A DNA stretch of 61,624 nucleotides, the filler included, from Fonticula-like sp. SCN 57-25 (lineage: Eukaryota), in NCBI GenBank assembly GCA_001724245.1. It is 9 parts of 9 records of this genome, joined end to end, with 100 filler letters (N's around TTAATTAATTAA, not from the genome) between each part and the next. Parts side by side here need not be neighbours in the genome. Positions count along the whole stretch, not along the records: positions 25,418 to 34,641 come from MEDX01000742.1; 8 more parts are not named here. One strand, given 5' to 3'. Every line of letters starts with the position of its first letter. Within the stretch, counting starts at the first letter, position 1. The position numbers were made by a program, and so were the translations under genes. Positions 1-61,624 of the stretch are shown piece after piece. The notes under the pieces are model-generated. The model had not been told where the DNA came from and searched no databases. It saw only the letters and a list, made by a program, of their open reading frames with translations.

Positions 1-405
1 TAAGTGTGCCCGGCACAACGGGCGTCTGCTTGCCGACCATTGTCGTGCGCGGGCGTAGATGTTCCTGTGCTGTTGCAGTGCCAAGCACGCGCTGACGCAC
101 GGTGCAAACTGCAAACTACCACTGATCGACATTCCATTCAGATTCCATTCATTGAATGCATTGATATTCCAAAATGGATACAGTTGTATCATACCATTGT
201 ATAGACATATAGTGTGGATACCTGGTAGTCGTATAGAATTGTAAAGGCCATAATAAACATGCAAACACGAGGCTCGTTATGACAAAATAATAAAAAAATA
301 ATGCAATGGCGAGAACAAGCGCCTACTGACAGCGGCTCGTTTGAGGCGAGAATAACGCGCGCCAAAGTACACCCTCTGATTTTCTACGAGCTCCCGCAAA
401 AAATG

Positions 406-1618
406 TTATTCCGATTTAGTGTCGCCTTGGGCGTCCTCGACGGGCAGCGTCGGGAGCGTCTCGACGGGCATCGTCGGCAACGTTTCGACGGGACGGTTGG
501 AGGCGGGGAGAAGCGCGATAGTAACAGCGAGGTATGCCTCAAGGTCGGGTTTCATGGGGACATCGCAATATACACAAAGTTGATCTATCCCAGTATGAGC
601 TTCGCGCACGACGGCATTCATTTGGACGCACAGGTGCAACCGGCATACACGCCAACGGACGATGGGTACACATCCAGCGGAAATTTGAAATCGAGGTCGC
701 CCTCAAACACGCCGCCGTTTCCCTTCACCTTATGTGGGTACTTGAACAAGCATACGTCCGCCGTTTCCTTTGTCGATTCTTGCTCTGCTTGCCCAGACAC
801 AACGCGCACGAGCCTCGCCTTGATGGATCTCACATTCCGTCCAGACTGGTTGTTGACGCGGACGTGTATCTTTATGGCTTCACCTGGCACAAACACCTTA
901 AAACAGTGTGAGTATCCTCCAGTCACAATGGCGCACGTGCGTACGTCCTTGTCGAGGTCGACGGACATTTGCAGCTCGCCACCCGAGAAGCTCATGCTGA
1001 ACGTCTTCTTCACGTCCACGTGAACGGGGACAGCGCTGCGCGTGACGCGCTCGCCGACTACTAGCTCATGCGTCTTTGCGAGTGCCATATCAGTCGTGTC
1101 AAAGTACGCCGACGCCTGGTACACAATTTTGGTAACCCGGGTACCGAAAACAGAGTGCAGCACGCTAGGGAGACTGAGGGCATCATTTAGATAATGCAAA
1201 GAATGGGACCAACGGAAATAACGCACACCGAAGGCAACTGATACTGAAAGTTGGCCGCAAACTGGCCCGGGGCCATCACGCCGTTTGGCGCTTGGCAAAG
1301 GGTGAACTTTTCGTCAAAGATCGTGCGCTCAGAATTAAACGTCCTTGTATTATGTACTGTGCTTTCGCCAGTTCTTCTGCTGCGGTGGATCCTGACGCGC
1401 TCATATCCCTCCCACCTGATGTTGAGACCGCTCGCGTTCATGGGCTGCTCGAGGGAAACGTCTACGAGCAAGTTTGCGAATTAGTTCGCACAAATCCCAT
1501 CGCGGCGCTATATTGACGAACCAACGCGCCCGGTGATCATCTCGCCGGCAATATAGTACGCCTTGTCGAATTCCATGTTTATGACGCCCAGCACGGCAGG
1601 CGTTTCCATGTCCGCCAT
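406..1618 (-). CDS. Arrestin-domain protein, paralog A (multi-exon)
   Basis: Exons give FDKAYYIAGEMITGRV, LNIRWEGYERV, PGQFAANFQYQLP, VFVPGEAIKIHVRVNNQSGRNVRSIK, matching Arrestin_N/C patterns. Short GT..CTAA..AG introns. ATG 1618, stop 406. Confidence 0.8.
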
Positions 1619-1678
1619 TGTCGTATGCGAGCCTGCGAGGCTGCAAAGTCGCTGTTAGCGCAGCTAAAGTGGTGGGTG

Positions 1679-1760
1679 CCCGATCTGACTTGACTTGCCT
1701 AATTTGGCCACCATCCACCAATCACCGTTTAGCACAATCCCATGCGATTTTACCTGTGAT
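1679..1760 (-). promoter_or_regulatory. Conserved upstream blocks shared by arrestin paralogs A and B
   Basis: CCCGATCTGACTT (1679-1691, 3405-3417) and CATGCGATTTTACCTGTGAT (1741-1760, 3473-3492) are identical upstream of both genes while flanks diverge. Confidence 0.55.
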
Positions 1761-2140
1761 TGTATGATGTGAATGAGCACAGCGCCATACAGTGGGCGCA
1801 CACGCGCTTCTTAAAATAGTCTGAACAATTGTTTCTTTGCGATCTTTTTTGTTGTTTACAGGGGCTTAGGGTTGTTCAAACAGCTACTACACTTTTTATT
1901 GCTCGCTTTCGCCCGCCCCTTTCTTTCACATCCTCCTTCGTTACAGAGACACGCAAAGCGCAGTGTATAGGTATGATAATAATCATATTGAAGGGTAGTT
2001 ATACTGTACAGAAATAAAAGGGAGCGCAAGCTGAGAACACAATTAAGTAACAGCGGCAGCAAAGGGGTGGCTGGTTTGAGGCGAGAATTCAACGCGCGCC
2101 AAATAGCCGTCTTTACAAAATCGTATTGAGAGCCCGCATA

Positions 2141-3313
2141 TTATTCTGCCTTGGTGTCGCCTTGGGAGGTCTGGATGGTCGGTGGCTCGATTGATTGCGC
2201 CTCAATGGGACGGTTGACGGCGGGGAGAAGCACAATCGCAACAACGGGAAAGGCCTGAAGGTCAAACGCCATTGGAACATCGCACTCAACAAGAAGGTGG
2301 TCTATGTCAGAATTAGTGTCGTGTTTGTGCGGCCAACATTGGTCGCACAGCCACAGCCCACGTGCGCGCCGCCAGACGACGGGTATAAATCCAGCGGGAA
2401 TGTGAAATCGAGGTCGCCTTCGAACACGCCGCCCCTTCCCTTGACCTTGAACGGGTACCTGTACATCATGATCGTGGTCATATTCTGTGATGGAATCCCC
2501 TCTGCGTTTAACGTTACGATGCGCACAAGCTTCGCCTTGAGCGACCTCACAGTCTTGCCCGACTGGTTGTTCACGCGGACGCGAATCTTTGTGGCTTCGC
2601 CCGGCACAAAGACCTGAAAAGCGTGTGAGTATAAAGCCAAGCAGCATACTCGCGTACGTCCTTCTCGAGGTCCATGGACATTTGCAGCTCGCCGCGCGAG
2701 AAGCTTATGCTGAACGTCTTTTTCACGTCCACGTGAATGGGAAGGGCATTGCGCGTAACGTACTCGCCGACCACCAGCTGATGCGTCTTTGCTAGATTCA
2801 TACCGGGCATGTCAAAGTACGCCGTCGCTTGGTACACTCTAGCAGCTTCCCCGCCCTGATACCAGACGTACAATACGCTAGGAAGGCTAACATGATCGTT
2901 CAGAAAATACGAGTGAAACTGAAATGACGCACTTAGGAGGCAACTGATACTGAAAGTTGACAGAAAATTGGCCTGGAGCCATCACGCCATTCGGGGCTTG
3001 ATAGAGGACAAACGTATGGTCGAAGAACGAGCGTCCAGAAGAATATCTCCTGTGTGTTGTGTGGTTGCCAGATCTGTGGGTGCGGCGCACGACAGCGCTC
3101 TCATATCCCTGCCACCTAATGATGAGGCCCCTTGCGTTCAAGGGCTGATCGAGCGAAACGTCTAAGAGCAAGGTCGCTTAGTCCTGAAACCCAGCGTCGC
3201 GGCGGCATCTACGAACCGACGCGCCCGGTGACCATCTCGCCAGAGATATAGTACGGCTTGTCAAAGACTACATTTAGGGCACCCATCACAGCTGGCTTTT
3301 GCAAGACGGCCAT
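2141..3313 (-). CDS. Arrestin-domain protein, paralog B (multi-exon)
   Basis: Collinear with paralog A (FDKPYYISGEMVTGRV, PGQFSVNFQYQLP, VPGEATKIRVRVNNQSGK) with equivalent intron positions. Confidence 0.8.
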
Positions 3314-3831
3314 TGTCTCACACAAAGTGTTGCTGCAACGTCGCAGTGCAGCAGCAGTGGATCGCAAACAGCAAGGTGGGCGGCGGCCTGGCAGGTGGGC
3401 GATACCCGATCTGACTTTGCCAGTTTCCTCTATTTGGTTTCCATCGTCCAATCCCTGTGTTCGGCAAAGTCACATGCGATTTTACCTGTGATACAAGGTT
3501 GCGTACGATCGTACACGATCGTCCGTGTCACTTTATTTATCCACACTTTAGCAGGCCGGCGGCCGCTGGCCCGCTGCGGGGCCGCCGGGGCGAGCTGCCA
3601 CAGATAACGCGGCGTGGTGTCGTCAGTTGCCGAGCGGCGCACGAGCTCAGTGCAGGTGTTGATATTGAAGGCCATATGAGAACGAAAGCGAGCACAAATT
3701 GACAAATTGATGCAATGGACAAAAAGAAGAGAGATGCACAAAGGTAGCGGGCGGCAAGAGGCTTAGAGGCGAGAGGAACGTTCGCGCGTCAACGCCATTT
3801 TTAAATCCCCTGCAGGCATAACACGGTGCTA

Positions 3832-5050
3832 TTACGCCTTGGTGTCGATTTGGGGGATAGCGAATGCCGGCGCAGGCTGGGTCTCGTTGAGTCGGTTGAC
3901 CGCGGGGAGAAGCACAAGTGTAACAATAGGGAGTGCCTGAAGGTCGGGTGCCATGGGGACATCGCATTCGACGCAAAGTTTGTCTATTTTGGTATTAGCA
4001 CCGAGCAAGGGTGGCAAGCACAGTCGCACAGGTGCAGGTGCTATACTGGCCGGCGGACGACGGGTACACATTCAGCGGAATTTTGTATTCGAGGTCGCCC
4101 TCAAACACGCCGCCGTTTCCCTCCACCTTGTGTGGGTATCTGACCATATCGGTCCGCACAAAAAACGGCACAGAAAAGGCACTTCCAAGATGGGAAATAG
4201 CGAGCACAAGCCTCACCTTGATGGATCTCACATTCCTTGCAGACTGGTTGACGACGCGGACGTGTAGTTTTGCGGTTTCTCCCAGCACAAATACCTGCAA
4301 AACAGTGTAAGCTGTCGATAGCAAGGAGAAGATATAGTTTTGAAATTGTGCAGTGTCAAGTCGCCATGGTAACATTACGTACATCCTTGTCGATGTCGAC
4401 GGACATTTGAAGCTCGCCCTTGGAAAAGCTCAGAGCAAAGGTCTTTTTCTCCTCGACGTGTTGGGGAACAGCATTGCGCGTAACGCGGTCGCCGATCACC
4501 AGCCGATGTCCCAACATGAGGTCCTTATTGGGCATGTCAAGGTACGCCGTCACGAGGTAATCAAAGCTGGAATGATAACTAGCGAGAGTCCAGTGGAATG
4601 AGCTAGGGAGGCTGACGGTGTACGGGTATTAATAAAAACACGTTAAAAAGGCAAACAGGAATGACGCACGTTAGAGGCAACTGATACTGAAAACTGAACG
4701 AATACTTGCCTGCGGCCATCTTGCCATCTGGGGCTGCATAGAGATGGGCGTCCGAATCAAAGATCATGCGCGTGGGATGCGTCATCATGCTCGCTTGGGC
4801 GTTAGGAATCTCAGGATACATCCTAACGGGGTATTTGGCGCGCTCAACTCCTTCCCACTTGATGTTGACGCCCTTTGCGTTCACGGGTTGATCGAGGGAA
4901 ACGTCTGGGAACGGGAGCGCATCGTTAGTGCTGCAAACCACGTCGTCGCGACATCCACGAACCGAGGTGCCCGCTGACCATCTCGCCGGCGATGTAGTAC
5001 GGCTTGTCGAACCTCATGCTCATAGCGCCCGGCACAGCGGCCTTTTGCAC
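3832..5050 (-). CDS. Arrestin-domain protein, paralog C (5' end cut by contig end)
   Basis: FDKPYYIAGEMVSGHL, AGKYSFSFQYQLP, VLGETAKLHVRVVNQSARNVRSIK. Same exon layout as A and B. Confidence 0.78.
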
Positions 5051-5150
5051 NNNNNNNNNNNNNNNNNNNNNNNNNNNNNNNNNNNNNNNNNNNNTTAATT
5101 AATTAANNNNNNNNNNNNNNNNNNNNNNNNNNNNNNNNNNNNNNNNNNNN
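5051..5150. other. Artificial contig linker (first of eight)
   Basis: 100-nt N run with central TTAATTAATTAA. Also at 14800-14899, 20130-20229, 25318-25417, 34642-34741, 41798-41897, 47234-47333, 53938-54037. Confidence 0.98.
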
Positions 5151-5352
5151 ATGATGAAGAGCAACCTGACAACATTCGTACAAGTACAGTTGCCCCAAAC
5201 CACAGTACTCTGTGCACTCTTCCCTCAACATGACACAGTGCAAGTGCAAAGATTACCAAACAGGATGCGATGCAACAAGCACTATAAGGTGTAATTCCCC
5301 TCTTCTAGTTAGTGAGTTCCTCCCATGTTCCCTCCCTCACGCATGTGTTTTA

Positions 5353-7617
5353 TTATTGCTTTGTAACAGTAGCATTTGAAGTATCTGTAACTGGAAGTGC
5401 TGATCTATTTGCTAGCAGCCCCTGTACCATTACCCTTTGATGGTTATCAATAAATTGCTTGAAGCGTAGTAGCAAGTTATGCTTGTCATCGTTGTCGCTT
5501 CGCAAAATTGCAAACTCGAGTGCAAAAAGATTCGCAAGACGCCTGCTGGGAATACTCACCTTGCGCTCCAACATGGTCTCCAATAATGTCAACGCAAGAT
5601 GGTACTGTTTCTCGTGAATATGTGCGTTAAGCATTGTCAAATAGGAATAGACACTCGGTTGCGATAGTTGCTCAAAAAACTGTTTTGCAGTATCATACTG
5701 TTGTTGCTTCACATAGGCACGAAGTATGTTCTGATTGCTGTACTTTGAGGGTATCACTTGCAGTTGCTGCATCTTGACAAACCAGTCATCCACTTCCTCC
5801 CAACAAGAATTATCCACAAGTTCGTTAATGTAAAAATCAATAGAACTCTGCAACTCTGGAGCACTACTTTTCATGTGGATCAAATGTTCCAGTAGAGCAC
5901 TTGCGATTCCATATTCACGCAACTGGGTGTATACTTGCACCATTTCGCGAACTACAGATTCATCATTCTGTATTCGCTCATCTGTAGCCTCAAACAGTTC
6001 CCTGGCAGTAACATATTCCTTGAGTTCGTTGAGCGCTTTCAAGATTGCACTGTAAAATGATGGATCAACCATGTCCAGTGAGGTAGCCTGAGAAAAGCAT
6101 GCGAGCACACCGTTCCAGTCTTTTTTAGCGATGCAAAGTTGCATTGTAAGAGTGAATGTGGAGAGAGTGTGACCTGTGTGTACTATTAGATCGAGAAGCA
6201 TGGTGCTTGCGCTGGAAATGGCATCAGCTGTAATGCATGCGTGAACAGCTGGAATAATTAGCGTCTCAATGGAAGTTGTGCTATCTTTCTTCTCCAAAAC
6301 CAATTGATGCACAAATTGGCTCAATTCTTGCCATTTATGCTGCTGTATAAAATTCTTCACTCTCAGTTCAACTGATACTTGTTTTCGTTGCTGTTGTTTA
6401 TCCTTGGGGTGTTGCACCAATGCACCTGAAAAGTATTTGGACTCCAATTGCACGATGAAATCTCCAATTGTTGCAGGGTCACTTTGCTCTGATTGAAATA
6501 ATTCTCGCACACAAGCTAACACACGTGGGTCTTCTGAACCCAACTTACATATACGTTCCAGCAGAGCAAGAGTTTTAGTAGTCAATCCAGAACCATCATT
6601 TCTATTACTTATATCTTTTCCATCACTTCTAACAGATTTACCATCACTTTTAACAGATTTACCACTTGAACCAGTGACAGTACCAGTTTCACTACTACCA
6701 GTGGTTTGCAGTAAATATGATCTCACACTCTTTGCAACACTAGGCTTGCGTAACAAGAGTGCACTCACAAAGACAATCAATAATTGCCTCCACGAGAAGG
6801 TTGCCTGAGCAGCAAGTCTTCCCTTTGCATGCATTAGTGCCATTGAGTTCTTCCCCTGAGTTCCAGTGACAGTACCAGCTGCTTTGGTGCCAGTTCTGGT
6901 ACCAGTTACTCTGGTACCAGTAGCATTAGTAAGTGCACCAATACCACCAGTACTCTGCAATTTCCATGCCTGAGCATCCTTGAATAACTTGAGAATAATC
7001 GCAAACTCCATAACCGGCGCGAACGCCTCAATAACCGCACCAAAATCAATTACTGTTAAGAAACTTCGCTTATTTTTGAGTTGCGCAAGGAGAGCCGCGG
7101 ATCGCTCTGGCATGCGCGCCTGGGCGTTCAAATGCAAAAGCGCATGGAGCAGCGTGGCAGTGACGCGACGCGCATCGAGCACCTCGAGACAGGAGAGCAC
7201 CGTGTTCGCCGGTTCGACCATCTTGCGTTCGATTAGCTGCGCGAGGAGATCGCGCACGCGAAGCGCACCGACGCCCTCCCCCTTCAGCAGCTGCGGATGC
7301 ACGGACGCTAGCAGCTCGTACGCTTCGGTGCTCTGGCCAGCGGAGAGCAACTCGGCGAGACGGCGATCCATTTCGCTCTCAGGCAGGGGTTCACTGGTGC
7401 TGTAATGTTGGCGTTGCTGGTGGTGCAGATGGGAATGTTTACCGAAGTGATGGTGGTGCTGACAATGGTAGTTACTGCTGATGTTGGGGAAATGACTGAG
7501 TGTGTTGCATTGGTGCTGGTGCTGATTATTAGCGTGTACTGTGGTTGCTAGTTGTTTGCGTTTGCACCACGGGGAGCAGATTGCGTTCACCCCCCAGCGT
7601 CTGAAAATGGCGCTCAT
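5353..7617 (-). CDS. Pentatricopeptide-repeat-like protein, possibly mitochondrial
   Basis: Long ORF, first ATG 7617. PPR-like helical repeats (PSVYSYLTMLNAHIHEKQYHLALTLLETMLERKV; IDFGAVIEAFA). Basic N-terminus. Confidence 0.65.
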   Translation of the reverse strand: MSAIFRRWGVNAICSPWCKRKQLATTVHANNQHQHQCNTLSHFPNISSNYHCQHHHHFGKHSHLHHQQRQHYSTSEPLPESEMDRRLAELLSAGQSTEAYELLASVHPQLLKGEGVGALRVRDLLAQLIERKMVEPANTVLSCLEVLDARRVTATLLHALLHLNAQARMPERSAALLAQLKNKRSFLTVIDFGAVIEAFAPVMEFAIILKLFKDAQAWKLQSTGGIGALTNATGTRVTGTRTGTKAAGTVTGTQGKNSMALMHAKGRLAAQATFSWRQLLIVFVSALLLRKPSVAKSVRSYLLQTTGSSETGTVTGSSGKSVKSDGKSVRSDGKDISNRNDGSGLTTKTLALLERICKLGSEDPRVLACVRELFQSEQSDPATIGDFIVQLESKYFSGALVQHPKDKQQQRKQVSVELRVKNFIQQHKWQELSQFVHQLVLEKKDSTTSIETLIIPAVHACITADAISSASTMLLDLIVHTGHTLSTFTLTMQLCIAKKDWNGVLACFSQATSLDMVDPSFYSAILKALNELKEYVTARELFEATDERIQNDESVVREMVQVYTQLREYGIASALLEHLIHMKSSAPELQSSIDFYINELVDNSCWEEVDDWFVKMQQLQVIPSKYSNQNILRAYVKQQQYDTAKQFFEQLSQPSVYSYLTMLNAHIHEKQYHLALTLLETMLERKVSIPSRRLANLFALEFAILRSDNDDKHNLLLRFKQFIDNHQRVMVQGLLANRSALPVTDTSNATVTKQ

Positions 7618-7891
7618 TCCTTTTGTCAACCATGGAGTTATGCGTGGTACTTTTTTTTTCACATCCTGCTATCAATTGGTATTCTCAGTGTATGGAACCA
7701 CTACAAATTAACCTTCAAGCACCTTCACTCACAGACCAAAAATGATGTCAACTGTCCACGTAACAAGCGTGATATTTCCATCTCCTCTTGAAGTTGCTAA
7801 TAGGCACTCTGAGATTCTGGTTTCAGTATGATTCTAACATTCCAAGAAACAGGTTCTGAGTCAAAAATATTGACATTTATTTTCGCTCAAT

Positions 7892-9923
7892 ATGACGAGA
7901 TTGGTCCGCACTCGGTTGTCCGCAAACAAGAGTTGTGGAACTGGATTCTCTTTCGACAATTGCATGCGCCGAAACCATCAGTACCAAACAGCTAATGGTC
8001 AGAATCCCCCGGTCATTCCCAATAAACCACAGACCAAATTGTGCGAGAATGACTGCACAAGTGCAGCAACTCTTCGATGCACCACTTGCAGTGCAAATCT
8101 GTGCAACAGTTGCTTCGATGAGACCCACAAGACTAGCTTTCTGAAGCGACATGTCACTCAAGTGCTCGTCCAACATAGCTCGCAACTTGCAAGTCAAGCA
8201 GCATCTCTTGCAAACATGATGGTGTCCAGTAATCAGTCCAAGGACTCGTGTCCCAAGCACCCAAACCAACAACTCAACTTGTATTGCAGCACATGCGATC
8301 TACCATTATGTACAAAGTGCCAAACACACACCAATGAACATGCTTGCCATGTGATTAGCTCCATTGAAGAGTACCTGTCTTCACTGGATCAGGAACTGAA
8401 GCAACTGGAGATTCGATGCAGGTCAGTGGCCTCAGATCTGGAAGTTGTGCAAATGTCAGTCAAGAAGGAGATGACAGAAGCACAAAAGGTATACTTTTTT
8501 TTTCTATTGACTTCGATGCATTTTTACCGCATATCAATGCATTTGAACAGTACTTTTCGGAAATTCAAGCAAAAGTGGATAGAGATTTTCAAGAGTTGAC
8601 CAATGCATTGGTTGCAAGGAAGTCGGAGCTCATTGAGCAACTGGTAAAGATGAAAGAGGAGCAACTTGGTTCCTTGGGTAACAGTATGAAAAATATGGAA
8701 CAGACAGTCAAAAGTTTGCAGGGGAATATGATAACAAGCAAACAACCAGCACAGATACAGTCACAGCCCAGAGCTTTTCCAGTGGTCACTGCTATTGCTG
8801 TTCAGAGTTCATCCATTGCCCAAAAGATACAACAGATTTGTGATGTAAAGAAGCGCAAGCAAACTGTTGCGCAATTGTTGGAATCTGGCGCAAAACTTGC
8901 TATCACTGCAAAGCCATTGAAGGGCAGTTTGATCAAGAGCAACTCGTTAATGTGTTTCCCGGGTGCTGTGTATAAATGTGATGTGAAGGATATCGCAAAA
9001 GTAATCAAGATGAGGACATCAATGGAGAAGGGTGTGCTCTCCTACTCGAGCGATCCAACAGTTGCAGGTGATAATGGGACACAGGTCCCACTCTCACCTC
9101 GAAGTTCAACTGCGTTAGCATCTGCAAAAGTGGATACTCGGCTAAAATCTGTAACTTCTTGCATTAACGCCATTCAAATTCTCAAGTCATGTTACTCCTC
9201 ACAAGATGTTCAAAAGAATGCTTCGAACAATTGCGAGGCAGCTGTTGTGCAAGCAATGCAAACACTTGTAGAACCGTTACTCAATACACAGGAACGATTG
9301 GAGGATAGAACCCAGTGTTGCTCAGCAATAGTGTCACTTGGTGGTGTAGATCTCACAGTATTATTGTTGAAGAAGTATATCAACAATCAGCATGTGGCAC
9401 GTGATGCTACGTATATATTAGGTTACTTGGCCAACAACAATCCTTCTGTCTGTGAACAAATGATCAAGATGGATGGAGTGCAACTAGTCATATCCATTAT
9501 GCGCATGTACTCTGGCGATTTTTCAGTTATGCAAGTAAGTTGTTGCTGAGATTGTGTGAATGTTTTTGTTTGCATATTTTAACAAAATAATTGCGTTCAT
9601 TCACATTCAAGGCTTCATTATTGGCATTGGGACATTTTGCACAGTGTAACGCATTAGCTGACAAGATTTTGAGCCTTGATGGCATTGTGCTTGTCATCTT
9701 GTGCTTAAAATCTTTCAGTAAAGATTGCAGAATTTGTAGCGCAGCAAATTTTGCTCTATACATGCTTGCAAAGTCCAGTGAGTCAATCCGTAGTCATATT
9801 GTTTCACTCGGTGGTGGCGAGCAAATCATGGAAACTCTAAAATCTTTCCCCAGTGATGAAAATTTGACAACAATTGCTGTCCTTGCACTAAACAAGATCT
9901 ACAAGAAGAATAAATATTTGTAA
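7892..9923 (+). CDS. Tandem B-box, coiled-coil and armadillo-repeat protein (3+ exons)
   Basis: B-box1 CENDCTSAATLRCTTCSANLCNSCFDETH, B-box2 CPKHPNQQLNLYCSTCDLPLCTKC..H, heptad region, ARM-like repeats (LGGVDLTVLLLK, MDGVQLVISIM, LGGGEQIMETL). Introns ~8489-8550 and ~9534-9611. Start uncertain. Confidence 0.7.
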
Positions 9924-9958
9924 ATTTTGCATGGGTGTGTGTGTGTACAAGCCTTTCA

Positions 9959-12640
9959 TTAATAAGTCCTCTGTTTGGTGAAATATTGGTCGCTCAGACG
10001 ACTCAAATCCAGCTCCTGTTGCTGTTCTCGTTTTCGTTTAAGTAGATTTGGGTTCTCGTGTAATGAAGGAAATGTAGGCATTATCTNNNNNNNNNNNNNN
10101 NNNNNNNNNNNNNNNNNNNNNNNNNNNNNNNNNNNNNNNNNNNNNNNNNNNNNNNNNNNNNNNNNNNNNNTATCTCCTTGGCGTTAGCAACTGGTTGATC
10201 TGAGAACCATGGATGGTTCAATGCTTCACTCACAGAAACGCGTTGGTTCGGGTCTAAGCACAAGAGGCGTTGAAGCAAATCGAAGCCTGTTTCGCTGAGC
10301 AACGGTTCACCTCCCTTTGATGATTGAAACTTTTTGTGTAACTGGCTTTCTCTAACAGACGGGGAAAAAGATGTTATGTTTCAAGAAAACAGTGATTAGA
10401 TGGTACTCACTTTGGTCCTGAAAAGGAAAATTTTTGTACCGCTGGTAGCATTGAAACACCGGGCCAGTTACGCTCTGTTGGAGCTCCCAGTTCTTGAAAT
10501 ATCAGTTGAATCTGCTCAATTTCTGACTCTCCCCTGAACAGTACTTGTTTCGTCAACATTTCAAAAAATATACAGCCAACAGACCACTGTGAAATGGTTA
10601 GATTTGAGAGAATATGCTTTTCTTCCAGCTATTGAGATTGATTCAACATACCATATCAACAGCAGTGGTATACACACGCGTACCTAACAAGAGTTCTGGT
10701 GCTCTGTACCAAAGAGTAACAACAATAGGGGAATAGGGATGCAATGGTTCGCCGTACAATCTGGCCAAACCAAAGTCACAAATCTTTAGGTTTCCCTTAT
10801 TATCATAGAGTAAATTGGAGCTCTTTAAGTCGCGATGAAGAATCCAATTCTCATGCAAATACTTCACACCTTCCAGCAATTGCCGCACGAGACATTTCAC
10901 CTCACTTTGCGTGAAATGCTTCTGCATATGTTCTGACAAATCCTTGAGTGAGTGATCCACATATTCCATCACCATGAAGATTTTGTCCATGTCACTCCCG
11001 ATCACAATTTCATGCACACGCACAATATTCGGATGTGATAGTTGCAACAAGATGTTCATCTCTCTAAGGGCATTGTGTGGGAAGCCCTCGCGAGTGAGCT
11101 CCTTAATGTTTAGCTTTACTCGCTTGAGCGCAACGATCATCCCTGTCTTGATATGTTTGGCCCTTGCAACTACTCCATAACTACCTTGCCCAATTTGGTT
11201 CAAATGTTCATACTCATCCACAGTTGCACAACTTTTAAATGTTGGCTGCAACAAGCCAGACACAAGGGTCTCTATTGGTGTCGAAGGTGTGTTATATAAT
11301 GCCTTGAGGAAGATCTCCTCAGTAACTAGCTGCTGTAGTTGGGGCGATGATGGTGACGATTTTTTAGGCTGCAATAATGACGGAGTAGCTTCGCTTTTCG
11401 CTATTGCATTCTCCTGTAGGTGTCCTTGTTCCAGTGATGAAGTAGCCACAATTTGCACATCAAAATTGTCCAGATACTGTAGAGGGTTGTAATCCAACTG
11501 CTGCTGACTCCACTTATTGTTGTTCCCCTGGTGCTCCAGCACCTCTCCAGTTGGTGCAAATGAGGCACTCTTCCGTGCAAGAACAGATGCAATCTGGATC
11601 ATGTATTGACACTGAGTGATAGCTGAGACCTGCTGCTGCTGCTTATTCTCTTGCTGCAACTTCAAGAATTTGATCATGTCTCGCATCCCCTTTGCCTCAA
11701 AATCAAAGAAACGCGTGAACACGTAGCGAATGCTGCACCATCGTCGCAAATAGAAGGGGACAGTCTTGTTTGCAACGCTGCACTGACGTGGGAACGTTTT
11801 TCCTGCACCAGGAGAGGGTTAGTGAACAAGGAAAGCATCCCGCAGAGGGTTTGTAATAAATGAAGGAATAATTGTGAGAAAGAGGAGCAAACGAGTAATT
11901 GTGAGAAAAGGGAGCAAAAGGATTAGTGTGAGATGAAAGCAAAAGAGGAGTAATTGTGTGAGAAAGAGGATGAGTGTGAGATGGGAGCAAAAGAATAATT
12001 GTGTGAGAAAGAGGAGCAAAAGAATTGCCAGTTGCTCGACATACCGAGCTCCCAATCGCTGCGCGTCAGGAATAGAACGTTTGAAGTAGTGGGCGCCTCA
12101 TCCATTGCTTGCACAAGCCACGCGGTGAGCAAATCTACAGCAGTTGGGAACAGTGGTGCCCTGTCAATTTGTTCTTGGCTGATTCCTAGTGATGGTGGTT
12201 GTGAAATTAGCAGTGATGAAATGTGGATGTTATTGTGATGATAATAGTAATCATTGCAGTAATGGTTGTTGTTGTCGTTATTGCGATGAGATGTAATTGT
12301 TGTTGTTATTGTGATGAGATGTGATTGTTGTTACGCGAAAGATTCTCTCGCACAAACCTGTATCCGTGGTAAAGCCTCTCGGCAGCTTAGGGTTGTACAG
12401 TGGTCGCACGTGCTGGTGAAATTGAGATACCGTTTCCAGATGCGCTTCAACCGCATACGAGAAGCGAGTGAGCACAGCTGCAATCTCCACAATCTCGGTG
12501 ACAAACGACTTGGTGGTCTCTCGCTCCTCAAACGTTGTCTCAAAATCGATGACGCACAGGAATTTGTACTTGTTCATGTTTTTCAGTTGACTTGGATCGA
12601 TAAAATCGCTGGAAGTCCACAGAGCAACCCTGTTGACCAT
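9959..12640 (-). CDS. ERI1-like DEDDh exonuclease domain fused to CDK10/CDK11-like kinase (spliced)
   Basis: Exons 12640-12358, 12185-12045, 11802-10652, 10586-10411, ~10352-9959 splice in frame at GT-AG. N-part [27 protein letters not shown]. Kinase [34 protein letters not shown]-terminal MPTFP. Confidence 0.8.
11863..12022. repeat. Degenerate minisatellite inside intron 2 of the kinase gene
   Basis: Repeated TAATTGTG(TG)AGAAAGAGGAGCAAA-like units. Confidence 0.7.
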
Positions 12641-12908
12641 GATTTTACAGCACTGTCTACACTGTTATATGCCTCTGTTCAATAGTTTATGGATTGTGAT
12701 TTGCACTCGTTGCTGGTAATCTTGCACACCCACTCCTCGTTGCATCAGTTTCATGTTTTGTGTTATGTAATCGATTGCACGTCCTTGTTGTGCAGTATTC
12801 TTATGTCACAATTAACCACCAATGCCTTGTTCCATGCTGCATGGAGCACTTTTGAACTGGAAGCAGCAGCATTCAAGTCAACTCGCTGGTCCAGCTTGAA
12901 GTGCGAGC

Positions 12909-14799
12909 ATGAGTTCAACCACTAGGCCAGCATATCAGCGAAACTATGAGGAAGAGGGAGACGATGTTCAATTTGAGCTTACAGAGTCTGACATCAATGT
13001 GAAACTCATTGGTACACTGGAGGAATTGAGCCACGATATCAGGATCAACAACAACAGTGATGACAATTTTAACATTGAAAATCACAGAATCAACAATTTC
13101 CACAACATTCAAAATCACAGAATTAACAATTCCCACAACATTGAAAATCACGCTAGTAATTCCAATAACAACAGAGGCAATAGAATAGTTGGTAGAGGGG
13201 GAGAGAGTATAGTCTACTACGGAGCTGCCAATGGGGTGGAGCAAGAGAGAGATAAAAATCCGTACTTCAAGATTCCGAAGCGACCGACAAGCGAGCAGCT
13301 GCTCTGGCTCCTCACGTTAGCGCGGAACGAGTGGTGGCTCCTGATTGTCGGTTCCGTCGCCCTCATCGCGTCCAGCGCGGTCACCCTGCTCCTCCCGAAC
13401 TACGTGGGTACGGTCATCGATGGCCTCCTGACCGGTCGGCTCCACTTGCCCTCCCTGCTGCTCAGCTTTCTTGTCCTGGTTGTGCTCATCGCGGTGACCT
13501 CCCTCGTGAAGCAGGTGTGCTACACAGTAGCCGGGGAGCGTGTGGTCGCCAGGTTGCGCAAGACCCTGTTTGCCAGCATGCTTGTGCAGGATATTGCCTT
13601 CTTTGATGTCACAAGCACCGGAGAGCTCATCAACCGTCTCTCCTCCGATACAAAGGCTCTTGAGAGTGCAGTTACCTCCAATCTGGCACAGGCGATTCGT
13701 CAGTTGCTCCAGGCTCTCGGTGGCGTGGCGATTCTCCTCTATCTGAGCTGGAAGTTGAGTCTCTTGATGCTTGCTGTTATCCCCCCGTTGACCGTAGGTG
13801 TGGTGGTCTACGGGATCTACGTAAAGTCTCTGGGACGAAAGGTGCAAGATATGCTTGCGAGGGCATCTGAGGTGGCACAGGAGTCGCTCGGAAACATTCG
13901 CACTGTGAGATCCTTTGCACAGGAGGGGAGACACAAGCGCATGTATGACACTGTTATTGATGAGTCCTACGCATTAGCAAAGAGATTAGCATTCATTGGT
14001 GGAACATTCCACTCAGGGGTCATGTTTATTGGCAACTTATCACTCCTCGGTGTGATAGCCTTTGGTGCATATCTTGTACAGGATAATCAGATGACTGTTG
14101 GGGCATTGACCAGTTTCCTCATTTACACCTTCTTTGTCGCCACGGCAGTGGGCATTCTCTCGATTTTGTATTTTGACATTGTGAAAGCCCTAGGCGCAAC
14201 TGAGCGTGTTCACTCTCTCATCTCTAGAAAACCGAACATTACCTGCGATTCAGGAACAGGTGAAACTTTGGAATCGGTCACTGGTCTCATTGAGTTCAAG
14301 CAACTGTCGTTTGCGTATCCATCACGCCCGAATAATCCGGTGCTCAGCAATTTTGACTTGCATCTTTCACCGGGTGAGGTTGTTGCGCTTGTTGGTCAGT
14401 CAGGTGGTGGTAAATCTACCATTGCAACCCTGTTGCAGCGCTTCTACGATCCAGATCATGGTAACATTCAATTAGATGGTATCGATATCCGAGATTTGGA
14501 CATTATGTGGTATCGTGGGTTGATTGGTTGTGTGTCACAAGAGCGTAAGTCAAATTTTTCTTCATTTGTTAACCATCTCACGGTGATCTCATTACATGTC
14601 CAATCACTTAGCTGCACTATTTGGAACATCTATTCGTGAGAATATTGCATATGCAAATGAAGCTACAGAGGAACAAATAATACAGGCAGCAACAGAGGCC
14701 AATGCCCATCAATTCATCACCCAATTCAATGAAGGTTACGATACACAAGTAGGGGAACGAGGTGTGCGATTGAGCTCTGGTCAGAAACAGAGGATTGCA
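12909..14799 (+). CDS. ABCB-type half transporter (ABCB10/TAP-like), 3' truncated
   Basis: TMD ([18 protein letters not shown]), Walker [13 protein letters not shown] restored by intron 14546-14610, signature variant [10 protein letters not shown]. Confidence 0.9.
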
Positions 14800-14899
14800 N
14801 NNNNNNNNNNNNNNNNNNNNNNNNNNNNNNNNNNNNNNNNNNNTTAATTAATTAANNNNNNNNNNNNNNNNNNNNNNNNNNNNNNNNNNNNNNNNNNNN

Positions 14900-15333
14900 T
14901 CCGTGGCGCTCTTCTTCTCTCCGTCCGCCTGTCCCGCTGAGGAATTTGTCGCCCCAGCCCCACCACTCCCGTAATTCCGAATCTTCCGCAGCACCTTCTT
15001 CTGCGAGCGGCTCGGCTGGAATCGTGTGACATCGAGCCGAATCGTGTACATTGGGCAGCATGTCCGCCTCTGATGTGGCCGGTAGATGACATTTCCGCTC
15101 CGGCGCCAGTTGCGGTCAAGCAGCGCCTGATAGTCCGACACGGTGAGAGCGTGCGCAATCACCAGGTACGCATAGGACGTTGATGACGAAGGCGGGGGCT
15201 TTGAGGACGACGATGACGACGACGTCGATGTTGACACGGTTGGCGACGCTTGGCAGTAGCCGCACGGCGACGCATGGTAGCCAACCACCTGTACGGACGA
15301 GCGCGCCGCCGGCGGTGTAGTCTCGGACGACAT
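14900..15333 (-). CDS. ATE1: Arginyl-tRNA--protein transferase, N-terminal part
   Basis: CGYC, YQALLDRNWRRSGNVIYRP, TCCPMYTIRLD, FQPSRSQKKVLRK. Cut by contig end. Confidence 0.92.
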
Positions 15334-15737
15334 TCAGCGAAATGCAGGCAGCAGGATGCCCGCCAGCCGTTCGCAACAGACAACAGGGCAGGAGCAACAA
15401 CAATCCCGCCAAAACCAAGCTGTGGCATGGTTGTCACATGCTTGTGACACGCATGTTGATGAAGCGGCAGCTTAGCGGCGGTGATGCCGCGGCTGGTGTG
15501 CTAAAGAATCACTGCAAGCACGCCGGAAGCGGCTTCAGTCCCGGTATTCGATGCTGGCCGCATCCTTAAAGATGACGGCGCTGCCCATCAGAGCTGCGCC
15601 GATCTGCACGCACGAAAAAAGTACTGAAAACTTTGTCATATTAAATAGCATGAAGGGATAGGATGGCAAAACATATGAAATGGGGAAAATAAATGCGCCG
15701 CTTCGTCGAAAGAAGGCGTACTTGATCAGTCTTTTAT

Positions 15738-16772
15738 TTAATTCTTGTCTTGCGGTCCACTGGGAGGAGCGCTCTTGCCGCGGTACTTTTCAATGGCGCG
15801 CGCAATGGGCGGCGTCAGTGTCAGCGTCGTGATGCTCCGCAGCGGGCTCGTCAGCTTGGTGCACACAAAGGCGAGCTGCGCGCGGGAAAAATTCAGTACC
15901 AAGCGAGTAAAATGGCAACAATGTGACGTCATTGCAAAGGAAAAAGGGACGGCCGCCCAGCAATAGCGCAAATAATGCAAGAAACAAATAAAAGGGAAAG
16001 AAAAATGGGCATTTTACGTCAAACGCGCTTAAAAACACACTCTTTCCCGTCCGAAGGAACACTAGCGTACCACAAACTCGCCTGCTCCGCTGTCCACGGA
16101 ATCGAGCGATACCCACTTGTCGAGATGGAGCTGCTGCGCAATCCCAACCACGTCGACGCCGTTATGAATGAGGAGAAAGATGGACGACAGCGTGGTCACG
16201 TAGACGACCGAGTGAGTGCCGACGGCGACCCAGCCGTACCGCTTCATCAGATGCTTGACGCGCTGGCTGATGCTCATCTGCATGAAAGGAACGAGCGGAT
16301 ATTAGCAACGCAAGTAATCAACAATATAACAACAAATACATAAAGTCAAAACTAGACAACGAATAGACACAACTAGAGAGACTGGGCTCACCTTTGTTTC
16401 GTCGATCTCCTCCTTGATCTCCTCCTTCAAGTGAATCAACTTTTCCTTGATCTTTTCCCTGCGTGTCTCACCCTCCTTCTCATCATCCGAGTCGTCGTCT
16501 TCGTCCTTCCTCTTTCCCTTTGGCGGCACAGCATTATTCTTGCCGCTAGACAGCGGCCGCAGCGAGTACATGCTCGGCATGCTCAGAGGCGGCATCCGCA
16601 TGTCGCGGTCCGACAAAACATGCTTCGAAGAAGGCACGGCCAAGGCGGACCGAAGCGAAGGAACAATCGCGCTCAAGGGACGCACAACAGGAGCTCGCAA
16701 AAGGGAGGCGCGCGCAAAGGGGACGAATGCGACGCCCATACTGCGCCGCAGAGCAAACATGCCTGACGCCAT
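15738..16772 (-). CDS. FAM210/DUF1279-like mitochondrial membrane protein (3 exons)
   Basis: Presequence-like N-terminus. VKHLMKRYGWVAVGTH, AFVCTKLTSPLRSITTLTLTP. Confidence 0.75.
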
Positions 16773-17471
16773 CACCGGGGCCAACGCACGGGGGCAAACG
16801 CAACTGATGATGACCACGTGGATGTTTGCGACGATGAAACGGTGACACAAGCTCGGGTATGAGAATTGTACGTACTTTTATGGTAGAAATAAAGCGCGCG
16901 GAGCGACATGGCACCCATAGAACAGTTTTTATATGCGTACATACGCAATGCCTATTATAAACTTTGTTCCAAAACTGATCGCTTCGCTTTAAGAATCCTC
17001 GATACCTGATGCCCCGAGTCGCCCGACACGATCGTCACGGATCGTGACCATTCGCGGTCGGGCAGCGGCGCCATCTCACGTTCACCAAAGTGCAGAATAA
17101 AAGTAAAACAATAGACGTCGTGAAGGCAAACTGTATTGATGCAACGCACGCTTTTGAATACCGCTTGTGATTTTTATAAGAATGCAAAGCCCTGCCGTGC
17201 CAACCATTGTGACATTTCCATAATAGATATTGACCATATATTGACTGGTTGAAAAGCGATGTGCCAAAAAGTTGAATATATATTGGGTGGTTGCGGAAGC
17301 AACGTGCCGTGGTTGCCAAGGCTAACTAATCCAACAACAAAATCACGAGAATCTCAAAAACAATGGGATATAGGCTGGCAAAATCCAGCGAAAAGGTACA
17401 AGCATTGCACAATCATGATTGCACATGGTGCATGACTAGAAAGTTGAAATTCCGCAAAAATAAAAGGAGTC

Positions 17472-20129
17472 TCAAGCATCAAGCGACGAAAGCTTGGCGC
17501 TGATAAGCGAAGCAGTAGGGCGGCTAGTGGGCTCGAAAGCCAAGGCGGCCTGAATCAAGCTCGACAGCGAAAGCGGCAGGTCAATCATGTCATGCGCATC
17601 CAAAACCAGAGACTTGCCGCTCAGTACAGCGTTGCGGACCGACTCGTCCGGCAGCGCGCTCCACGGCGCATTGCCAGATGCAAGCTCGTGCAGCACCACA
17701 CCAAGCGAGTAGACGTCCGAGGCGAGCTCCATAGGAACCGCGCAATCAACCGTGCTGCCGTCCCGTGCTGCCAGCAGCACTTCGGGCGCAGCGTAGCGCA
17801 CGTTAACGATGCGCGGCGGCATGTACGACACACCGTCGTCGGCCGCCGAGCGCGCCTGGCTAAAGCCGCCGAGCACCGCCGTGTACAGGAGCGACTCGCC
17901 GCTCGGCTCCTCGAGGAAAATGTTGGCCGACTGAATGTTGCGGTGCACGATGGACAGCGAGTGCATCGCGCTGATGGCAGAGGCAACATTCGACGCGAGC
18001 TGGTGCAGCTGTTTGGCCGGCATGGGACGCGGCGTCTCCTGGACAAAGCGCCCAAGGGTGTAGTGGAAAGCGCGCGTCATCACAGCCCGCGGCTCGTCCG
18101 TGTAGGCCAGGATGCTCACAATGTTGGGGTGGAACGAGAGCGACCACATGATTGACACTTCGTGGTGGAAACGCTCGTCGTTCTCGGCCGCAGTGAGGAG
18201 CGCAACGTCGTGGTAGTTGCGCATCACGACATGCGTGGAGCCGGCCCGCTTGGCCACGGTCGGGTCAAGGACGGTCGCGTGGTACTCGGAATCGCCCGCG
18301 TCAGAGTCCACAGGCTTGCCAGGCTGCACCGTCGTCGCGTAATCAACAAGCAAAAAGCCCGGCAGCGCAACCTCTAAGGTCGTGTTCACAACCGTCTTGT
18401 CTGCATCCCACAAGTGGATCGTCGAGTTTGCGTGGCTCATGCTGCTCCGTGATTGGGCAATCGAGCTGCGATACTCCTTCAGAGCAACCATCGCATCTGA
18501 TCCGCCAAACTCATCCAGCTGCTTGTTTGTCGCCTTTTGGCGGCGGCGCATGACCACGATAACAATGATGACAACCACGATAAGCACCACAACGGCAGCG
18601 GCGCTCGCGGCCGCAATCACAGTCCCGCTCGTGCCAAGGCCCGGGTCCTCAACGACGTTGTCCGTCGACGACTTGGTCGTCACAACCAGCCGCGCGCCAA
18701 CCTGCTCCGTCTCATTGCCCTTGCCCGCAAGCACAAGCACCTCGTACGAGCCGCCTGCTTCCAGACCCGTCACCTCGACCGACCCCGTAGACGAGTCCAC
18801 CTGCTTGAACAAATCAAAACCATCCGTCACGGCGCGCGCGTCCTTCGTCGACCGCGTGTACACGGCGTAAAACTCGGCGAGCGCCGACGGCGTCCAGCTC
18901 AACTTTAACGATGACGTGGTTGACTCGTCCAGCTTCAGGCCCGTCGCCGGCGAAATATACGTCGTAGTAGAGAAGATTGAGCCCGACGCGTCGTTGTAGC
19001 CCCACTGCACGTCGCCCATCGTGATACGGAAGTAGTAGAATGTGTCCGGCGACAGACCGCGGATCACAATACGCGTCTCCGTAAAACCAACAGCCGCTGA
19101 AAAACACTACAGCGTCAGCACCGCCGCAATAAAGTATCAGGTTGCGCGGCGCACAGTTCGAGTTGGCGATAACGTAGTTGTGGTCGCCCGACGACACCTC
19201 GGCGCGGAACGTCGAGTTTGCCGTCATGTTGACCGCGTTCCAGCTCAGCGTCACATCCGTCGATGTCTTGCTCACGAGCGTCAGGTTGTACACTTGGTCC
19301 TCGCTAGAAATGGGAACTGTAAACGCGCAGGATGAGAACAACACATCATACACAACGCTTTCATACCATAAACGCAGGCATTGCTGTACGACGCTTCCCA
19401 TGTGCCGTTCTCCAGGCACTCGCGCGTCGGCGGACCAGCCGCAGACTCGGTATAGCCGTAGCCGCACGACCCGACGCTGCTCGTTCCGGGCTCCGCCTCG
19501 GGGAAGTACACGCCCTCCAGACCCTCGTTCGGGCAGTTGTCATACTTGATGCGGCACGGGTCCATCACAGTCGCGTTCCATGCACCCGTCATCAGGCAAG
19601 CGCGACGCGGCACGCCCGTCAGACCGCTCAGGCACGTGCCATACCCAACGTCACCGGCGCGCGTCTCGACCCAGTCGGCGTTGTCCGCGAGACCCGCAGG
19701 GCACGTCACCGCTGTGCACGGGGAAAAGATGGGACCCCAGGCGCCCGTCGCAGAACACTCGCGCGTCGGCGACCCAATGTAGCCAGCAATGCACGTGCCA
19801 TGCATAGGGACGCTCGGCGCCGACGACTCGGGCCAGTCAGCGCCCTCCTCTTCCAGCGCCGCGCACTTGATCGCAACACACGGGTTCATCACGTCACCCC
19901 ACTGACCGGTGATCGAGCACTCGCGCGAAGGGCTGCCCGCGAAGCCAGTGTCACATGTGCCCGGGGTCGCGCTGCCGGCAGGCGTCGCGGGCCAGTTCAC
20001 GTTGCCAAATGACTGCGCAGCGCATGTGATCACGGTGCACGAGCCGATAATGTCGGTCCACGATCCGTCCAAATTGCAGTTCCGTAAAGGCGAGCCCGTC
20101 GTGCCCGCCGGGCAAGTTCCAGGAACATT
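17472..20129 (-). CDS. Receptor-type pseudokinase with Cys-rich repeats, FN3 domains and one TM (5' truncated, spliced)
   Basis: Repeats WPxTxAG..GTC..G..G.PxRxC..GxW..C, FN3 motifs (LSW..GL.P.T.Y), TM AAAVVVLIVVVIIVIVVM-RRR, kinase fold with HRN, GFS and YAAPE. Confidence 0.8.
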
Positions 20130-20229
20130 NNNNNNNNNNNNNNNNNNNNNNNNNNNNNNNNNNNNNNNNNNNNTTAATTAATTAANNNNNNNNNNNNNNN
20201 NNNNNNNNNNNNNNNNNNNNNNNNNNNNN

Positions 20230-21453
20230 AATGACAAAAATAACGGTAATGGATTAGCACTACTAAGTGCAATACTGGATCAATACGCGACTAATATGGA
20301 ACCTGTATATGCGAAGCGCTTCCAAAGCTATCTGGTCGATATTACTAGTCCGCAACAAGTTATTCTCTATAATGATTTGTTTGAATACTTGTACCAATCA
20401 GTGAGCAGACCCGAAGCTGATTTACCCTCTCAATTTATTCGCAGTATGTTTACCGACTCAGGGCTCGGAATTTGGCATGATGATGAATGCTTCCCCAAGA
20501 ACGAAGGAGTTAGACGAATCATGTACTGCGAAATGGTGAACCAATTAGAACAAGTGAAGCTCGATGAAGGATCCTTGCGTCGTAAAGATATCCAAAAGCT
20601 GTTTCTCTTCTCTCCAGACCCCAAGATGGCAATGCTGGAGAAGAAAAGACAAAAGGAGTCCTTGGTGCGAGAAATAGTGAGAAGACTGGTACTCACAACC
20701 CGGAGAGCAGGNAAGAAAAGACAAAAGGAGTCCTTGGTGCGAGAAATAGTGAGAAGACTGGTACTCACAACCCGGAGAGCAGGAACAGTACGAAGAATCC
20801 AGGAACCTGATTTGCAATACTTTAAAATCCCTATTTTCACTCTGGAATATACAAAGCTCCCATCTATTGATGTTCACCACGAGGATTGTCATGTTATTGA
20901 AGCCACCAGCGCAGATCTCTCGAATATGATTCATAAGGATGTACCGGAACATGTGACTCTAAAGCACAAGGATGATTCAGTGGCCATAGTACCCAAACAC
21001 GATACAACTCGTTCATCATTTGACCTTGTTCTGTATTTGCCATCAAAGAAGCATGTCTACTTGTTCAAAATCGTTAACATACCAGTGTTTGGAAATATCA
21101 ATATTAACATCAAAGAGAACGTGCATATCGAGGGTATGACGACTGAAGTGGTCTTCCTAGCAGTCCAACATGGCCACCTAGTTACCAAAGGAAATACAAT
21201 CCAACCAATTTTTGCCTACCAACCTGTACAAGCTTCCATTTCGTTTGTGGAAGATTACTTTTGGAATGACATGCACATGATTACGCGAACATTCAGAAGA
21301 TTGGAAGAGGCGTACAAGGAGCTGGAAGAAATGAAAGTTGGAAAGAATGAACTGGATTTCATGGGCGAGGACCTGTCAGGCGTGAGGCAGAAGATTGGGC
21401 TTACCAAGGGTTCTCGAGAAGCCATCCGATGGCAATTTGGGTCCGAAGACTAG
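20230..21453 (+). CDS. Hypothetical protein, frame open from contig start
   Basis: Over 380 codons with no stop. Includes an artefactual duplication around the N at 20712. No family recognised with confidence. Confidence 0.55.
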   Translation, partial: NDKNNGNGLALLSAILDQYATNMEPVYAKRFQSYLVDITSPQQVILYNDLFEYLYQSVSRPEADLPSQFIRSMFTDSGLGIWHDDECFPKNEGVRRIMYCEMVNQLEQVKLDEGSLRRKDIQKLFLFSPDPKMAMLEKKRQKESLVREIVRRLVLTTRRAXKKRQKESLVREIVRRLVLTTRRAGTVRRIQEPDLQYFKIPIFTLEYTKLPSIDVHHEDCHVIEATSADLSNMIHKDVPEHVTLKHKDDSVAIVPKHDTTRSSFDLVLYLPSKKHVYLFKIVNIPVFGNININIKENVHIEGMTTEVVFLAVQHGHLVTKGNTIQPIFAYQPVQASISFVEDYFWNDMHMITRTFRRLEEAYKELEEMKVGKNELDFMGEDLSGVRQKIGLTKGSREAIRWQFGSED

Positions 21454-21505
21454 CAAACCAACAAAAATAAGAATTGCTAATTGATTTTTAATTGATTTTT
21501 CATCA

Positions 21506-23359
21506 CTAAGAAGAGATTTTTAGGCGCACATACAAGGAATTCTGTTTGGGCATTTCAAACTCGAACACCTCGGAGTGCTGTTGCAAGTATTGTTTCAATC
21601 CTTGTGGATTGTAGCCCAGCGATACAAGTTTGCTGGACAATGCTCCGATTTGCATTGGCCCACGATTTGCCCTGAGTGCATCCACAATAACATTTACATC
21701 TACTTCATTGGAGGTGACAATATGTTTGTTTGGCTGATAGGCTGGCCCTTTGTAGCCTTTGATCTTCACGTAGACCTTATTTGTGTAGTTATCATGTTCA
21801 ACGTCAAATACATCAGTATGGAGACTGAGAAATCGCTTTAACCCTTGAGTCTGTTTGCGCAACTTGTTTAGCAGCAAATAATTGCTCAGTGCCCCGATCT
21901 CGATCTGTTTTATCGTCTGCATTACGTGTAAAACGTTACTCAAATCTTCATCCGTCCAATCTGCTGCTGATGTGGCACTCGCTGCAATAGTACCAGTTAT
22001 TTGTGGTGAATTTGCATTGCAATTATTAGCTGGAGAAAATGATGATGATAATGGAGGTGAAACAGTTGGTGGTTGCGGCTGTGAAACAGATACAGTATTC
22101 TTCCATTGTTGTGGAAGCTCATTCATTACACGTTCATTTGGTAAATGCTCGCAATCTCCTGAACAAGATATCTCATTGTCAGCTATTGGCATATTGGCAA
22201 TGGTAGTGGCTGATGATGTTTTTTGATTGAGAGATGATTGTATTGTACTTGTAGAGGAAAGTGGTTCCTGTTCTCCTCCAGTAATACTATTACTACCACT
22301 GCTTATGTGGAGTCCTTGTCCCTCCTCCTCCTCCTCTTCATCATTATTTACTTGTTCTTTTGGTCCCTCCAGTCCTTTATTCCCTCTTACGAGTAAATGC
22401 TGTTGTTGAGCCTCCATGTTCCTCTTCCCCTCGCCCACAACTGTAGATAATGTGAGTGTAGGCTGTTTTTGTTGTTCCAGTGGATCAGGATGTTGTTGAA
22501 TATCCTGCTGATGGTGTATTTGCTCCTGTTGTTGCTGTAGATGCTGTAAATCTCTCTGTTCCTGGTATGCTCCTTTCTGTTGCAGTTGTTGTGTATTTTT
22601 TACCTCCTGTTGCTGTACATTTTTCATCTGTTGCTGATACTGTTGTACATTTTTCATCTCCTGCTGATGCTGCTGTACACTTTTCATCTCCTGTTGATGC
22701 TGTGCATTTTTCTGATACTGCTGATGCTGCTGTATGTCTTTCACCTCCTGGTGTACATTTTTCACTTCTTGCTGCTGTACATTTTTCTGATATTGCTGAA
22801 CATTTTTCACCTCCTGTTGTTGTTGTTGCTGTAGTTGTTGCTGTTGTTGCTGTTGCTGCTGTAGTTCACCAGAGATGATGAGTGGAATCGGCTGTTTCAC
22901 CACATCATCCAAATAGTACATTTTTGCGACCGACGAGTAGCGAAATGCCTCGTGCCACGCATCGCTCGAGGGGACAATCAGGGCACACGGGTATCGTCGT
23001 TGCGTCAGACGGTGCAGAACCATCAGCAGACGCACGTCCGCTGTGACGAAAACGAGCAGCGCGTCGTCGGGGCTGTGGTCCCACGCGAAGCTCATCGCAT
23101 CGACGATGAGCGCATTTTTGCATCCGGCAAATGGCACGTGGCACAGCTCCACCCCGCTGAGGAAGAACGAGTAGCGCATCTCCCCGGGCATCTTCTCCAC
23201 ATTTGCGAATATGCGGAACGAATCAATCGACGTGCTGATGCTGCCGCACGTCTCCCGCGTCAGGATACGGATGTTGTGCACTGCGTTCTCAACGTTTGCG
23301 TTTTCGTATTTTTCAAGGGGGCACGTTTCGTAGTCCCAAAAGATCCCGACTCTCTTCAT
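21506..23359 (-). CDS. NYN-domain protein with Q-rich linker and two LOTUS/OST-HTH-like domains (MARF1/limkain-like)
   Basis: VGIFWDYETCP NYN start. Duplicated C-terminal unit IGALS..L....QGLK.(F/Y)L..H..VF. Confidence 0.7.
   Translation of the reverse strand: MKRVGIFWDYETCPLEKYENANVENAVHNIRILTRETCGSISTSIDSFRIFANVEKMPGEMRYSFFLSGVELCHVPFAGCKNALIVDAMSFAWDHSPDDALLVFVTADVRLLMVLHRLTQRRYPCALIVPSSDAWHEAFRYSSVAKMYYLDDVVKQPIPLIISGELQQQQQQQQQLQQQQQQEVKNVQQYQKNVQQQEVKNVHQEVKDIQQHQQYQKNAQHQQEMKSVQQHQQEMKNVQQYQQQMKNVQQQEVKNTQQLQQKGAYQEQRDLQHLQQQQEQIHHQQDIQQHPDPLEQQKQPTLTLSTVVGEGKRNMEAQQQHLLVRGNKGLEGPKEQVNNDEEEEEEGQGLHISSGSNSITGGEQEPLSSTSTIQSSLNQKTSSATTIANMPIADNEISCSGDCEHLPNERVMNELPQQWKNTVSVSQPQPPTVSPPLSSSFSPANNCNANSPQITGTIAASATSAADWTDEDLSNVLHVMQTIKQIEIGALSNYLLLNKLRKQTQGLKRFLSLHTDVFDVEHDNYTNKVYVKIKGYKGPAYQPNKHIVTSNEVDVNVIVDALRANRGPMQIGALSSKLVSLGYNPQGLKQYLQQHSEVFEFEMPKQNSLYVRLKISS
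22540..22865 (-). repeat. Coding Gln-rich repeat (QQQE[VM]KNVQQ)
   Basis: Repeated TGTACATTTTTCA.CTCCTG units on the + strand. Confidence 0.8.
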
Positions 23360-23628
23360 CACAGAATGCTGAATCCGGCTGTCTCTCGTTGGATCGGTTG
23401 ACCATTGTATTCTGTTGTAGTTGTTGGGTTATGGATGGAGGAAACTGTGATAGTTGCCACAATTCAACTTTACATCTTGTTTCAAGTAGTTTCTCTTCAC
23501 TTTGGTCAGCAAATCCTTGGAGATTTCGCATTTAATGGTAACTTTCAGTTAGTTCACGGAACACGGGCAACGTCGTTTGCCTGTTGTTCGTGGTACTTCG
23601 TGGTTGACTTATTATTTCAATTGCGTCA

Positions 23629-24146
23629 ATGAGCACACAAGAGGCAACAGTTACCGTTCCTTTAGTTCAGACGAAGAAAAACAGAACAAGGTTAGAATTT
23701 GCACCCATACAGGACGGAATCTACGGCACGCATCCAAAGGACTTCAAAGGGTCAGTTCTTGTGCACAATCGCACGGAGGCTGAAAAACTTGGAATACGAA
23801 AAGCTTGTATTGACGAAACTAATTTTGAAACTCAGTTGCTCATTTACACCACATCCGGTACGAATTACAACAATTCACATCATCGCCCATCTCCTCACAC
23901 CCACGTCTCGCTCACAACACAGGAGAAAAGGCTACCGGAGGTTACAAGGTAGTTGTTGGTAGAGTTTTTCAAGACAACGAAACGGGCGACCTGCTAATCA
24001 AGGCCATGGACAAGAAGCCAAAGGACTGCCAGTTTTCGACCATGGCACTTACATATCCGTTTGTCGTTGTACGTGTAGCAAAACCAGGCAAGGCTGCTGG
24101 CAAGTTGAAGATCAAGTGGCAGAAGCCAGCAAAGAAGGAAGAGTAA
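23629..24146 (+). CDS. PrcB C-terminal-domain-like protein (2 exons)
   Basis: Intron 23858-23922 joins ..IYTTSG to EKATGGYKVVV..MALTYPFVVVRV, matching the G-x-K/R-x-TGGY..ALTxP pattern. Stop 24144-24146. Confidence 0.6.
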
Positions 24147-24390
24147 ATTGCAACATTGTGCTGTCAACTAGTGTTGTACTACAGTCACTGCGAGACAAGG
24201 AATAATAATCATTTTCTAACCGGCCATTTTGATCGCCAAAAAATTTGTAAAAAAAAAAACAACAACAGTTGAGAGACCCCAATCAACAAGAGTTGGCCAA
24301 TCAAGTTTCGGTCAATCCGTTGTTTGTGTTTTAGTTTTCTGTTTTTTGGGCGTCAGCTTTGCGTCTGGACCATCTCTTGTGAAATTCAAA

Positions 24391-25317
24391 ATGTTTTCGT
24401 ACAGACTGAGAACCTCTCTTCAATCTGGCGTCAAGTCTGCGCTTTTCAACCAAAAACCCGTTCATTCAGCAGCTCCTCAAAGCGCCTCAATTTCCCAAGG
24501 AACGCAATTTTTCAAAGCACGATATGACGTTGATACACGGAGCGAAGAACAATTTGCCACTCCATTTCAGTACAAATCCACAATTGCCTCAATCAGCCCG
24601 AAACACTATGCTAACGAGCATGCGACGGGAAAGAAGCTCTTTGGCCCTGCAACTGTAACAGGAAGTGCTCTCAGAACCATTGTACCTTTGCGTATGTTTG
24701 CCCTTGCCTCCTCACTCAGCCAAAACGACCATCTCCAATTTTTCTGTTTTTTTTTGATTACATTTTTTTTTGAGCAGAAAAGAGAAGTTATAGCACTGCT
24801 CTCCCACAAGATGTGCAAAGAATGGTAGACAACGCACCAAAGACTGGCTACTTGGACCAAGCTCATTTTGACGGTTACTACAGGGCTCTTGGCAAGGAAG
24901 AACAATGGAAGCAAAGAAATTTCATCTACTTTATGCTTGCCAGCTCCAGATTCATTTATGCAGCTGGTATCAGACTGTTTGTGCTCAAACTGCTTCTCTC
25001 ATGGAGCCCCAGTGCCAGTCTTCTTGCTGTGGCAAGAATTGAGGTCGATATCTCCAGCATCCCGGTCGGTAAGACAGTTACCATCACTTGGAGAGGCAAA
25101 CCCATTTTCGTCCGTCACAGAACAGAGGAGGAGATTGCCGAAGCACAAAACACCCCAATGAGCGACTTGAAGGACCCGCAAGCAGACAGTGTAAGAGTCA
25201 AGGATCCAAACTGGCTTGTGTTGCTTGCCATTTGTACTCACTTGGGTTGTGTACCTGTCGCAGATGCTGGTTCATTCAATGCATTCGTACGTACCAATTT
25301 TTTTCTTTTCATGTTCC
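24391..25317 (+). CDS. UQCRFS1: Mitochondrial cytochrome bc1 Rieske iron-sulfur subunit, 3' truncated
   Basis: WRGKPIFVRHRT, LKDPQAD, CTHLGCVP. Presequence and an intron near 24692-24777. Confidence 0.93.
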
Positions 25318-25449
25318 NNNNNNNNNNNNNNNNNNNNNNNNNNNNNNNNNNNNNNNNNNNNTTAATTAATTAANNNNNNNNNNNNNNNNNNNNNNNNNNN
25401 NNNNNNNNNNNNNNNNNGCGCTAGTCACACATGCTGTGCAGCGAGTACG

Positions 25450-25515
25450 CTCTAACAATTCGTTCAAGGCGGACGCGCGAAAAAGCCCGCGCGCCGCTTA
25501 ACTCCAGCGTTAGGC
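25450..25515 (+). repeat. attC: attC 1 (type B)
   Basis: CTCTAAC..GCGGACGCGCGAAAAAGCCCGCGCGCCGCTTAA..GTTAGGC. Confidence 0.93.
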
Positions 25516-25518
25516 CTC

Positions 25519-25827
25519 ATGGACAGCAAATTCCTAATCGCATCCGTCGCTCTCGTAGTCCTTTGGTTCCTATGGCTATGGTTAGCAATCGCGCTCTACG
25601 AAAAAATTGACTCGCGCTTTTCTGGCCTGCTGCCTGTTCTACATAGCCGGCTTCAACCAGTTACCAATTGGCCTTCATCGTGGGCCCTACTCAAATTTCT
25701 TTGCGCCGCTCGGCCCGGTACCATCAACGATCCATCCATTTTTAAAGCTATCTCTGTCGTTCGGTGGCTTGCTGTTCCTGTACTGTTCTTGTGGGGCTAC
25801 GTGTTGTACATCCAGTTGCAACGGTAG
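25519..25827 (+). CDS. Cassette 1: small 2-TM hypothetical protein
   Basis: 102 aa, hydrophobic termini, paralog of cassette 14. Confidence 0.8.
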   Translation: MDSKFLIASVALVVLWFLWLWLAIALYEKIDSRFSGLLPVLHSRLQPVTNWPSSWALLKFLCAARPGTINDPSIFKAISVVRWLAVPVLFLWGYVLYIQLQR

Positions 25828-25830
25828 CTG

Positions 25831-25887
25831 GCCTAACATCTCGTTCAAGGCGGACGGCTTCGCCGCCGCTTAACTCCAGCGTTAGGT
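25831..25887 (+). repeat. attC: attC 2 (type A)
   Basis: GCCTAAC..GGCGGACGGCTTCGCCGCCGCTTAA..GTTAGGT. Confidence 0.93.
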
Positions 25888-25909
25888 GCGCAGGGGAGCA
25901 TCTCGGTTC

Positions 25910-26782
25910 ATGGTTCTTTCTCAAAAAACGCTCGAGTCGCTTCGGGAAATGATCAACGAAAGGACGGAGTACCGCTCCGGCCCGAAGATCATCCAATTCT
26001 TCAATGGTCTCGGATTCAACGATTCGTACGGCCAGGGATTCCCTTCGCGTTGGATGTTCACGGATGATCGCCTGTCAAAGATCAATGGAACGCCAAAGAT
26101 TGATGAATGCATTAGGCGCACGTTTGCCCCAATCAATTTTGTTGGCCGCATGGGCGAGCTTGATCAACTTCTGAGCGACTTCAATCAGTACTTGGCTTTT
26201 GACAAATGGCGTATTGATCGTGATGGAGCGGACCTTAACTTCCGGCGGCTTGAGCGCGTTGAGGTGCAGGAACCACCCTCCCCAGAACAGCGAGAGGATG
26301 ACTTCTTGCGGCGCGACTTCTCTGACGTTCGCTTTGATGGGCTAGGACTAGAGCCCTCCGTTCTTGTCGTGCTAGAGCAGAGAGTCAAGGAGATAGAGAA
26401 GTGCTTCTCATCCGGGTCACCTCTTGCGGTGATTCTTCTCGCCGGCAGCACGCTTGAGGGCGTGCTCCTTGGCGTTGCCACTTGCCATCCCCGGGTGTTC
26501 AACAGTGCATCTGCCGCACCAAAAGACCAGGCTGGAAAGGTTCGTGCCTTTCAGGGTTGGACGCTCAATAGCTTTATTGACGTATCCCGAGAACTTCAGC
26601 TAATTGAGCACGACACCCACAAGTTCAGCCACGCTCTCAGAGACTTTCGCAACTACATCCATCCTTTCGAACAACTAGCTTCCGGCTTTTCGCCGCGTGA
26701 GCACACTGCCAAAATTTGTCTTCAAGTGCTAAAGGCCGCCTCACATGACCTACGTCAGAACGTTTCACGGCTGCGCACCTAA
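25910..26782 (+). CDS. Cassette 2: HEPN-like (abortive-infection-type) domain protein
   Basis: 290 aa from ATG 25910 after AGGGGAG. Helical C-domain with GSTLEG and LRDFRNYIHP (R..H motif). Stop lies in attC R''. Confidence 0.7.
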   Translation: MVLSQKTLESLREMINERTEYRSGPKIIQFFNGLGFNDSYGQGFPSRWMFTDDRLSKINGTPKIDECIRRTFAPINFVGRMGELDQLLSDFNQYLAFDKWRIDRDGADLNFRRLERVEVQEPPSPEQREDDFLRRDFSDVRFDGLGLEPSVLVVLEQRVKEIEKCFSSGSPLAVILLAGSTLEGVLLGVATCHPRVFNSASAAPKDQAGKVRAFQGWTLNSFIDVSRELQLIEHDTHKFSHALRDFRNYIHPFEQLASGFSPREHTAKICLQVLKAASHDLRQNVSRLRT

Positions 26783-26836
26783 CAATTCATTCAAGCCGAC
26801 GCCGCTTCGCGGCGCGGCTTAATTCAATTGTTAGGC
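26777..26836 (+). repeat. attC: attC 3 (type C)
   Basis: ACCTAACAATTCATTCAAGCCGACGCCGCTTCGCGGCGCGGCTTAATTC..GTTAGGC. Confidence 0.95.
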
Positions 26837-26840
26837 CTCT

Positions 26841-27167
26841 ATGCCGTATGTCGTTTGCCCAATCTGCAAAGCCCCATTCCACTTGAACGTTCGTGGCGAT
26901 CCGCGGGCGTGGGAGGCTCAGCACGTTACGGACCGAACGGAGGACGGTATTCCGCTCCTCGCGTGCATCCGCTGCTGGGTTGAGCTAAAGCCCGGCCACA
27001 GGGTTACTCTGCGCGTAGCTCGTGGGGATCTTGCAGTTGGCTCAGAGGGCATCGTCTTGTCTTCCAAGGATGGGGCGTTTGTAGTTTCCTTTGGCACCGC
27101 TCAGGCAGAGTTGACTAGGTCTGACTTGTTCTACGTCGTGGGCCAGCAGTCACCGGACGCGGCCTAA
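26841..27167 (+). CDS. Cassette 3: CxxC/CxxC zinc-binding hypothetical protein
   Basis: 108 aa. CPIC and CIRC, then a beta-rich SH3/KOW-like tail. Confidence 0.75.
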   Translation: MPYVVCPICKAPFHLNVRGDPRAWEAQHVTDRTEDGIPLLACIRCWVELKPGHRVTLRVARGDLAVGSEGIVLSSKDGAFVVSFGTAQAELTRSDLFYVVGQQSPDAA

Positions 27168-27221
27168 CAATTCATTCAAGCCGAACCCGCTTCGCGGGTC
27201 GGCTTAATTCAGGTGTTAGGC
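27162..27221 (+). repeat. attC: attC 4 (type C)
   Basis: GCCTAAC..AAGCCGAACCCGCTTCGCGGGTCGGCTTAA..GTTAGGC. Confidence 0.95.
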
Positions 27222-27223
27222 AT

Positions 27224-27532
27224 ATGGATATCGGTCAGCTCAAAAAGATGCGCAGGCATCGTCGCCTCTTCCGCTTAATGGGGGTTATGTGGGCGGTCGT
27301 CGGCGGGATGCTCCTGGTCTCGTTCATCCCGCTGGTCTTGGATCCCAGTGCATCCATTGTCTACAACGGTGCGCCTACTACTGCGTTCGGCCCCAAGCTT
27401 TCCGCGGCGTTGTTTGCTGGTGCGTTCCTGGGCGCCGGCCTTTGCTTCCTCTTCCTGCCGGCGCGCATACTTGATCGGCTTTTTGTCTGGCGCCAGTCTG
27501 CCCTGTCCGCCTTCATGTTCTGGCGGCGTTAG
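27224..27532 (+). CDS. Cassette 4: 2-TM hypothetical protein
   Basis: 102 aa, two hydrophobic segments. Confidence 0.75.
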   Translation: MDIGQLKKMRRHRRLFRLMGVMWAVVGGMLLVSFIPLVLDPSASIVYNGAPTTAFGPKLSAALFAGAFLGAGLCFLFLPARILDRLFVWRQSALSAFMFWRR

Positions 27533-27533
27533 C

Positions 27534-27590
27534 GCCTAACCACTCGTTCAAGGTGGACGGCTTCGCCGCCGCTTAACTCAAGCGTTAGGT
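27534..27590 (+). repeat. attC: attC 5 (type A)
   Basis: GCCTAAC..GTTAGGT. Confidence 0.93.
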
Positions 27591-27617
27591 TGCTTGTCCA
27601 ACACTGCTAGGCGTCGA

Positions 27618-28052
27618 ATGGATCCACTCGATCAATCATTGCTCATGGACCTTGTGCTCGCTATCAAGGATGGCGAGGAGGAGCGCGTGCATCAGCTACT
27701 TACACTCGGTGTTCCACCCGATCGTATCGACAAGTCTTCCGGCTGGAGCGCATTGCACGCTTCGGTTCTGTACAACACAGTATTTCTCCCAGCACTTCTA
27801 CAGCGCACACTCAATCCAGACGCGCCTACGGTCCTTGGCGGCACAGCACTCTCATATGCCGTTCACGAGCTTGGCGAGAACCCAAGCATTGAACGCCAGC
27901 GGCAACTTCACGACGCAATAGGCTTGCTTCGACGCTCAGGCGCAAATCCCAAGTTCGGCGGCCCAGATCAGAGTGCTCTTGAGCTTTCTCGTCTTTACAG
28001 AATGCCGGATGTAGAGCAACTTCTTTTGCAAAGCGTGGGTGGCGCAACCTAA
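27618..28052 (+). CDS. Cassette 5: ankyrin-repeat protein
   Basis: GWSALHAS, GGTALSYAV, GANP, SALELS. Start ATG 27618 or TTG 27594. Confidence 0.8.
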   Translation: MDPLDQSLLMDLVLAIKDGEEERVHQLLTLGVPPDRIDKSSGWSALHASVLYNTVFLPALLQRTLNPDAPTVLGGTALSYAVHELGENPSIERQRQLHDAIGLLRRSGANPKFGGPDQSALELSRLYRMPDVEQLLLQSVGGAT

Positions 28053-28109
28053 CTATGCGTCCAAGCGGACGCGCGAAAAGCCGCGCGCCGCTTAACTCCA
28101 GCGTTAGTC
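28047..28109 (+). repeat. attC: attC 6 (type B)
   Basis: ACCTAAC..GTTAGTC. Confidence 0.93.
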
Positions 28110-28233
28110 GGCAGCTCGTGTTGGTTTGTCGCATCGTGTGTTTCGCCCAGCTTCGCGCTGGCTTGTCGTCCGTCGCTGCAGCAGCTTNTCGTCGTGCGCC
28201 AACATCGTCGCCCGAGCATGCTGCGTCGCAACC
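28110..28233 (+). other. Cassette 6: ORF-less cassette (contains an N)
   Basis: No credible start codon with RBS. Both ends similar to cassette 11. Confidence 0.75.
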
Positions 28234-28289
28234 GTCTAACTCCTCGTCCAAGCGGACGGCTGCGCCGCCGCTTAACTCAGGCGTTAGGC
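28234..28289 (+). repeat. attC: attC 7 (type A)
   Basis: GTCTAAC..GTTAGGC. Confidence 0.92.
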
Positions 28290-28299
28290 CCAGAAAAGC

Positions 28300-28842
28300 A
28301 TGGGTACCACATACCGATTCGTTGCAGCTCCTTCCGAACCGTCCGAAGTTCTTGGGTGGTTCAGGTCTTTGCCATCTCCACCTGAGGAGGTTCCTGCCAA
28401 ACACGGGGCCACCCTCTACTTCAGGGAGTCAGGTCCGCTCAACTATGGCGTGGACGGGCGCATCGACCCAAGATCATCTCCCGTAGTAACAGTCTTCCTC
28501 CCTCAGATTCGCCGCGGCTCACTATGGACGGTTGGTGAGGTTCACTTTCTGGCTACGCCGCTGCGGCAACAGTTCCCCGCCCTCTACAGGGTTAGCTCCG
28601 CGTTTTCAAAATGGTTGGCAGACCTGCCTTGCGTTTATACAAACAAGCGCAAAGAAAACGAGTTCGGCTACTACCTAGAAGGCTCCGTCAAAAACCACGA
28701 TGAGCCAGTGTATGCGTTTGACTCCGGCCTGAGTGCACTTCAATCTGGTCGCTACTTCGTCGGGGAACGCGACAATGACTCTGTGCTCAATTCTCTGTGC
28801 AAGGCACTTCGGCTCCGCGGGGTTGAGTGTGCCGAGGCCTAA
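28300..28842 (+). CDS. Cassette 7: soluble hypothetical protein
   Basis: 180 aa, fills the cassette, stop in R''. Confidence 0.8.
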   Translation: MGTTYRFVAAPSEPSEVLGWFRSLPSPPEEVPAKHGATLYFRESGPLNYGVDGRIDPRSSPVVTVFLPQIRRGSLWTVGEVHFLATPLRQQFPALYRVSSAFSKWLADLPCVYTNKRKENEFGYYLEGSVKNHDEPVYAFDSGLSALQSGRYFVGERDNDSVLNSLCKALRLRGVECAEA

Positions 28843-28893
28843 CCAGTCATTCGAGGCGGACGGCTTCGCCGCCGCTCAATTCCAGCGTTAGGC
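28837..28893 (+). repeat. attC: attC 8 (type A)
   Basis: GCCTAAC..TTCGAGGCGGACGGCTTCGCCGCCGCTCAA..GTTAGGC. Confidence 0.92.
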
Positions 28894-28900
28894 CTCTTAA

Positions 28901-29311
28901 ATGAAAGTCTCGGAACTTTTAGAGGATCTTCAGACTGCACTCGAGCAGTTCCCGGACGCGCACGACTGGAGGATAGGCGTCGCCAGTTATGTTGATCAGC
29001 CCGGCGGTGAAATTTCAGTAATGTACGTAGCCAGCGTTCACAGCGACTCGGATGAGGAGTTCTTTCTTGTTCCGGAGGGCTACGGCGAGTTATATAACCT
29101 AGCCGAGGCGCCTCTTACGGCAGACGAGCTACTAGCCAAGCTCAAGGCCGAGACCGGCTGGGCCGGATTTATCGCCTACACTAGGAGCAAGGTTAACGAG
29201 CAGGCGGATGGTTCCGTGGTCAGCATGAACATGCCACTGTGGGGCTGTGGTGTGCAGCCAAACGCGCATCTTGTGTACTTTTATTTTGGGCCAGGCGCGC
29301 CAGAGGCCTAA
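28901..29311 (+). CDS. Cassette 8: acidic hypothetical protein
   Basis: 136 aa, stop in R''. Confidence 0.78.
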   Translation: MKVSELLEDLQTALEQFPDAHDWRIGVASYVDQPGGEISVMYVASVHSDSDEEFFLVPEGYGELYNLAEAPLTADELLAKLKAETGWAGFIAYTRSKVNEQADGSVVSMNMPLWGCGVQPNAHLVYFYFGPGAPEA

Positions 29312-29362
29312 CAACTCGTTCAAGGCGGACGGCTTCGCCGCCGCTTAACTCAAGCGTTAGGC
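29306..29362 (+). repeat. attC: attC 9 (type A)
   Basis: GCCTAAC..GTTAGGC. Confidence 0.93.
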
Positions 29363-29366
29363 CTAG

Positions 29367-29693
29367 ATGGAAACATTCGTCAACATTGTGTTCGTTGTTT
29401 CAGTCATCGCTGTGTTCCCAGCGTTTCTTGCGTCCATCTACTGTTCTTATGCGCTCAATCGCTATGTTCGTAAATCGCATCCAGAGATATGGGCCAAGAT
29501 CGCACCGCAACCCATGGCGCAACCTTCGCTATCTTCACCAGCTTCACGCTTCGTGACGCAACGGAAGTATCGCGAGGTAAACGATGTTCGGCTCAACGTC
29601 CTCGGCGATCGTTGCTTCCGGCTCTTATACTTCGCTGTATCGATTTTTCTTATTGTCGTCTTGTCGGGCCTTGCTTCCAGTTCCCCAAAGTAG
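29367..29693 (+). CDS. Cassette 9: 2-TM hypothetical protein
   Basis: 108 aa, TM - YVRKSHPEIWAKI loop - TM. Confidence 0.78.
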   Translation: METFVNIVFVVSVIAVFPAFLASIYCSYALNRYVRKSHPEIWAKIAPQPMAQPSLSSPASRFVTQRKYREVNDVRLNVLGDRCFRLLYFAVSIFLIVVLSGLASSSPK

Positions 29694-29707
29694 GGGCGCT
29701 GCTCAAG

Positions 29708-29764
29708 GCCTAACATTTCGTTCAAGGCGGACGGCTACGCCGCCGCTTAACTCTAGCGTTAGGT
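29708..29764 (+). repeat. attC: attC 10 (type A)
   Basis: GCCTAAC..GTTAGGT. Confidence 0.92.
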
Positions 29765-29791
29765 CATCATCGTTCTCCTACGGTCGACGTC

Positions 29792-30016
29792 GTGAAAACT
29801 TTCCTTGTACTAGTCATCGTTCTCGCTATGTGGAGCCCTGGCCTTTGGTTTGCTGGCCACCTAACGGATCTCTACGGGTCTGAGGGTAATGCTCCCTTTA
29901 TGGCGTTCGTTGTGGAAATCGTTTTACTTCTCTTGCCTATCTACTTCGCTTTCGGCCCCGGCCACAAGCACCTAGAATCCTTACTGAAGTTTCTTGGCAT
30001 AGTCGACGACGACTAG
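29792..30016 (+). CDS. Cassette 10: small membrane protein
   Basis: 74 aa, GTG start, two hydrophobic segments. Confidence 0.65.
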   Translation: MKTFLVLVIVLAMWSPGLWFAGHLTDLYGSEGNAPFMAFVVEIVLLLLPIYFAFGPGHKHLESLLKFLGIVDDD

Positions 30017-30024
30017 TGGGTACG

Positions 30025-30081
30025 ACCTAACAATTCGTTCAAGGCGGACGGCTGCGCCGCCGCTTAACTCCGGCGTTAGTC
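30025..30081 (+). repeat. attC: attC 11 (type A)
   Basis: ACCTAAC..GTTAGTC. Confidence 0.92.
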
Positions 30082-30279
30082 GGTAGCTCGTGTGGGTTCT
30101 TCGTGTGGTGTGTTTCGCCCAGCGTCGCGCTGGCTTGTCGTCCGTCGCCGCAGCAACTTCTCGCGTGGCATCGTCGCAAGCCTGGGCATTCAGAGCTGGC
30201 AGTTTTGGGGGTAGTCGGTTGTTCAAGCTTGGCGTTCGTCGTGGCAGTCGTTGCCGCCCGAGCATGCAGCGTCGCAACC
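30082..30279 (+). other. Cassette 11: ORF-less cassette, full-length relative of cassette 6
   Basis: About 200 bp, G/T-rich and A-poor. Only a GTG-started 60-aa frame with no RBS. Confidence 0.75.
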
Positions 30280-30342
30280 GTCTAACATTTCGTCCAAGCG
30301 GACGCGCGAAAAGCCGCGCGCCGCTTAACTCCAGCGTTAGAG
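30280..30342 (+). repeat. attC: attC 12 (type B)
   Basis: GTCTAAC..GTTAGAG. Confidence 0.92.
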
Positions 30343-30351
30343 GTCGAAGAC

Positions 30352-30855
30352 ATGAAGCCACAGGAACTCATGACGCTTGCGCTACGCGTCTTGGCTGTTT
30401 TCATCGCCTCGCGAGCACTCGTCTATCTAGCTGATGCTGCCGTCTTCGTGGTTATGCCAACTCAGAATCAGCTCGGCCTCCCTTTTCCAATCCTCGCTCT
30501 AATTTCTTTGCTCGGGCCGGCAATTGCAGCAATCGTCGTCTGGTGGTGTGCGCCTTATCTCGCACGGCTAGCGGCGCGCGGCATCACCGATGTCCCGGTG
30601 GCAGCGCTAGACCAGCAATCAATTGTCGGTGCTGTGTTCGTCGCAGCAGGCACCCTCATATTCATCCTCGCGTTACCGGGTTTGGTTGGCAACGTAATTC
30701 GCGCATTTAGCACACATGGGTTGTTCGTGCTGCCGTCACTTGTCGCCAGCGTCGTCCAGTGCATCCTTGGTGCAGCTCTCGTTGTAGGTGCTCGGGTTAC
30801 TTCTCGGCTTCTGCTCCGTCTGCGTTACGCTGGCACTGGGGCACGCGACCTCTAA
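30352..30855 (+). CDS. Cassette 12: 4-TM hypothetical protein
   Basis: 167 aa, four hydrophobic segments. Confidence 0.8.
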   Translation: MKPQELMTLALRVLAVFIASRALVYLADAAVFVVMPTQNQLGLPFPILALISLLGPAIAAIVVWWCAPYLARLAARGITDVPVAALDQQSIVGAVFVAAGTLIFILALPGLVGNVIRAFSTHGLFVLPSLVASVVQCILGAALVVGARVTSRLLLRLRYAGTGARDL

Positions 30856-30915
30856 CATTTCGTCCAAGCGGACGCGCGGAAAAAGCCCGCGCGCCGCTTA
30901 ACTCAGGCGTTAGCC
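30850..30915 (+). repeat. attC: attC 13 (type B)
   Basis: CTCTAAC..GTTAGCC. Confidence 0.92.
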
Positions 30916-30932
30916 ACCCAGGAGAGTCTCTC

Positions 30933-31271
30933 GTGGATCCAACTCTTGCTTCGCTTCTTGGAACCATCGTAGGTGGCGGTATAACGTACCTACTCAATAG
31001 GCAGTTACACGCACAGCAACTTGCAGCGTTGAAGGAGCAGTTCAAGACAGATTTCATGGCAGAGGAGACAGCTCGCCACTTCTTGAGCCATAAGTCCTTC
31101 ACGGACAGGTCATTTGACGTACTCAAAAAGCACCTTGGTGGGTTCTCGGAGGATGACCTCCGGAAAATTCTCGTGCGTGCCGGTGCAATCAGAACCTTTC
31201 GAGAGGACGGCACAGAGTGGTGGCGCCTCCTGAGTCGCATGGATGAGTACATCGAGAAGAAAGGTGGCTAA
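30933..31271 (+). CDS. Cassette 13: N-terminal TM plus small soluble domain
   Basis: GTG 30933 after AGGAG, 112 aa. RSFDVLKKHLGGFSEDDLRKILVRAGA..EWW resembles a winged helix. Confidence 0.78.
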   Translation: MDPTLASLLGTIVGGGITYLLNRQLHAQQLAALKEQFKTDFMAEETARHFLSHKSFTDRSFDVLKKHLGGFSEDDLRKILVRAGAIRTFREDGTEWWRLLSRMDEYIEKKGG

Positions 31272-31325
31272 CAATTCATTCAAGCCGAAGCCGCTTCGCG
31301 GCTCGGCTTAATTCAGGCGTTAGGC
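31266..31325 (+). repeat. attC: attC 14 (type C)
   Basis: GGCTAACAATTCATTCAAGCCGAAGCCGCTTCGCGGCTCGGCTTAATTCAGGCGTTAGGC. Confidence 0.95.
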
Positions 31326-31328
31326 CTC

Positions 31329-31643
31329 ATGCACGATAGATTCGTACTTGCGTCAATTGCTCTCGTAGCCCTTTGGCTACTATGGCTATGGCTGGCAGTC
31401 GCGCTCTACCAAAAAGTGGATTCACGCTTTTCTGGCCTGCTGCCTGCCCTTCATAGCCGGCTTCAACCAGTTACTGATTGGACTTCATCATGGGCGTTGC
31501 TCAAATTTATTTGCAAAGCCCGGCCGAGCCTCATCGATGATCCTTCAATTCTCAAAGCTGTTTCGGTTGTTCGCTGGCTTGCTGTTCCAGTACTGTTCCT
31601 GTGGGCCTACGTTTTGTACTTCCAGTTGCAACACCCGGCCTAA
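31329..31643 (+). CDS. Cassette 14: small 2-TM protein, paralog of cassette 1
   Basis: 104 aa. Shares DSRFSGLLP.LHSRLQPVT.W.SSWALLKF and VVRWLAVPVLFLW with cassette 1. Confidence 0.82.
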   Translation: MHDRFVLASIALVALWLLWLWLAVALYQKVDSRFSGLLPALHSRLQPVTDWTSSWALLKFICKARPSLIDDPSILKAVSVVRWLAVPVLFLWAYVLYFQLQHPA

Positions 31644-31694
31644 CCAGTCGTTAAAGGCGGACGGCTTCGCCGCCGCTTAACTCCAGCGTTAGGC
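31638..31694 (+). repeat. attC: attC 15 (type A)
   Basis: GCCTAAC..GTTAGGC. Confidence 0.92.
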
Positions 31695-31739
31695 TCAGCT
31701 GCTTCAAGCCTCCACAAAACTAGGCAAATCCGAAAAGCC

Positions 31740-31997
31740 ATGAACTCCGACGATCCATCCACCAAGCCGAAGATGTCTTTCAAGCAAAGGATGTTGGCTT
31801 TGGTGAGCGTACTTTGGGTAATCGTTGTATTTGTTGTTTCCCTAAACTTCAACTCACATCAAATTAGTCGCTATTCACCAAACGAGCGGCTCGACGTCCT
31901 CGGCTTCTTCAATGGCTTTGTTATCTTCGGTATCATCCCGCTGATCTTGCTATTCGGCATCAAGTGGGTGGCTGCGGCACGCCGGCATAGGGGCTAG
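31740..31997 (+). CDS. Cassette 15: 2-TM hypothetical protein
   Basis: 85 aa, two hydrophobic segments. Confidence 0.72.
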   Translation: MNSDDPSTKPKMSFKQRMLALVSVLWVIVVFVVSLNFNSHQISRYSPNERLDVLGFFNGFVIFGIIPLILLFGIKWVAAARRHRG

Positions 31998-32015
31998 CAC
32001 TCTTGTTGCCCGTCC

Positions 32016-32079
32016 GCCTAACCACTCGTCCAAGCGGACGCGCGAAAAAGCCGCGCGCCGCTTAACTCAAGCGTTAGGC
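32016..32079 (+). repeat. attC: attC 16 (type B)
   Basis: GCCTAAC..GTTAGGC. Confidence 0.93.
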
Positions 32080-32086
32080 TCCAAAA

Positions 32087-32491
32087 GTGAAAGTCACGAA
32101 GTCAGCCGCCATTATGCTTCTTGCGCTCGTGCATGCGTTCGTTTTTGGCGTCGTGTGTGCGTCGATTGGCGCGCGCTTTGGATTCTACAATTTGGCTAGC
32201 GCAGGATCATTTATGCGTTCAGCGCTTCCGAGCGCCTCTATCGCCAGCCTTGTCGTAACTGCTCCGTTGGCGTTTGCTGCCGGGTGTATCGGTGGCAGAC
32301 CGTTCCTTTTGTACAGTAGCCTCGCTTTTATCTTGGCTTGGGTGACTTTGGCAATCTTGGACTACCGCCTAGTATTCCTACTTAGCGAATATTTTCTAAT
32401 TCCACCGGCTGTCGCGCTTATAGCAATTGCATGTTCTGGCTATGTATTTTTTACTCTGGGCTCCCGTGCTCGCCATAGCGTACGCGCCTAA
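32087..32491 (+). CDS. Cassette 16: 4-TM hypothetical protein
   Basis: 134 aa, hydrophobic, stop in R''. Confidence 0.75.
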   Translation: MKVTKSAAIMLLALVHAFVFGVVCASIGARFGFYNLASAGSFMRSALPSASIASLVVTAPLAFAAGCIGGRPFLLYSSLAFILAWVTLAILDYRLVFLLSEYFLIPPAVALIAIACSGYVFFTLGSRARHSVRA

Positions 32492-32542
32492 CCACTCGTT
32501 CAAGGCGGACGGCTTCGCCGCCGCTTAACTCAAGCGTTAGGC
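32486..32542 (+). repeat. attC: attC 17 (type A)
   Basis: GCCTAAC..GTTAGGC. Confidence 0.93.
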
Positions 32543-32602
32543 CGCTCAAAACGGTATCGTCGTAATCGCTGCATTTCTTTCAATTGCAAAGGGGAGTTGC
32601 TC

Positions 32603-32831
32603 ATGAAGGTCTTCGAATCTGCGTTGCTTTTCGGCGTTGCTTACGTTCAGCGCCATCTCGCTTGGACTTTTCCCGCGCCCACTCACGCTCAGCAATCCCA
32701 CGCTATTCGTTGAGGCGCTCGCCATCGCCGGCTTGGTTCTTTTCGGTCTTGGTGTACGCGGTCTCTATCGCGTTCATCGCGTCATTTCCGGCAACAGCTC
32801 GTACGCTCCGTCCCGCAGCGCAGCGGCCTAA
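32603..32831 (+). pseudogene. Cassette 17: frameshifted small membrane protein
   Basis: AGGGGAG RBS with ATG 32603 (MKVFESALLFG) stops after 36 codons. The +1 frame (LLTFSAISLG..AAA) ends at the R'' TAA. Confidence 0.55.
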
Positions 32832-32889
32832 CCCGTCGTCCAAGCGGACGCGCGAAAAAGCCGCGCGCCGCTTAACTCCAGCGTTAGTG
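32826..32889 (+). repeat. attC: attC 18 (type B)
   Basis: GCCTAAC..GTTAGTG. Confidence 0.92.
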
Positions 32890-32901
32890 ACTGACATTGC
32901 C

Positions 32902-33351
32902 ATGTCCAATCACAAGATTCGTCGTGCGGAGCCTGCCGACGCTACTGAAATCGCCGTGTGCCTTTCTGCTCTTGGTTACGGCACCTCGGCCAGTCTCGTT
33001 ACCGAACGACTTGCCTCATTTTCCAAGAGCCTCGTGGATGCTGTATTCGTCGCTTCGGTTTCCGGTCATGTACCGTTGCTGGGTGTTGTTAGCGTGCATT
33101 TGCTACCTCTCTTTCATACTCCAGGTCTACTAGGTCGCATCACCTCACTTGCAGTCAGCTCTGAGGCCCGCAGCAAAGGTGTAGGCAAAGCACTCGTTGC
33201 GGCAGCTGAGGAGTGGGCTTGGAGCGAGGGTGCTCAGCGCATGGAGGTTACGAGCGGCGATCACCGTCTCACTGCGCATGCGTTCTACCAAGCAGTCGGG
33301 TATTCGCTAGACGAGCGCCGCTTCATCAAGCATGCTGCCAAAGCAAGCTAA
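32902..33351 (+). CDS. Cassette 18: GNAT N-acetyltransferase
   Basis: 149 aa. IRRAEPAD, ITSLAVSSEARSKGVGKALV (motif A), AHAFYQAVGY. Confidence 0.92.
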   Translation: MSNHKIRRAEPADATEIAVCLSALGYGTSASLVTERLASFSKSLVDAVFVASVSGHVPLLGVVSVHLLPLFHTPGLLGRITSLAVSSEARSKGVGKALVAAAEEWAWSEGAQRMEVTSGDHRLTAHAFYQAVGYSLDERRFIKHAAKAS

Positions 33352-33402
33352 CAGTTCGTTCAAGGCGGACGGCTTCGCCGCCGCTTAACTCAAGCGTTAG
33401 GC
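33346..33402 (+). repeat. attC: attC 19 (type A)
   Basis: AGCTAAC..GTTAGGC. Confidence 0.92.
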
Positions 33403-33407
33403 CTTTC

Positions 33408-33704
33408 ATGCGAACACGCCAAGACTTTGATGCGGGCCTTTCTATAGTCGCTTCGGTTGTGCGGTCGTGGGATCCATATCGTCTCCTAGATTCAGGCGCG
33501 CCGCCTGACGAGTTCGACGCGCAGATCGCCAAAGTGGTTGCCTGCATTCCTCGCATCTCAAACGCAGCGGCAGCAGCAGCGGCGTTGTCATCGGCCTTCT
33601 CAGCATCGTTCGAGCCGGAGTTGTTCTCTCCTGCTCAATGCGCAGTTCCCGGGCAAGAGCTCTTTGCTAAGCTGTCGGCAGCGGGCCTTGTGGCATCGGC
33701 CTAA
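33408..33704 (+). CDS. Cassette 19: DUF1871/YugE-like protein
   Basis: 98 aa, WDPY.L...GAPPDEFD motif. Confidence 0.7.
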   Translation: MRTRQDFDAGLSIVASVVRSWDPYRLLDSGAPPDEFDAQIAKVVACIPRISNAAAAAAALSSAFSASFEPELFSPAQCAVPGQELFAKLSAAGLVASA

Positions 33705-33754
33705 CCAGTCATCCAAGCGGACGGCTTCGCCGCCGCTTAATTCCAGCGTTAGAC
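33699..33754 (+). repeat. attC: attC 20 (type A)
   Basis: GCCTAAC..GTTAGAC. Confidence 0.92.
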
Positions 33755-33760
33755 ATTAGG

Positions 33761-34228
33761 GTGAGTTCAATGGCAACCGTGCAGCTTGCCAAAGTTGGCT
33801 CTTGGCAGTTCGACATGCCGGAAGCCTGGCTTCCCAAAGACAACGAAAGCAGCGACTCGTACTTCGAGGCGCCTGACGGAGAGAAAGGGCTGTACGTCAA
33901 GTGCATCGAGCTGCCTCACCCAGAGGCCTCACCACATGCGGTCGCAGAGTACGTGCAAGGCGTCCACTTCACGGGTTTCACCGAAATCAGCGGTTCAAAG
34001 TGGGTGGTGCAGCGGCGCACAGCTGAAGAGCATGGAGGCCTTGTCAGGTCTATCCTTGACCTTTACGACGTCCAGGCAAGTTATCGTGTGCTGTCGCTTG
34101 TAGTTTGCGGCAAGCAACAGGCAATCCAAATTACCGTACACGACTACTGGTGCACAGACTATGCGGCAACGTGTAACACTTTCAGACCATTGGTTGCATC
34201 AGTCCACAGCACGCAGTCAATGGTCTAA
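33761..34228 (+). CDS. Cassette 20: hypothetical protein, possible PsbP/DcrB-like fold
   Basis: 155 aa (ATG alternative at 33770). WQFDMPEAW near the start, beta-rich, F..LVASV at the end. Confidence 0.72.
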   Translation: MSSMATVQLAKVGSWQFDMPEAWLPKDNESSDSYFEAPDGEKGLYVKCIELPHPEASPHAVAEYVQGVHFTGFTEISGSKWVVQRRTAEEHGGLVRSILDLYDVQASYRVLSLVVCGKQQAIQITVHDYWCTDYAATCNTFRPLVASVHSTQSMV

Positions 34229-34279
34229 CAACTCGTTCAAGGCGGACGGCTGCGCCGCCGCTTAACTCAAGCGTTAGAA
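34223..34279 (+). repeat. attC: attC 21 (type A)
   Basis: GTCTAAC..GTTAGAA. Confidence 0.92.
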
Positions 34280-34285
34280 GGTAAC

Positions 34286-34519
34286 GTGCGTAACTTTTTC
34301 GTAGGGCAAAACATCACCCCATTTTCTACCGCTCTGCGACTGGCCGTTGTTGCGGTGTGTCTCGCGTTCGCCGGTTTTCTGCTGGTCCTTCTCGCAATGT
34401 CTTGGCATGCGCGCGTACTCTTCGTTTTGGGGTTCGCGTGCGCAGTGACCGGCATCTTCGGTGGCATCGGCGCAATACTCTACGGCTGGTGCGTTTTTGC
34501 TCGTTCACGCGGTAGGTAG
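34286..34519 (+). CDS. Cassette 21: 2-TM hypothetical protein
   Basis: 77 aa, GTG start, hydrophobic. Confidence 0.65.
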   Translation: MRNFFVGQNITPFSTALRLAVVAVCLAFAGFLLVLLAMSWHARVLFVLGFACAVTGIFGGIGAILYGWCVFARSRGR

Positions 34520-34532
34520 CGGCGGCGCAATC

Positions 34533-34559
34533 TTCTAACTACTCGTTCAAGGCGGACGG
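34533..34559 (+). repeat. attC: attC 22, left arm only (interrupted)
   Basis: TTCTAACTACTCGTTCAAGGCGGACGG then an abrupt switch to foreign sequence. Confidence 0.85.
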
Positions 34560-34641
34560 GATAGTTCCTACGCTTTAGTGGACACCCTGAACTACCACTT
34601 CAGGAGTCCACAAGATGCCCAAACCAGGTCCACGAACCACC
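34560..34641 (+). mobile_element. Left end of an IS3-family-like element with start of orfA
   Basis: TTTAGTGGACACC IR-like core, AGGAG RBS, ATG 34615 (MPKPGPRTT), RBS-covering hairpin. The contig ends here. Confidence 0.6.
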
Positions 34642-34864
34642 NNNNNNNNNNNNNNNNNNNNNNNNNNNNNNNNNNNNNNNNNNNNTTAATTAATTAANNN
34701 NNNNNNNNNNNNNNNNNNNNNNNNNNNNNNNNNNNNNNNNNATTCAGATTCAGCGACGCAAACTGCATTGCCTTATTGCAAAACATCATTTTCACAGGGC
34801 TGTGGCAACACTGAGCATTTGGCCCGAAGGAGCCTCACTTTGCTTTTCCAACCTGACACGCAGT

Positions 34865-35425
34865 GGTCGGGCACGATGCCGATGTTGCTGTGCGCATCGT
34901 GAGCATCATTCCAGCTTTTTTTTCGTTTGCGGCATGTAGGTGCGTTATAGTAGGTATTATTTTGGCGGTCTTTTTAACACGTGTTGTTTTTCTTGCGCGT
35001 TTTAGTTGGACGCGATGATGGCTAGATGCGCCGTCGGGCGCGTGTCATTCTGTCGTCATGTCGGTGTGCTCCCGCGTCATCTACCTGAAATCGCGTCGCG
35101 CGGCTTTTATTTGAAGTCGACGTTTTTTAGTTGGCTTGTTTTTGCACTTTTAATTTGAATTGGACGTTGGTTACAGTTGACGATTCCCATTTCACACCCG
35201 GGCACGCACACAGCCGATGTTGCTGTGCGCTTCGTGTGCACCATTACAGCCATTACGTGTGCTGCTTGTTGGTGCGTTTTTGCTTTGTTTTTTTGGCGAC
35301 ACGGCCTAACATGTCCTGCTTGATTAGCTCATGTTTGCTTGACTTGATGATGACTGGAATGCGGGCGCGCGCGTGGCGATTTTCTGTTGCCTCTAGTCGA
35401 TGGGCTCCCCGCCTCATCTACCGGA
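34865..35425. repeat. Degenerate ~335-bp direct duplication
   Basis: GCCGATGTTGCTGTGCGC at ~34878 and ~35213. CTCCC..TCATCTACC at ~35069 and ~35405. Confidence 0.6.
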
Positions 35426-36710
35426 CAACGGCTCGTGCGTACTTCTTTTGGATTTATTGGTTTCTATTTGTCTAATATTTTGCTTTTTAACAGCCGATGC
35501 GACGGTTCTTGCCATTTCCGATTCTCATCGCCGTCTTTTTAGCTGAAAATCGTGGGGCCTGTGTGTAGCGGCAGAACCCTAAGTCTCGCTCGCGCTTTTT
35601 CAGCCGTCGCGCCCCCCCGCGTACGCTGTTGAGCTGCTTTTTTTTTGTGCTGTAATGGCTATGTTGCTGTTGCACTCATTTTTACCGATTTTTCGCCGCG
35701 GACGCGGGGGCAAGTGATTTCATCTTCCGCGTCGGAATGTTGGTGGAGTTGGCCATTGTGCCCGAGCTGCTTTCCATAAGCACACGTATGTTTGCGATGC
35801 TTGTTGGGCATTCTTGTTAAGCATTTTGGGGGGCATTTGTGGGCGTGAGCTAGTAGTTGGAGGCGGAATATTCTCTCGTTCTGCCCCGCCGCTGCCGCCG
35901 GCACTCTAGTTGTGCCGCCGCACACTCTCTCCTTGCTGGTTTCGGCCTTAGCTTGGGAGGCATTATCGGCGCATATGTGCTGTCGTTTATGACGTATATG
36001 CGTGTCCGTCCTGGTCAGTTGCCGGCCTGCGCTTCCATGCGCTATTTGCTCGAACGCTCCTCTCATCTTGGCGACTCAATCGCGTCGTTCATAATGCCAA
36101 GGCTCACGCGCTGGCCAGCACAATACCCGAGAAGTCTGCTATTAAGGCGGCGCGCCGACTCTCTCTTTGATACTAAAACGCTGGTGCGCGCTGCAAGTAT
36201 CCGTGGTCCCGGACCGCCTGTGCATCGATGTGCGTGGTTGTTTATTTTGGCCGTCTGCTTGATTGGGTGATTTATTTTTCGGCGTCGGTTCGGCAAACGC
36301 TGCTACACACGGCTGACTCATCGGATTATGCAGTAGTGACAGGTTATATCTTGTAGGTTTTTCGATTTTGTACAGTTGAATATAGGCTGCGTTGATGGCA
36401 AATAATGTTCTCGGTGGGTATTACATATTATCATGATGATGTGAATAGCGCGCGCTCCTTTGTATTATTATTTGGCGTGAAGCACAACTCTCAATTAGGC
36501 GGATCACAAACGACAACGTAGCTCTTTGCTCAATGAAGCCCATAATACACGTATACGCTTCTTTGCATAATTCGCAAGGTCGACACCGGCCAAGTCTTTT
36601 TATAGTATAGTACTGTTGTCGACGGGGAGCACATGAGCACACCGGCGGCACGCATGGTTCAAAAGGGCAATGGCGCCAAGAACAAGCCGGCCGTGCTTGG
36701 TACGGGCTTT

Positions 36711-36896
36711 GACTTCGCATGCTCGCATCATCGCATGTCAGCGAAAAGGACATTCACAACATCATGACGGGCGTTCTGAGCAATCTGAGGCGTGTCCCGT
36801 TGAAGCAGGTCAATCGGCTTGAAGGGAAAGCCCGTCATGGATTTCAATTGTTGTTTCGAAAGTCCATCACATGCGATGATGCGAGCATGCGATGTC
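36711..36896. repeat. Foldback element with perfect 24-bp outer and 10-bp inner inverted repeats
   Basis: TCGCATGCTCGCATCATCGCATGT 36715-36738 vs reverse complement 36869-36892. CATGACGGGC 36763-36772 vs GCCCGTCATG 36830-36839. Confidence 0.85.
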
Positions 36897-38352
36897 GGCG
36901 GCCGCAAAGATGCCCACTAGATTGCCCAACCGTGCTGGTCCTTTCGAAATCATCGCTCCGATTCGCTCGACGCTCGGTAACCTCGGTTCGCCGCCCGTTT
37001 CATGTTTTCTGTATAAACATCGAACGCCGATTGGGAGCATCGACCGCGTTGAGAATAGCGGAGACTCCATATTGCGCTTTGCTCCCAACGGATTTATAGG
37101 TGTCTTGGTGACCGTCGTCGAGCGGACGGCGTGACTGCGTCATGGTCGCGAACGAAGGAAATTCAAGGAATCGCCGACATCGTGATTCGCGACATCATGT
37201 CATCGTCGAACCCAGATGATCGTGGAGCGACTATGGAAGTTCATTGTCTACAAAGACGTCCTCGAGGCAAACTGCGTGGACGCGCGTGCCCCGTGTTCAA
37301 ACTCTGAACGGTTGTTTACTTTCACCGAGATTGTGGGAGTGTCTTCTTTTGTACAGCTGGACTGTACGAATCGAGAGTATCTGTCCGAAAAAGGAAATTA
37401 GTTTTACAAAACAAGATACGTCACGTCCAAAAAAGGAACCAATATTTCCAAAACAAGAAGAGCGATAGTTCAGCCCATCCTAGGATGTTGACCAAGTTTC
37501 CATGGGGCACAGGCGAAGGGCCAAGCAAATCGTAAGCCTGATCATTCGGTTGTGTTTCGTTGGGCTGCTGGTTGAGTAGCGTGCCGTCAGATTGTCTCTC
37601 CAGCAGCGAACTCAGAAAGGCTGCCGGCCTGTCGCATCGCGGCAATGGCGGCATCTGGCCATCTGCCACTGGAATCGGCGTGTCGGCGGCCCGACGGGCC
37701 CGCGCTCGTTGGAGAACAGAAGCCAGAGGCCGTGCGCGCATAGCGAAGCTTGCTTTTAGTGAGATTCGCGTTTGCTTTCGGTCCTCTACATTTGTCATCA
37801 GATTCTGTACACCGGTGGGGCAATTGCCATTTCTTGGACCACAGATCTGACAAGCCAGTCGGCTGACTCGGCTGACTGACTGACTCGGCTCTGGCCCTCT
37901 GGGCGCAGTCATCCTGTCATTGCAGTCGGCCTTGTGTTTTTGAAATGTCAATAACAAATTTCGTACCAAAAAAATTCGTCGACGGTTGCGGTTGGACATC
38001 AATTGCAACGTCGCAACGACGGGAGACCGGGGAGATCTGCGCCGCAATAAGATCTGCTCACCTCCTGTGTCCAGCATTCAACGCCAGAAACCGAGGACGA
38101 TGTGTCAACATCGTGGATCCAACCCGCTCCAAGATGATTCCCTTTGGTATGGTTCTCACTGGCAAAGGATTAGGCGCTTGCAGATCGCTGAGCCCGCGAC
38201 GTCGCCTCCTGTGTGCAGCCCGCCGCGGCGGCCGACTTTGAGTAGGTTTTGGTTATGTGTATGCGTGAAATTCTAGAAATATAGCACTACTGACATCAAT
38301 ACTGCGTATATTTTATAATCTGCCTCACAAACGGCAATAACATAAAATTATC

Positions 38353-41300
38353 CTAGTTGCTTGCATCGGGGGAAATTTCCTTCAATGCAGCACGAAGCTG
38401 CTCCTGCGCGGCAGTGCTCCCCCCGAGACGAGTCATCCGTTCCTCAAGCGTGTTAACAAGCTCCTCCTCGCTCTGAAGTAAGGCGAGCGCACGCTTCCAA
38501 TCCGCCATGCTGCAAAGCTCAGCATCCGGTTGCGCCGACGCGTACAGGTAGCCTGCGAGTGGGCGCGAACGGTCACTGCTCGTACGGACGATGGCTCGCA
38601 GCAGTGCCTCAGATGGGTAGTACCAGTCGGGATCATGCTTGGCCGACTCGATGTACGCGCACACTTCGCTGTCAATTTCGCGGGGTTCTTCTCCGTCCAC
38701 CTTTGACGAGCGCACGCGAATAAGCTTGTTTACCAAAGAAGGCCACTTGCGGTCTGCAGCGCCGCATTCCGCAAGAATGCCTGCCATCGATGGTTTCAGA
38801 GCCGAGTGCGCTCCCTCGAAGCGTAGCAAGGATGCAAAGCACCCCGACCAAAGCGCATGCAAGACTTTGCCGCTTGCTTCGCTGCACAGATTGCACGATA
38901 CCGTACGAAGCAAACGAAGAAGCATCTCCTCGCGCTCCTTGGGCAAGCCAATGACCGTTTTCATCGTCTGCGCGTGTTTTGCTGCCCACAAAAGCGCCTG
39001 CGGGTGCTTTCGGCGAAGACGATCGTCGTCAGATTCGTCCTTGTGGTCACCGGCGCGCACCAGGCCCCATACAGCTGCCCCGATTACACACTGGACGTCG
39101 TCCCAGTGTACGTCATCGGAAACTGGATACTCGCGAACCACATCTCTCGCTAAGCGGGCATCAGGCGCCTCGTTCAGCATGCCACGCAGATTCCCGCGGT
39201 TCATCGCAATGAGGCAAGCTCGCTTATCGGGGCAGACAGACAGAAGATTAAGAAGGTCTTGGTACTGCGTAACGTAGTTGTCCTTCCACACCCGCGCCAC
39301 CACGTCCCAGTTGACCGAGTAGCGGTGTTGTATAATGTTGGCGAGCCAAACGAGGTCGGTAAAGTCGCCCACGAGACAGCGCACTTCATAGGAGGACACG
39401 GTGTTTACCCCCAACCGGGTCGGGGCCTCGATGTAGGGGAATTCGGCTTGATCAACATACCGAAGACAGGAAAACATTGAAAGCACTTTGTTGGGATCCT
39501 CTTTGCTGCCGAGGTATTTCACAAAGGCCCCAAGACGCTCTGCAGGGTGCCACTTCCACGCGTCGGTCCGACGACAAAAATCAGGGAAAGACACACACTT
39601 GCTTGCGTCGGACCCCAGAGCGGTACGAACGAGCAGCCGTATTGGGCACGTCTGGTCTACTGAATAATCCGGGGTATCCATCGTCTCGGCAATGAACCCC
39701 CGAACAAGACGTTCGCGCAGCGTCTAAGGCGCAACAATGCAAATTAGCTACAGAGTTGTACAGACGCAAGACGCGCATACCGGGGATAGGAATGGTAGCT
39801 TGTTCCTAAGCCATGCAACAAGCTTATCATGCGCAGCATTAATGAATGTGGGATCGCGAGCGAAGGTAAGCACCGCCTCAACGTGTCGCAGCGAAATGGC
39901 CGAATCGGAGAAGCAGAGGCGCACCACCTTATGCCACTTGTCCACCAATACCCAATCACCTGAAAAATCTTTGTGGATCTTGTGAATTACCTGATCCGTC
40001 AGGCGCACTTCGAGCATGCTAACTTTGACAGAGCCTCCTGTGCGCTGTTCTGTGTCATCTAACAGCTGGCGGTCTTGGGCTACCAAATACATCAGTAAGC
40101 GTCAACTGCATATTATATTTAAGAGACGAACCGTTGTGTCGGTTGCCAACGAGCACAAGCCGCAGCCAGGAAAGCTTGGGAATGCACCACTCAAACAGCT
40201 CGCGCTTGTGCTCTCGCGAAAGGATATGATACTCGTCTGCTACGAGAAGCGTGGGTCGATTCTCGTAGGGGATCTTGTCGAGCAGGACCTGGCTTAGAGC
40301 CTTCTGTACGAGAATATCGCTGCTGCAGTCGAATCGTTCGCAAATCAGCCCATCCTTGCGCAGATCACTCATCAAGCTGTGCTCTACAAAGTACGTCTTT
40401 CCGGCACCCGGTGGGCTTACAATCAGCAAAACGCACGAGCGCCTAGCAGTTTCTCCCGCGCTCGAAGTCCAATCGTCATCTAGCGTTGGGGGCAATGGCC
40501 GCTTATGACCAATCTCGCCAACGACAAGCCGACCCTTCTCAATGGTGTGGGTGTTGTAGACGCCGTGGTCGTCGTCCGCGGTGCGCTCACCATCGCTCTT
40601 GTCGTCAAAGTCAAAGTTGCATCGGTCACGGTTCTCCGAGTAGTTGTATGTACTAACGGCGCCCTCAAAGTAAATGAAATGCCAGGGCACCTGGTTGGTG
40701 TGCTCGCAGCACCACTTGAGCAGCTGGTCGTCCACGATACGCAGGCCTCGCACATACACGATAAGCTGTGTTGCCGAGAAATGGTTGAGAATCTTCTGAT
40801 AAATCATCTCAATTCGGCTCTGGCGAATAGTGAGAGCATCAAAACTCTCCACTACAACACGCAAGTTGCTGCCCGTCGCTTCAAAGTTTGCTCTGAGCCC
40901 AGGTAGCGTATCCGAATTACAAAAGTAGACGCCGTAGCCGCCAGTCTTGCGCGCAATGTACCGCTGAGCGTCAGAGCGCTTCTGCGCGCTGTCCGATAGT
41001 TTCGTTGCTCCAAGCAGCATGTCAGACACGTCCTTGCTCGGGCACGCATCGGAAAGGGCATACGCAACAACGCGCGCACTAAGACTACACTTTGGCATCT
41101 CCCTAATGCCCCCAACAGTATCACGCCGCTGCAGCATGTACGCCTTCATAGCGGCAGGGAGCGGCGCCAGCTGCGTCTGAGTAAGCCACGCCATGAGCTT
41201 GGGCATGAGCTTGGACAAGTCGTATTTTTTCGACCTGTACTGCTCAAAGATACGCTGAGGAAACATGATAGCCACAGGACGCTGCGACTTTGGTACACCC

Positions 41301-41797
41301 ATTGCATTGAGGTGGCCTTGATCCAAAAAGTGCGCATAGTACGACAGCGGCGAGCCGCTAAGAGAGAGCACCGAGTATGAATCATCGCCGGGCTCCTTTC
41401 CAATCGTAACCTCGGCCTTGTTGACCTTGCCATCCTCGGCAAACGCGTTGCTGCCGTGGAAAACCCTCAATATGGGCGACATGGACGGCGAAAGTTCAAA
41501 ACAGCGAATGAGCCTGCCCGCGTCATTGTTCAGTAGGTCGCCGAGCACGGGAAAGTATCCAATGCAGTTAATTAGAGCAGCTTCCAAAGAACGAATCCAC
41601 CGTTGACGCCTAATCCCAAAATGGTCAGCGCCAGTGCACACTTTTGATATAGTACATACTCGCTGCGGTCAGCCGTGGCCATGCTTTGCTCATTCCTCAT
41701 GTGCGTCACCAGCACATTCGCAAGACGCTTTGTTTCCACATGTGCGTCACCAAGCGTCGCGACAATTGCACTTGAAAATGCATTGCATCGAAGCACG
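38353..41797 (-). CDS. Large protein with AAA+/P-loop NTPase domain (5' truncated, 2 short introns)
   Basis: Walker A SPPGAGKT, Walker B LLVADEYH, sensor-like LVLVGN. ORFs 40055-41641, 39748-40092 and 38353-39681 are linked by GT-AG introns. Confidence 0.7.
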
Positions 41798-42202
41798 NNN
41801 NNNNNNNNNNNNNNNNNNNNNNNNNNNNNNNNNNNNNNNNNTTAATTAATTAANNNNNNNNNNNNNNNNNNNNNNNNNNNNNNNNNNNNNNNNNNNNTTG
41901 CCGCCTCGCCGCCTGCCGCTCATGATGTGTGTTTGGTCCGAGTCAAGTCAGGAAATGAGAACCCTACCGATCACACTGCCCCTCGAGTAATCGATGGAGC
42001 TGCTGTGCATGCACTTTCCATGAGAATCGATGGCGCGTGTAACTGCGCTTGCGTGATCGTCTGTGCGCTTGGCACCGGCGTTGTTGCCTAATTTACCTGC
42101 GCATTATTGATCTTCACGCCATCTTTCAAGATCCCTTCGCCTCTCGGGCATTTAATGTAGGGTCCTTGGAGTGTGCCAGGGGGTGCTCAGTGTGCACCGT
42201 GA

Positions 42203-45200
42203 ATGAGGTCACCCCTTTCTGCCAGTACTGCGCAAGGTCAGTGTCACTCTAAGCCCTTTACTTCTCCCTCTTCTCCCATAAAGGGGACGTATCTCTCCTC
42301 CATTTGCGTCCATTGGTGTTTCATGATGCGGCCCGTTTCGCCCACAATGACGTCAGCCCCGTCGATATTGCTGTGCCTTCCGCCACAGCTCGCCACTTTC
42401 CCTTTCCCGCCCAATCATGCAGACCACAATGATAACGGCGCTTCGGGCTTCGGAGCCTCTGCGCTCCCGCCTCGTTCTTTGCTCTCTTTCCTCTCGCCCA
42501 TTCTCCTATCGGATCCTCGCGCGGGTACGCTCACTCCTCGATCGATCAAGTGCTCTGTTCTGACATGCGATCTGCAGCAGCATCGCGTTGCCGCCTGCAC
42601 CCGCGGGTATCTTTCTTCTGACCCTTTGAACCGCCAGCACGCGCCCGGCGTTGTGAACCCGCAGGCAGCCGACTCGTCCGTCTTTTCTCGCCCGACCGCG
42701 TCGTCAAGCCGCGGCCCTTCTTTTGACGGCATTGCGCCGTCCGTCTCCGACGCCGACAGCCGCCTCCTTGCCGAAGGTCTTCGCCAACACCACAAGCAGC
42801 GTCAGCAGCAGTGGCAGCCGCGCGACGCTGCGCCGTCATGCGCTCTGAATGTGACACCGCCGCAGGGCAACTATGGCCAGACGAGCGCGCGGTGCCCCGG
42901 CGAGCATGTTCCCGCTACCGACGCGGGTTCGATCCCAATGCTCGGCGTCGAGGACGCAATTTCCTTTATGCGCGCGCCGGTCGACAGCTACGTGACGAGC
43001 ATCCCCGACGCACACGTCGCCAAGGCGCTCGGTATTCGCTCGCCACCCGCGCCGCCGCCGCCGCTCTCGTCGATGACTCACCGCAACCCGATGCACGCCG
43101 ACCAGCGCCGCGAGATGGGCACGGCCGCGGTGCCGCCGCGCACGGGTCGCCCTCACGGTCACGTGCCGCCGCCAAAGTCGCTCGAGAGGGCGCAGCAGGG
43201 GCCGCACCCGCCCCGCGTCAAGGAAGAAGATCTTCCCGATGGCGTCGATAGCATCATGAGCGCCGTCAGGGAGAGCACCCGCCGCACAGAGGAGCTCTTG
43301 TCCCGCGAGGGGCCAAAGACAATCCAGCAGGCCGCTGGACATGCCAAGAAGGCCGGAGAACATGTCAAGGAAGCCGGTGCGGATGCAGCTGGACATGCCA
43401 AGGAAGCGGCGCATCACGTCAAGGAGGCTGGCGCCGACGCAGCCGGACACGCTAAAAAGGCAGCGCATCACGTGAAGGAAGCTGGTGCTGATGCTGCTGG
43501 ACGCGTCAAGGAAGCAGGCGCTGAAGCCGCTGGGCAAGCCAAGAAAGTGGCGCACAATGTCAAGGAAGCAGGCGCAGAGGCCGTTGAGTCTGCCAAGGAA
43601 GTTGGCGCCGAGGCAGCCGGGCGCGCCAAGGAAGCAGGCGCTGAAGCTGTGGGACGTGCCAAGGAAGCGGGCGCAGAGGCCGCTGGGCAAGCCAAGAAGG
43701 TAGCGCACAATGTCAAGGAAGCGGGCGCTGAGGCCGTTGAGTCCGCCAAGGAGGCCGCGGGAGACGCCGGCGAGCGCGTCTCTGACGCCGCCAAGCGCGT
43801 CGCCGGCCGCGTCGTCGATGACGCCAAACAAGTCGCCGGCCGCGTCAAGGAAGAGGCCCAGGATGCTGCCAAGGACGTTGCCTCTGATGTTGCTCGTCGC
43901 GGCGCCGCCGCCGCGCAGGATGCCGCCAATTGGGCCGCACCAAAGGCGGTCGACGCCGTCGAGCGTGCCGTCGACGCGTCCAAGGGGGCGGCGCAGAGCG
44001 TCGTGGCAAAGGGCCAGGCCGTCGCTTCAAAGGTCGTCCCTGATCGCGTGGCGAGCGCCGCCGGCGCCGCCGTCGACCAGGCCAAGGACGCCGCCGCCAA
44101 GTTCACCGCGCCCGAGGTTCGCGAGGCCGCTGGCCGCGTGCAAGATCTTGCCGGTGAGGCCGCTGAGCACCTGCGAAAGTCTGACGTGGCGGGCGCCGGG
44201 ACGCGCACGATTGACGCGGCGCGCGAAGTGGCGTCCATGCTGACGCCGCCCATTATCAGCGACACGCTCAAGCATGTGGCGGGTGTCAGCAAGGACGCCG
44301 CGCAAAAGATGTCGGGGCCCGTGAGCGACGCCGCGCACCAGGTGTCGGACGTTGGCAAGGAGGCGATGCACAATATGGCGCCGCCCAAGGTGGCCAGCAC
44401 CTTGTCGCACGTGGCCAGGGCGACGAGGGAGACGCTCGAGAGCATCACGCCGCCCATTGTCACGCAGACGGTCAAGCAGGCGGGCGCAGTGGCGCGCGAG
44501 GCACTCGGCATCCCGGACAAGACCGACAAGAAAGAAGCTGCTGACAAGAACAAGGACGAGAAGCAGATGGCCGATAAGGATGACAAACACAAGGAGAAGC
44601 AGATGGCCGACAAGCATGACAAGAACAAGGACGAAAAGGTGATGACCGACAAGTTTCGCGACAACAAGGAAGAGAAGCAGATGACCGACAAATTTCGCGA
44701 CAACAAGGAAGAGAAGCAGATGACCGACAAGTACGCCAAGTCTGACGCCGACGAAGCGCAGCGCCTCGCGAGCGAGATCAAGGCCACCGGCGCCGGCCGC
44801 GACCGCTACGTCGAGCACACCACCGCCGACAATGCGCGCGGCGCTGTCACTGACAAGCTCGACAGCAAGGACAAGCCGCGCATGTCCGCCTCGACGGTGA
44901 AGAGCCGCACTGCGAGCGAGGACATTGAGGACACGCGCCTCGCCAACGAGCGCTTTGCCGCGTCGCTGCACGAGGCGAGCCGCGACGACTATTACAAGCA
45001 CGTCGGCGCAATGTCGCAAACCGCCGAGCAGTTTGCCGAGACGTCGGCGCCAACGTCGTCCGAGTCCATGTTTAGCGTTGGGCGCGGGTCGGTCAGCAGC
45101 GCCGGCCAGTGGGCGCGCGAGGCGCCACGTGACGCGGCAAAGACAGCTGGCGAGCTGCTCGAGGACGAGATGCACACGCTGGACGACACGGCCGGCGAGC

Positions 45201-45295
45201 GGTCGAGCGTCACCGCCGAGCCGCTCGGGTTCCCGCAGAGGAACGGAACAACGGTAGGCAGCATGATTGGGGATTTAAAGTACCGCAAGATGTAA
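42203..45295 (+). CDS. LEA-like hydrophilic protein with 11-mer amphipathic repeats
   Basis: KEAGAEAAGRA-type 11-mers at 43320-43800 and charged DK..EKQM repeats at 44520-44730. True start probably downstream (~42938). Confidence 0.7.
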   Translation: MRSPLSASTAQGQCHSKPFTSPSSPIKGTYLSSICVHWCFMMRPVSPTMTSAPSILLCLPPQLATFPFPPNHADHNDNGASGFGASALPPRSLLSFLSPILLSDPRAGTLTPRSIKCSVLTCDLQQHRVAACTRGYLSSDPLNRQHAPGVVNPQAADSSVFSRPTASSSRGPSFDGIAPSVSDADSRLLAEGLRQHHKQRQQQWQPRDAAPSCALNVTPPQGNYGQTSARCPGEHVPATDAGSIPMLGVEDAISFMRAPVDSYVTSIPDAHVAKALGIRSPPAPPPPLSSMTHRNPMHADQRREMGTAAVPPRTGRPHGHVPPPKSLERAQQGPHPPRVKEEDLPDGVDSIMSAVRESTRRTEELLSREGPKTIQQAAGHAKKAGEHVKEAGADAAGHAKEAAHHVKEAGADAAGHAKKAAHHVKEAGADAAGRVKEAGAEAAGQAKKVAHNVKEAGAEAVESAKEVGAEAAGRAKEAGAEAVGRAKEAGAEAAGQAKKVAHNVKEAGAEAVESAKEAAGDAGERVSDAAKRVAGRVVDDAKQVAGRVKEEAQDAAKDVASDVARRGAAAAQDAANWAAPKAVDAVERAVDASKGAAQSVVAKGQAVASKVVPDRVASAAGAAVDQAKDAAAKFTAPEVREAAGRVQDLAGEAAEHLRKSDVAGAGTRTIDAAREVASMLTPPIISDTLKHVAGVSKDAAQKMSGPVSDAAHQVSDVGKEAMHNMAPPKVASTLSHVARATRETLESITPPIVTQTVKQAGAVAREALGIPDKTDKKEAADKNKDEKQMADKDDKHKEKQMADKHDKNKDEKVMTDKFRDNKEEKQMTDKFRDNKEEKQMTDKYAKSDADEAQRLASEIKATGAGRDRYVEHTTADNARGAVTDKLDSKDKPRMSASTVKSRTASEDIEDTRLANERFAASLHEASRDDYYKHVGAMSQTAEQFAETSAPTSSESMFSVGRGSVSSAGQWAREAPRDAAKTAGELLEDEMHTLDDTAGERSSVTAEPLGFPQRNGTTVGSMIGDLKYRKM

Positions 45296-45456
45296 TGACT
45301 CACGCTCGTCATGGCCTTGTAGATTTCCTCACAAAGTATTGCCCATTCGCACCACAAGTTGTAGTTTTTCGGCTCGCATTGGCCTTTTTTCACCTTTTTT
45401 TATGCAAGACACTATATGCATTATGAATATAACCAATTTTTGAAATCAAAGTTTTC

Positions 45457-45538
45457 GACAACGTGTCCGAGTGGTTAAGGAGACAGACTCGAAATCTGTT
45501 GGGATCTTCCCGCACAGGTTCAAATCCTGTCGTTGTCG
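45457..45538 (+). tRNA. tRNA-Ser(CGA)
   Basis: Acceptor GACAACG/CGTTGTC, anticodon arm ACAGA-CTCGAAA-TCTGT, long variable arm, GGTTCAAATCC T-arm, followed by CCA and TTTT. Confidence 0.96.
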
Positions 45539-46214
45539 CCATTTTCTTTTGCTTTTTTTTTGCTTGTTCAGAGGAACAATACGTCTTGACAGTCAACTCT
45601 GCCATAAAGCATTCACAAAACAACATGAAAAGCGTGGCGAAACTCGATTTTTTGAGAAATTGATGCAAGATGGGCGAGATCCTTCAAAACAATCTTGGAT
45701 TGTTTTGATTGGTCGATATAGGATTTTTTATTCCATATTTTGTTGTATCATATAGGAAACCAAGTAGCAGCCTTCTTTTATTGTTGCGCCTTCACGTATA
45801 GCGCTCAATGCATTGAAAGCACCAGCTGGGAAAGCTTCATGAGGATTGCTAAACTTTTTTCAAACAATTTTCTATAGTCAATTTTGCCTTTTGAACAAAA
45901 GAGCCAAGCATAGTCGATTGCACCTAACCTGTAATCCTCTTTGAAACATAAGAAAATTTTGTTCATTTTTGCAAGGGGGCTACCTATTACAAAGAAACAC
46001 ACAGCGAGTGTCCACTATGCGCTGAGACCCCTAATTCAGCAAGTTCCGAGCCAATCGGACCCCACCTGCATGTGAAACTTGCTTCTTTACCCGCACGGCT
46101 TGGCGAATGCTGTCAACATTTAACAAAGCACACATAGGACGCGACGCTTGTCCTTTAGCAGCTCCGACCTGTCCTTTGGTAGCTTCCGCCATCTCGGCAG
46201 CTGGAGACTTGCCG

Positions 46215-47021
46215 CCAGACTGAGCTCGTAGCCTTGAGTCTGGGGTGAGTCTGGGGCAGACTTCTTTGCTGACATGCCCGCCAGCATCACGACGATGTCA
46301 CCGCCAGCCGATCATGGGAATTTGAAGGATCTTCAAGCGCACACGGAGGATCCTCCAGCCGATCATGAGGAGTTTCCGGCCTATCAAGAAAAGCCGATTC
46401 GCTATAGCATTGGAAGTGCGCGCTGCTCGCCATTTCTGCTTGCCATTAACCGCACGCCAGATCTTCCTGACGATCATCCTCTTTTGCGAGGCCAGGCAGG
46501 CTACAACATAACGTGTGGCTGCGGCATTGACGCGGATAATGATTGTGACGATGACGATTTCAGCGACACAGATGATTCTGATGCCGGCGAGGGAGATGAC
46601 CACCTTTGCGAGCACTCTGACGTCACCGTTGATACGAATTCGTAGCATCGCATTAGCGTCGAGGAGGCTGCAATGCGCATTTTTACCAGCTTCAATATGT
46701 TCAAGAGAATAGCTTATTATTATTATTATGTAATTATGCTTCAGCATTATTATTGCAATGTTAATGCAATGGACCATTTCAAAATTGGCGGGAAATGAGG
46801 CGAGTGTCATATTGAGTCAAAATAAAAAATCATGGCTGGAATCAGTACCCGGTTCCGGTTTCTGACTTCTGGAACCGGACCCGGTTCAGACCTCTACACT
46901 GCCTATACCTGGCCTCTACATACCGGCGCAGCTGTACCAGACTGAGCTCGTTGGAGCGGAGGTTACGGAGCCTCGAGTCTGGGGTCAGTTTGGGGCAGAT
47001 TCCATTTGCTGACATGCCCGC
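46215..47021 (+). repeat. Pair of ~65-85 bp direct repeats
   Basis: CCAGACTGAGCTCGT..GAGTCTGGGGT.AGT.TGGGGCAGA..TTTGCTGACATGCCCGC at 46215-46281 and 46937-47021. Confidence 0.7.
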
Positions 47022-47333
47022 ATGTCACCATTGCTGGGATGCCGCGAGCGCCGATGACGCGGCCGAGCTTCGGCCTTCCAGGACACGCTTTTGATTTGCA
47101 CGAGCCCGTCCCTCGTCGCCCACAGATTGCGCATGAAATTTTGACTGATGGTGTGGAAGTCGAAGCAGAGTTTCTGAAACCCACCATCGCCGTCCAGAGA
47201 GACGAACGATCGGCGCTGCAACGCGAACTGAGCNNNNNNNNNNNNNNNNNNNNNNNNNNNNNNNNNNNNNNNNNNNNTTAATTAATTAANNNNNNNNNNN
47301 NNNNNNNNNNNNNNNNNNNNNNNNNNNNNNNNN

Positions 47334-48359
47334 TTCCCACTTTCGGCGATATGTGCTCTTTTGTAGTCTTTCTCGATTGTGGACTCTTTGTAGGTCATTG
47401 ACCTTGGGATAATAAACAAACACAACCCTAAGTTGCGAAATATAAGCAACTCAAAGACGGAAATCATTGACCGCACGATCCGGTCTTGTGAGTGCGCATG
47501 TGTTCGACTGCCTCCTTGAGCAACATGGACGCTGACGACAGCAGAGCGGAATAGTCGGGTTCCTGTGGACGCACGAGGGTGGTGGCAAGGTCTGTGGTGA
47601 GAACGGATCCGAAGGTACCCTCCCAACCCACCGTCTCCACAAAGTAGCGCGCATCGGTATCCTCGTGTTGACGGATCCAATGCCGCTCGTCGGCAGAATC
47701 CAGGCCAAGCTCGCCCTCGTCACCATCCTCGGTGTCAAACAGCAGTAAGAGCTCGCCTTGGGGCGCAACCACTACGGGGACTCCATTCACCCGCCAGTTG
47801 CGGTCAACGCTAAATGGGGCCAAAAGCTCGCTAATGTGATCCTCGCCTGCGCCCTCCGCCTCTGCGCGAAGCGGCTCCTCGTGAACAACCTATCGAGACG
47901 TCAGCACTCGTTGCGCGGACCGGCAGCAGGCCGCACCCTTTGTAGACTAGTCGAGAAAGCGAGCTGCTGCGCGGAGCACGCTTCCCACGAGGGCGCCGCG
48001 TCGCCGGACTTGTGCTGGTGCAATCGCTTCCTGGTCTCTGAGGATGTGACAAAGCCGCAGAAACACGCATAGGCTTCGCACATCCTCAAGCCCTGCACCG
48101 GCACGCCGTCCACAAAGGGCGCCCCAACAGACTCGTGCCAAGCTCGGCGGGTCTGGTCAACCTCCGCCACCGCTTGCTTGTCCACACGATAGCCGTGCTT
48201 GCGTAGGTGCTGGCCAGCCGCAGCCCCCGTGTCGCCCAGCGAGACGCCGCACACACCGCAGAGCAGCAGGTGGAACGCGGTGTTTCCCCTAAGGTAGGTG
48301 AAACCCTCGGTCGTCGACAGAAGCGGGACGAGCTGGCTGCCGTCCCCTTCGTAAATCAT
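47334..48359 (-). CDS. DUF3505/OrsD-like zinc-binding N-terminus, possibly of a telomere-linked-helicase-type protein (3' truncated, spliced)
   Basis: N..FHLLLCGVC..HLRKH..PVQGL..C.CGF..H.H..WE.C.AQ. Intron 47890-47936 (GT..CTGAC..AG) joins ORFs 47901-48359 and 47464-47823 in frame. Confidence 0.45.
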
Positions 48360-49489
48360 AGACTATGCGCACGTGAGCGATGGGCGTGAAAACAGCCACA
48401 CGATCATACCGCCAAGATGCCGGGATCTCTGTCACCCTGTGCTTCCCCCCGGGGTGCGGACCGTGCGGGCCGTGCGGACGGTGCGGCAGGGCGGTCGTGC
48501 TTGCGACGAATGTGGTCACGAAGCGTCTTGACGGCACAAATTGCGGTGCGACAACCCCACGGGCAAATCCACATTCCCTGTCAAATGCTTAGCAAGTATA
48601 ATATAGGCGAGCGGCCGCGTACGTTGGCAGCCTGCGTGGCGTTGATCCTGGAAGAGTCGGTGTTGGGGAACACTAACCCGGTGGTGCCCAAAACAAGCTC
48701 CGTACCCCGTGCCCTTCCCCTCACCCTCATCGGACCAACGCTATTGCTGCCTCGCGGTCGCGGCGGTTCGGCCTCAACCCCCACAGCCACACCAGCCGTC
48801 TCGTCATCGCTCATGGCCAGAAGTGCGTCGTCAATTTCGGATCCCAACCGGGCCAACCCATCCCCACCACTGTCCATACGCGCATCCCCGCGATCCTCAC
48901 GATCCCTCACCACTGACAGGCCTGCGCTTTCAGAGCTAAGCGGCATCATACCACCGGAGCTGATAGACCCTCCTAACAAAGCAGCATGGGTATGAGTCGT
49001 ACGATACCGGTATAGCCGTACCACGCAGAGCCGCATAGACTCAGAGCTGACCAAATTTGACCAATCAAGACGGGCTGATCGGTGTCAAAGTGAAAATCAC
49101 ACAACCCAGATGTGCAAACTGCAAACTAAATCTTCAGCGGTGTCAGCAGTCCTGCCGCAGCAGTCCGCAGCAGTCAGTCAGCAGCAAGATCGCGCGCCAA
49201 GTGGAGCACCAGCGCGTGCTCCGTGGCATAAAGCAACGCGAACCAGCAGTCCAAGAAGCTGCGCTTGCGCTGGTCGCTACTGTTGCTATGCTGACGCGTT
49301 TGCCAACGGAGATCACCGCGAGTGTGCTGCACGATGCCGAGCTCGATGAGAATCGTGCGCGGTTGCCGAAGCGGCGGCGCGTAGATGGGGGACATCGTGC
49401 ATTGCCATCACCTGAAAGACCTTGACTCCTACGCCTGTATTTGATTTGAACGTGTATCGCAACGATGAGCCGCGCGCGCTAACGAATCC

Positions 49490-50630
49490 AATCAATCATC
49501 GCAGCTATTCTAGTCGCGCCCCACAAAAGTCGCGACTTTTCTCAGAGCAAACCGCATTTCTCGGTTCAGCCATTTAGTGCCGATGTACCACGCCAAAGCG
49601 AGTGCATTTCAAGGCTGGGATATGGAGTAATATAGGTTTTGCTCTGATCGGTCCACTGTCGTGAACCAACGGCGCTAGATCCAGGCGCGCTCGTCAATTT
49701 GTCGCGACTTTTCCGAACGCGGCCGGACATTTTGGTGTATCACAATAACGCCATTATTTTATGGAAATGCGAGCGCATTTCAAGGTTGGAATTTGAAGGG
49801 GTTTGTGTTTTGATCTGGTCGGTCTAATGCAATCGAAACCCCGCGGCTTACCTGGGTGAGCTTCACAAATGTAGCGAATATTAAGGACGCGCATACTACA
49901 AAATTGTTGCGCTTTAAATTCTCCATGTGTTCTGTACATGCGAGCGCTATTGAAAGCTTGGCTGCCACGAAATTCGGATATTGGCAGGAGCGTTCATTTT
50001 GGTAACAGCGGCCGAACCATCTGGCGTGCCTCACAAAAGTCGCGACTTTATTCGAGGCGAGCTTGAGAGTGCTGTTGCGCAGTATAATACCTTGACCAGA
50101 ACAAAGAACGAGCGCATTTAAAGGTTGGGCTGCTGTGAAAAATATACTCTACCGGGCCGGGTCGAATAAACCGTGCGCATTGTATTTGGTACTTTTGCAA
50201 GCGCGCTTCTCCAATGCTGCGAATCTGCACAAAATTGATAGTCTATTCTGGTTACACGTCTTAACATCTACGCGTAAAAGTGGCGCGAGCCTTTGGTGCG
50301 TTTGGGTTGTCATGCAACGGCGACGTACATCCGCGGAACATCGGCACCAAAAACCATGGATTACGAATACAATTGATGAAAAAGGGCATGATATCGCCCT
50401 TTTTTGTATACTTTGAGAAGCGTCAGTCGGCATCGGCGCGATGGTCTTGTTGGTCTGGTCGTCGTCCGCCCGGCAATGGCTCCTCGATCATAGCGCGTCC
50501 GACATGCGCCACAAAGTCGCAATTAACGAATCCACCCGCGCGCCAAAGACTGAGCCTCTAAAATTAAAAAGCCCGCGAGCAGCCCCGCCTGTCCCGGCCG
50601 TGTACACGCAGCCGTCGGTGGGCTCGGCGC
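49490..50630. repeat. ~170-bp satellite block 1 with AAAAGTCGCGACTTTT palindromes
   Basis: Palindrome at 49525, ~49697 (degenerate) and 50035. Second motif GCGAGYGCATTT.AAGG.TGG in each unit. Confidence 0.85.
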
Positions 50631-51774
50631 GCTGCAGACAACTTTTGGCAAACTGCAAACTGTGACTGGCATTGCAAACTGCAAACTTGCAAACTGCAAA
50701 CTGTAATTTGAGGTTTGATTTTGTTGTCTGGCTGGTTGTCTGGTATCCATACTATCCGCCTCGCAATGGTCAGGCACCATGCCGCTGTGCGCGTCGTGAA
50801 CGTCACTCCAGCATTTTCGAGTGAGGCATGAATGGTGCGTTCTGGTGTGTGTGTTTTGGTGACGCAGCCTTATATGGGTTATTTGTGCAGCGCTTGTTCG
50901 AGTGAGACGTTCCGCCGGACGCGAGCCGATTCTGTTTCGTCTCGTCAATGAGCTCCCGCACCGTTTGCCAGGCTACTCATCGTGCGGCTCTATTTGGGGT
51001 TTTGTGGTTTGGTTTTGGCTGATCTTTTTTTTTTATATAGTGGACGCGAGGGTAGCTGTCATTCGCTGGTGGCTACCGTTCGCTATTCTTAGCGCCCTCC
51101 TTGTTGCCGAGACTGGGGGTGGGCGGCCCCAAGCCGAGACCTGCTCGCTCTCCTGTGGTCGCGCGCCTACTGACTTTTTGGGCCCGGTTTGGTTTTGTCT
51201 CGCTGTAGCCATGGTAGCGTTGCTGGCGGTTTCATCCTTTTTTTGCGGCGGCAACGTACAGGCCGGAGTTATACGAATCACCGCCTAGGCTGTCATCATG
51301 AACCCAGCCGCCGCCACGCAGCGCTGCACGCGGCATTTTGCGGGGCTATTGGATGAGGTCGCCGTCGCTTATTTATTTGACCACGAGCTTGTTGCTACTT
51401 ATGTCACCCGACCTCGACGATGCGGCAAGGGAGGCGCTCGCCAAGCGCTTCATTCTCCTCGACCTACATAGCGCGCTGCCGCGAGGCGACCTCAACACGG
51501 CCCACGGCCTCGACGGTTGATAGTGGATGCCTCGTATATTGGGATGTTGAGTTTTGTTTTGTACGCATCTTGAGATCGACGGCGGCATCTTGTGTGTACA
51601 GGTCGTATGTGGGTGATCGCTTCCAGTTTCGTTTTGTTCGGGCGGGCTACTTCGGTCCCCGTCTCGTGCATAGCACTCAATACATTGGTTTGAACACAGG
51701 ATACGCGAGCGACGTTAAAGATTGGGTTTTTCAACTAATATTGATGTGATTGATACGTGTATACACAACGTATG

Positions 51775-53310
51775 GCCAGGCCGCGTGCCTCAAAAGTCGC
51801 GACTTTACTGAAAGCTAAACATACGTTCTGGTAGCGCAATATATGTTTAATACACACATGGAAAGCGAGCGCGTTTAAAGGCTGGGATCCAGAGAAATTT
51901 CGATTCTGCTGTGGTCGGTAATATCCGGTGAATCAACGGAGCTAATACAGGCGCGCTCCACAAAAGTCGCGACTTTTCTCGGAGTAAACGTCATTTATCC
52001 GTTGATCCATTTACGTTTTATGTTTCTTGCCAAAGCGAGCGCATTTGAAGGCTGGAATTCGGAGTAATATAGGTTTTTATATGATTGGTTCATCGCCATC
52101 AATCAACGGCGCCAGATCCGGGCGCGCTCGACAAAAGTCGCGACTTTACTGTACACTAAAGACAAATTCTAATACCTCAATGTATGTCTTATCCACGCAT
52201 GAAAAGCGAGCGCATTTAAAGGCTGGAATGTAGAGTAATTTGCGTTTTGCTGTGATCAGTATATTCCAATCAATTATCGGCGCTATATCCGGGCGCGCTC
52301 CACAGAAGTCGCGACTTTACTGAACGCCAAACATGAATTCTAGTAGCACAATATATTTCTTATCCACGCATGAAAAGCGAGCGCATTTAAAGGCTGGAAT
52401 ATGGAGTAATTTTGGTTTCGCTCTGATCGGAGTAATGCAATCAATCATCGCAGCTATTCCGGGCGCGCTTCACGAATGCAGCGAATATTGAAAACGCGCA
52501 TACTACAAAATTGTTGCGCTTTACATTCTCTATGTGTTATGTATATGCGAGCGTGTTTAGAGGCTGGGCCGCCACGAAATTCGGATTTTGCCAGGAGCGT
52601 TCATATTGGTAGCAGTGGCCGATCCGTCCGGCGTGCCTCACAAAAGTCGCGACTTTACTAGAGGCGAGCTAAAGAGTATTGTTGCCTCGTATAATGCCTT
52701 GACCTGGGCCAAAAGCGAGCGCATTTAAAGGTTGGGCTACGGAGAAAAATATAGTTTGCCGCGACGGGTAGTATAATCCGTGTACAGAAATTGATACTTT
52801 TGCAGGCGCGCTTCTCGAATGCTGCGAATCTGCATAAAATTTATATTATATTCTTGTTACACGCCTTTCTGTATATGTGCATGTATGTGCGTAGGTGTAG
52901 CGCGAGCCTTTGGTGCGGCTGGGTGGTCAAGCAAAAATGGCGCTCCTTCGAGCCGCTGCTGTCAGCGGGATCGGTCATGAATCGACCACGGCGGTGTACA
53001 TCCGCGGAGCATCAGCACCACAAACCATGGAAAACGAGTGAAAGTAATAAGAATATCACATACAGTCGCGCTTTGCTGCATATTTTGAGCGGTGTCAGTC
53101 GGCATCGCCACGGCATCGCAGCGATGGTCAGCGGGGCGACATCGCTAGCCATGGCTCGTCGATCATCGCGATTCCGACGTGCGCTGAAAAACGGGTTCAA
53201 CAATTTTACCTGCGCGCCTAAGACTATGTGCTTTATTAACAAAATGCGTGCGAGCTCGCCCGCCTGTACACGACTTCCGCTCGCAGCCGCCCGCGGCATC
53301 GGCGCGAATG
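51775..53310. repeat. ~170-bp satellite block 2
   Basis: Palindrome at 51792, 51962, 52133, 52304 and 52642 (steps 170, 171, 171, 338). The distal part duplicates block 1 at an offset of ~2.6 kb. Confidence 0.9.
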
Positions 53311-54541
53311 AGCTGGCGGGCGAAAGTCAAAAAAATCAAGCGAATCGACGCGAGCCGACGGGAGACCGCACGGCCGCTACTTACCATGTATTTCTGTGCT
53401 CTCTGAAAAGAAATAAAAAAAACAATTTTGAACTCGATGCCGCATGGCATCATGCCTCATGCCTCGCATCGCATCGCATCGCCCGTGAGCGAGGTGGCGG
53501 GAAACTGATGTGTGATGACAGCCTTAGGGTGGGGATGAGCTGCTACCCCGAGCTCACCAATCAAGACTGGTGGGACCAAAGTGGACAGTGTGGCCAGCCA
53601 ATCATATTCTAACGCCGTACGCTGCCGTACGCTGAAGGGGGGGGGGTACAAGGTTGCGCACGACCCAACCCATAAAAGGAAATTTTGCCAGCCGTAGAGC
53701 GCTATCGCCGCAGAACAGGGGGGGGGTTCACCAAGGAACTACCTTATAGGCACAACAGCAAGCCGTCTTTATTGTGAACTGCGTCGTCAGGCATATATGG
53801 CGAACGCGCACTTCCCTCTCGTCAGCGCGGCCTCTTTCCTCGCCGCAGGCATTGCTCGCCACTTTCGAGGCGGCGCTGCTTCAAGATCTTGTCATTGCCA
53901 AGACTTTCGACGTTTCATTCGAGCGCTGGCAAGCTGCNNNNNNNNNNNNNNNNNNNNNNNNNNNNNNNNNNNNNNNNNNNNTTAATTAATTAANNNNNNN
54001 NNNNNNNNNNNNNNNNNNNNNNNNNNNNNNNNNNNNNTCGCGGAGCTGTTTGCAATGAACATCAAGGTGGACTTGCGTGTGTTATAGCGCGGGGCAAGTG
54101 GGGTCGCATTTGGATACTAGTCATTTTCAACATTCTTTCTTTTCTTTTATGGTCTCTTTATGTGCGCGCGCAGACGATGAATGTGTACAAAATTTGACGC
54201 GTGTAATGGACATATTTCACACATGAACAAACTTCTGAACAAACACATTGACAAGCTGAGCTTATATAACTAAAGTGGGCCACAGTAACACTGAAATTTC
54301 GTTAAATTGATTGGCTAGTATTATGGCAACATTATGATGTGAAGAGGGACTCGGCCCTCTGCCCTTTTGTGCAAAACAACCAAGAACGAAATCGAGAGAA
54401 AGAAGATTGAGAAAAAGGATTAGCAAAAGAAAATATGGAAAAAAAGATATTGGAGAACAAAGGCACGGAGCCCAGACGCCGCCGTTGCGCACGATGCGCC
54501 GTGGAAAAGGCGGGCGACGAATAAGTTAATAAGGAGGGACG

Positions 54542-57500
54542 TTAATTCCCGCGCGAGGATGACGCAGCGTGCATCTGCCCGTCGCTGTCTCCGTCCTCCT
54601 CCTCGTACTCGTCGTCGTACTCGTCGTCGTCCGACTCTTCGTCGCCCTCGAGCGCGGCCTCCTCGACGAGGCTGTCGAGCATCGCCGCGCCGCAGACGCG
54701 CACGGCGACCGTGTCTGCCTCGGCGACGGCGTCGGCGCCGAGCATGTGGATGACGTAGTCTGGCGGCAGCGCGTAGGGCGGTGGGCGGACGCGCCTGGCG
54801 TACGACTCCGGAGGGCACACCGGCGGCGGCACCGCAGCGATACCCGCGTGCTCGGCGGCAAACTCGACGTAGTTGAGCGTGGCGAGTGCCGGGGCGGTCG
54901 CCTTGCGGTGGACGAGGAAGAGCGCCATGGCGACCGAGCCGAGCAGCATGACGCCGCCGAGCGCGATGAGGACGATGAGCCACGGCGGGAAGACGAAGGG
55001 CAGCGGCGCGGCGGCGTCGGAGGGAGCGGGCGGCACGGCCACGTTCTGGAGGACCACAAAGTCGGAGAGGTGGGTCGTGAGGCACTGCGCGCTACGGCTG
55101 TCGGCGCGGAGAAGGGAGACGCCTTCCTGTGACCACGTGCCAGAGTCATAGTCGAGGTACGCGCACACGAGGCGCGCGGGGTCGATATTGTCCGCGGCGT
55201 CAAACTCGAAGCGAATCTCGACGGTGTGGCCGCCAAGGTCGGAAATGTAGTCGCGGCCGTTGTCGTCAAGAACGCCGAGGCGAGTGCTGCGAGAGCAGTC
55301 GCGCAGCGCCATCGTGTGGACATTGCCGTCGCTCGGCTGCCAGCGCGTCGCGTTGCCGGCGCCAGAGGTGTCGTACAGCGGGTCGTCGGTGCGCGAAAGG
55401 ATGCGCGCAAAGAGGGCGCGCGCGGCGTTGCCGACAGTGCTAGCGACGTTCGTCTGATTGCCGCCCTCGAGCTTGATCTCGGACGGCGGAGGAACATTCG
55501 CGTACACGGTCGTGTCAATGTCGAGCGAGCTCGCGCAGAGGCACGTGGCGGCGGAGCCGTCGGGGCGCGCGACGCCAAAGGTATCGGGGAAGGTGAAGCT
55601 GCTCACGGCGTGGCCGCCGTCGAGGCGATCGCGGCTGGCCGTGAACGAGATGATGGCGCCGCGCACCGTCGAGGGGCTCTGACGGCACGCCTGGCCGGTC
55701 TGGTACAGCTGCGCGCCAACATCGAGCGCCTGCCAGAACAGCTTGAGGTCGTCCACGGTCGTCTCGGGGCGCGCGAGCAGCACATTCTCTTCAGCGCGAA
55801 GAAGGCAGCCCATAAAGTCATCGGGCATCACCATGCCGTACGTCATCGAGCTGTTGAATGCAACGACTTCGCCGAGAAGGCGCACGAGAAGGGCGGCCGA
55901 CTTTTCAGCGGGGAGGCTCGCCGACGCCTCGGAGAGGGTGCTGAGGACGCACACCTTGCGCATGACGTCGTTGGCGGTCGGCGGGATGCGGTTGCCGGCG
56001 CTGTCGACGGCAGAGTCGAGCGACTGCAAAAAGTCAGACACTTGCGAGGCAATCGCAGAGCGCGGCGACACGGCGGTGTTGACAGTGGTATCAGCGGGGG
56101 CGACGACACTGCGCGCGTAGAGGTCCGAGGACGAAGTGCCGTTGAGGCGGTCGTTGGAGACGGCGAGGCACCCGACAAAGTTGGCCGCGAGGATCTGGAG
56201 GTCGCGCCAGCGGCCGAGCAGGTAGAGCTCTGACGAGCGCCTTCCAAACTCGTTCTCGAGCACGTTGAGGCTGGCCGTATCGGTGACAGTGCACGGCTCG
56301 ACGATGATGACCTGCTCGACAAAGCTCATAGCGCCGTTCTTTTGAATGATGCGGGCAATGACGCGGATGACGTTACCGTGAGTCGGGTTGGGCATGGTCG
56401 TGTTGAGGAGACCGGGGCGCTGCGAAGTAGCCTCGACAAAGCCGTCCTCGCTGTAGTACATGCGGATCGAGTACGTGAGCGGCAGCTGGCTCTCCTGGGC
56501 GGACCAGCCGGGCAGCGAGATGATAAAGTCGTCAAAGACGGCGCGGCCGGACGCCGGCGCAATAACAAGAGAGCCGCCGAGCGGGATGCTCGAGGTGACC
56601 ACCTGCAGCGTGCAGTACGCGACCTGCTCGCCGCGCGTGCCGTTCACGACCGCAAAGATCTCGAGGCGGAACTGGTACACGGAGTTGGGCAGCAGCACCT
56701 CGGGGCGCAGCAGAAGGCCGTCCTCCGAGTTGGGCGGGCCGTTCAGCAAGTTCGGGTTGCTCAGGTCGACCGTCGACAGCGAAATGTTGTTGAAGCCGAG
56801 CGCGCGCGTCGTGCCCTCGAGCGACGTCCACAGGAACTCGTACGTCGCGTTCGGGAGCAGCGAGAGGAGCGCAGAGATGGCCAGCGGGCGCGTCACGACA
56901 AAGTCGGTCGGGTCGGTGCTGCCCGTGTCGAGCAGCGCGTACGGCAGCGGCCCCTGGCGCACCTCGATGACGACAAAGTCGGTCAGGTGCACGAGGCCGG
57001 CGTCCTGCTCGGTCGCGCGGACCTCAAAGTGGTACAGCATGCGCTCGGGGTCGGCGATCAGCTGGAAGGCCTCAAAGTTGGCAAACTCAAAGAGCTGCGG
57101 GACGGGCGACGCGTCCGTCGTGACGTTGCGGATGAACTGAGGCTCAAAGGCAATGATCCTGAGCGGGTCGTTCGGGTCGAGGACGAGGCACGAGTTGGTC
57201 GACGCGAGCGGCGCAACGTTGGTGCAGCTCAGGCGGAGGTCGACGACGCGGCCGCCGAGGCCCGACGGGTCAAGGAGGCTCACATCAATGGTCAGAGCGG
57301 ACGCCTCGCCGATCGAGCGCCATCCACCACCGAGCACGCGAAGGCGGAGCGGCGGCGGCAGCACGTCAATCACAATCGTGTACTGGCCGCTGAGCGACGG
57401 CGTGTCGATAGAGTGCACCGTCACGGTGACGTTGTACTGCGTGCGCGGCGTGAGCGAGTTGCGCGGGAACAGCACCGACGCGGCGTGCTCCTGGCCGGCA

Positions 57501-59856
57501 AGCGCAGGGATCTCGGGCGTCGCCGTCCAGGTAAAGTTGAACGTGGCGTTGGACGGCGCGCACGGCGCCAGCGTCACGAGCGGCGTCAGCTCCGTCTCCT
57601 CGGACGAGACGACACGCAGCGGCGACGGCGCAAAGATGACCACCGTCGGGATGCCCGCGGGCACAACCTCCACCGTAACTGAAGCAGGCTCGGAGGAAAC
57701 ACCAAGGTAGTTTGTCACGACGAGCGTGATGGTGTACGTCGTGATCTCGAGCGAGTCGGCCGGGAACGTGAACGACGACACGTTGCCCGCCTTGAGCGAC
57801 TCGAGCACCGCGAGCGCCGCGGCCGACGTCGGCTCGGGCGTGATCGTCCAGTTGTAGACAAGGTCGTGGCCACCGCCGCCAGTCGAAAAGGCGGCAGACA
57901 CCTCAAGCTCGGCGCACTGCGAGATCGCCTGCGGCGCCGTGATGACGGCCACCGGAAGCGGCGGGTTCAGCGGCGGGTCCACAAGCACCGGCGTGATCAG
58001 CGGGTCGCAGAACTCGCGGCCAAACTCGCGCAGCGTGTCATTCAAAAAGTAGAGATAGTCGCCGGGGCGCAGCGTCGAGTCGTGGCCCTAGCGGGTGAAC
58101 AGTCAGTCATGAACATCGCAACGATCAAGTGCGTACCAGAGAGATGGTGAGGAGGTCGCCGGCGGTAAAGACGCACGACGGGTTGGTGCCGAGCGTGTCG
58201 ATGGTCGCGGCCGTGAGTACCGCCTGGCACGTGGCGAGGCTGTCGGGGAGCGTGGTGACCGAGACTTGGTCGATGGCGAGCGACGCGTTAAAGGTGGCGC
58301 GGACGCCGTTGCCCTCGTCGAGGAAGCGCGCCGAGAGTGCGATGGGCGCATACTGGTAGTAGTGGACCTCGAGGAAGTTGGTGAAGGGCCCGCTGGTGCC
58401 GCTAAAGGAGAGCGACAGGTGCGCCTTTTGCGACACGGCGGTCTCGGGTACCGGGCAGACGACGGTCGTGTCGTTGTAGATGACGCCGGTCTCATAGCGC
58501 GTGACGTTCTCGCGCTGCATCTCGTAGCGACAGGTGACGCTCGTCTCGTTGCTGCCGTTGCTGATGGCCTCGAGCGTGGCGGTGCCGACAAAGTGCGTGC
58601 CGGGGACGATGATCTCCTGGCCAGCCGTGTCAATGTACACCTTGATGGTGTCGTTGCCGACGCCCGCGGTGCCGTTGTCGTAGACGAGGTAGTCGAGCGG
58701 GCCGAGGATCGTCCCGTCGATGCTCAGGAAAAAGTCCTTGATGCCGAGCGAGCTAAAGGCGTTCAGGTCGCACGACGCCTCACCGGGGTCGATGACGGAC
58801 GCGGGGACGGACGTGTTGAACATGTCCTCGACAATGCACTCGAGCGTGCGCGGCGTGCCGTCGGGGTGCTGGAAGCCCGCGCCAATAACGTGCACGTTAT
58901 AGTCGGTGACGTTGGGGCCAGAGTCCGGCACGATGCGGATAAAGGCAAAGCACGTCGTCTGGTTGCCGTCGCACACGCCGCACAGGTCGTACACCTTGCC
59001 AGAGTTGGGCACGCCGTCGCAGCCCTCGCAGGTCGAATTGTCGCCAAAGCAGATGCCGCACAGGTCGCGACCGGCGTTGGTCGGAAGGCCGGTCTCGCCG
59101 CCGACGCAAAGGCCGCACGAGTTGTTGCGCGCATTGCCAAAGCAGGTTCCGTGACAGTCAGCAGAGGGCGAGGGGCCGTCGGAGGGCGGGCCGCAAACGT
59201 CGCACTCGTCGCGCACGTAGGGGCGCTCGCGGCAAACGTCGTCGCAGCCGACCGTGCAGGCGGGGGTCGTCGTCTCGGGGCGCGTCGTCGTCGTCGCGGT
59301 GGCAGTGGCCGTCGCGCTTGACGTCAGAGTAGGGAGGACAATAGAGGCGCGCTGGAAGAGGCGAAGGTAGGGTGCCTCGGCGGACGCGTCGTCCGCACTA
59401 GCACCGCCGGCAACGTCGCCCTCCTCATCGTCGAGGATGCGCAGCAGAGCGGAGCTCGTGAAGCCCTTGGCGTGCAGATGGAGCAGCACGGTGCGCGAGC
59501 CATCGTTCCAAAAGTTATCAAAGAGACTCACCGGGACGGAGATGGCATCTTGGCCGGCTTCAAAGTGAAGCTCCGACTTTACGCCGCGATAGTCAAAACC
59601 GTCGACGGCGGTGCCCTCGGCCGTCGAAAAGACTACCGAGAGGCGATCGGAGAGCGCGCCACTGCGCCGCACCTCCACCAAGGCAGAGCCCGCATTCTCA
59701 TAAACTTCGTACGTTCGTTGCGAAAAGGAAACACCTAATCGATGAAAAAGGGTTAACATTTCGCAGGTAAGCACGACGCAAGCACGCACCATCCAAGGCG
59801 TGGGCCGTGAGCGCCAGCCATACTAGGCAGGCGATCGCCGCCGCCGTCCACCTCAT
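54542..59856 (-). CDS. Single-pass adhesion receptor: signal peptide, Calx-beta, Cys-rich repeats, IPT-like, REJ, GAIN/GPS, TM, PPxY tail
   Basis: Exons 59856-59790, 59734-58137 and 58087-54542 splice in frame. MRWTAAAIACLVWLALTAHA signal, GTAVDGFDY Calx-beta, DxCGxCxG repeats, GPS CAYLD..WSQEG..CLTTHLSDF, one TM. Confidence 0.85.
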
Positions 59857-60231
59857 GGCTAGCCGGTGGGTTCTGGGACAGTTTCACGATGAAGCAAACG
59901 ATCTCCTTTTCGACAATACCGCACACCAGCCGTGCGAAATTAGTCAACAGGGTGAGCATCGCGAAAGGACGGCGCCACGCATCGCCGCCCCTTGCCCGAA
60001 AGGGACGCACGCGTCATTGCCAGGGAGCGATGACAGAAACAGACAGTCAGCAAACAGTCAGCAATCAACTCTTTAACTCGCATGCGATTTTGGCACGTTT
60101 TTGACATGTCTTGACAGATGAGACCAGCCAATCAGCATCCAAGTCAACCCGTCAAAGTCTCCTTTTTTGCTTTCGTACTGAAACCTCCCCGGCACAAGTC
60201 GCTTTTCGTGTTGCACGCTCAAAGCCCTAAG

Positions 60232-61624
60232 ATGCCTGCTGCCGACACTACGGTCACCCACAAGGGTGCGTATTGCTCCATTTTATCTTTATCTAACGGC
60301 ATCCGCAGCGCTTCCCGCCGGCTGGTCGGTGCACGAGGATGAATCCGGCCGCATCTACTTTTCCCAGTACGCGCGCGTGGCGGTTGCGAAGTGTGCTATG
60401 ATTCTGACGATTAATCGCGCGCCTTAGGTCGTCCAGCCAGTCCACTGCGTGGCAGGACCCGCGCATCCCGCGCGCGCAGCTGACCGAGTTTGGTGCGCAA
60501 ATCCGCATGCGATTTTTCAGTGATGATCTTACCGCCCGCCAGACAATGTCAACGCGCCCGCCTACGTGAAGGCGGCTCTCTACCTTGTGCGCGATGGGGA
60601 CAACCACAGCTGTGCGTCAAGTTCATATTTATTTCCTCCTTTCTGCTTTTCTGACCTGATTACCTCTAGTCCGCTACCTTGATGCCACGCGCGTCAGCCT
60701 GCAGGTGCAGAAGCACCGCTCGCTCGAGGAGGGCGCCTTTATCTCCAAGGGCGACTTTTCGCGCCTTGTTGAGCAGATGGTCATTGACGCTGTCTCGCCC
60801 GGCGAGCGCTCTGCGATCGTCTTCCGCATCGTCGATCGCGTCTTTTCGCTGCTCGATCTGCCCTTCAAGGGCGAGGCCGAGTTCCGCGCGTCCCTGCTTG
60901 CGCTTGTTCTCCTGAGCGAGATCCCGCTCAAGGAGAAGGTCTCGCATGCTTTCAACATTGTCGACTCGCAGAACCGCGGCGAGCTCACCAGCAACCAGAT
61001 GCTCGTGCTGCTGATGCTCATCTCGCGCCTCGTTGAGAACCCGCTGTACCGCTACAAGATCGTGCCCGACAGCGCGACCGCGCAGGCGTACGTCCAGGAT
61101 ATGTACCACGTCACCCGCGCCGGCACGTTCAAGCTCGTTGACTTTATCCGCTTCGTCAACACGAACCCTCTGCCCCTTCGCCACCTGATCATGGCCGAGA
61201 AGATCCGCCTGTCGCGCGACGTGACGCACACTGACAAGGAGTGCAATGTCTGCCGCGCGCTCCCCATCAAGGGCATCCGCTACCGCGTCAAGGACGCCAA
61301 GGTCAAGCACTGCAACATCTGCCAGACGTGCTTCTGGGCCGGCCGCGAGTCCGCCGACTACAAGAAGGGCATGACCGTCATCGAGTACACCACCGCCAAC
61401 ACGTTCGGTAAGCGCGTCGCCAACAACGGCCTCCTCCTCGACGCCCCGCGCGTCCCGCGCTCTGGCAGCGCCGCCGTCGCCAACATTGGCAACTCGCTCA
61501 ACCTCTTCAAGTCGAACCAGGACTACCGCAAGACGGGCACGCTCCAGAAGCAGACTGGCACCCTCCAGAAGCAGACCGGCACGCCGTCCGGCACGCTCCA
61601 GAAGCAGCCCGTCGCGTCGGCGTC
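60232..61624 (+). CDS. Short dystrophin-family protein (WW, EF-hand region, ZZ), 3' truncated, 5 exons
   Basis: Spliced WW LPAGWSVHEDESGRIYF..TAWQDPR, then DNVNAPAY, LKEKVSHAF and ZZ CNVCRALPIKGIRYR..NICQTCFWAGR..IEY. Missed by the ORF track because of introns. Confidence 0.8.

Follow-up and report, generated by a model that had tools for sequence, protein, structure and literature searches.

Does a single gene at this locus join an exonuclease of the ERI1 family to a cyclin-dependent kinase, and if it does, what could such a protein be for? The locus lies on the minus strand of the window, the whole stretch of 61,624 nucleotides that was analysed (filler included), taken from the Fonticula-like sp. 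SCN 57-25 assembly GCA_001724245.1. An earlier note, made from the DNA alone, had read here an in-frame fusion of an ERI1-like, probably inactive exonuclease to a CDK10/11-like kinase, an architecture that it did not recognise. We think it likely that the locus is one five-exon gene encoding a pseudo-exonuclease, a linker and a competent CDK11-type kinase, in which the first of these may have a docking role.

A five-exon gene model

Both introns proposed for the exonuclease-like part have GT..AG ends at exactly the stated positions, and their removal leaves exons that join to 1575 nt with remainder 0, keeping one frame. The first is confirmed by RNA and the second is a prediction, with a CACTAAC branch-like site, a pyrimidine tract and the same donor, GTATGT, as intron 3. 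Intron 2 also holds tandem repeats (11866-12015), and its retention would put a stop at 11923. Two further introns in the kinase part (introns 3 and 4) and an 84-N assembly gap were absent from the earlier note. The complete spliced model is in frame across all five exons (Table 1). When the gap is closed on the five bases shared by its flanks, the frame is restored and the spacing to the MPT(F/W)PS motif equals that in the CDK11-like protein P0036. The gene neighbourhood is tightly packed, with 269 nt between divergent ATGs and 35 nt between convergent stops.

Table 1. Coordinates of the gene and its parts, counted along the window
Feature	Position	Strand	Remarks
Gene	12640-9959	-	Five exons, single reading frame; ATG 12638-12640, TAA 9959-9961
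Exon 1	12358-12640	-	Opening third of ERI1-like domain; ExoI D32-x-E34 at 12539-12547
Intron 1	12186-12357	-	172 nt, GT..AG; RNA-confirmed; 28-nt tandem repeat, 12269-12332
Exon 2	12045-12185	-	Middle of ERI1-like domain; SDWEL at 12046-12060; frame shared with exons 1 and 3
Intron 2	11803-12044	-	242 nt, GTATGT...CACTAAC...CAG; prediction only
Exon 3, start	11546-11802	-	Closing third of ERI1-like domain (~85 codons); ExoIII position 11609-11641
Linker in exon 3	11231-11545	-	About aa 226-335; Q/S/P/T/N-rich, without Met
Exon 3, remainder	10652-11230	-	CDK11-type kinase N-lobe and most of C-lobe
Kinase G-loop	11168-11191	-	Motif reading
Kinase VALK	11117-11134	-	Motif reading
Kinase PHNALRE (aa 383-389)	11060-11080	-	Motif reading
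Kinase HRDLKSSN	10814-10837	-	Motif reading
Kinase DFG	10760-10777	-	Motif reading
Kinase T-loop Ser499	within 10694-10735	-	Motif reading
Intron 3	10587-10651	-	65 nt, GTATGT..CAG; removal restores DM/WSVGC, Pkinase profile continuous 180 to 181
Exon 4	10411-10586	-	Kinase C-lobe; Pfam Pkinase profile 181-227
Intron 4	10352-10410	-	59 nt, GTGAGT..TAG; Pkinase profile resumes in exon 5
Exon 5 before gap	10171-10351	-	Kinase domain end; Pfam Pkinase profile 229-263
Assembly gap	10087-10170	.	84 N, inside last exon; same 5 bases on both flanks
Exon 5 after gap	9959-10086	-	C-terminal tail with MPTFP motif; TAA 9959-9961

The only sequencing run containing the gene is a sludge metatranscriptome (run X1). 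One of its contigs, 151 nt long, skips the 172 nt of intron 1 (CT..AC on the plus strand) with 0 mismatches and 100% identity; 12357-12543 of exon 1 is covered, as is 12092-12184 of exon 2, joined to exon 1. For the check that the earlier note had proposed, RNA reads spanning 11300-12400, the intron 1 splice was thus seen, whereas the cover, two short contigs from one run (share of words 0.08), is confined to 12092-12543. The remainder of the gene (intron 2, linker, domain junction and kinase) is uninformative either way. We infer a single full-length mRNA across both domains.

A kinase of the CDK11 type

The open reading frame at 10643-11818 matches the Pfam Pkinase profile with an E value of 4.6e-52. 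Against PDB, the kinase scores highest with CDK11B (246 bits, E 1.5e-72), followed by CDK13 and CDK12 (169 and 168 bits) and CDK1/2 (about 160 bits); CDK10 is not among the 60 PDB matches listed, so this search does not separate CDK10 from CDK11. The CDK10/11-like assignment, a kinase in frame with the domain before it, is supported and can be sharpened to the CDK11 type by the margin of 246 over 169 bits for CDK12/13 and by the exact PITSLRE that 61 of the 150 closest relatives listed carry.

All of the catalytic motifs are intact: the G-loop, the VAIK Lys (here in VALK), the alpha-C Glu, HRD, DFG and APE. The PHNALRE that had been noted at the cyclin-binding helix is indeed there, in place of a PITSLRE-type sequence, and occurs in one of the 150 listed proteins, namely the window's own; most of the others have P[ILVM]T[SA]LRE. 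Ahead of this alpha-C helix there is a 3-residue insertion relative to CDK11B. The T-loop position is also uncommon: it is Ser499 here, and of the 100 listed proteins with a recognisable T-loop just 2 have Ser, the other 98 having Thr. A serine at this position can still be phosphorylated. The C-terminal motif reads MPTFP in 12 and FPTWP in 33 of the 150 listed CDK11-like proteins. In human CDK11B the activating T-loop residue is T595 (PMC13324802). From its sequence, the kinase appears closest to CDK11 among CDKs and is predicted to be catalytically competent.

An ERI1-like domain with an altered catalytic centre

Exon 1 carries the clearest likeness to the DEDDh nucleases. All four of its PDB matches are to ERI1 (E 6e-5 to 1e-4), over ERI1 residues 8-64 of a 204-residue nuclease construct, and 23 of 30 matches in an Atlas search fall in the RNase_T set. 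In a scan of the fragment against Pfam RNase_T (PF00929), exon 1 gave an E value of 0.0011 and 19.9 bits, under the 24-bit cut-off. The start of exon 3 aligns to residues 133-212 of the 216 of ERI3 with E values of 0.12-0.41, which is non-significant alone and is equalled by an unrelated repeat protein (E 0.1). Exon 2 alone found nothing relevant in PDB, its four matches (E 0.74-1) all being P450-like; scanned against Pfam as separate fragments up to E 10, exon 2 and the exon 3 start gave no RNase_T match. An Atlas search with the C-terminal ERI piece and the linker returned no usable match. The pieces nevertheless run in the family order, exon 1 resembling the N-terminal part of ERI1 and the exon 3 start the C-terminal part of ERI3. 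The alignment to DEDDh nucleases on which the earlier note's reading depended is thus significant for exon 1, and on this sequence evidence the ERI likeness is real but weak piece by piece. No SAP domain was matched in Pfam; just 23 residues precede the core, and the divergent neighbour's ATG is 269 nt away.

The motifs of the nuclease centre are as they had been read. ExoI keeps its D and E (DFE, aa 32-34). At ExoII, which we take from the family motif rather than from a tool alignment to be SDWEL (aa 137-141), E140 stands where Asp is expected. The ExoIII segment, aa 196-206, contains neither His nor Asp, and in the weak alignment a Gln stands opposite the ERI3 His and another opposite its second Asp. 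Three of the five DEDDh catalytic positions are therefore altered (Glu at ExoII, Gln and Gln at ExoIII), and since the ExoIII region is without His and Asp, the nuclease is probably dead, in agreement with the earlier note.

Could the fusion be real and the domain still work as a 3'-5' exonuclease through an unorthodox centre, making the product a bifunctional nuclease-kinase? The ExoI acidic pair is intact, a Glu at ExoII can still bind metal, and the ExoIII alignment is weak and carries a 3-residue insertion. Nevertheless, His is absent between aa 78 and 231, and the segment facing the His-to-Asp stretch of ERI3 lacks Asp. A DEDDy-type centre using Tyr208 was considered and rejected: that subgroup follows the rule Tyr-x3-Asp, and no Asp lies four residues on. 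In the published account of the DEDDh residues all five are fully conserved and crucial, and the His serves as general base (PMC10899777); the D134A+E136A mutant of ERI1 is reported to lose activity (PMC7544206). We consider an active nuclease very unlikely and regard the domain as probably inactive, as judged from its residues.

One reading frame across both domains

As the earlier note had stated, no stop separates the last third of the ERI1-like domain from the kinase; both lie in a single frame. From stop to stop (10643-11818) this frame runs for 391 aa, taking in the C-terminal piece of the exonuclease-like domain, the linker and the kinase domain as far as its residue 187. The linker, about 110 residues long and composed of 45% Q+S+P+T+N and 15% charged residues, is free of stops in the joining frame, where the two other frames have 3 and 7, and remains open in just 30 of 20000 shuffles. 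Codon bias in the linker is 0.200 per codon in frame and -0.30/-0.27 off frame, close to the 0.198 of the kinase. The three exon pieces of the ERI part score 0.136, 0.247 and 0.143 in frame and are negative off frame (-0.21/-0.23 for exon 2). Methionines fall at aa 181, 184 and 209, within the ERI part, and the next is at 363, past the G-loop at 346. The openness and codon bias of the linker in the joining frame, the absence of Met from the last ERI helix to the G-loop, and the gap-free stretch of contig that holds both domains together support the fusion.

These same methionines bear on the possibility of two products from the locus. The kinase would then arise mainly from an internal start at Met181, 184 or 209 (by an internal promoter or internal initiation), and the ERI-like exons would be the decaying remnant of a neighbour gene without its stop codon, retained as a 5' leader or in a long isoform of minor abundance. 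All three codons are in frame just ahead of the linker, loss of catalytic residues is what a decaying gene would be expected to display, the tight gene packing favours read-through fusions, and the RNA cover stops short of the domain junction. A remnant would not readily explain, however, why about 225 codons over three exons keep their frame, their splice phase and an in-frame codon bias, nor why intron 1 is spliced in RNA, and the short form would have to start within the last helices of the ERI fold. We therefore think it rather unlikely that the locus works through two products.

The assembly itself invites caution. The window consists of short contigs chained by N44-TTAATTAATTAA-N44 spacers, the gene's own piece contains the 84-N gap, and the source looks fragmented and possibly environmental, with the sludge metatranscriptome as the sole run in which the sequence occurs; the contig might be a merger of two genes, one ERI-like and one for CDK11, that belong to separate loci or organisms. 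Against this, positions 10171-14799, which hold both domains, are free of N, and a false join would have had to land within an open, codon-biased frame. GC content and codon bias are similar on either side of the domain join, and the frame from Met181, in the C-terminal helices of the ERI part, to the kinase is on record in 4 contigs, the longest of 10697 nt. An artefact of this sort seems to us most improbable. One gene appears to join an ERI1-family-like domain to a CDK11-type kinase, and the fusion is probably real and lineage-restricted.

Searches for the same architecture

The earlier note did not recognise this arrangement, and no second example came out of our searches. Its N-terminus has no counterpart in the other 149 of the closest kinase representatives. 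In word-index searches, exon 1 against longer proteins gave 19 candidates, none of which scored; residues 1-196 of exon 3 gave 556 candidates among longer proteins, none scoring, and 289 among proteins of similar length, of which the one that scored was the window's own frame. Alignments of P0036 and P0102 that reach into the linker were rejected as homology, the N-termini of both proteins being charged and of low complexity and containing no Pfam domain. A scan of metagenome contigs with exon 1 produced 143 pattern matches and one locus. This locus was set aside: it matches by chance over 35 residues, in a short frame that lies antisense to an ORF of 368 aa, and its contig looks prokaryotic. 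No description of an ERI1/CDK11-type fusion was found in print in a few targeted literature queries, which led to papers on other subjects, among them viral ExoN. The combination was thus found in no other sequence searched and is probably a new form of CDK11. As no relative with this architecture turned up in these searches, a fusion that is young or arose by accident would be expected to give the same picture.

Discussion

The product of the gene we propose would be a protein of ~690 residues in which a DEDDh fold of the ERI1 family with a lost centre is followed by a flexible, low-complexity linker of ~110 residues and a CDK11-type kinase. It resembles the CDK11 (PITSLRE) kinases, such as human CDK11B p110 with cyclin L and SAP30BP, in its kinase domain, catalytic motifs and C-terminal MPT(F/W)P-type motif, and in the length of its N-terminal extension, which here reaches 335 aa ahead of the kinase. 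Differences within the kinase are PHNALRE, the T-loop Ser and the insertion before the alpha-C helix. The extension of CDK11 is described as charged, of low complexity and disordered (PMC13324802); here, in contrast, there are an ERI-like fold and a Q/S/P-rich linker, and the charged fraction of the N-terminal region is 0.20, where 111 relatives span 0.16-0.56 with a median of 0.36. A folded pseudo-exonuclease would thus replace the usual long, charged, disordered extension. The kinase could pair with an L-type cyclin through its variant alpha-C helix and be turned on by phosphorylation of the T-loop Ser.

What could the dead nuclease domain contribute? It might dock onto RNA 3' ends or onto an RNP or protein partner, and docking could carry the kinase to substrates in RNA processing or transcription. 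CDK11 is known to control spliceosome activation, transcription and the expression of replication-dependent histone genes (PMC13324802). How its long disordered N-terminus finds its targets is poorly defined, and if a folded domain derived from an RNA enzyme does take the place of that N-terminus here, the protein would offer a simple model for the targeting of a transcription and splicing CDK. The weight of this is limited for now, as there is a single instance.

The earlier note had proposed that the ERI1-like domain binds RNA and targets the kinase to RNPs; such a role may be suggested by analogy, from what ERI1 does and from how other pseudo-exonucleases behave. To the DEDDh 3'-5' exoribonucleases ERI1/3'hExo and ERI3 the domain is similar in the ExoI strand with its D-x-E, in the order of the pieces and, weakly, along the last 80 residues of ERI3. 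It differs from both in its three changed catalytic positions and fused kinase, and from ERI1 in having no SAP domain; ERI1 is reported to need its N-terminal, RNA-binding SAP domain as well as nuclease activity for its known roles (PMC7544206). A precedent for the proposed role is given by PML-1 PXL and Drosophila Exu, DEDD-fold pseudo-exonucleases that bind nucleic acids; human PML-1 PXL keeps 1 of 4 DEDD residues, is inactive and binds G-rich RNA and DNA (PMC13659232). Like these, the protein proposed here would carry an exonuclease fold stripped of catalytic residues alongside another function, whereas Exuperantia and PXL have an EXO-SAM arrangement, are not ERI-like by sequence and are in no case joined to a kinase. 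Among the few DEDD pseudo-exonucleases that have been put to new use in binding, it would be one attached to a kinase.

A more ambitious version is that this CDK11 reads RNA directly, the dead ERI-type pocket gripping a defined RNA 3' end and thereby placing the kinase on that RNP or activating it allosterically. Candidate 3' ends for such a pocket would be a histone-mRNA-like stem-loop, an snRNA or the 5.8S rRNA tail. We regard this as unlikely to hold. If true, it would covalently tie the recognition of RNA 3' ends to CDK signalling and replace the adaptor proteins used in animals.

The Pan2-Pan3 deadenylase is a single machine for RNA 3' ends that likewise combines a DEDDh exonuclease fold with a protein-kinase fold; there the nuclease is active, the kinase is dead and the two are separate polypeptides. 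In the protein proposed here the polarity would be reversed, with a dead nuclease and an intact kinase, and the two would be covalently joined; Pan2 itself (ScPan2) is listed as a DEDDh enzyme (PMC10899777).

Gene structure and transcription

The earlier note had proposed an in-frame fusion of a probably inactive ERI1-like exonuclease to a CDK10/11-like kinase, and our analysis favors one single fused gene as the probable reading of the locus. A single stop-free ORF of 391 amino acids holds the C-terminal piece of the ERI domain, the linker and 187 kinase residues. The 111-codon linker has no stop in frame and 3 and 7 stops in the other frames, and 30 of 20,000 shuffled linkers stayed open. 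Its in-frame codon bias is 0.200 per codon, compared with 0.198 for the kinase and -0.30 and -0.27 off frame; exons 1 and 2 and the ERI portion of exon 3 likewise show a positive bias in frame only. Met is absent between residue 209, within the final ERI helices, and residue 363, past the G-loop, so a separate kinase would have to begin inside the ERI domain. An internal start yielding a shorter kinase, as an additional or even the main product of the locus, is unlikely. An assembly artefact joining the two domains is less probable still. Four contigs (the longest 10,697 nt) carry the ORF that runs from Met181 into the kinase, which speaks against a one-off chimera, and the stretch carrying both domains, 10171-14799, contains no N.

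From the ATG to the gap edge at 10170, with four introns removed, the fused gene encodes 644 residues. Both gene ends in the earlier note, 9959 and 12640, were exact and match the TAA and ATG; its two introns, those of the ERI part, were also exact, whereas it mentions neither of the kinase introns nor the gap. The gap appears to be an unmerged overlap of two contig ends, since closing it on the shared 5 bases restores the frame. Closure also makes the spacing from the kinase-domain end to MPT(F/W)PS equal to that of P0036, a CDK11-like relative; MPTFP is present in 12 and FPTWP in 33 of the 150 relatives listed. We therefore infer that the gap arose in scaffolding or conceals a small intron, with no coding sequence lost.

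Features of the fusion gene and of the window
Feature	Position	Strand	Remark
Start codon ATG	12638-12640	minus	opens fusion-gene frame
Introns of fusion gene (four)	12186-12357, 11803-12044, 10587-10651, 10352-10410	minus	GT..AG ends
84-N assembly gap in last exon	10087-10170		identical 5 bases on either flank
Stop codon TAA, ending the 41-residue C-terminal tail	9959-9961	minus	reading frame beyond the gap
PPR protein	5353-7668	minus	neighbor on same piece
B-box protein, two B-box zinc fingers	7874-9923	plus	convergent; then long ORFs without Pfam match
ABC transporter	from about 12909	plus	ATG 269 nt from fusion-gene ATG
Eight spacers, each 44 N + TTAATTAATTAA + 44 N	5051-5150, 14800-14899, 20130-20229, 25318-25417, 34642-34741, 41798-41897, 47234-47333, 53938-54037		sequence scan
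fn3 + tyrosine-kinase-like protein, HRM (family-2 GPCR hormone-receptor), REJ, Calx-beta domains	17472-19106, 19281-20129, 54542-58087, 58125-59822	minus	other contigs

Intron 2 is a prediction: its donor, GTATGT, recurs in intron 3, an intron validated by kinase homology; intron 2 has a pyrimidine tract and a branch-like CACTAAC about 20 nt upstream of its CAG acceptor, and its retention would give an in-frame stop at 11923. Both ERI-part introns contain tandem repeats (11866-12015, periods 27/48; 12269-12332, period 28) whose copies match one another at 65-91%.

One public run, a sludge metatranscriptome, contains part of the stretch (word share 0.08). Two 151-nt RNA contigs match it without mismatch, together covering 12092-12543, and one omits exactly the 172 nt of intron 1 (CT..AC ends on the plus strand); the ERI-like part is thus transcribed and spliced. 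The earlier note had pointed to RNA-seq over 11300-12400 as a check. Splicing of intron 1 was borne out; intron 2, the linker and the kinase lie outside the RNA contigs, and one mRNA for both domains is a prediction from the sequence.

A probably inactive exonuclease-like domain

All four PDB matches of exon 1 (94 aa) were ERI1 (E 6e-5 to 1e-4), query residues 24-86 aligning to residues 8-64 of a nuclease construct of 204 residues; the alignment preserves the D-x-E of ExoI. Its Pfam RNase_T score (E 0.0011, 19.9 bits) lies below the 24-bit cut-off, as expected of one third of a domain; 23 of its 30 Atlas feature matches fall within the RNase_T set, a lead only. Exon 3 begins with 85 residues that align to residues 133-212 of the 216 of ERI3, at E 0.41 with the linker attached (the top two of four matches) and 0.12 without it, a search in which an unrelated repeat protein appeared at E 0.1 by way of three weak repeats. 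Exon 2 (46 aa) alone gave no relevant match in PDB or Pfam searches. Of these matches, only that of exon 1 is significant by itself. The ERI assignment, scored on separate exon fragments, nonetheless appears sound, since two independent segments both point to one small family, their order and their placement toward the two domain ends are as expected, and a spliced in-frame middle exon joins them.

The domain is very likely catalytically dead, as had been suspected. D32 and E34 of ExoI are both kept. The ExoII position reads SDWEL, in which Glu140 presumably takes the place of the catalytic Asp, a placement made by the Trp-Asp pair of ERI1 (Asp234) in a segment outside the tool alignments. When aligned with ERI3, the sequence has Gln opposite the ExoIII His and again opposite the Asp five positions later, adjoining a 3-residue insertion, and an alignment-independent scan found no His between residues 78 and 231. 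It is these losses, together with the published need for the DEDDh residues, that underlie our rating: five residues are reported as fully conserved and crucial for activity, with His as general base (PMC10899777, in part), and mutation of D134 and E136 abolishes ERI1 exonuclease activity (PMC7544206, in part). A Tyr-type catalytic center was considered and rejected, as the only Tyr nearby lacks an Asp four residues downstream.

Twenty-three residues precede the core, with no upstream room for another exon, and no SAP domain is present N-terminal to it; ERI1 is described as binding RNA through its SAP domain (PMC7544206, in part).

The kinase

In the PDB search, the kinase segment of exon 3 matched human CDK11B best (246 bits, E 1.5e-72), followed by CDK13/12 (169/168 bits) and CDK1/2/5 (about 160); the remainder of the Pfam kinase profile is supplied by exons 4 and 5. 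The G-loop, VALK lysine, alpha-C Glu, HRD, DFG and APE are intact. Given this score and these motifs, the kinase is of the CDK11 type and is predicted to be active, although its cyclin-binding helix is unusual. Across 1.84 billion representatives, a HMMER search returned 685,177 proteins at E ≤ 0.001, 150 of them listed; among these, P0001 is the window's own ORF (100% identical, starting at Met181), and the others are 32-67% identical to the kinase. Exact PITSLRE occurs in 61 of the 150 and P[ILVM]T[SA]LRE in most others, while PHNALRE occurs once, in P0001. CDK10 was not among the 60 PDB matches listed, and the PITSLRE-rich neighbors and long N-terminal extensions of the best matches argue for CDK11 over CDK10, narrowing the original CDK10/11-like assignment. 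The T-loop residue is Ser, where 98 of 100 listed proteins with a recognizable T-loop have Thr, the counterpart of T595, the activating phospho-site of human CDK11B (PMC13324802, in part).

Architecture and possible role

The earlier note did not recognize this architecture, and we have not seen it elsewhere within our searches, which is not the same as its being absent. In 20 listed relatives with long N-termini or alignments into the linker, Pfam found Pkinase every time and RNase_T not once. Filter-free phmmer, run on all 150 with the first 335 residues of the spliced protein, recovered only P0001 (others E ≥ 1.4). The longer alignments of P0036 and P0102, another CDK11-like relative, were rejected as ERI homology; they run through charged low-complexity sequence with no ERI fold. 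Apart from the ORF of the window itself, word-index searches (shared 5-mers required) and a metagenome scan returned only a chance match, at 4858-4968 of L001, the sole metagenome locus for exon 1, where a short frame lies antisense to an ORF of 368 aa on a prokaryote-like contig of 8.1 kb. Our literature searches found no description of an ERI-like plus CDK11 architecture.

The ordinary CDK11 N-terminal extension is described as highly charged, low-complexity and disordered (PMC13324802, in part). In contrast, the fusion protein would carry in its place a folded but inactive nuclease, flexibly tethered; the charged fraction is 0.20 in the extension and 0.15 in the linker, against a median of 0.36 across 111 relatives among the matches listed. 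DEDD-fold pseudo-exonucleases are reported to serve as nucleic-acid-binding modules: the PML-1 PXL keeps one of four DEDD residues, is inactive and binds G-rich RNA/DNA, its closest structural relative being Drosophila Exu (PMC13659232, in part). On our best reading, by analogy, the dead domain may dock the kinase, which would work together with an L-type cyclin, at the 3' end of an RNA or on an RNP or protein partner involved in RNA processing. Histone mRNA, 5.8S rRNA and small RNAs are targets of ERI1 (PMC7544206, in part), and CDK11 functions in splicing and histone gene expression (PMC13324802, in part), a suggestive thematic overlap. The architecture is probably real, the nuclease probably dead and the kinase CDK11-type, and RNP/RNA targeting is a plausible hypothesis. 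The finding carries limited weight, as a single instance known from one gene model with RNA cover over 12092-12543.

Genomic setting

The eight spacers show that the window strings together nine separate contigs and is not one contiguous locus, so genes on different pieces need not be neighbors or even share an organism of origin; the true neighbors of the fusion gene are only the genes in its own piece, 5151-14799. The last ORF of the B-box gene stops 35 nt from the fusion-gene stop, so the 3' UTRs must overlap, and with the short distance between the ATGs on the other side the gene spacing is very tight. GC content runs from 0.41 to 0.66 along the window, and single N bases occur at 20712 and 28188 in clean surrounding sequence. 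The region carrying the fusion gene is eukaryotic; on other contigs, the combination of fn3/tyrosine-kinase-like, HRM, REJ and Calx-beta domains is one typical of animals and of the unicellular lineages related to them.

Follow-up and report, generated by a model that had tools for sequence, protein, structure and literature searches.

Chromosomal integrons of the Xanthomonadales consist of long arrays of short cassettes, most of which have no known function, separated by recombination sites (attC) of a few related types. In Xanthomonas these integrons sit downstream of ilvD, and integrase (IntI) classes of the Rhodanobacteraceae are common in soils. The recombining strand of attC is marked by a bottom-strand hairpin with bulged bases. 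The figures that PMC12444791 gives for Xanthomonas assign a function to only 6.8% of cassette proteins, and Table 1 of PMC9176274 places Rhodanobacteraceae-type IntI in 41.7–91.7% of environmental samples. The array described here has the same long arrangement, short and mostly uncharacterized cassettes and few attC types, and its attC core also adjoins an IntI of family TIGR02249 in Rhodanobacter, Dyella and their relatives. It differs from the described integrons in being a fragment that lacks intI and attI, and in having no cassette order in common with any of 85 assemblies compared, the longest common stretch being 352 nt.

The window, a stretch of 61,624 nucleotides from the assembly of Fonticula-like sp. 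SCN 57-25, is made up of nine contigs whose joints are spacers of the form N...TTAATTAATTAA...N. One whole contig corresponds exactly to positions 25418–34641 (9224 bp, 55.4% G+C, a single N at 28188), and is very probably a 9.2-kb array fragment of an environmental integron of the Rhodanobacteraceae type that was assembled in the eukaryote's data set and whose last attC is split by an insertion sequence (IS). It is an ordinary piece of a bacterial integron array assembled beside eukaryotic DNA. All features below lie on the + (top) strand, the integrase end being expected to the left, off the contig. The neighbouring contigs have a content consistent with eukaryotic DNA: of 15 long ORFs scanned for domains, six matched (PPR, protein kinase with fn3, REJ and Calx-beta) and nine did not, and at the end of one of these contigs lies a Rieske-type coding sequence with gtacgt after it.

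A pattern scan of the contig located 21 complete palindromic attC sites of 56–66 nt and a 22nd that breaks off after 27 nt, all in one and the same orientation. The sites were scored with a covariance model, R1, trained on 29 attC sites from the integrase-linked arrays of four Rhodanobacteraceae genomes, and fall into three related length types (scores in bits follow the coordinates). The 56/57-nt type includes ten sites of 57 nt, namely attC 2 (25831–25887; 75.6), 5 (27534–27590; 71.0), 8 (28837–28893; 75.0), 9 (29306–29362; 78.4), 10 (29708–29764; 74.5), 11 (30025–30081; 70.8), 15 (31638–31694; 72.8), 17 (32486–32542; 77.8), 19 (33346–33402; 70.1) and 21 (34223–34279; 73.4), and two of 56 nt, attC 7 (28234–28289; 73.6) and 20 (33699–33754; 75.5). 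Three sites are 60 nt long, attC 3 (26777–26836; 66.2), 4 (27162–27221; 67.1) and 14 (31266–31325; 69.3). The 63–66-nt type is represented by two sites each of 63 nt, attC 6 (28047–28109; 62.2) and 12 (30280–30342; 69.0), of 64 nt, attC 16 (32016–32079; 72.5) and 18 (32826–32889; 62.2), and of 66 nt, attC 1 (25450–25515; 66.9) and 13 (30850–30915; 62.1). The last 32 nt of a truncated cassette open the contig, and with attC 1 as far as the G in its R' box they span 25418–25509. Only the R''-L'' arm of attC 22 is left (34533–34559), cut by the IS. The array thus comprises 22 sites, with 20 cassettes between complete sites and a 21st that ends in the interrupted site.

Several lines of evidence agree in identifying these repeats as attC. 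The R'', L'', L' and R' boxes are present, and bottom-strand folds give a hairpin in which a G and a T bulge out of the '' arm (in attC 9 the G lies in the L box and the T in the stem; attC 16 was also folded). Across the sites, 17 named pairs are 93.6% paired, a value that drops to 23–41% when the partner is slid by 1–3 columns, and five of the 17 show compensatory changes in which both sides are altered. Model R1 matched all 21 complete sites on the + strand at 62–78 bits (E 4e-18 to 8e-14), its matches to the − strand reaching at most 22 bits; in the other eight contigs of the window it found no credible match, the best having E = 0.17. The preliminary description had reported 22 attC-type palindromes alternating with ORFs, and had named failure against an attC model as evidence against that reading; both the count, with its 22nd site interrupted, and the attC identity held.

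The same account had stated that the leading GTTnnnn of 18 of 21 cassettes is the reverse complement of the trailing nnnnAAC, and this was reproduced exactly. When the halves compared were instead physical neighbours, only 6/21 matched; across 100,000 permutations of the R'' boxes the number averaged 6.5 and never rose above 13, the observed 18 being reached 0 times. The rule is broken by cassettes 6, 11 and 18; with these set aside, all seven leads that depart from the majority form are complementary to their own R''. In contigs of one metagenome run, 11 extra bases just past 32887 make the lead of cassette 18 an exact complement of its own R'', and with these bases the rule would stand at 19/21.

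In 19 of the 20 complete cassettes the longest + ORF exceeds the longest − ORF, which upholds the co-orientation noted earlier. The exception is cassette 13, whose 112-aa ORF (30933–31271, unknown function) compares with 114 aa on the other strand; a − strand ORF of 151 aa overlaps it and extends into attC 13. Pfam, NCBIfam and further family searches left most cassettes without an assignable function, as the preliminary description had proposed for the array; no cassette matched a resistance family at cut-off in the Pfam and NCBIfam scans. Among the four products that it had named, the GNAT acetyltransferase is confirmed (cassette 18, 154 aa, 32887–33351; PF00583 at 51.9 bits, the cut-off being 20.7); its NCBIfam matches were all far under cut-off. 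The ankyrin-repeat protein (cassette 5, 144 aa, 27618–28052) fell short of the Pfam Ank_2 cut-off (25.4 bits against 27.3) and was confirmed by structural modelling: the predicted structure has a pLDDT of 92.1, and the top Foldseek rows inspected were all designed ankyrin-repeat or engineered repeat proteins or gankyrin, with best TM values of 0.7–0.8. The HEPN-like assignment is by fold and motif: the C-terminal half of the cassette 2 protein (290 aa, 25910–26782) has a HEPN-like fold over residues ~143–290 with an invariant R-x6-H stretch and no Pfam match, and the N-terminal region of the same protein is similar to the corresponding end of the PADLOC Stk2 model. The DUF1871-like assignment is marginal (cassette 19, 98 aa, 33408–33704; 23.1 bits against a cut-off of 22). 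For cassette 20 (155 aa, 33761–34228) a PsbP/DcrB/Alr1449-like fold is a lead only.

Many of the remaining ORFs encode small proteins with hydrophobic segments: two in cassettes 1 (102 aa, 25519–25827), 4 (102 aa, 27224–27532), 9 (108 aa, 29367–29693), 10 (74 aa, 29792–30016) and 15 (85 aa, 31740–31997), three in cassette 21 (77 aa, 34286–34519), whose own attC is the interrupted attC 22, and four in cassettes 12 (167 aa, 30352–30855) and 16 (134 aa, 32087–32491). Cassette 1, which has no family match, and cassette 14 (104 aa, 31329–31643) are paralogues, 80% identical over 300 nt (family D6). Cassettes 3 (108 aa, 26841–27167) and 8 (136 aa, 28901–29311) are of unknown function, as is cassette 7 (180 aa, 28300–28842), whose 294 homologues include none with a Pfam domain. 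Cassette 17 (32537–32883) has a sole ORF of 64 aa (32637–32831), which becomes 81 aa with 11 additional bases found past 32631 in contigs of three metagenome runs. Cassette 11 (261 bp, 30076–30336) belongs to a conserved cassette family (D10) with copies at 74–95% identity in seven loci of relatives, three of which hold two copies each. Substitutions within the family lack three-base periodicity and its consensus fold contains eight compensatory pairs, so that the family is probably non-coding and is a candidate for a structured RNA of the + strand. Cassette 6 (28104–28283) is a shortened copy of the same family from which ~80 nt are absent exactly at the N (28188); the loss is probably an assembly gap, and a loose end at 28189 in metagenome run X3 carries sequence of the type that is absent.

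The attC type, the common cassettes, the G+C of the array and the terminal IS agree in indicating that the host is a gammaproteobacterium from the environment, of Rhodanobacteraceae type and resembling Rhodanobacter, Dyella or Frateuria. Exact copies of the attC core were found at no fewer than 174 loci in at least 85 assemblies, at least 54 of them Rhodanobacteraceae by a hand count from record names. Among the matches listed were also some Burkholderiales, Stenotrophomonas, Xanthomonas and other assemblies; since these taxa share the core and no housekeeping gene lies on the contig, the family-level assignment rests on frequency and not on a marker gene. Four cassettes are common to relatives at 79–95% nucleotide identity, and cassettes 19 and 21 are each 86% identical in nucleotides to, respectively, a locus of a Lysobacteraceae MAG and Rhodanobacter sp. 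OK091. In relatives the arrays have 54–58% G+C against 60–73% in their flanks, the range into which the 55.4% of the contig falls being that of the arrays. The preliminary description had proposed a proteobacterium that was prey, symbiont or contaminant. Its proteobacterial part can now be narrowed to the Rhodanobacteraceae type, but prey or symbiont found no support: four metagenome runs, each from a different study, contained cassette-sized contigs at 99–100% identity, and metagenomes from bioreactors, sludge, soil and biofilters yielded near-identical cassettes. Compared with a symbiont or a gene transfer, a free-living bacterium is the likelier source, and one that was co-assembled or mis-binned with eukaryotic contigs fits these observations. 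The many joints between non-adjacent attC in metagenome contigs carry no weight as evidence of recombination, since they lie inside repeats and have short sides.

With regard to the integrase, no intI, attI or Pc promoter lies on the contig, and the search for linked integrase genes that had been proposed found no IntI in any part of the window. The description of the array as part of a chromosomal integron therefore draws on relatives: in four of five genomes tested, a TIGR02249 IntI over cut-off stands beside arrays of this attC type, intI being divergent, with ~0.4–2.7 kb separating it from the first exact match to the attC core. The main alternative is a CALIN, an attC cluster in the same kind of bacterium with no adjoining integrase gene, which could stem from IS-mediated rearrangement and whose cassettes could still move in trans. 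The missing intI and the IS at one end are in keeping with it, as is Rhodanobacter sp. Col0626, in which an array with this attC type lies at ~3.99–4.02 Mb, ~230 kb from the sole full intI of that genome. The CALIN statistics of Cury et al. (2016, PMC4889954) are divided: an IS neighbours 38% of CALIN and a few hold up to 114 attC, but only 6.6% have more than 10, and the contig has 22. The left end is simply cut within a cassette, so that the integrase may lie further left, and with a full IntI beside most of the related arrays a CALIN is unlikely, if still a contender.

That the array belongs to a mobile integron, carried by a plasmid or transposon, is very improbable. Close counterparts of some sites are known from class 1 integrons, behind aadB and aadA cassettes. 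The three 60-nt sites are 88–98% identical to attC of a class 1 integron on plasmid pKPN5, downstream of intI1 (attC 3 at 96% over 45 nt to the site after aadB, attC 4 at 98% over 52 nt to that after the next, YciI-family cassette); however, recombination sites alone are in common and genes none, and the remaining 18 sites are of the 56/57-nt and 63–66-nt types. Among 3083 plasmid records matched, none reached 80% query coverage, the best covering an attC-sized 1–3%; the 22 sites of three closely related length types and the lack of any resistance-family match at cut-off also argue against mobility, and Cury et al. (2016, PMC4889954) use more than 19 attC as a criterion for sedentary integrons. 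Transfer of the array into the eukaryote's nuclear genome, suggested by its filing with contigs that bear eukaryote-typical domains, is less credible still, given ends that lie in a cassette and in a bacterial IS with eukaryotic sequence at neither, uneroded attC (21/21 at 62 bits or more), intact ORFs in at least 18 cassettes and the metagenomic occurrences noted above.

The array fragment ends in the first 82 nt of an IS3-family element (34560–34641), comprising the left inverted repeat and the first nine codons of OrfA; assembly stopped here because this element splits the last attC. Over their full length these 82 nt match a contig end of Rhodanobacter sp. C03 at 95% identity. Full-length relatives measure 1249 bp and have two overlapping frames, OrfA (HTH_Tnp_1) and OrfB (rve, a DDE transposase), terminal inverted repeats and a 3-bp target duplication; no IS3-family transposase of a plasmid collection exceeds ~43% identity to OrfB. 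In 27 of 31 junctions examined, relatives occupy one fixed attC position, and from these sequence comparisons the element seems to target the attC sites of cassettes. The IS1111-attC group and the group IIC-attC introns, described in PMC12444791 as site-specific and inserted in one orientation, likewise insert in attC, but the former have a DEDD transposase and the latter are retro-elements. IS1397, ISKpn1 and ISPsy8 are IS3-family elements that insert into REP or palindromic units, and the account in PMC1525189 attributes the specificity of the first two to the transposase itself. What they have in common with the present element is a strong bias towards a hairpin that recurs in the chromosome, their target being REP/PU and its target attC.

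Collectively, the array is an ordinary example of an already known kind of integron. Its unit is a promoter-less cassette of usually one short gene and one attC, and the pairing of the leading GTTnnnn with the cassette's own nnnnAAC is the trace left when cassettes are excised and inserted as circles, the cut lying between G and TT. To judge from the biology of the family and from the relatives, an IntI tyrosine recombinase would excise cassettes by attC × attC recombination and re-insert them at attI. On the same grounds, expression would be limited to cassettes near Pc, and most of the stretch would represent a silent reserve. Insertion of the IS in attC 22 would have frozen that cassette junction.

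The integron array coincides exactly with one contig (window 25418-34641; 9224 bp, 55.4% G+C, a single N at 28188), one of nine that are joined in the window by artificial spacers (runs of N around TTAATTAATTAA). A direct-repeat search combined with a pattern scan delimited 21 complete palindromic sites of 56-66 nt and a 22nd site that ends after 27 nt at position 34559. All 21 complete sites read nnCTAAC … GTTAGnn on the + strand, with the R'' (…AAC) and R' (GTT…) boxes inverse to one another at the ends, and columns 3-7 and 61-65 of their alignment are invariant. Three length types can be distinguished: 56/57 nt (n = 12), 60 nt (n = 3) and 63-66 nt (n = 6). Folded as bottom-strand single-stranded DNA, the sites form a 7-bp R box, an internal loop and an L box with a bulged G, above which a stem carrying a bulged T ends in a short loop. 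Across the 21 aligned sites, 93.6% of the cells of the 17 named pairs are paired; shifting the partner by 1-3 columns lowers this share to 23-41%. Five of these pairs have changed on both sides. The two outermost R-box pairs are often unpaired within one physical site, as would follow from the final six bases of a site being part of the next cassette.

An attC covariance model (R1) was trained on 29 sites from arrays that adjoin a full integron-integrase gene in four genomes (Rhodanobacter sp. Col0626, R. lycopersici, Dyella lutea and R. ginsenosidimutans), and was searched unfiltered against both strands of all 61.6 kb. On the + strand each of the 21 complete sites scores 62-78 bits. Five of them also score on the - strand, at 14-22 bits (E 0.0025-0.36), and the remaining complete sites have no - strand match at E up to 1. 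Nothing better than E 0.17 is found elsewhere in the 61.6 kb, and the truncated 22nd site is not detected. The identity and orientation of the sites are therefore fixed, and the attC-type repeats reported in a preliminary description pass a covariance-model check, the model being our own rather than that of IntegronFinder.

In cassette recombination the crossover falls between the G and the TT, and a cassette therefore starts with six bases of its own attC. Reverse complementarity between the leading GTTnnnn and the nnnnAAC that closes the same cassette is exact in 18 of 21 cassettes, the very count that the preliminary description had given for units that integrate as circles; the adjacent halves of one physical site match in only 6 of 21. 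In 100,000 shuffles of the R'' boxes the mean number of matches is 6.5 and the maximum 13, so that 18 is reached in none. The exceptions are cassettes 6 (28104-28283) and 11 (30076-30336), which are related and have one mismatch each, and cassette 18 (32887-33351). Integron cassettes usually carry a single ORF that lacks a promoter, runs in the direction of attC and fills the cassette. The ORFs had also been described as co-oriented with the attC sites, and the + strand ORF is indeed longer than the - strand ORF in 19 of 20 complete cassettes. Nineteen cassettes have a + strand ORF of 64-290 aa, and cassettes 6 and 11 appear from their sequence to be non-coding. A crude hydropathy scan finds at least one hydrophobic 19-residue segment in cassettes 1, 4, 9, 10, 12, 14, 15, 16, 17 and 21, and cassettes 1 and 14 are paralogues.

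Three places in the array differ from related sequences. At 32631 the window has 11 bases fewer than metagenome contigs of three runs, a loss that truncates a small membrane-protein ORF of cassette 17 (32537-32883). At 32887, directly after GTTAG, it again has 11 bases fewer, here than metagenome contigs of one run; the extra bases give cassette 18 a lead that is the exact complement of its R'' box and an ATG for its GNAT gene. Both losses are probably assembly errors or micro-deletions. The single N at 28188 lies at the exact spot where cassette 6 is without about 80 nt of its family, and in one public metagenome run (X3) a loose end at that spot carries the missing type of sequence; the N is thus probably an assembly or scaffolding gap.

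The attC sites point to a bacterium of the Rhodanobacteraceae type as the source of the array. The 28-base core of the 57-nt type recurs exactly at no fewer than 174 loci in at least 85 assemblies; by a hand count from record titles among the matches listed, 54 of the 85 are Rhodanobacteraceae (39 of them Rhodanobacter) and eight are other Lysobacterales, the others being unclassified proteobacterial MAGs, seven assemblies of Burkholderiales/Nitrosomonas type, and two others. A full IntI gene (TIGR02249; scores of 433-495 bits, cut-off 265) accompanies arrays of the same type in four of five genomes tested; it is oriented divergently, some 0.4-2.7 kb from the first match to the attC core (exact-core hits). 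Cassette 11 is 95% identical to a cassette of Frateuria hangzhouensis and 86-88% identical to Rhodanobacter copies, and cassettes 19, 21 and 17 have matches of 79-86% in relatives. The longest stretch common to the array and its relatives is 352 nt, and therefore cassette order is not conserved. The relatives' arrays have 54-58% G+C against 60-73% in their flanks, and the array contig has 55.4%. Matches in a megablast search of 72,556 plasmids are attC-sized only. In pKPN5 the matching sites are downstream of intI1, immediately after aadB and after the cassette that follows it, and these sites of a class 1 integron are 88-98% identical to the array's three 60-nt sites.

No intI, attI or Pc is found beside the array on the contig, and no IntI anywhere in the window; a tblastx match to IntI at 56602-56921 (E 4e-4, 30-37 residues) lies inside a REJ-domain ORF on another contig and is due to chance. 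The array of which the contig is a part may be integrase-linked or an orphan, that is, a cluster of attC sites lacking an adjoining integrase (CALIN); taken by itself the contig would be classed as a CALIN. An orphan origin is also possible because a second array of the same type in Rhodanobacter sp. Col0626, at about 3.99-4.02 Mb, is a CALIN that lies some 230 kb from the sole full intI of that genome. At 60011-60448 the same genome also resembles IntI in part, with a TGA inside the match. Large CALIN are rare according to the available part of Cury et al. (2016; PMC4889954), which defines sedentary chromosomal integrons by more than 19 attC sites or by presence in all genomes of a species. 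The 22 sites of the array exceed this count, the criterion being meant for integrons with an integrase.

The preliminary description had placed the array among eukaryotic contigs, which is plausible from the PPR, protein-kinase plus fn3, REJ and Calx-beta domains in 6 of 15 long ORFs scanned on the other contigs (nine have no domain match) and from a Rieske-like coding stretch followed by gtacgt at the end of one contig. A tRNA gene at 45457-45538 (61.3 bits), on a different contig, is the sole Rfam match of the whole window at gathering scores; on the array contig there is none at that level and one chance-level match at E up to 1. Neither end of the array contig touches non-bacterial sequence. 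The contig is DNA of a separate bacterium beside the eukaryotic contigs, and should be left out of the eukaryote's annotation.

Part of the stretch is present in 20 of 24 public runs listed. The top run, a bioreactor metagenome that may be the sample of origin, contains 95% of the sampled words, thirteen more DNA runs (sludge, soil, biofilter and outdoor metagenomes) contain 45-62%, and six RNA runs contain 22-31%. Four runs of four studies were examined and have cassette-sized contigs that end in attC sites and are 0-4 bases off the window. Joints between non-adjacent attC sites in these runs are not evidence of shuffling, as they lie inside repeats with sides of 24-48 nt. The cassettes are thus widespread in engineered and soil habitats, as the organism probably is too, which argues for a free-living bacterium over a host-bound symbiont. 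Of the sources that the preliminary description had considered, a prey bacterium or a symbiont is not supported, and the near-identical cassettes that span sludge, soil, biofilter and bioreactor metagenomes fit a free-living bacterium. Both its observation and the core of its interpretation were right: the contig is a genuine and typical fragment of an integron cassette array from a Rhodanobacteraceae-like bacterium.

With regard to the cassette products, most are of undefined function, as is usual for such arrays, and the earlier statement that the genes are mostly unknown is borne out by PADLOC, NCBIfam and PHROGs, each of which returns no match for at least 17 of 20-22 ORFs. The four products that had been named are upheld to differing extents. 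Cassette 18 encodes a GNAT acetyltransferase (Pfam Acetyltransf_1, 51.9 bits against a gathering score of 20.7) that reaches the cut-off of zero NCBIfam equivalogs (best 40.2 versus 142) and whose similarity to aminoglycoside acetyltransferase models is far under their cut-offs. The product of cassette 5 (27618-28052) is, on its predicted structure, an ankyrin-repeat protein: although the Pfam Ank score of 25.4 is under the gathering score of 27.3, the model (pLDDT 92.1) matches DARPins and gankyrin with a Foldseek probability of 1.00, TM up to 0.72/0.82 and an rmsd of 2.2-2.8. An identical protein is encoded on 10 contigs, the longest of 3.88 Mb; therefore a near-complete genome carrying the cassette exists in public data. 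Cassette 19 passes the gathering score of DUF1871 (PF08958) marginally, with 23.1 bits versus 22 (E 1e-4). A PsbP/DcrB-like fold for cassette 20, from the ESM Atlas, is a lead only. The 180-aa product of cassette 7 belongs to a family with 294 homologues, fixed in length and spread over very diverse phyla, none of them annotated, and the ESM Atlas offers no usable match.

The fourth named product, a HEPN-like protein, is encoded by cassette 2 (25910-26782; 290 aa). Among the candidates scored, 2,853 are homologous to it at E 0.001 or better, and neither these nor the protein itself match a Pfam domain. The family is highly conserved, the 120 matches listed being 61-95% identical along their entire length; it occurs in diverse Proteobacteria, and many homologues lie on contigs of about 950-1,200 nt, roughly the size of one cassette. 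In the structural model (pLDDT 80.7) residues 143-290 align with HEPN proteins in most of the top 13 rows of VIA-align at Z 8.4-9.6, values under about 13 being weak for helical bundles. Five of these rows are named HEPN, five are toxin, Csm6 or AbiA entries, which we take to be HEPN proteins as well, and three have uninformative titles; Foldseek alone yields zero matches at E 0.001 or better. HEPN domains are up-down bundles of four helices, and a conserved R-x4-6-H motif defines them. Within the stretch RDFRNYIH, R247, N248, Y249, I250 and H251 are invariant in 26 aligned homologues, and R244 and D245 are nearly so (at least 90%); R244 and H251 are spaced as R-x6-H, whereas R247 and H251 alone would give R-x3-H. 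The HEPN-like assignment is backed by the motif, and the fold match at Z 8.4-9.6 is a weak one for a helical bundle. The protein's first 50 residues are similar to the N-terminus of the PADLOC Stk2 model (5e-9) and to two PHROGs of unknown function. Five of 400 genomes sampled from the class have distant homologues, mostly of the C-terminal part, the matched residues being 115-281 in four genomes and 48-263 in the fifth, and a crude pattern search revealed no convincing attC beside these five. The cassette 2 protein can reasonably be put forward as a candidate defence or toxin-like RNase.

The two cassettes that appear non-coding, 6 and 11, belong to the same family. Cassette 11 (261 bp) has counterparts of 74-95% identity in seven loci of related bacteria, with two copies in each of three, and the family (about 260 bp) recurs in Rhodanobacter and Frateuria arrays (loci L005, L069, L037, L011, L001 and L162). 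All reading frames of cassette 11 are open because of its composition. Substitutions lack a three-base periodicity (variable sites per phase are 17/16/22 in one subgroup and 22/26/25 in another), and single-base indels separate the subgroups. A protein on either strand was rejected on the grounds of open frames that follow from composition and the missing codon periodicity, and cassette 11 is probably a non-coding cassette. The + strand has a consensus fold of 46 pairs, with 93.9% paired and eight pairs changed on both sides, support that is suggestive only as the structure was predicted from the very sequences scored. The fold contains many G-U pairs, which could not form on the opposite strand, and no Rfam family matches. 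The family is possibly a cassette-borne small RNA.

At the right end of the contig, attC 22 (34533-34559) retains its R''-L'' arm and then breaks off into 82 nt (34560-34641) that match one end of a Rhodanobacter sp. C03 contig at 95% identity. The element is of the IS3 family, the family criteria having been read on full relatives, as the window holds 82 nt. Full copies in a gammaproteobacterial MAG measure 1249 bp and have imperfect 27-bp terminal inverted repeats; the relatives encode an OrfA with HTH_Tnp_1 (4.9e-14) and an overlapping OrfB with rve (1.5e-24), with an A-run followed by G (a slippery site) ahead of the OrfA stop. A 3-bp target duplication, within the 3-4 bp typical of the family, flanks five of the six MAG copies. 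No plasmid-borne IS3-family transposase is more than about 43% identical to OrfB.

The insertion into attC is shared by relatives of the element. Five of the six MAG copies lie in attC sites, two of them in neighbouring sites that bracket one cassette, and of 12 distinct left junctions that the window and the first set of loci provide together, 11 are in attC. Among 201 sampled genomes of the family, 31 have the element, and 16 of 19 further distinct flanked left junctions are in attC-like sites (15 by pattern, one by eye), the three exceptions lying inside another copy of the element, in a degenerate site, and elsewhere (one each). In the pooled set, 27 of 31 left junctions are in attC (window 34533-34641, L025 5523-8440 and loci L184-L229 among relatives), and in all 27 the left end follows the R'' arm, 19-20 nt past AAC, with the transposase in the direction of the cassettes. 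In two metagenome runs there are loose ends that resemble the ends of related IS elements, and one falls at the corresponding position of attC 14.

Whether the lineage homes to attC, in one orientation and at one position 19-20 nt after R'' near the hairpin apex, is in our judgement an evenly balanced question. In the literature searched, which did not extend to ISfinder, attC targeting is described only for the IS1111-attC group and for group IIC-attC introns. For the IS3 family, targeting of hairpin repeats is in that literature limited to REP/PU elements, by IS1397, ISKpn1 and ISPsy8 (available part of PMC1525189).

The array adds 21 cassettes to a large pool of uncharacterised cassette genes. 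Screens of integron cassettes for phage defence are under way (available part of bioRxiv 10.1101/2024.07.02.601686), and cassettes 2 (more than 2,800 homologues, no Pfam family) and 7 (294 homologues) are candidates for them. The apparently attC-specific IS3-family element is the most interesting by-product of the analysis. If the specificity holds, it would offer a simple DDE-transposase system for the recognition of a folded or asymmetric recombination site, and would add a third mechanistic class to the mobile elements that target attC, next to the IS1111-attC group and the group IIC-attC introns. By splitting attC sites it would freeze cassette junctions, a pair in neighbouring sites would bracket a cassette like a composite transposon, and its copies would seed homologous rearrangements that lead to orphan arrays, providing a mechanism for breaking arrays apart.

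Follow-up and report, generated by a model that had tools for sequence, protein, structure and literature searches.

A head-to-head gene pair in a Fonticula-like microbial eukaryote encoding a predicted REJ/GPS receptor with a tandem PY tail and a stand-alone WW-EF-ZZ protein of the dystrophin superfamily

Closest described systems and layout of the locus

Dystrophin and utrophin share a cysteine-rich region (9c3c_D, 8yt8_E, 1eg3) with the domain order WW-EF1-EF2-ZZ, and dystrophin also contains a CH actin-binding domain, a spectrin rod and a coiled coil. The PPPY motif in the cytosolic tail of dystroglycan is the site for the dystrophin WW domain (PMC2834674). The dystroglycan-dystrophin axis is placed at the animal base in the literature consulted, and Adams and Brancaccio (2015) describe the dystrophin cysteine-rich domain in unicellular relatives and report no protein with a dystroglycan-like tail. 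The pre-animal ligand of that domain is therefore a question left by their study. Among surface receptors, polycystin-1, PKDREJ and the sea-urchin REJ proteins carry a GPS with H-L-(S/T) behind their REJ domain. Sea-urchin REJ1 is single-pass, polycystin-1 continues into a PLAT domain and an 11-TM channel-associated part, and adhesion GPCRs have a seven-transmembrane domain after the GPS.

The window, meaning the whole stretch of 61,624 nt of DNA that was analysed, consists of several contigs with N44-TTAATTAATTAA-N44 spacers between them. The last contig is 54038-61624, and both genes presented here therefore lie on one contig. They are two intron-bearing genes diverging from a 375-bp spacer (59857..60231) between the start codons at 59856 (minus strand) and 60232 (plus strand), which matches the arrangement of two ATGs about 375 bp apart given in a previous sequence-only reading of this DNA. 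The receptor gene (54542..59856, minus strand), whose splice sites were taken from the sequence and assembled by coordinates, starts with the ATG at 59856 and comprises exon 1 (59790-59856), exon 2 (58137-59734) and exon 3 (54545-58087), two GT-AG introns of 55 and 49 nt, and a stop codon at 54542-54544. It encodes a 1736 aa product with zero internal stops, and the exon 3 product is 100% identical to the database protein P0152. The partner gene (60232..61624, plus strand) has exons at 60232-60265, 60309-60366, 60428-60492, 60543-60611 and 60670-61624, separated by four introns of 43, 61, 50 and 58 nt, all GT-AG. From the ATG at 60232 its frame stays open up to the contig end, where the 3' end is lost; the missing C-terminus is provided by P0001 and P0151 (416 aa), which are 99% identical to the partner. 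Splice sites were predicted from genomic sequence and protein alignment, and the spliced product is gap-free against Fonticula alba P0009, its N-terminus aligning across all exon junctions with 43% identity over 109 aa (E-value = 1e-29). An upstream in-frame ATG of the partner is located at 60118 and would give a spacer of 261 bp instead of 375.

The source is identified as an uncultured unicellular eukaryote with Fonticula alba as its nearest named relative; GT-AG introns of 43-61 nt and the occurrence of its DNA in bioreactor, wastewater and aquatic metagenomes agree with the microbial eukaryote proposed earlier. The 20 sequencing runs listed with this DNA include no RNA run. With short contigs from a metagenome assembly, a chimeric contig or dead genes have to be weighed, and no listed piece spans 60186-60350, although three of four runs show non-zero bin depth in this interval. 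Against such an artefact, which we regard as very improbable, the two long frames stay open and their introns are consistently of the GT-AG type, both genes are covered in four sequencing runs at 95-99% identity, and proteins 99-100% identical to their products are encoded on other contigs (P0001, P0151, P0152). In addition, Logan contigs from two other studies (X2, 59751-60159; X4, 59760-60185) together extend over 59751-60185, taking in the start of the receptor and the greater part of the spacer, each of them with an 11-12-nt deletion at 60043. The earlier observation as a whole is borne out, and the reading that we favour, with a probability of about 0.6, is that of two real divergent genes, one for a putative cleaved-type REJ/GPS surface receptor and the other for a cytosolic WW-EF-EF-ZZ scaffold that would read proline motifs.

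The WW-EF-ZZ partner and its relatives

The WW domain starts at residue 13 of the partner (60311..60461, plus strand), is split by the second intron (60367-60427) and has retained its two Trp and last Pro; with the window copy intron-split, Pfam WW evidence was taken from the complete relatives P0003 (E-value = 3.5e-9) and P0007 (E-value = 1.5e-9). It is followed by two degenerate EF-hand pairs corresponding to the dystrophin EF1/EF2 region (60729..61214, plus strand), detected with the AF2 model, hhalign and Foldseek, and by a ZZ-type zinc finger (61227..61364, plus strand) that scores 18.2 bits with Pfam ZZ, below the cut-off of 21.4. This order is identical to that of the dystrophin/utrophin cysteine-rich region. 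Neither of the dystrophin EF-hand families, EF-hand_2 and EF-hand_3, was detected by Pfam at E <= 0.1, and the EF and ZZ assignments depend on phmmer against the PDB, hhalign and fold search. The best PDB sequence match by phmmer is between the ZZ with its flanks and dystrophin 8yt8_E (E-value = 2.3e-9). Foldseek with the AF2 model of the partner (pLDDT 81, helices H26-181) placed dystrophin 9c3c_D (E-value = 4.8e-10, TM 0.63) and 8yt8_E on top, followed by dystrobrevin 9c3c_V, a fold match that cannot be counted as evidence separate from the sequence match because the AF2 alignment included dystrophins. The EF region also matched neurocalcin (phmmer, E-value = 6.5e-6). In the fold search, neuronal-calcium-sensor proteins rank behind both dystrophin and dystrobrevin, and their family was dropped as the primary one because the dystrophin-type match in hhalign is collinear from WW through ZZ. 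Motif, hhalign and fold search agree with the original description of a protein that opens with a WW domain retaining both Trp and continues into the EF region and ZZ.

ZZ fingers follow a scheme of two zinc sites with eight ligands. The partner keeps a single four-Cys site (C191, C194, C217 and C220, invariant or nearly so among 57 sequences), the second one being apparently missing, with Val and non-His residues at its positions. Unlike dystrophin, the partner has no CH actin-binding domain, spectrin repeats or coiled-coil part, either by sequence or by Pfam. After the ZZ, the C-terminus in P0001/P0151, which belong to the same species, is Ala/Pro-rich and then poly-acidic, with a weak ZZ as the only Pfam match. 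The absence of an actin-binding region and spectrin rod, as first described, is upheld by the WW at residue 13 together with the short, low-complexity acidic C-terminus of P0001. A long conventional dystrophin was ruled out on the same WW position, on the opposite-strand ATG 375 bp upstream and on the complete relatives P0003 (368 aa) and P0007 (373 aa), which likewise begin at the WW.

HMMER gave 157 hits for the partner at E <= 0.001, utrophin, dystrotelin and proteins of Monosiga and Hartaetosiga among them, and C. elegans Dys-1 matches query residues 57-244 (E-value = 3.7e-9). Comparison by hhalign of the window clade with a holozoan dystrophin-like set gave 99.8% (E-value = 1.7e-30), with 310 columns collinear from the WW through the ZZ. 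In the tree, the window protein falls in a clade of seven with Fonticula alba (100/100), within which it forms a subclade with P0009 (94/94), and the 20 choanoflagellate and animal sequences make up a separate clade (97/98). The partner is thus assigned to the dystrophin/dystrobrevin superfamily, in a clade of its own outside the choanoflagellate-plus-animal one, and the dystrophin-dystrobrevin phylogeny supports the family named at the outset.

The closest named relative is the hypothetical protein H696_01926 of Fonticula alba (XP_009494102.1; P0009), which, unlike the partner, is 738 aa long and carries extended low-complexity insertions in its EF2 and ZZ, and in which Pfam found nothing at E <= 0.01. 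Proteins of Monosiga brevicollis (XP_001742662.1; P0017) and Hartaetosiga balthica (P0021) resemble the partner as unicellular WW-EF-ZZ proteins without a spectrin rod. They differ from it in that Pfam calls their WW, EF-hand_2, EF-hand_3 and ZZ and in that their WW bears the Ile-Asn-His signature, which is seen in the dystrophin-type WWs compared and lacking in the partner. They are also about 1000 aa long and grouped with animals in the tree, neither of which applies to the partner. On this evidence the partner would act as a scaffold in the cytosol, about 490 aa long: a stand-alone form of dystrophin's receptor-docking module WW-EF-EF-ZZ that belongs to a deep sister clade shared with Fonticula alba. 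Judging by homology, its most likely role is to recognise proline motifs in the tails of membrane proteins by means of WW plus EF1, like the module in dystrophin.

The receptor and its cytosolic tail

The minus-strand product is predicted to be a type I glycoprotein with one membrane helix and a 116-aa cytosolic tail; all its features are given here on the minus strand. Exon 1 (59790..59856) encodes a signal peptide, recognised as a hydrophobic N-terminal window (KD 1.72). A Calx-beta domain follows at 59463..59732 (Pfam PF03160, E-value = 2.9e-15, 56.7 bits, cut-off 27) and the ectodomain also includes Cys-rich repeats, an N-terminal composition that differs from polycystin-1, PKDREJ and the REJ proteins. 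The REJ domain at 56276..57466 (PF02010, E-value = 2e-25, 89.8 bits, cut-off 25) covers profile positions 46-420 of 452. The GPS motif at 55049..55168 (PF01825, E-value = 0.001) falls short of the 22.5-bit cut-off with 20.0 bits and contains H-L-S (55064-55072), a candidate autoproteolysis site. In phmmer it matched adhesion GPCR D1 (8x9s_R, E-value = 0.002) in an alignment running through the C..THL(S/T).F..L motif. GPS motifs usually have four cysteines, of which two are present in the receptor, as read from the ADGRD1 alignment. A single-sequence AF2 model of 426 aa of the GAIN region gave pLDDT 40 and pTM 0.28, and look-alikes in the structure atlas belonged to REJ and GPS clusters, as leads only, with best scores of 0.88 and 0.86 against a line of 0.9.

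The product had been called a GAIN/REJ receptor with a polycystin-like ectodomain. The REJ domain and the H-L-S hold, the GAIN part less so, given the GPS score and the low pLDDT. The likeness to polycystin stands for the sequence of REJ and GPS and ends there: Pfam found no PLAT domain, and a single transmembrane helix (54914..54982), the sole strong internal hydrophobic segment (KD 2.52), comes after the GPS and is followed by the tail and the stop, unlike the 11 helices of polycystin-1 or the seven of adhesion GPCRs. The receptor would thus be a heavily glycosylated type I surface protein with Calx-beta, Cys-rich repeats, REJ and then GPS, and its motif suggests that it is probably cut between Leu and Ser of the H-L-S with both fragments staying attached, like other REJ/GPS proteins.

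The tail carries a tandem PY, R-PPPY-AL-PPDY (54755..54787), which reproduces the RPPPYALPPDY with two PPxY motifs noticed originally; PPPY is located at 54773-54784 and PPDY at 54755-54766. The 1736-aa receptor has no other PPxY, and both of these lie in the cytosolic tail, spaced six residues apart and about 70 residues before the C-terminus. Among 200,000 shuffles of the tail, at least one PPxY occurred in 4.8% and at least two in 0.09%, and the double PY is unlikely from composition alone. Further features of the tail are a Y-V-E-F next to the membrane and, close to the C-terminus, an Asp/Glu/Tyr-rich acidic cluster (54578..54649, from translation), both of which we take to be sorting-type signals. 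By its motifs, the tail could recruit cytosolic WW-domain proteins through the tandem PY and the acidic cluster. Beta-dystroglycan is comparable by analogy only: it is likewise single-pass with PPPY in its tail and has a self-cleaved ectodomain, cleavage of the receptor being a candidate event, while its cleavage module is of another type than the GPS. The PPPY of dystroglycan lies at the very C-terminal end. No Pfam family in the receptor indicated similarity to dystroglycan, and its tail gave no dystroglycan match at E <= 10 against the PDB, the dystroglycan chains in 8yt8 and 9c3c included.

Possible docking between neighbours and the possible age of the module

The sequence-only reading went on to propose that the WW-EF part binds the PPPY/PPDY tail of its neighbour and that the 375-bp spacer co-regulates both, in a dystroglycan-dystrophin-like pair built on a REJ/GPS ectodomain. 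As a whole we consider this model unlikely, and direct binding of the partner to the neighbouring receptor is, taken by itself, just as doubtful. The head-to-head genes 375 bp apart speak for it, as do a tandem PY confined to the cytosolic tail beyond what composition would predict and the homology of the partner, over the entire WW-EF-ZZ module, to proteins that in animals bind the PPPY of dystroglycan. Receptor and dystroglycan are, moreover, both candidate self-cleaving single-pass proteins, by H-L-S in the present case. A PY motif occurs in about 4% of yeast proteins (PMC1557994), and a PY neighbour would therefore be uncommon, yet not rare.

The WW itself gives evidence in both directions. 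In AIP4, the proline-groove residues of the WW are Tyr, Thr and the second Trp, and Val24 and His26 of WW2, the aliphatic residue and the His that follow the second strand in group I WWs, contact the PY motif, with the ligand Tyr between His26 and Arg29 (PMC8190631). All three groove residues are kept at matching positions of the partner WW, favouring a binding pair, and against it the sites of Val24 and His26 are both occupied by Ser (motif Y-F-S-Q-S). These two sites are Ser/Ser in Fonticula, Leu/Glu in P0003, P0007 and P0020, and Ile/Val and His in dystrophin-type WWs. With Ser at both PY-contact sites, the ligand of the partner WW may be other than PPxY.

Such a departure from group I, at two positions in contact with the ligand, fits the main rival, to which we give slightly less than even odds. 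Here the adjacency would be due to chance, with the PY motifs docking Nedd4/Rsp5-type HECT ligases or other WW proteins for receptor endocytosis or turnover and the WW-EF-ZZ protein binding elsewhere. The Y-V-E-F and acidic cluster, if they are presumed sorting-type signals, point the same way. In the yeast network study, the group I WWs of Rsp5 make most PY interactions, PY motifs being found in 27 of 124 Rsp5 interactors and nine PY proteins being unbound by Rsp5 (PMC1557994). Chance adjacency leaves unexplained why the neighbour, of all genes, is a dystrophin-type WW-EF-ZZ; it is also compatible with a binding pair, the two not being exclusive.

Further points weigh against the binding pair. 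Divergence is expected for about one quarter of adjacent gene pairs from orientation alone, this pair was singled out for its coincidence, and the tail does not resemble dystroglycan in sequence. The locus is a single instance, as searches of proteins, metagenome contigs and genome contigs found no orthologous one. A protein homologue search with receptor exon 3 returned P0152 alone, the same protein, and one with receptor residues 800-1181 gave no relatives. Scans of metagenome contigs with receptor exon 3 (590 pattern stretches) and with the partner-clade alignment (53 stretches), as well as of genome contigs with the single partner protein (55 stretches), had 0 confirmed. Complex prediction with residues 80-445 of Fonticula P0009 as a stand-in and the 70-aa tail P0193 scored 0.00, with controls unfolded, and counts neither for nor against binding. 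The partner also has no part that would bind the cytoskeleton; because actin-binding, spectrin and coiled-coil parts are missing, an adhesion complex tied to the cytoskeleton would exceed the evidence.

In a broader scenario that we hold to be improbable, a dystroglycan-dystrophin-type axis would predate animals and possibly the Holozoa/Holomycota split, with a stand-alone WW-EF-ZZ adaptor docking, in the Fonticula-type lineage, on the tandem PY tail of a self-cleaving REJ/GPS adhesion receptor and the two encoded as a divergent pair that shares the 375 bp as promoter region. Dystroglycan, in that case, would have taken over the receptor role later instead of marking the origin of the axis. 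The locus offers a concrete, clonable candidate ligand adjoining a mini-dystrophin relative. Binding between the two would open the ancestral function of the dystrophin docking module to in vitro tests; without binding, what is left is an ordinary REJ/GPS receptor next to an interesting, unexplained mini-dystrophin relative. In the literature text available for searching, 'dystrophin' and 'Fonticula' together yielded nothing beyond a study of intron features. What is new under the reading of two real divergent genes is that stand-alone WW-EF-ZZ proteins form a distinct clade, apart from the one that unites choanoflagellates and animals. The unstudied Fonticula alba protein is its single named member, and relatives of the clade may be among those named already in lists of unicellular DGC-like proteins (Table S1 of PMC4582122; supplementary notes of PMC3753549).

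Divergent gene pair and contig integrity

The window is made up of contigs chained by N44-TTAATTAATTAA-N44 spacers (N runs at 5051-5150, 14800-14899, 53938-54037 and others) and is not one molecule, so distances and neighborhoods across the spacers are meaningless. Both genes presented here are carried entirely by the last contig (54038-61624). Read as eukaryotic DNA, they point away from each other on either side of a 375-bp spacer (59857-60231). The receptor gene is located on the minus strand, with start at 59856 and stop at 54542-54544. Its two GT-AG introns measure 55 and 49 nt, and the 1736 aa product is free of internal stops. The partner gene starts at 60232 on the plus strand, has four GT-AG introns (43, 61, 50 and 58 nt) and remains open up to the contig end. 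Its spliced N-terminus aligns gap-free over all four junctions with the protein H696_01926 of Fonticula alba (43% identity over 109 aa, E-value = 1e-29), which independently supports the splice model. An alternative in-frame ATG exists at 60118 (plus), 114 nt upstream of 60232 and past a stop at 60112-60114, and would put 38 extra residues ahead of the WW domain; the start at 60232 was preferred because relatives begin about 7 residues before WW.

The receptor start and most of the spacer are also present in contigs of two other studies (59751-60159 and 59760-60185), and none of the matches listed spans 60186-60350. Both genes were covered in 4 of the 4 runs compared, mostly at 95-99% identity, and other contigs yield near-identical called proteins (99-100%). 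The runs listed for this DNA include none from RNA. A chimeric contig is unlikely. The sequence-only reading had described a PPxY-tailed receptor divergent from a mini dystrophin-like gene on one contig, and this arrangement was confirmed, as were the spacer and the PPPY and PPDY motifs. Two contigs from the other studies (X2 and X4) lack 11-12 nt at 60043, inside the shared spacer; the difference is a strain indel and fits non-coding DNA.

The WW-EF-ZZ protein and its relatives

The partner WW retains both Trp and the final Pro. In dystrophin, docking through WW also requires the EF region. Exon 5 (317 aa) presented only a weak ZZ in Pfam, with no dystrophin EF family called. By phmmer, the best PDB match is dystrophin (8yt8_E, E-value = 2.3e-9), spanning ZZ and its flanks, and a match of the EF part with neurocalcin (E-value = 6.5e-6) ranks behind it. 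All-against-all HMMER gave 157 matches at E ≤ 0.001; those looked up include C. elegans Dys-1, lamprey dystrophin-like proteins, utrophin, dystrotelins, dystrophin-like proteins of cnidarians, annelids and brachiopods, proteins of Monosiga and Hartaetosiga, and the Fonticula alba hypothetical protein. In the AF2 model (57 aligned sequences, pLDDT 81), dystrophin (9c3c_D, E-value = 4.8e-10, TM 0.63; 8yt8_E) and dystrobrevin (9c3c_V) rank above neuronal calcium sensor (NCS) proteins. Dystrophins are in the alignment, so this fold match cannot count as a line of evidence separate from the sequence matches. When the profile of the window's clade was compared with that of a choanoflagellate-plus-animal set, the match scored 99.8% (E-value = 1.7e-30), and its 310 columns are collinear between WW and ZZ.

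The C-terminus, read from the 99%-identical database protein P0001, passes from an Ala/Pro-rich into a poly-acidic sequence and carries no additional domain. The partner is thus a module of about 490 aa that stands alone, with the order WW-EF-EF-ZZ, and the proposal of a WW-EF-ZZ protein devoid of actin-binding and spectrin parts is upheld. Past ZZ, at 61530-61610 (plus), a short Thr-Gly-Thr-Leu-Gln-Lys-Gln unit occurs three times in near-tandem order, and downstream of these copies P0001 has a stretch rich in Ala/Pro and a long poly-acidic tail.

A maximum-likelihood tree was built from 28 rows, comprising the window protein and a selected subset of the best 150 of the 157 matches, leaving out long multi-repeat EF proteins. 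The partner falls in a clade of seven (support 100/100) composed of Fonticula alba and six other rows including the window protein, and 20 choanoflagellate and animal sequences form a clade of their own (97/98); long branches (Fonticula, P0046) were flagged and the root was not inferred. Together with the profile and fold comparisons, this assigns the partner to the dystrophin/dystrobrevin superfamily. Seven of the matches (P0006, P0008, P0010-P0014; 1466-3072 aa), one being a 'Recoverin family protein' of the dinoflagellate Durusdinium trenchii, match the partner EF region in 6-9 separate stretches and resemble arrays built from NCS-like EF modules. Metagenome proteins with WW-EF-ZZ were also found (P0020, P0063, P0046 and P0051). 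Among these, P0020 and P0063 group with choanoflagellates, and P0046 bears a canonical Ile-Asn-His WW and forms a long branch beside the window's clade.

The partner departs from dystrophins at two points. In its ZZ, one zinc site conserves all four Cys, whereas the second-site positions are not conserved. Its WW retains the proline-groove residues but carries Ser at both positions after the second strand (Y-F-S-Q-S), where dystrophin-type WWs have Ile/Val and His. Group I WWs are described with an aliphatic residue and His there; in WW2 of AIP4 these are Val24 and His26, and the ligand Tyr lies between His26 and Arg29 (PMC8190631). The Ser pair is shared with Fonticula; Leu and Glu occupy these positions in three further rows.

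According to Adams and Brancaccio (2015, PMC4582122), dystrophin and dystroglycan are both absent from unicellular relatives and no dystroglycan-like tail was found there, although choanoflagellates and Capsaspora have the cysteine-rich domain in proteins that are otherwise unrelated; these authors suggest that the domain may have interacted with a dystroglycan-like site before either protein arose. Suga et al. (2013, PMC3753549) report several complex components in Capsaspora, and a 2023 review (PMC10293626) describes unicellular organisms as lacking dystrophin and dystroglycan. Among the papers searched, a single one contains both 'dystrophin' and 'Fonticula', apparently a study of introns. 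What holds firmly is that the PY-tailed REJ/GPS receptor has as its neighbor a new, stand-alone and deep-branching variant of the docking module of dystrophin.

The receptor, its PY tail and possible direct binding

The receptor harbors Calx-beta (E-value = 2.9e-15) and REJ (E-value = 2e-25) domains in Pfam, a GPS below threshold (20.0 bits, cut-off 22.5), a signal peptide, 27 N-glycosylation sequons in the ectodomain and a single strong membrane helix. The GPS stretch matches adhesion GPCR D1 via a C..THL(S/T).F..L core, with H-L-S kept. A single-sequence model of the candidate GAIN region reached pLDDT 40, too low to support a GAIN fold, and atlas look-alikes are leads only. The receptor is a single-pass REJ/GPS receptor. 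The ectodomain had been called polycystin-like; REJ and the sub-threshold GPS agree with this, but with one helix and no PLAT the receptor is not of polycystin-1 type.

PPPY and PPDY (54755-54784) are the sole PPxY motifs of the receptor; both lie in the 116-aa tail and are followed by an acidic cluster. In 200,000 shuffles of the tail, at least one PPxY appeared in 4.8% and at least two in 0.09%, so composition does not explain the pair. This improbability, the adjacency and divergence of the genes, and the homology of the partner to a module that in animals binds the PPPY of dystroglycan (PMC2834674) argue for direct binding of the tail by the neighbor-encoded partner. However, a single locus is known (receptor- and partner-based searches of proteins and of genome and metagenome contigs found no receptor relative or related locus), the WW is non-canonical at two PY-contacting positions, the tail is unrelated to dystroglycan and the partner lacks any cytoskeleton-reaching part.

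The neighbor may instead be coincidental, with the PY motifs used by Nedd4-type ligases, a reading to which we give not quite an even chance. A PY motif is reported for about 4% of yeast proteins, mostly read by Rsp5 (PMC1557994). By rough estimate, chance alone would supply a PY-tailed neighbor in a few percent of cases. Given a low prior for neighbor-encoded ligands, set against this few-percent chance, and a discount for the odd WW, we put direct binding at roughly 0.3; the two readings are mutually compatible. A receptor-adaptor complex is therefore a good and cheaply testable hypothesis, not a finding. The interpretation as originally drawn is supported in part: the dystrophin-type module beside a PY-tailed receptor stands, and the co-regulated adhesion complex is a proposal.

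Genes on other contigs

Genes for a PPR-repeat protein (5353-7668, minus), an ABC transporter half (12900-14639, plus) and a NYN-domain protein (21506-23428, minus) are located on other contigs and fit a eukaryotic assembly. On a separate contig, an open frame at 17472-19106 (minus) contains fibronectin type III (E-value = 1.3e-9) and, after it, a kinase domain of Tyr/Ser-Thr type (E-value = 1.6e-23), and may encode a receptor kinase.
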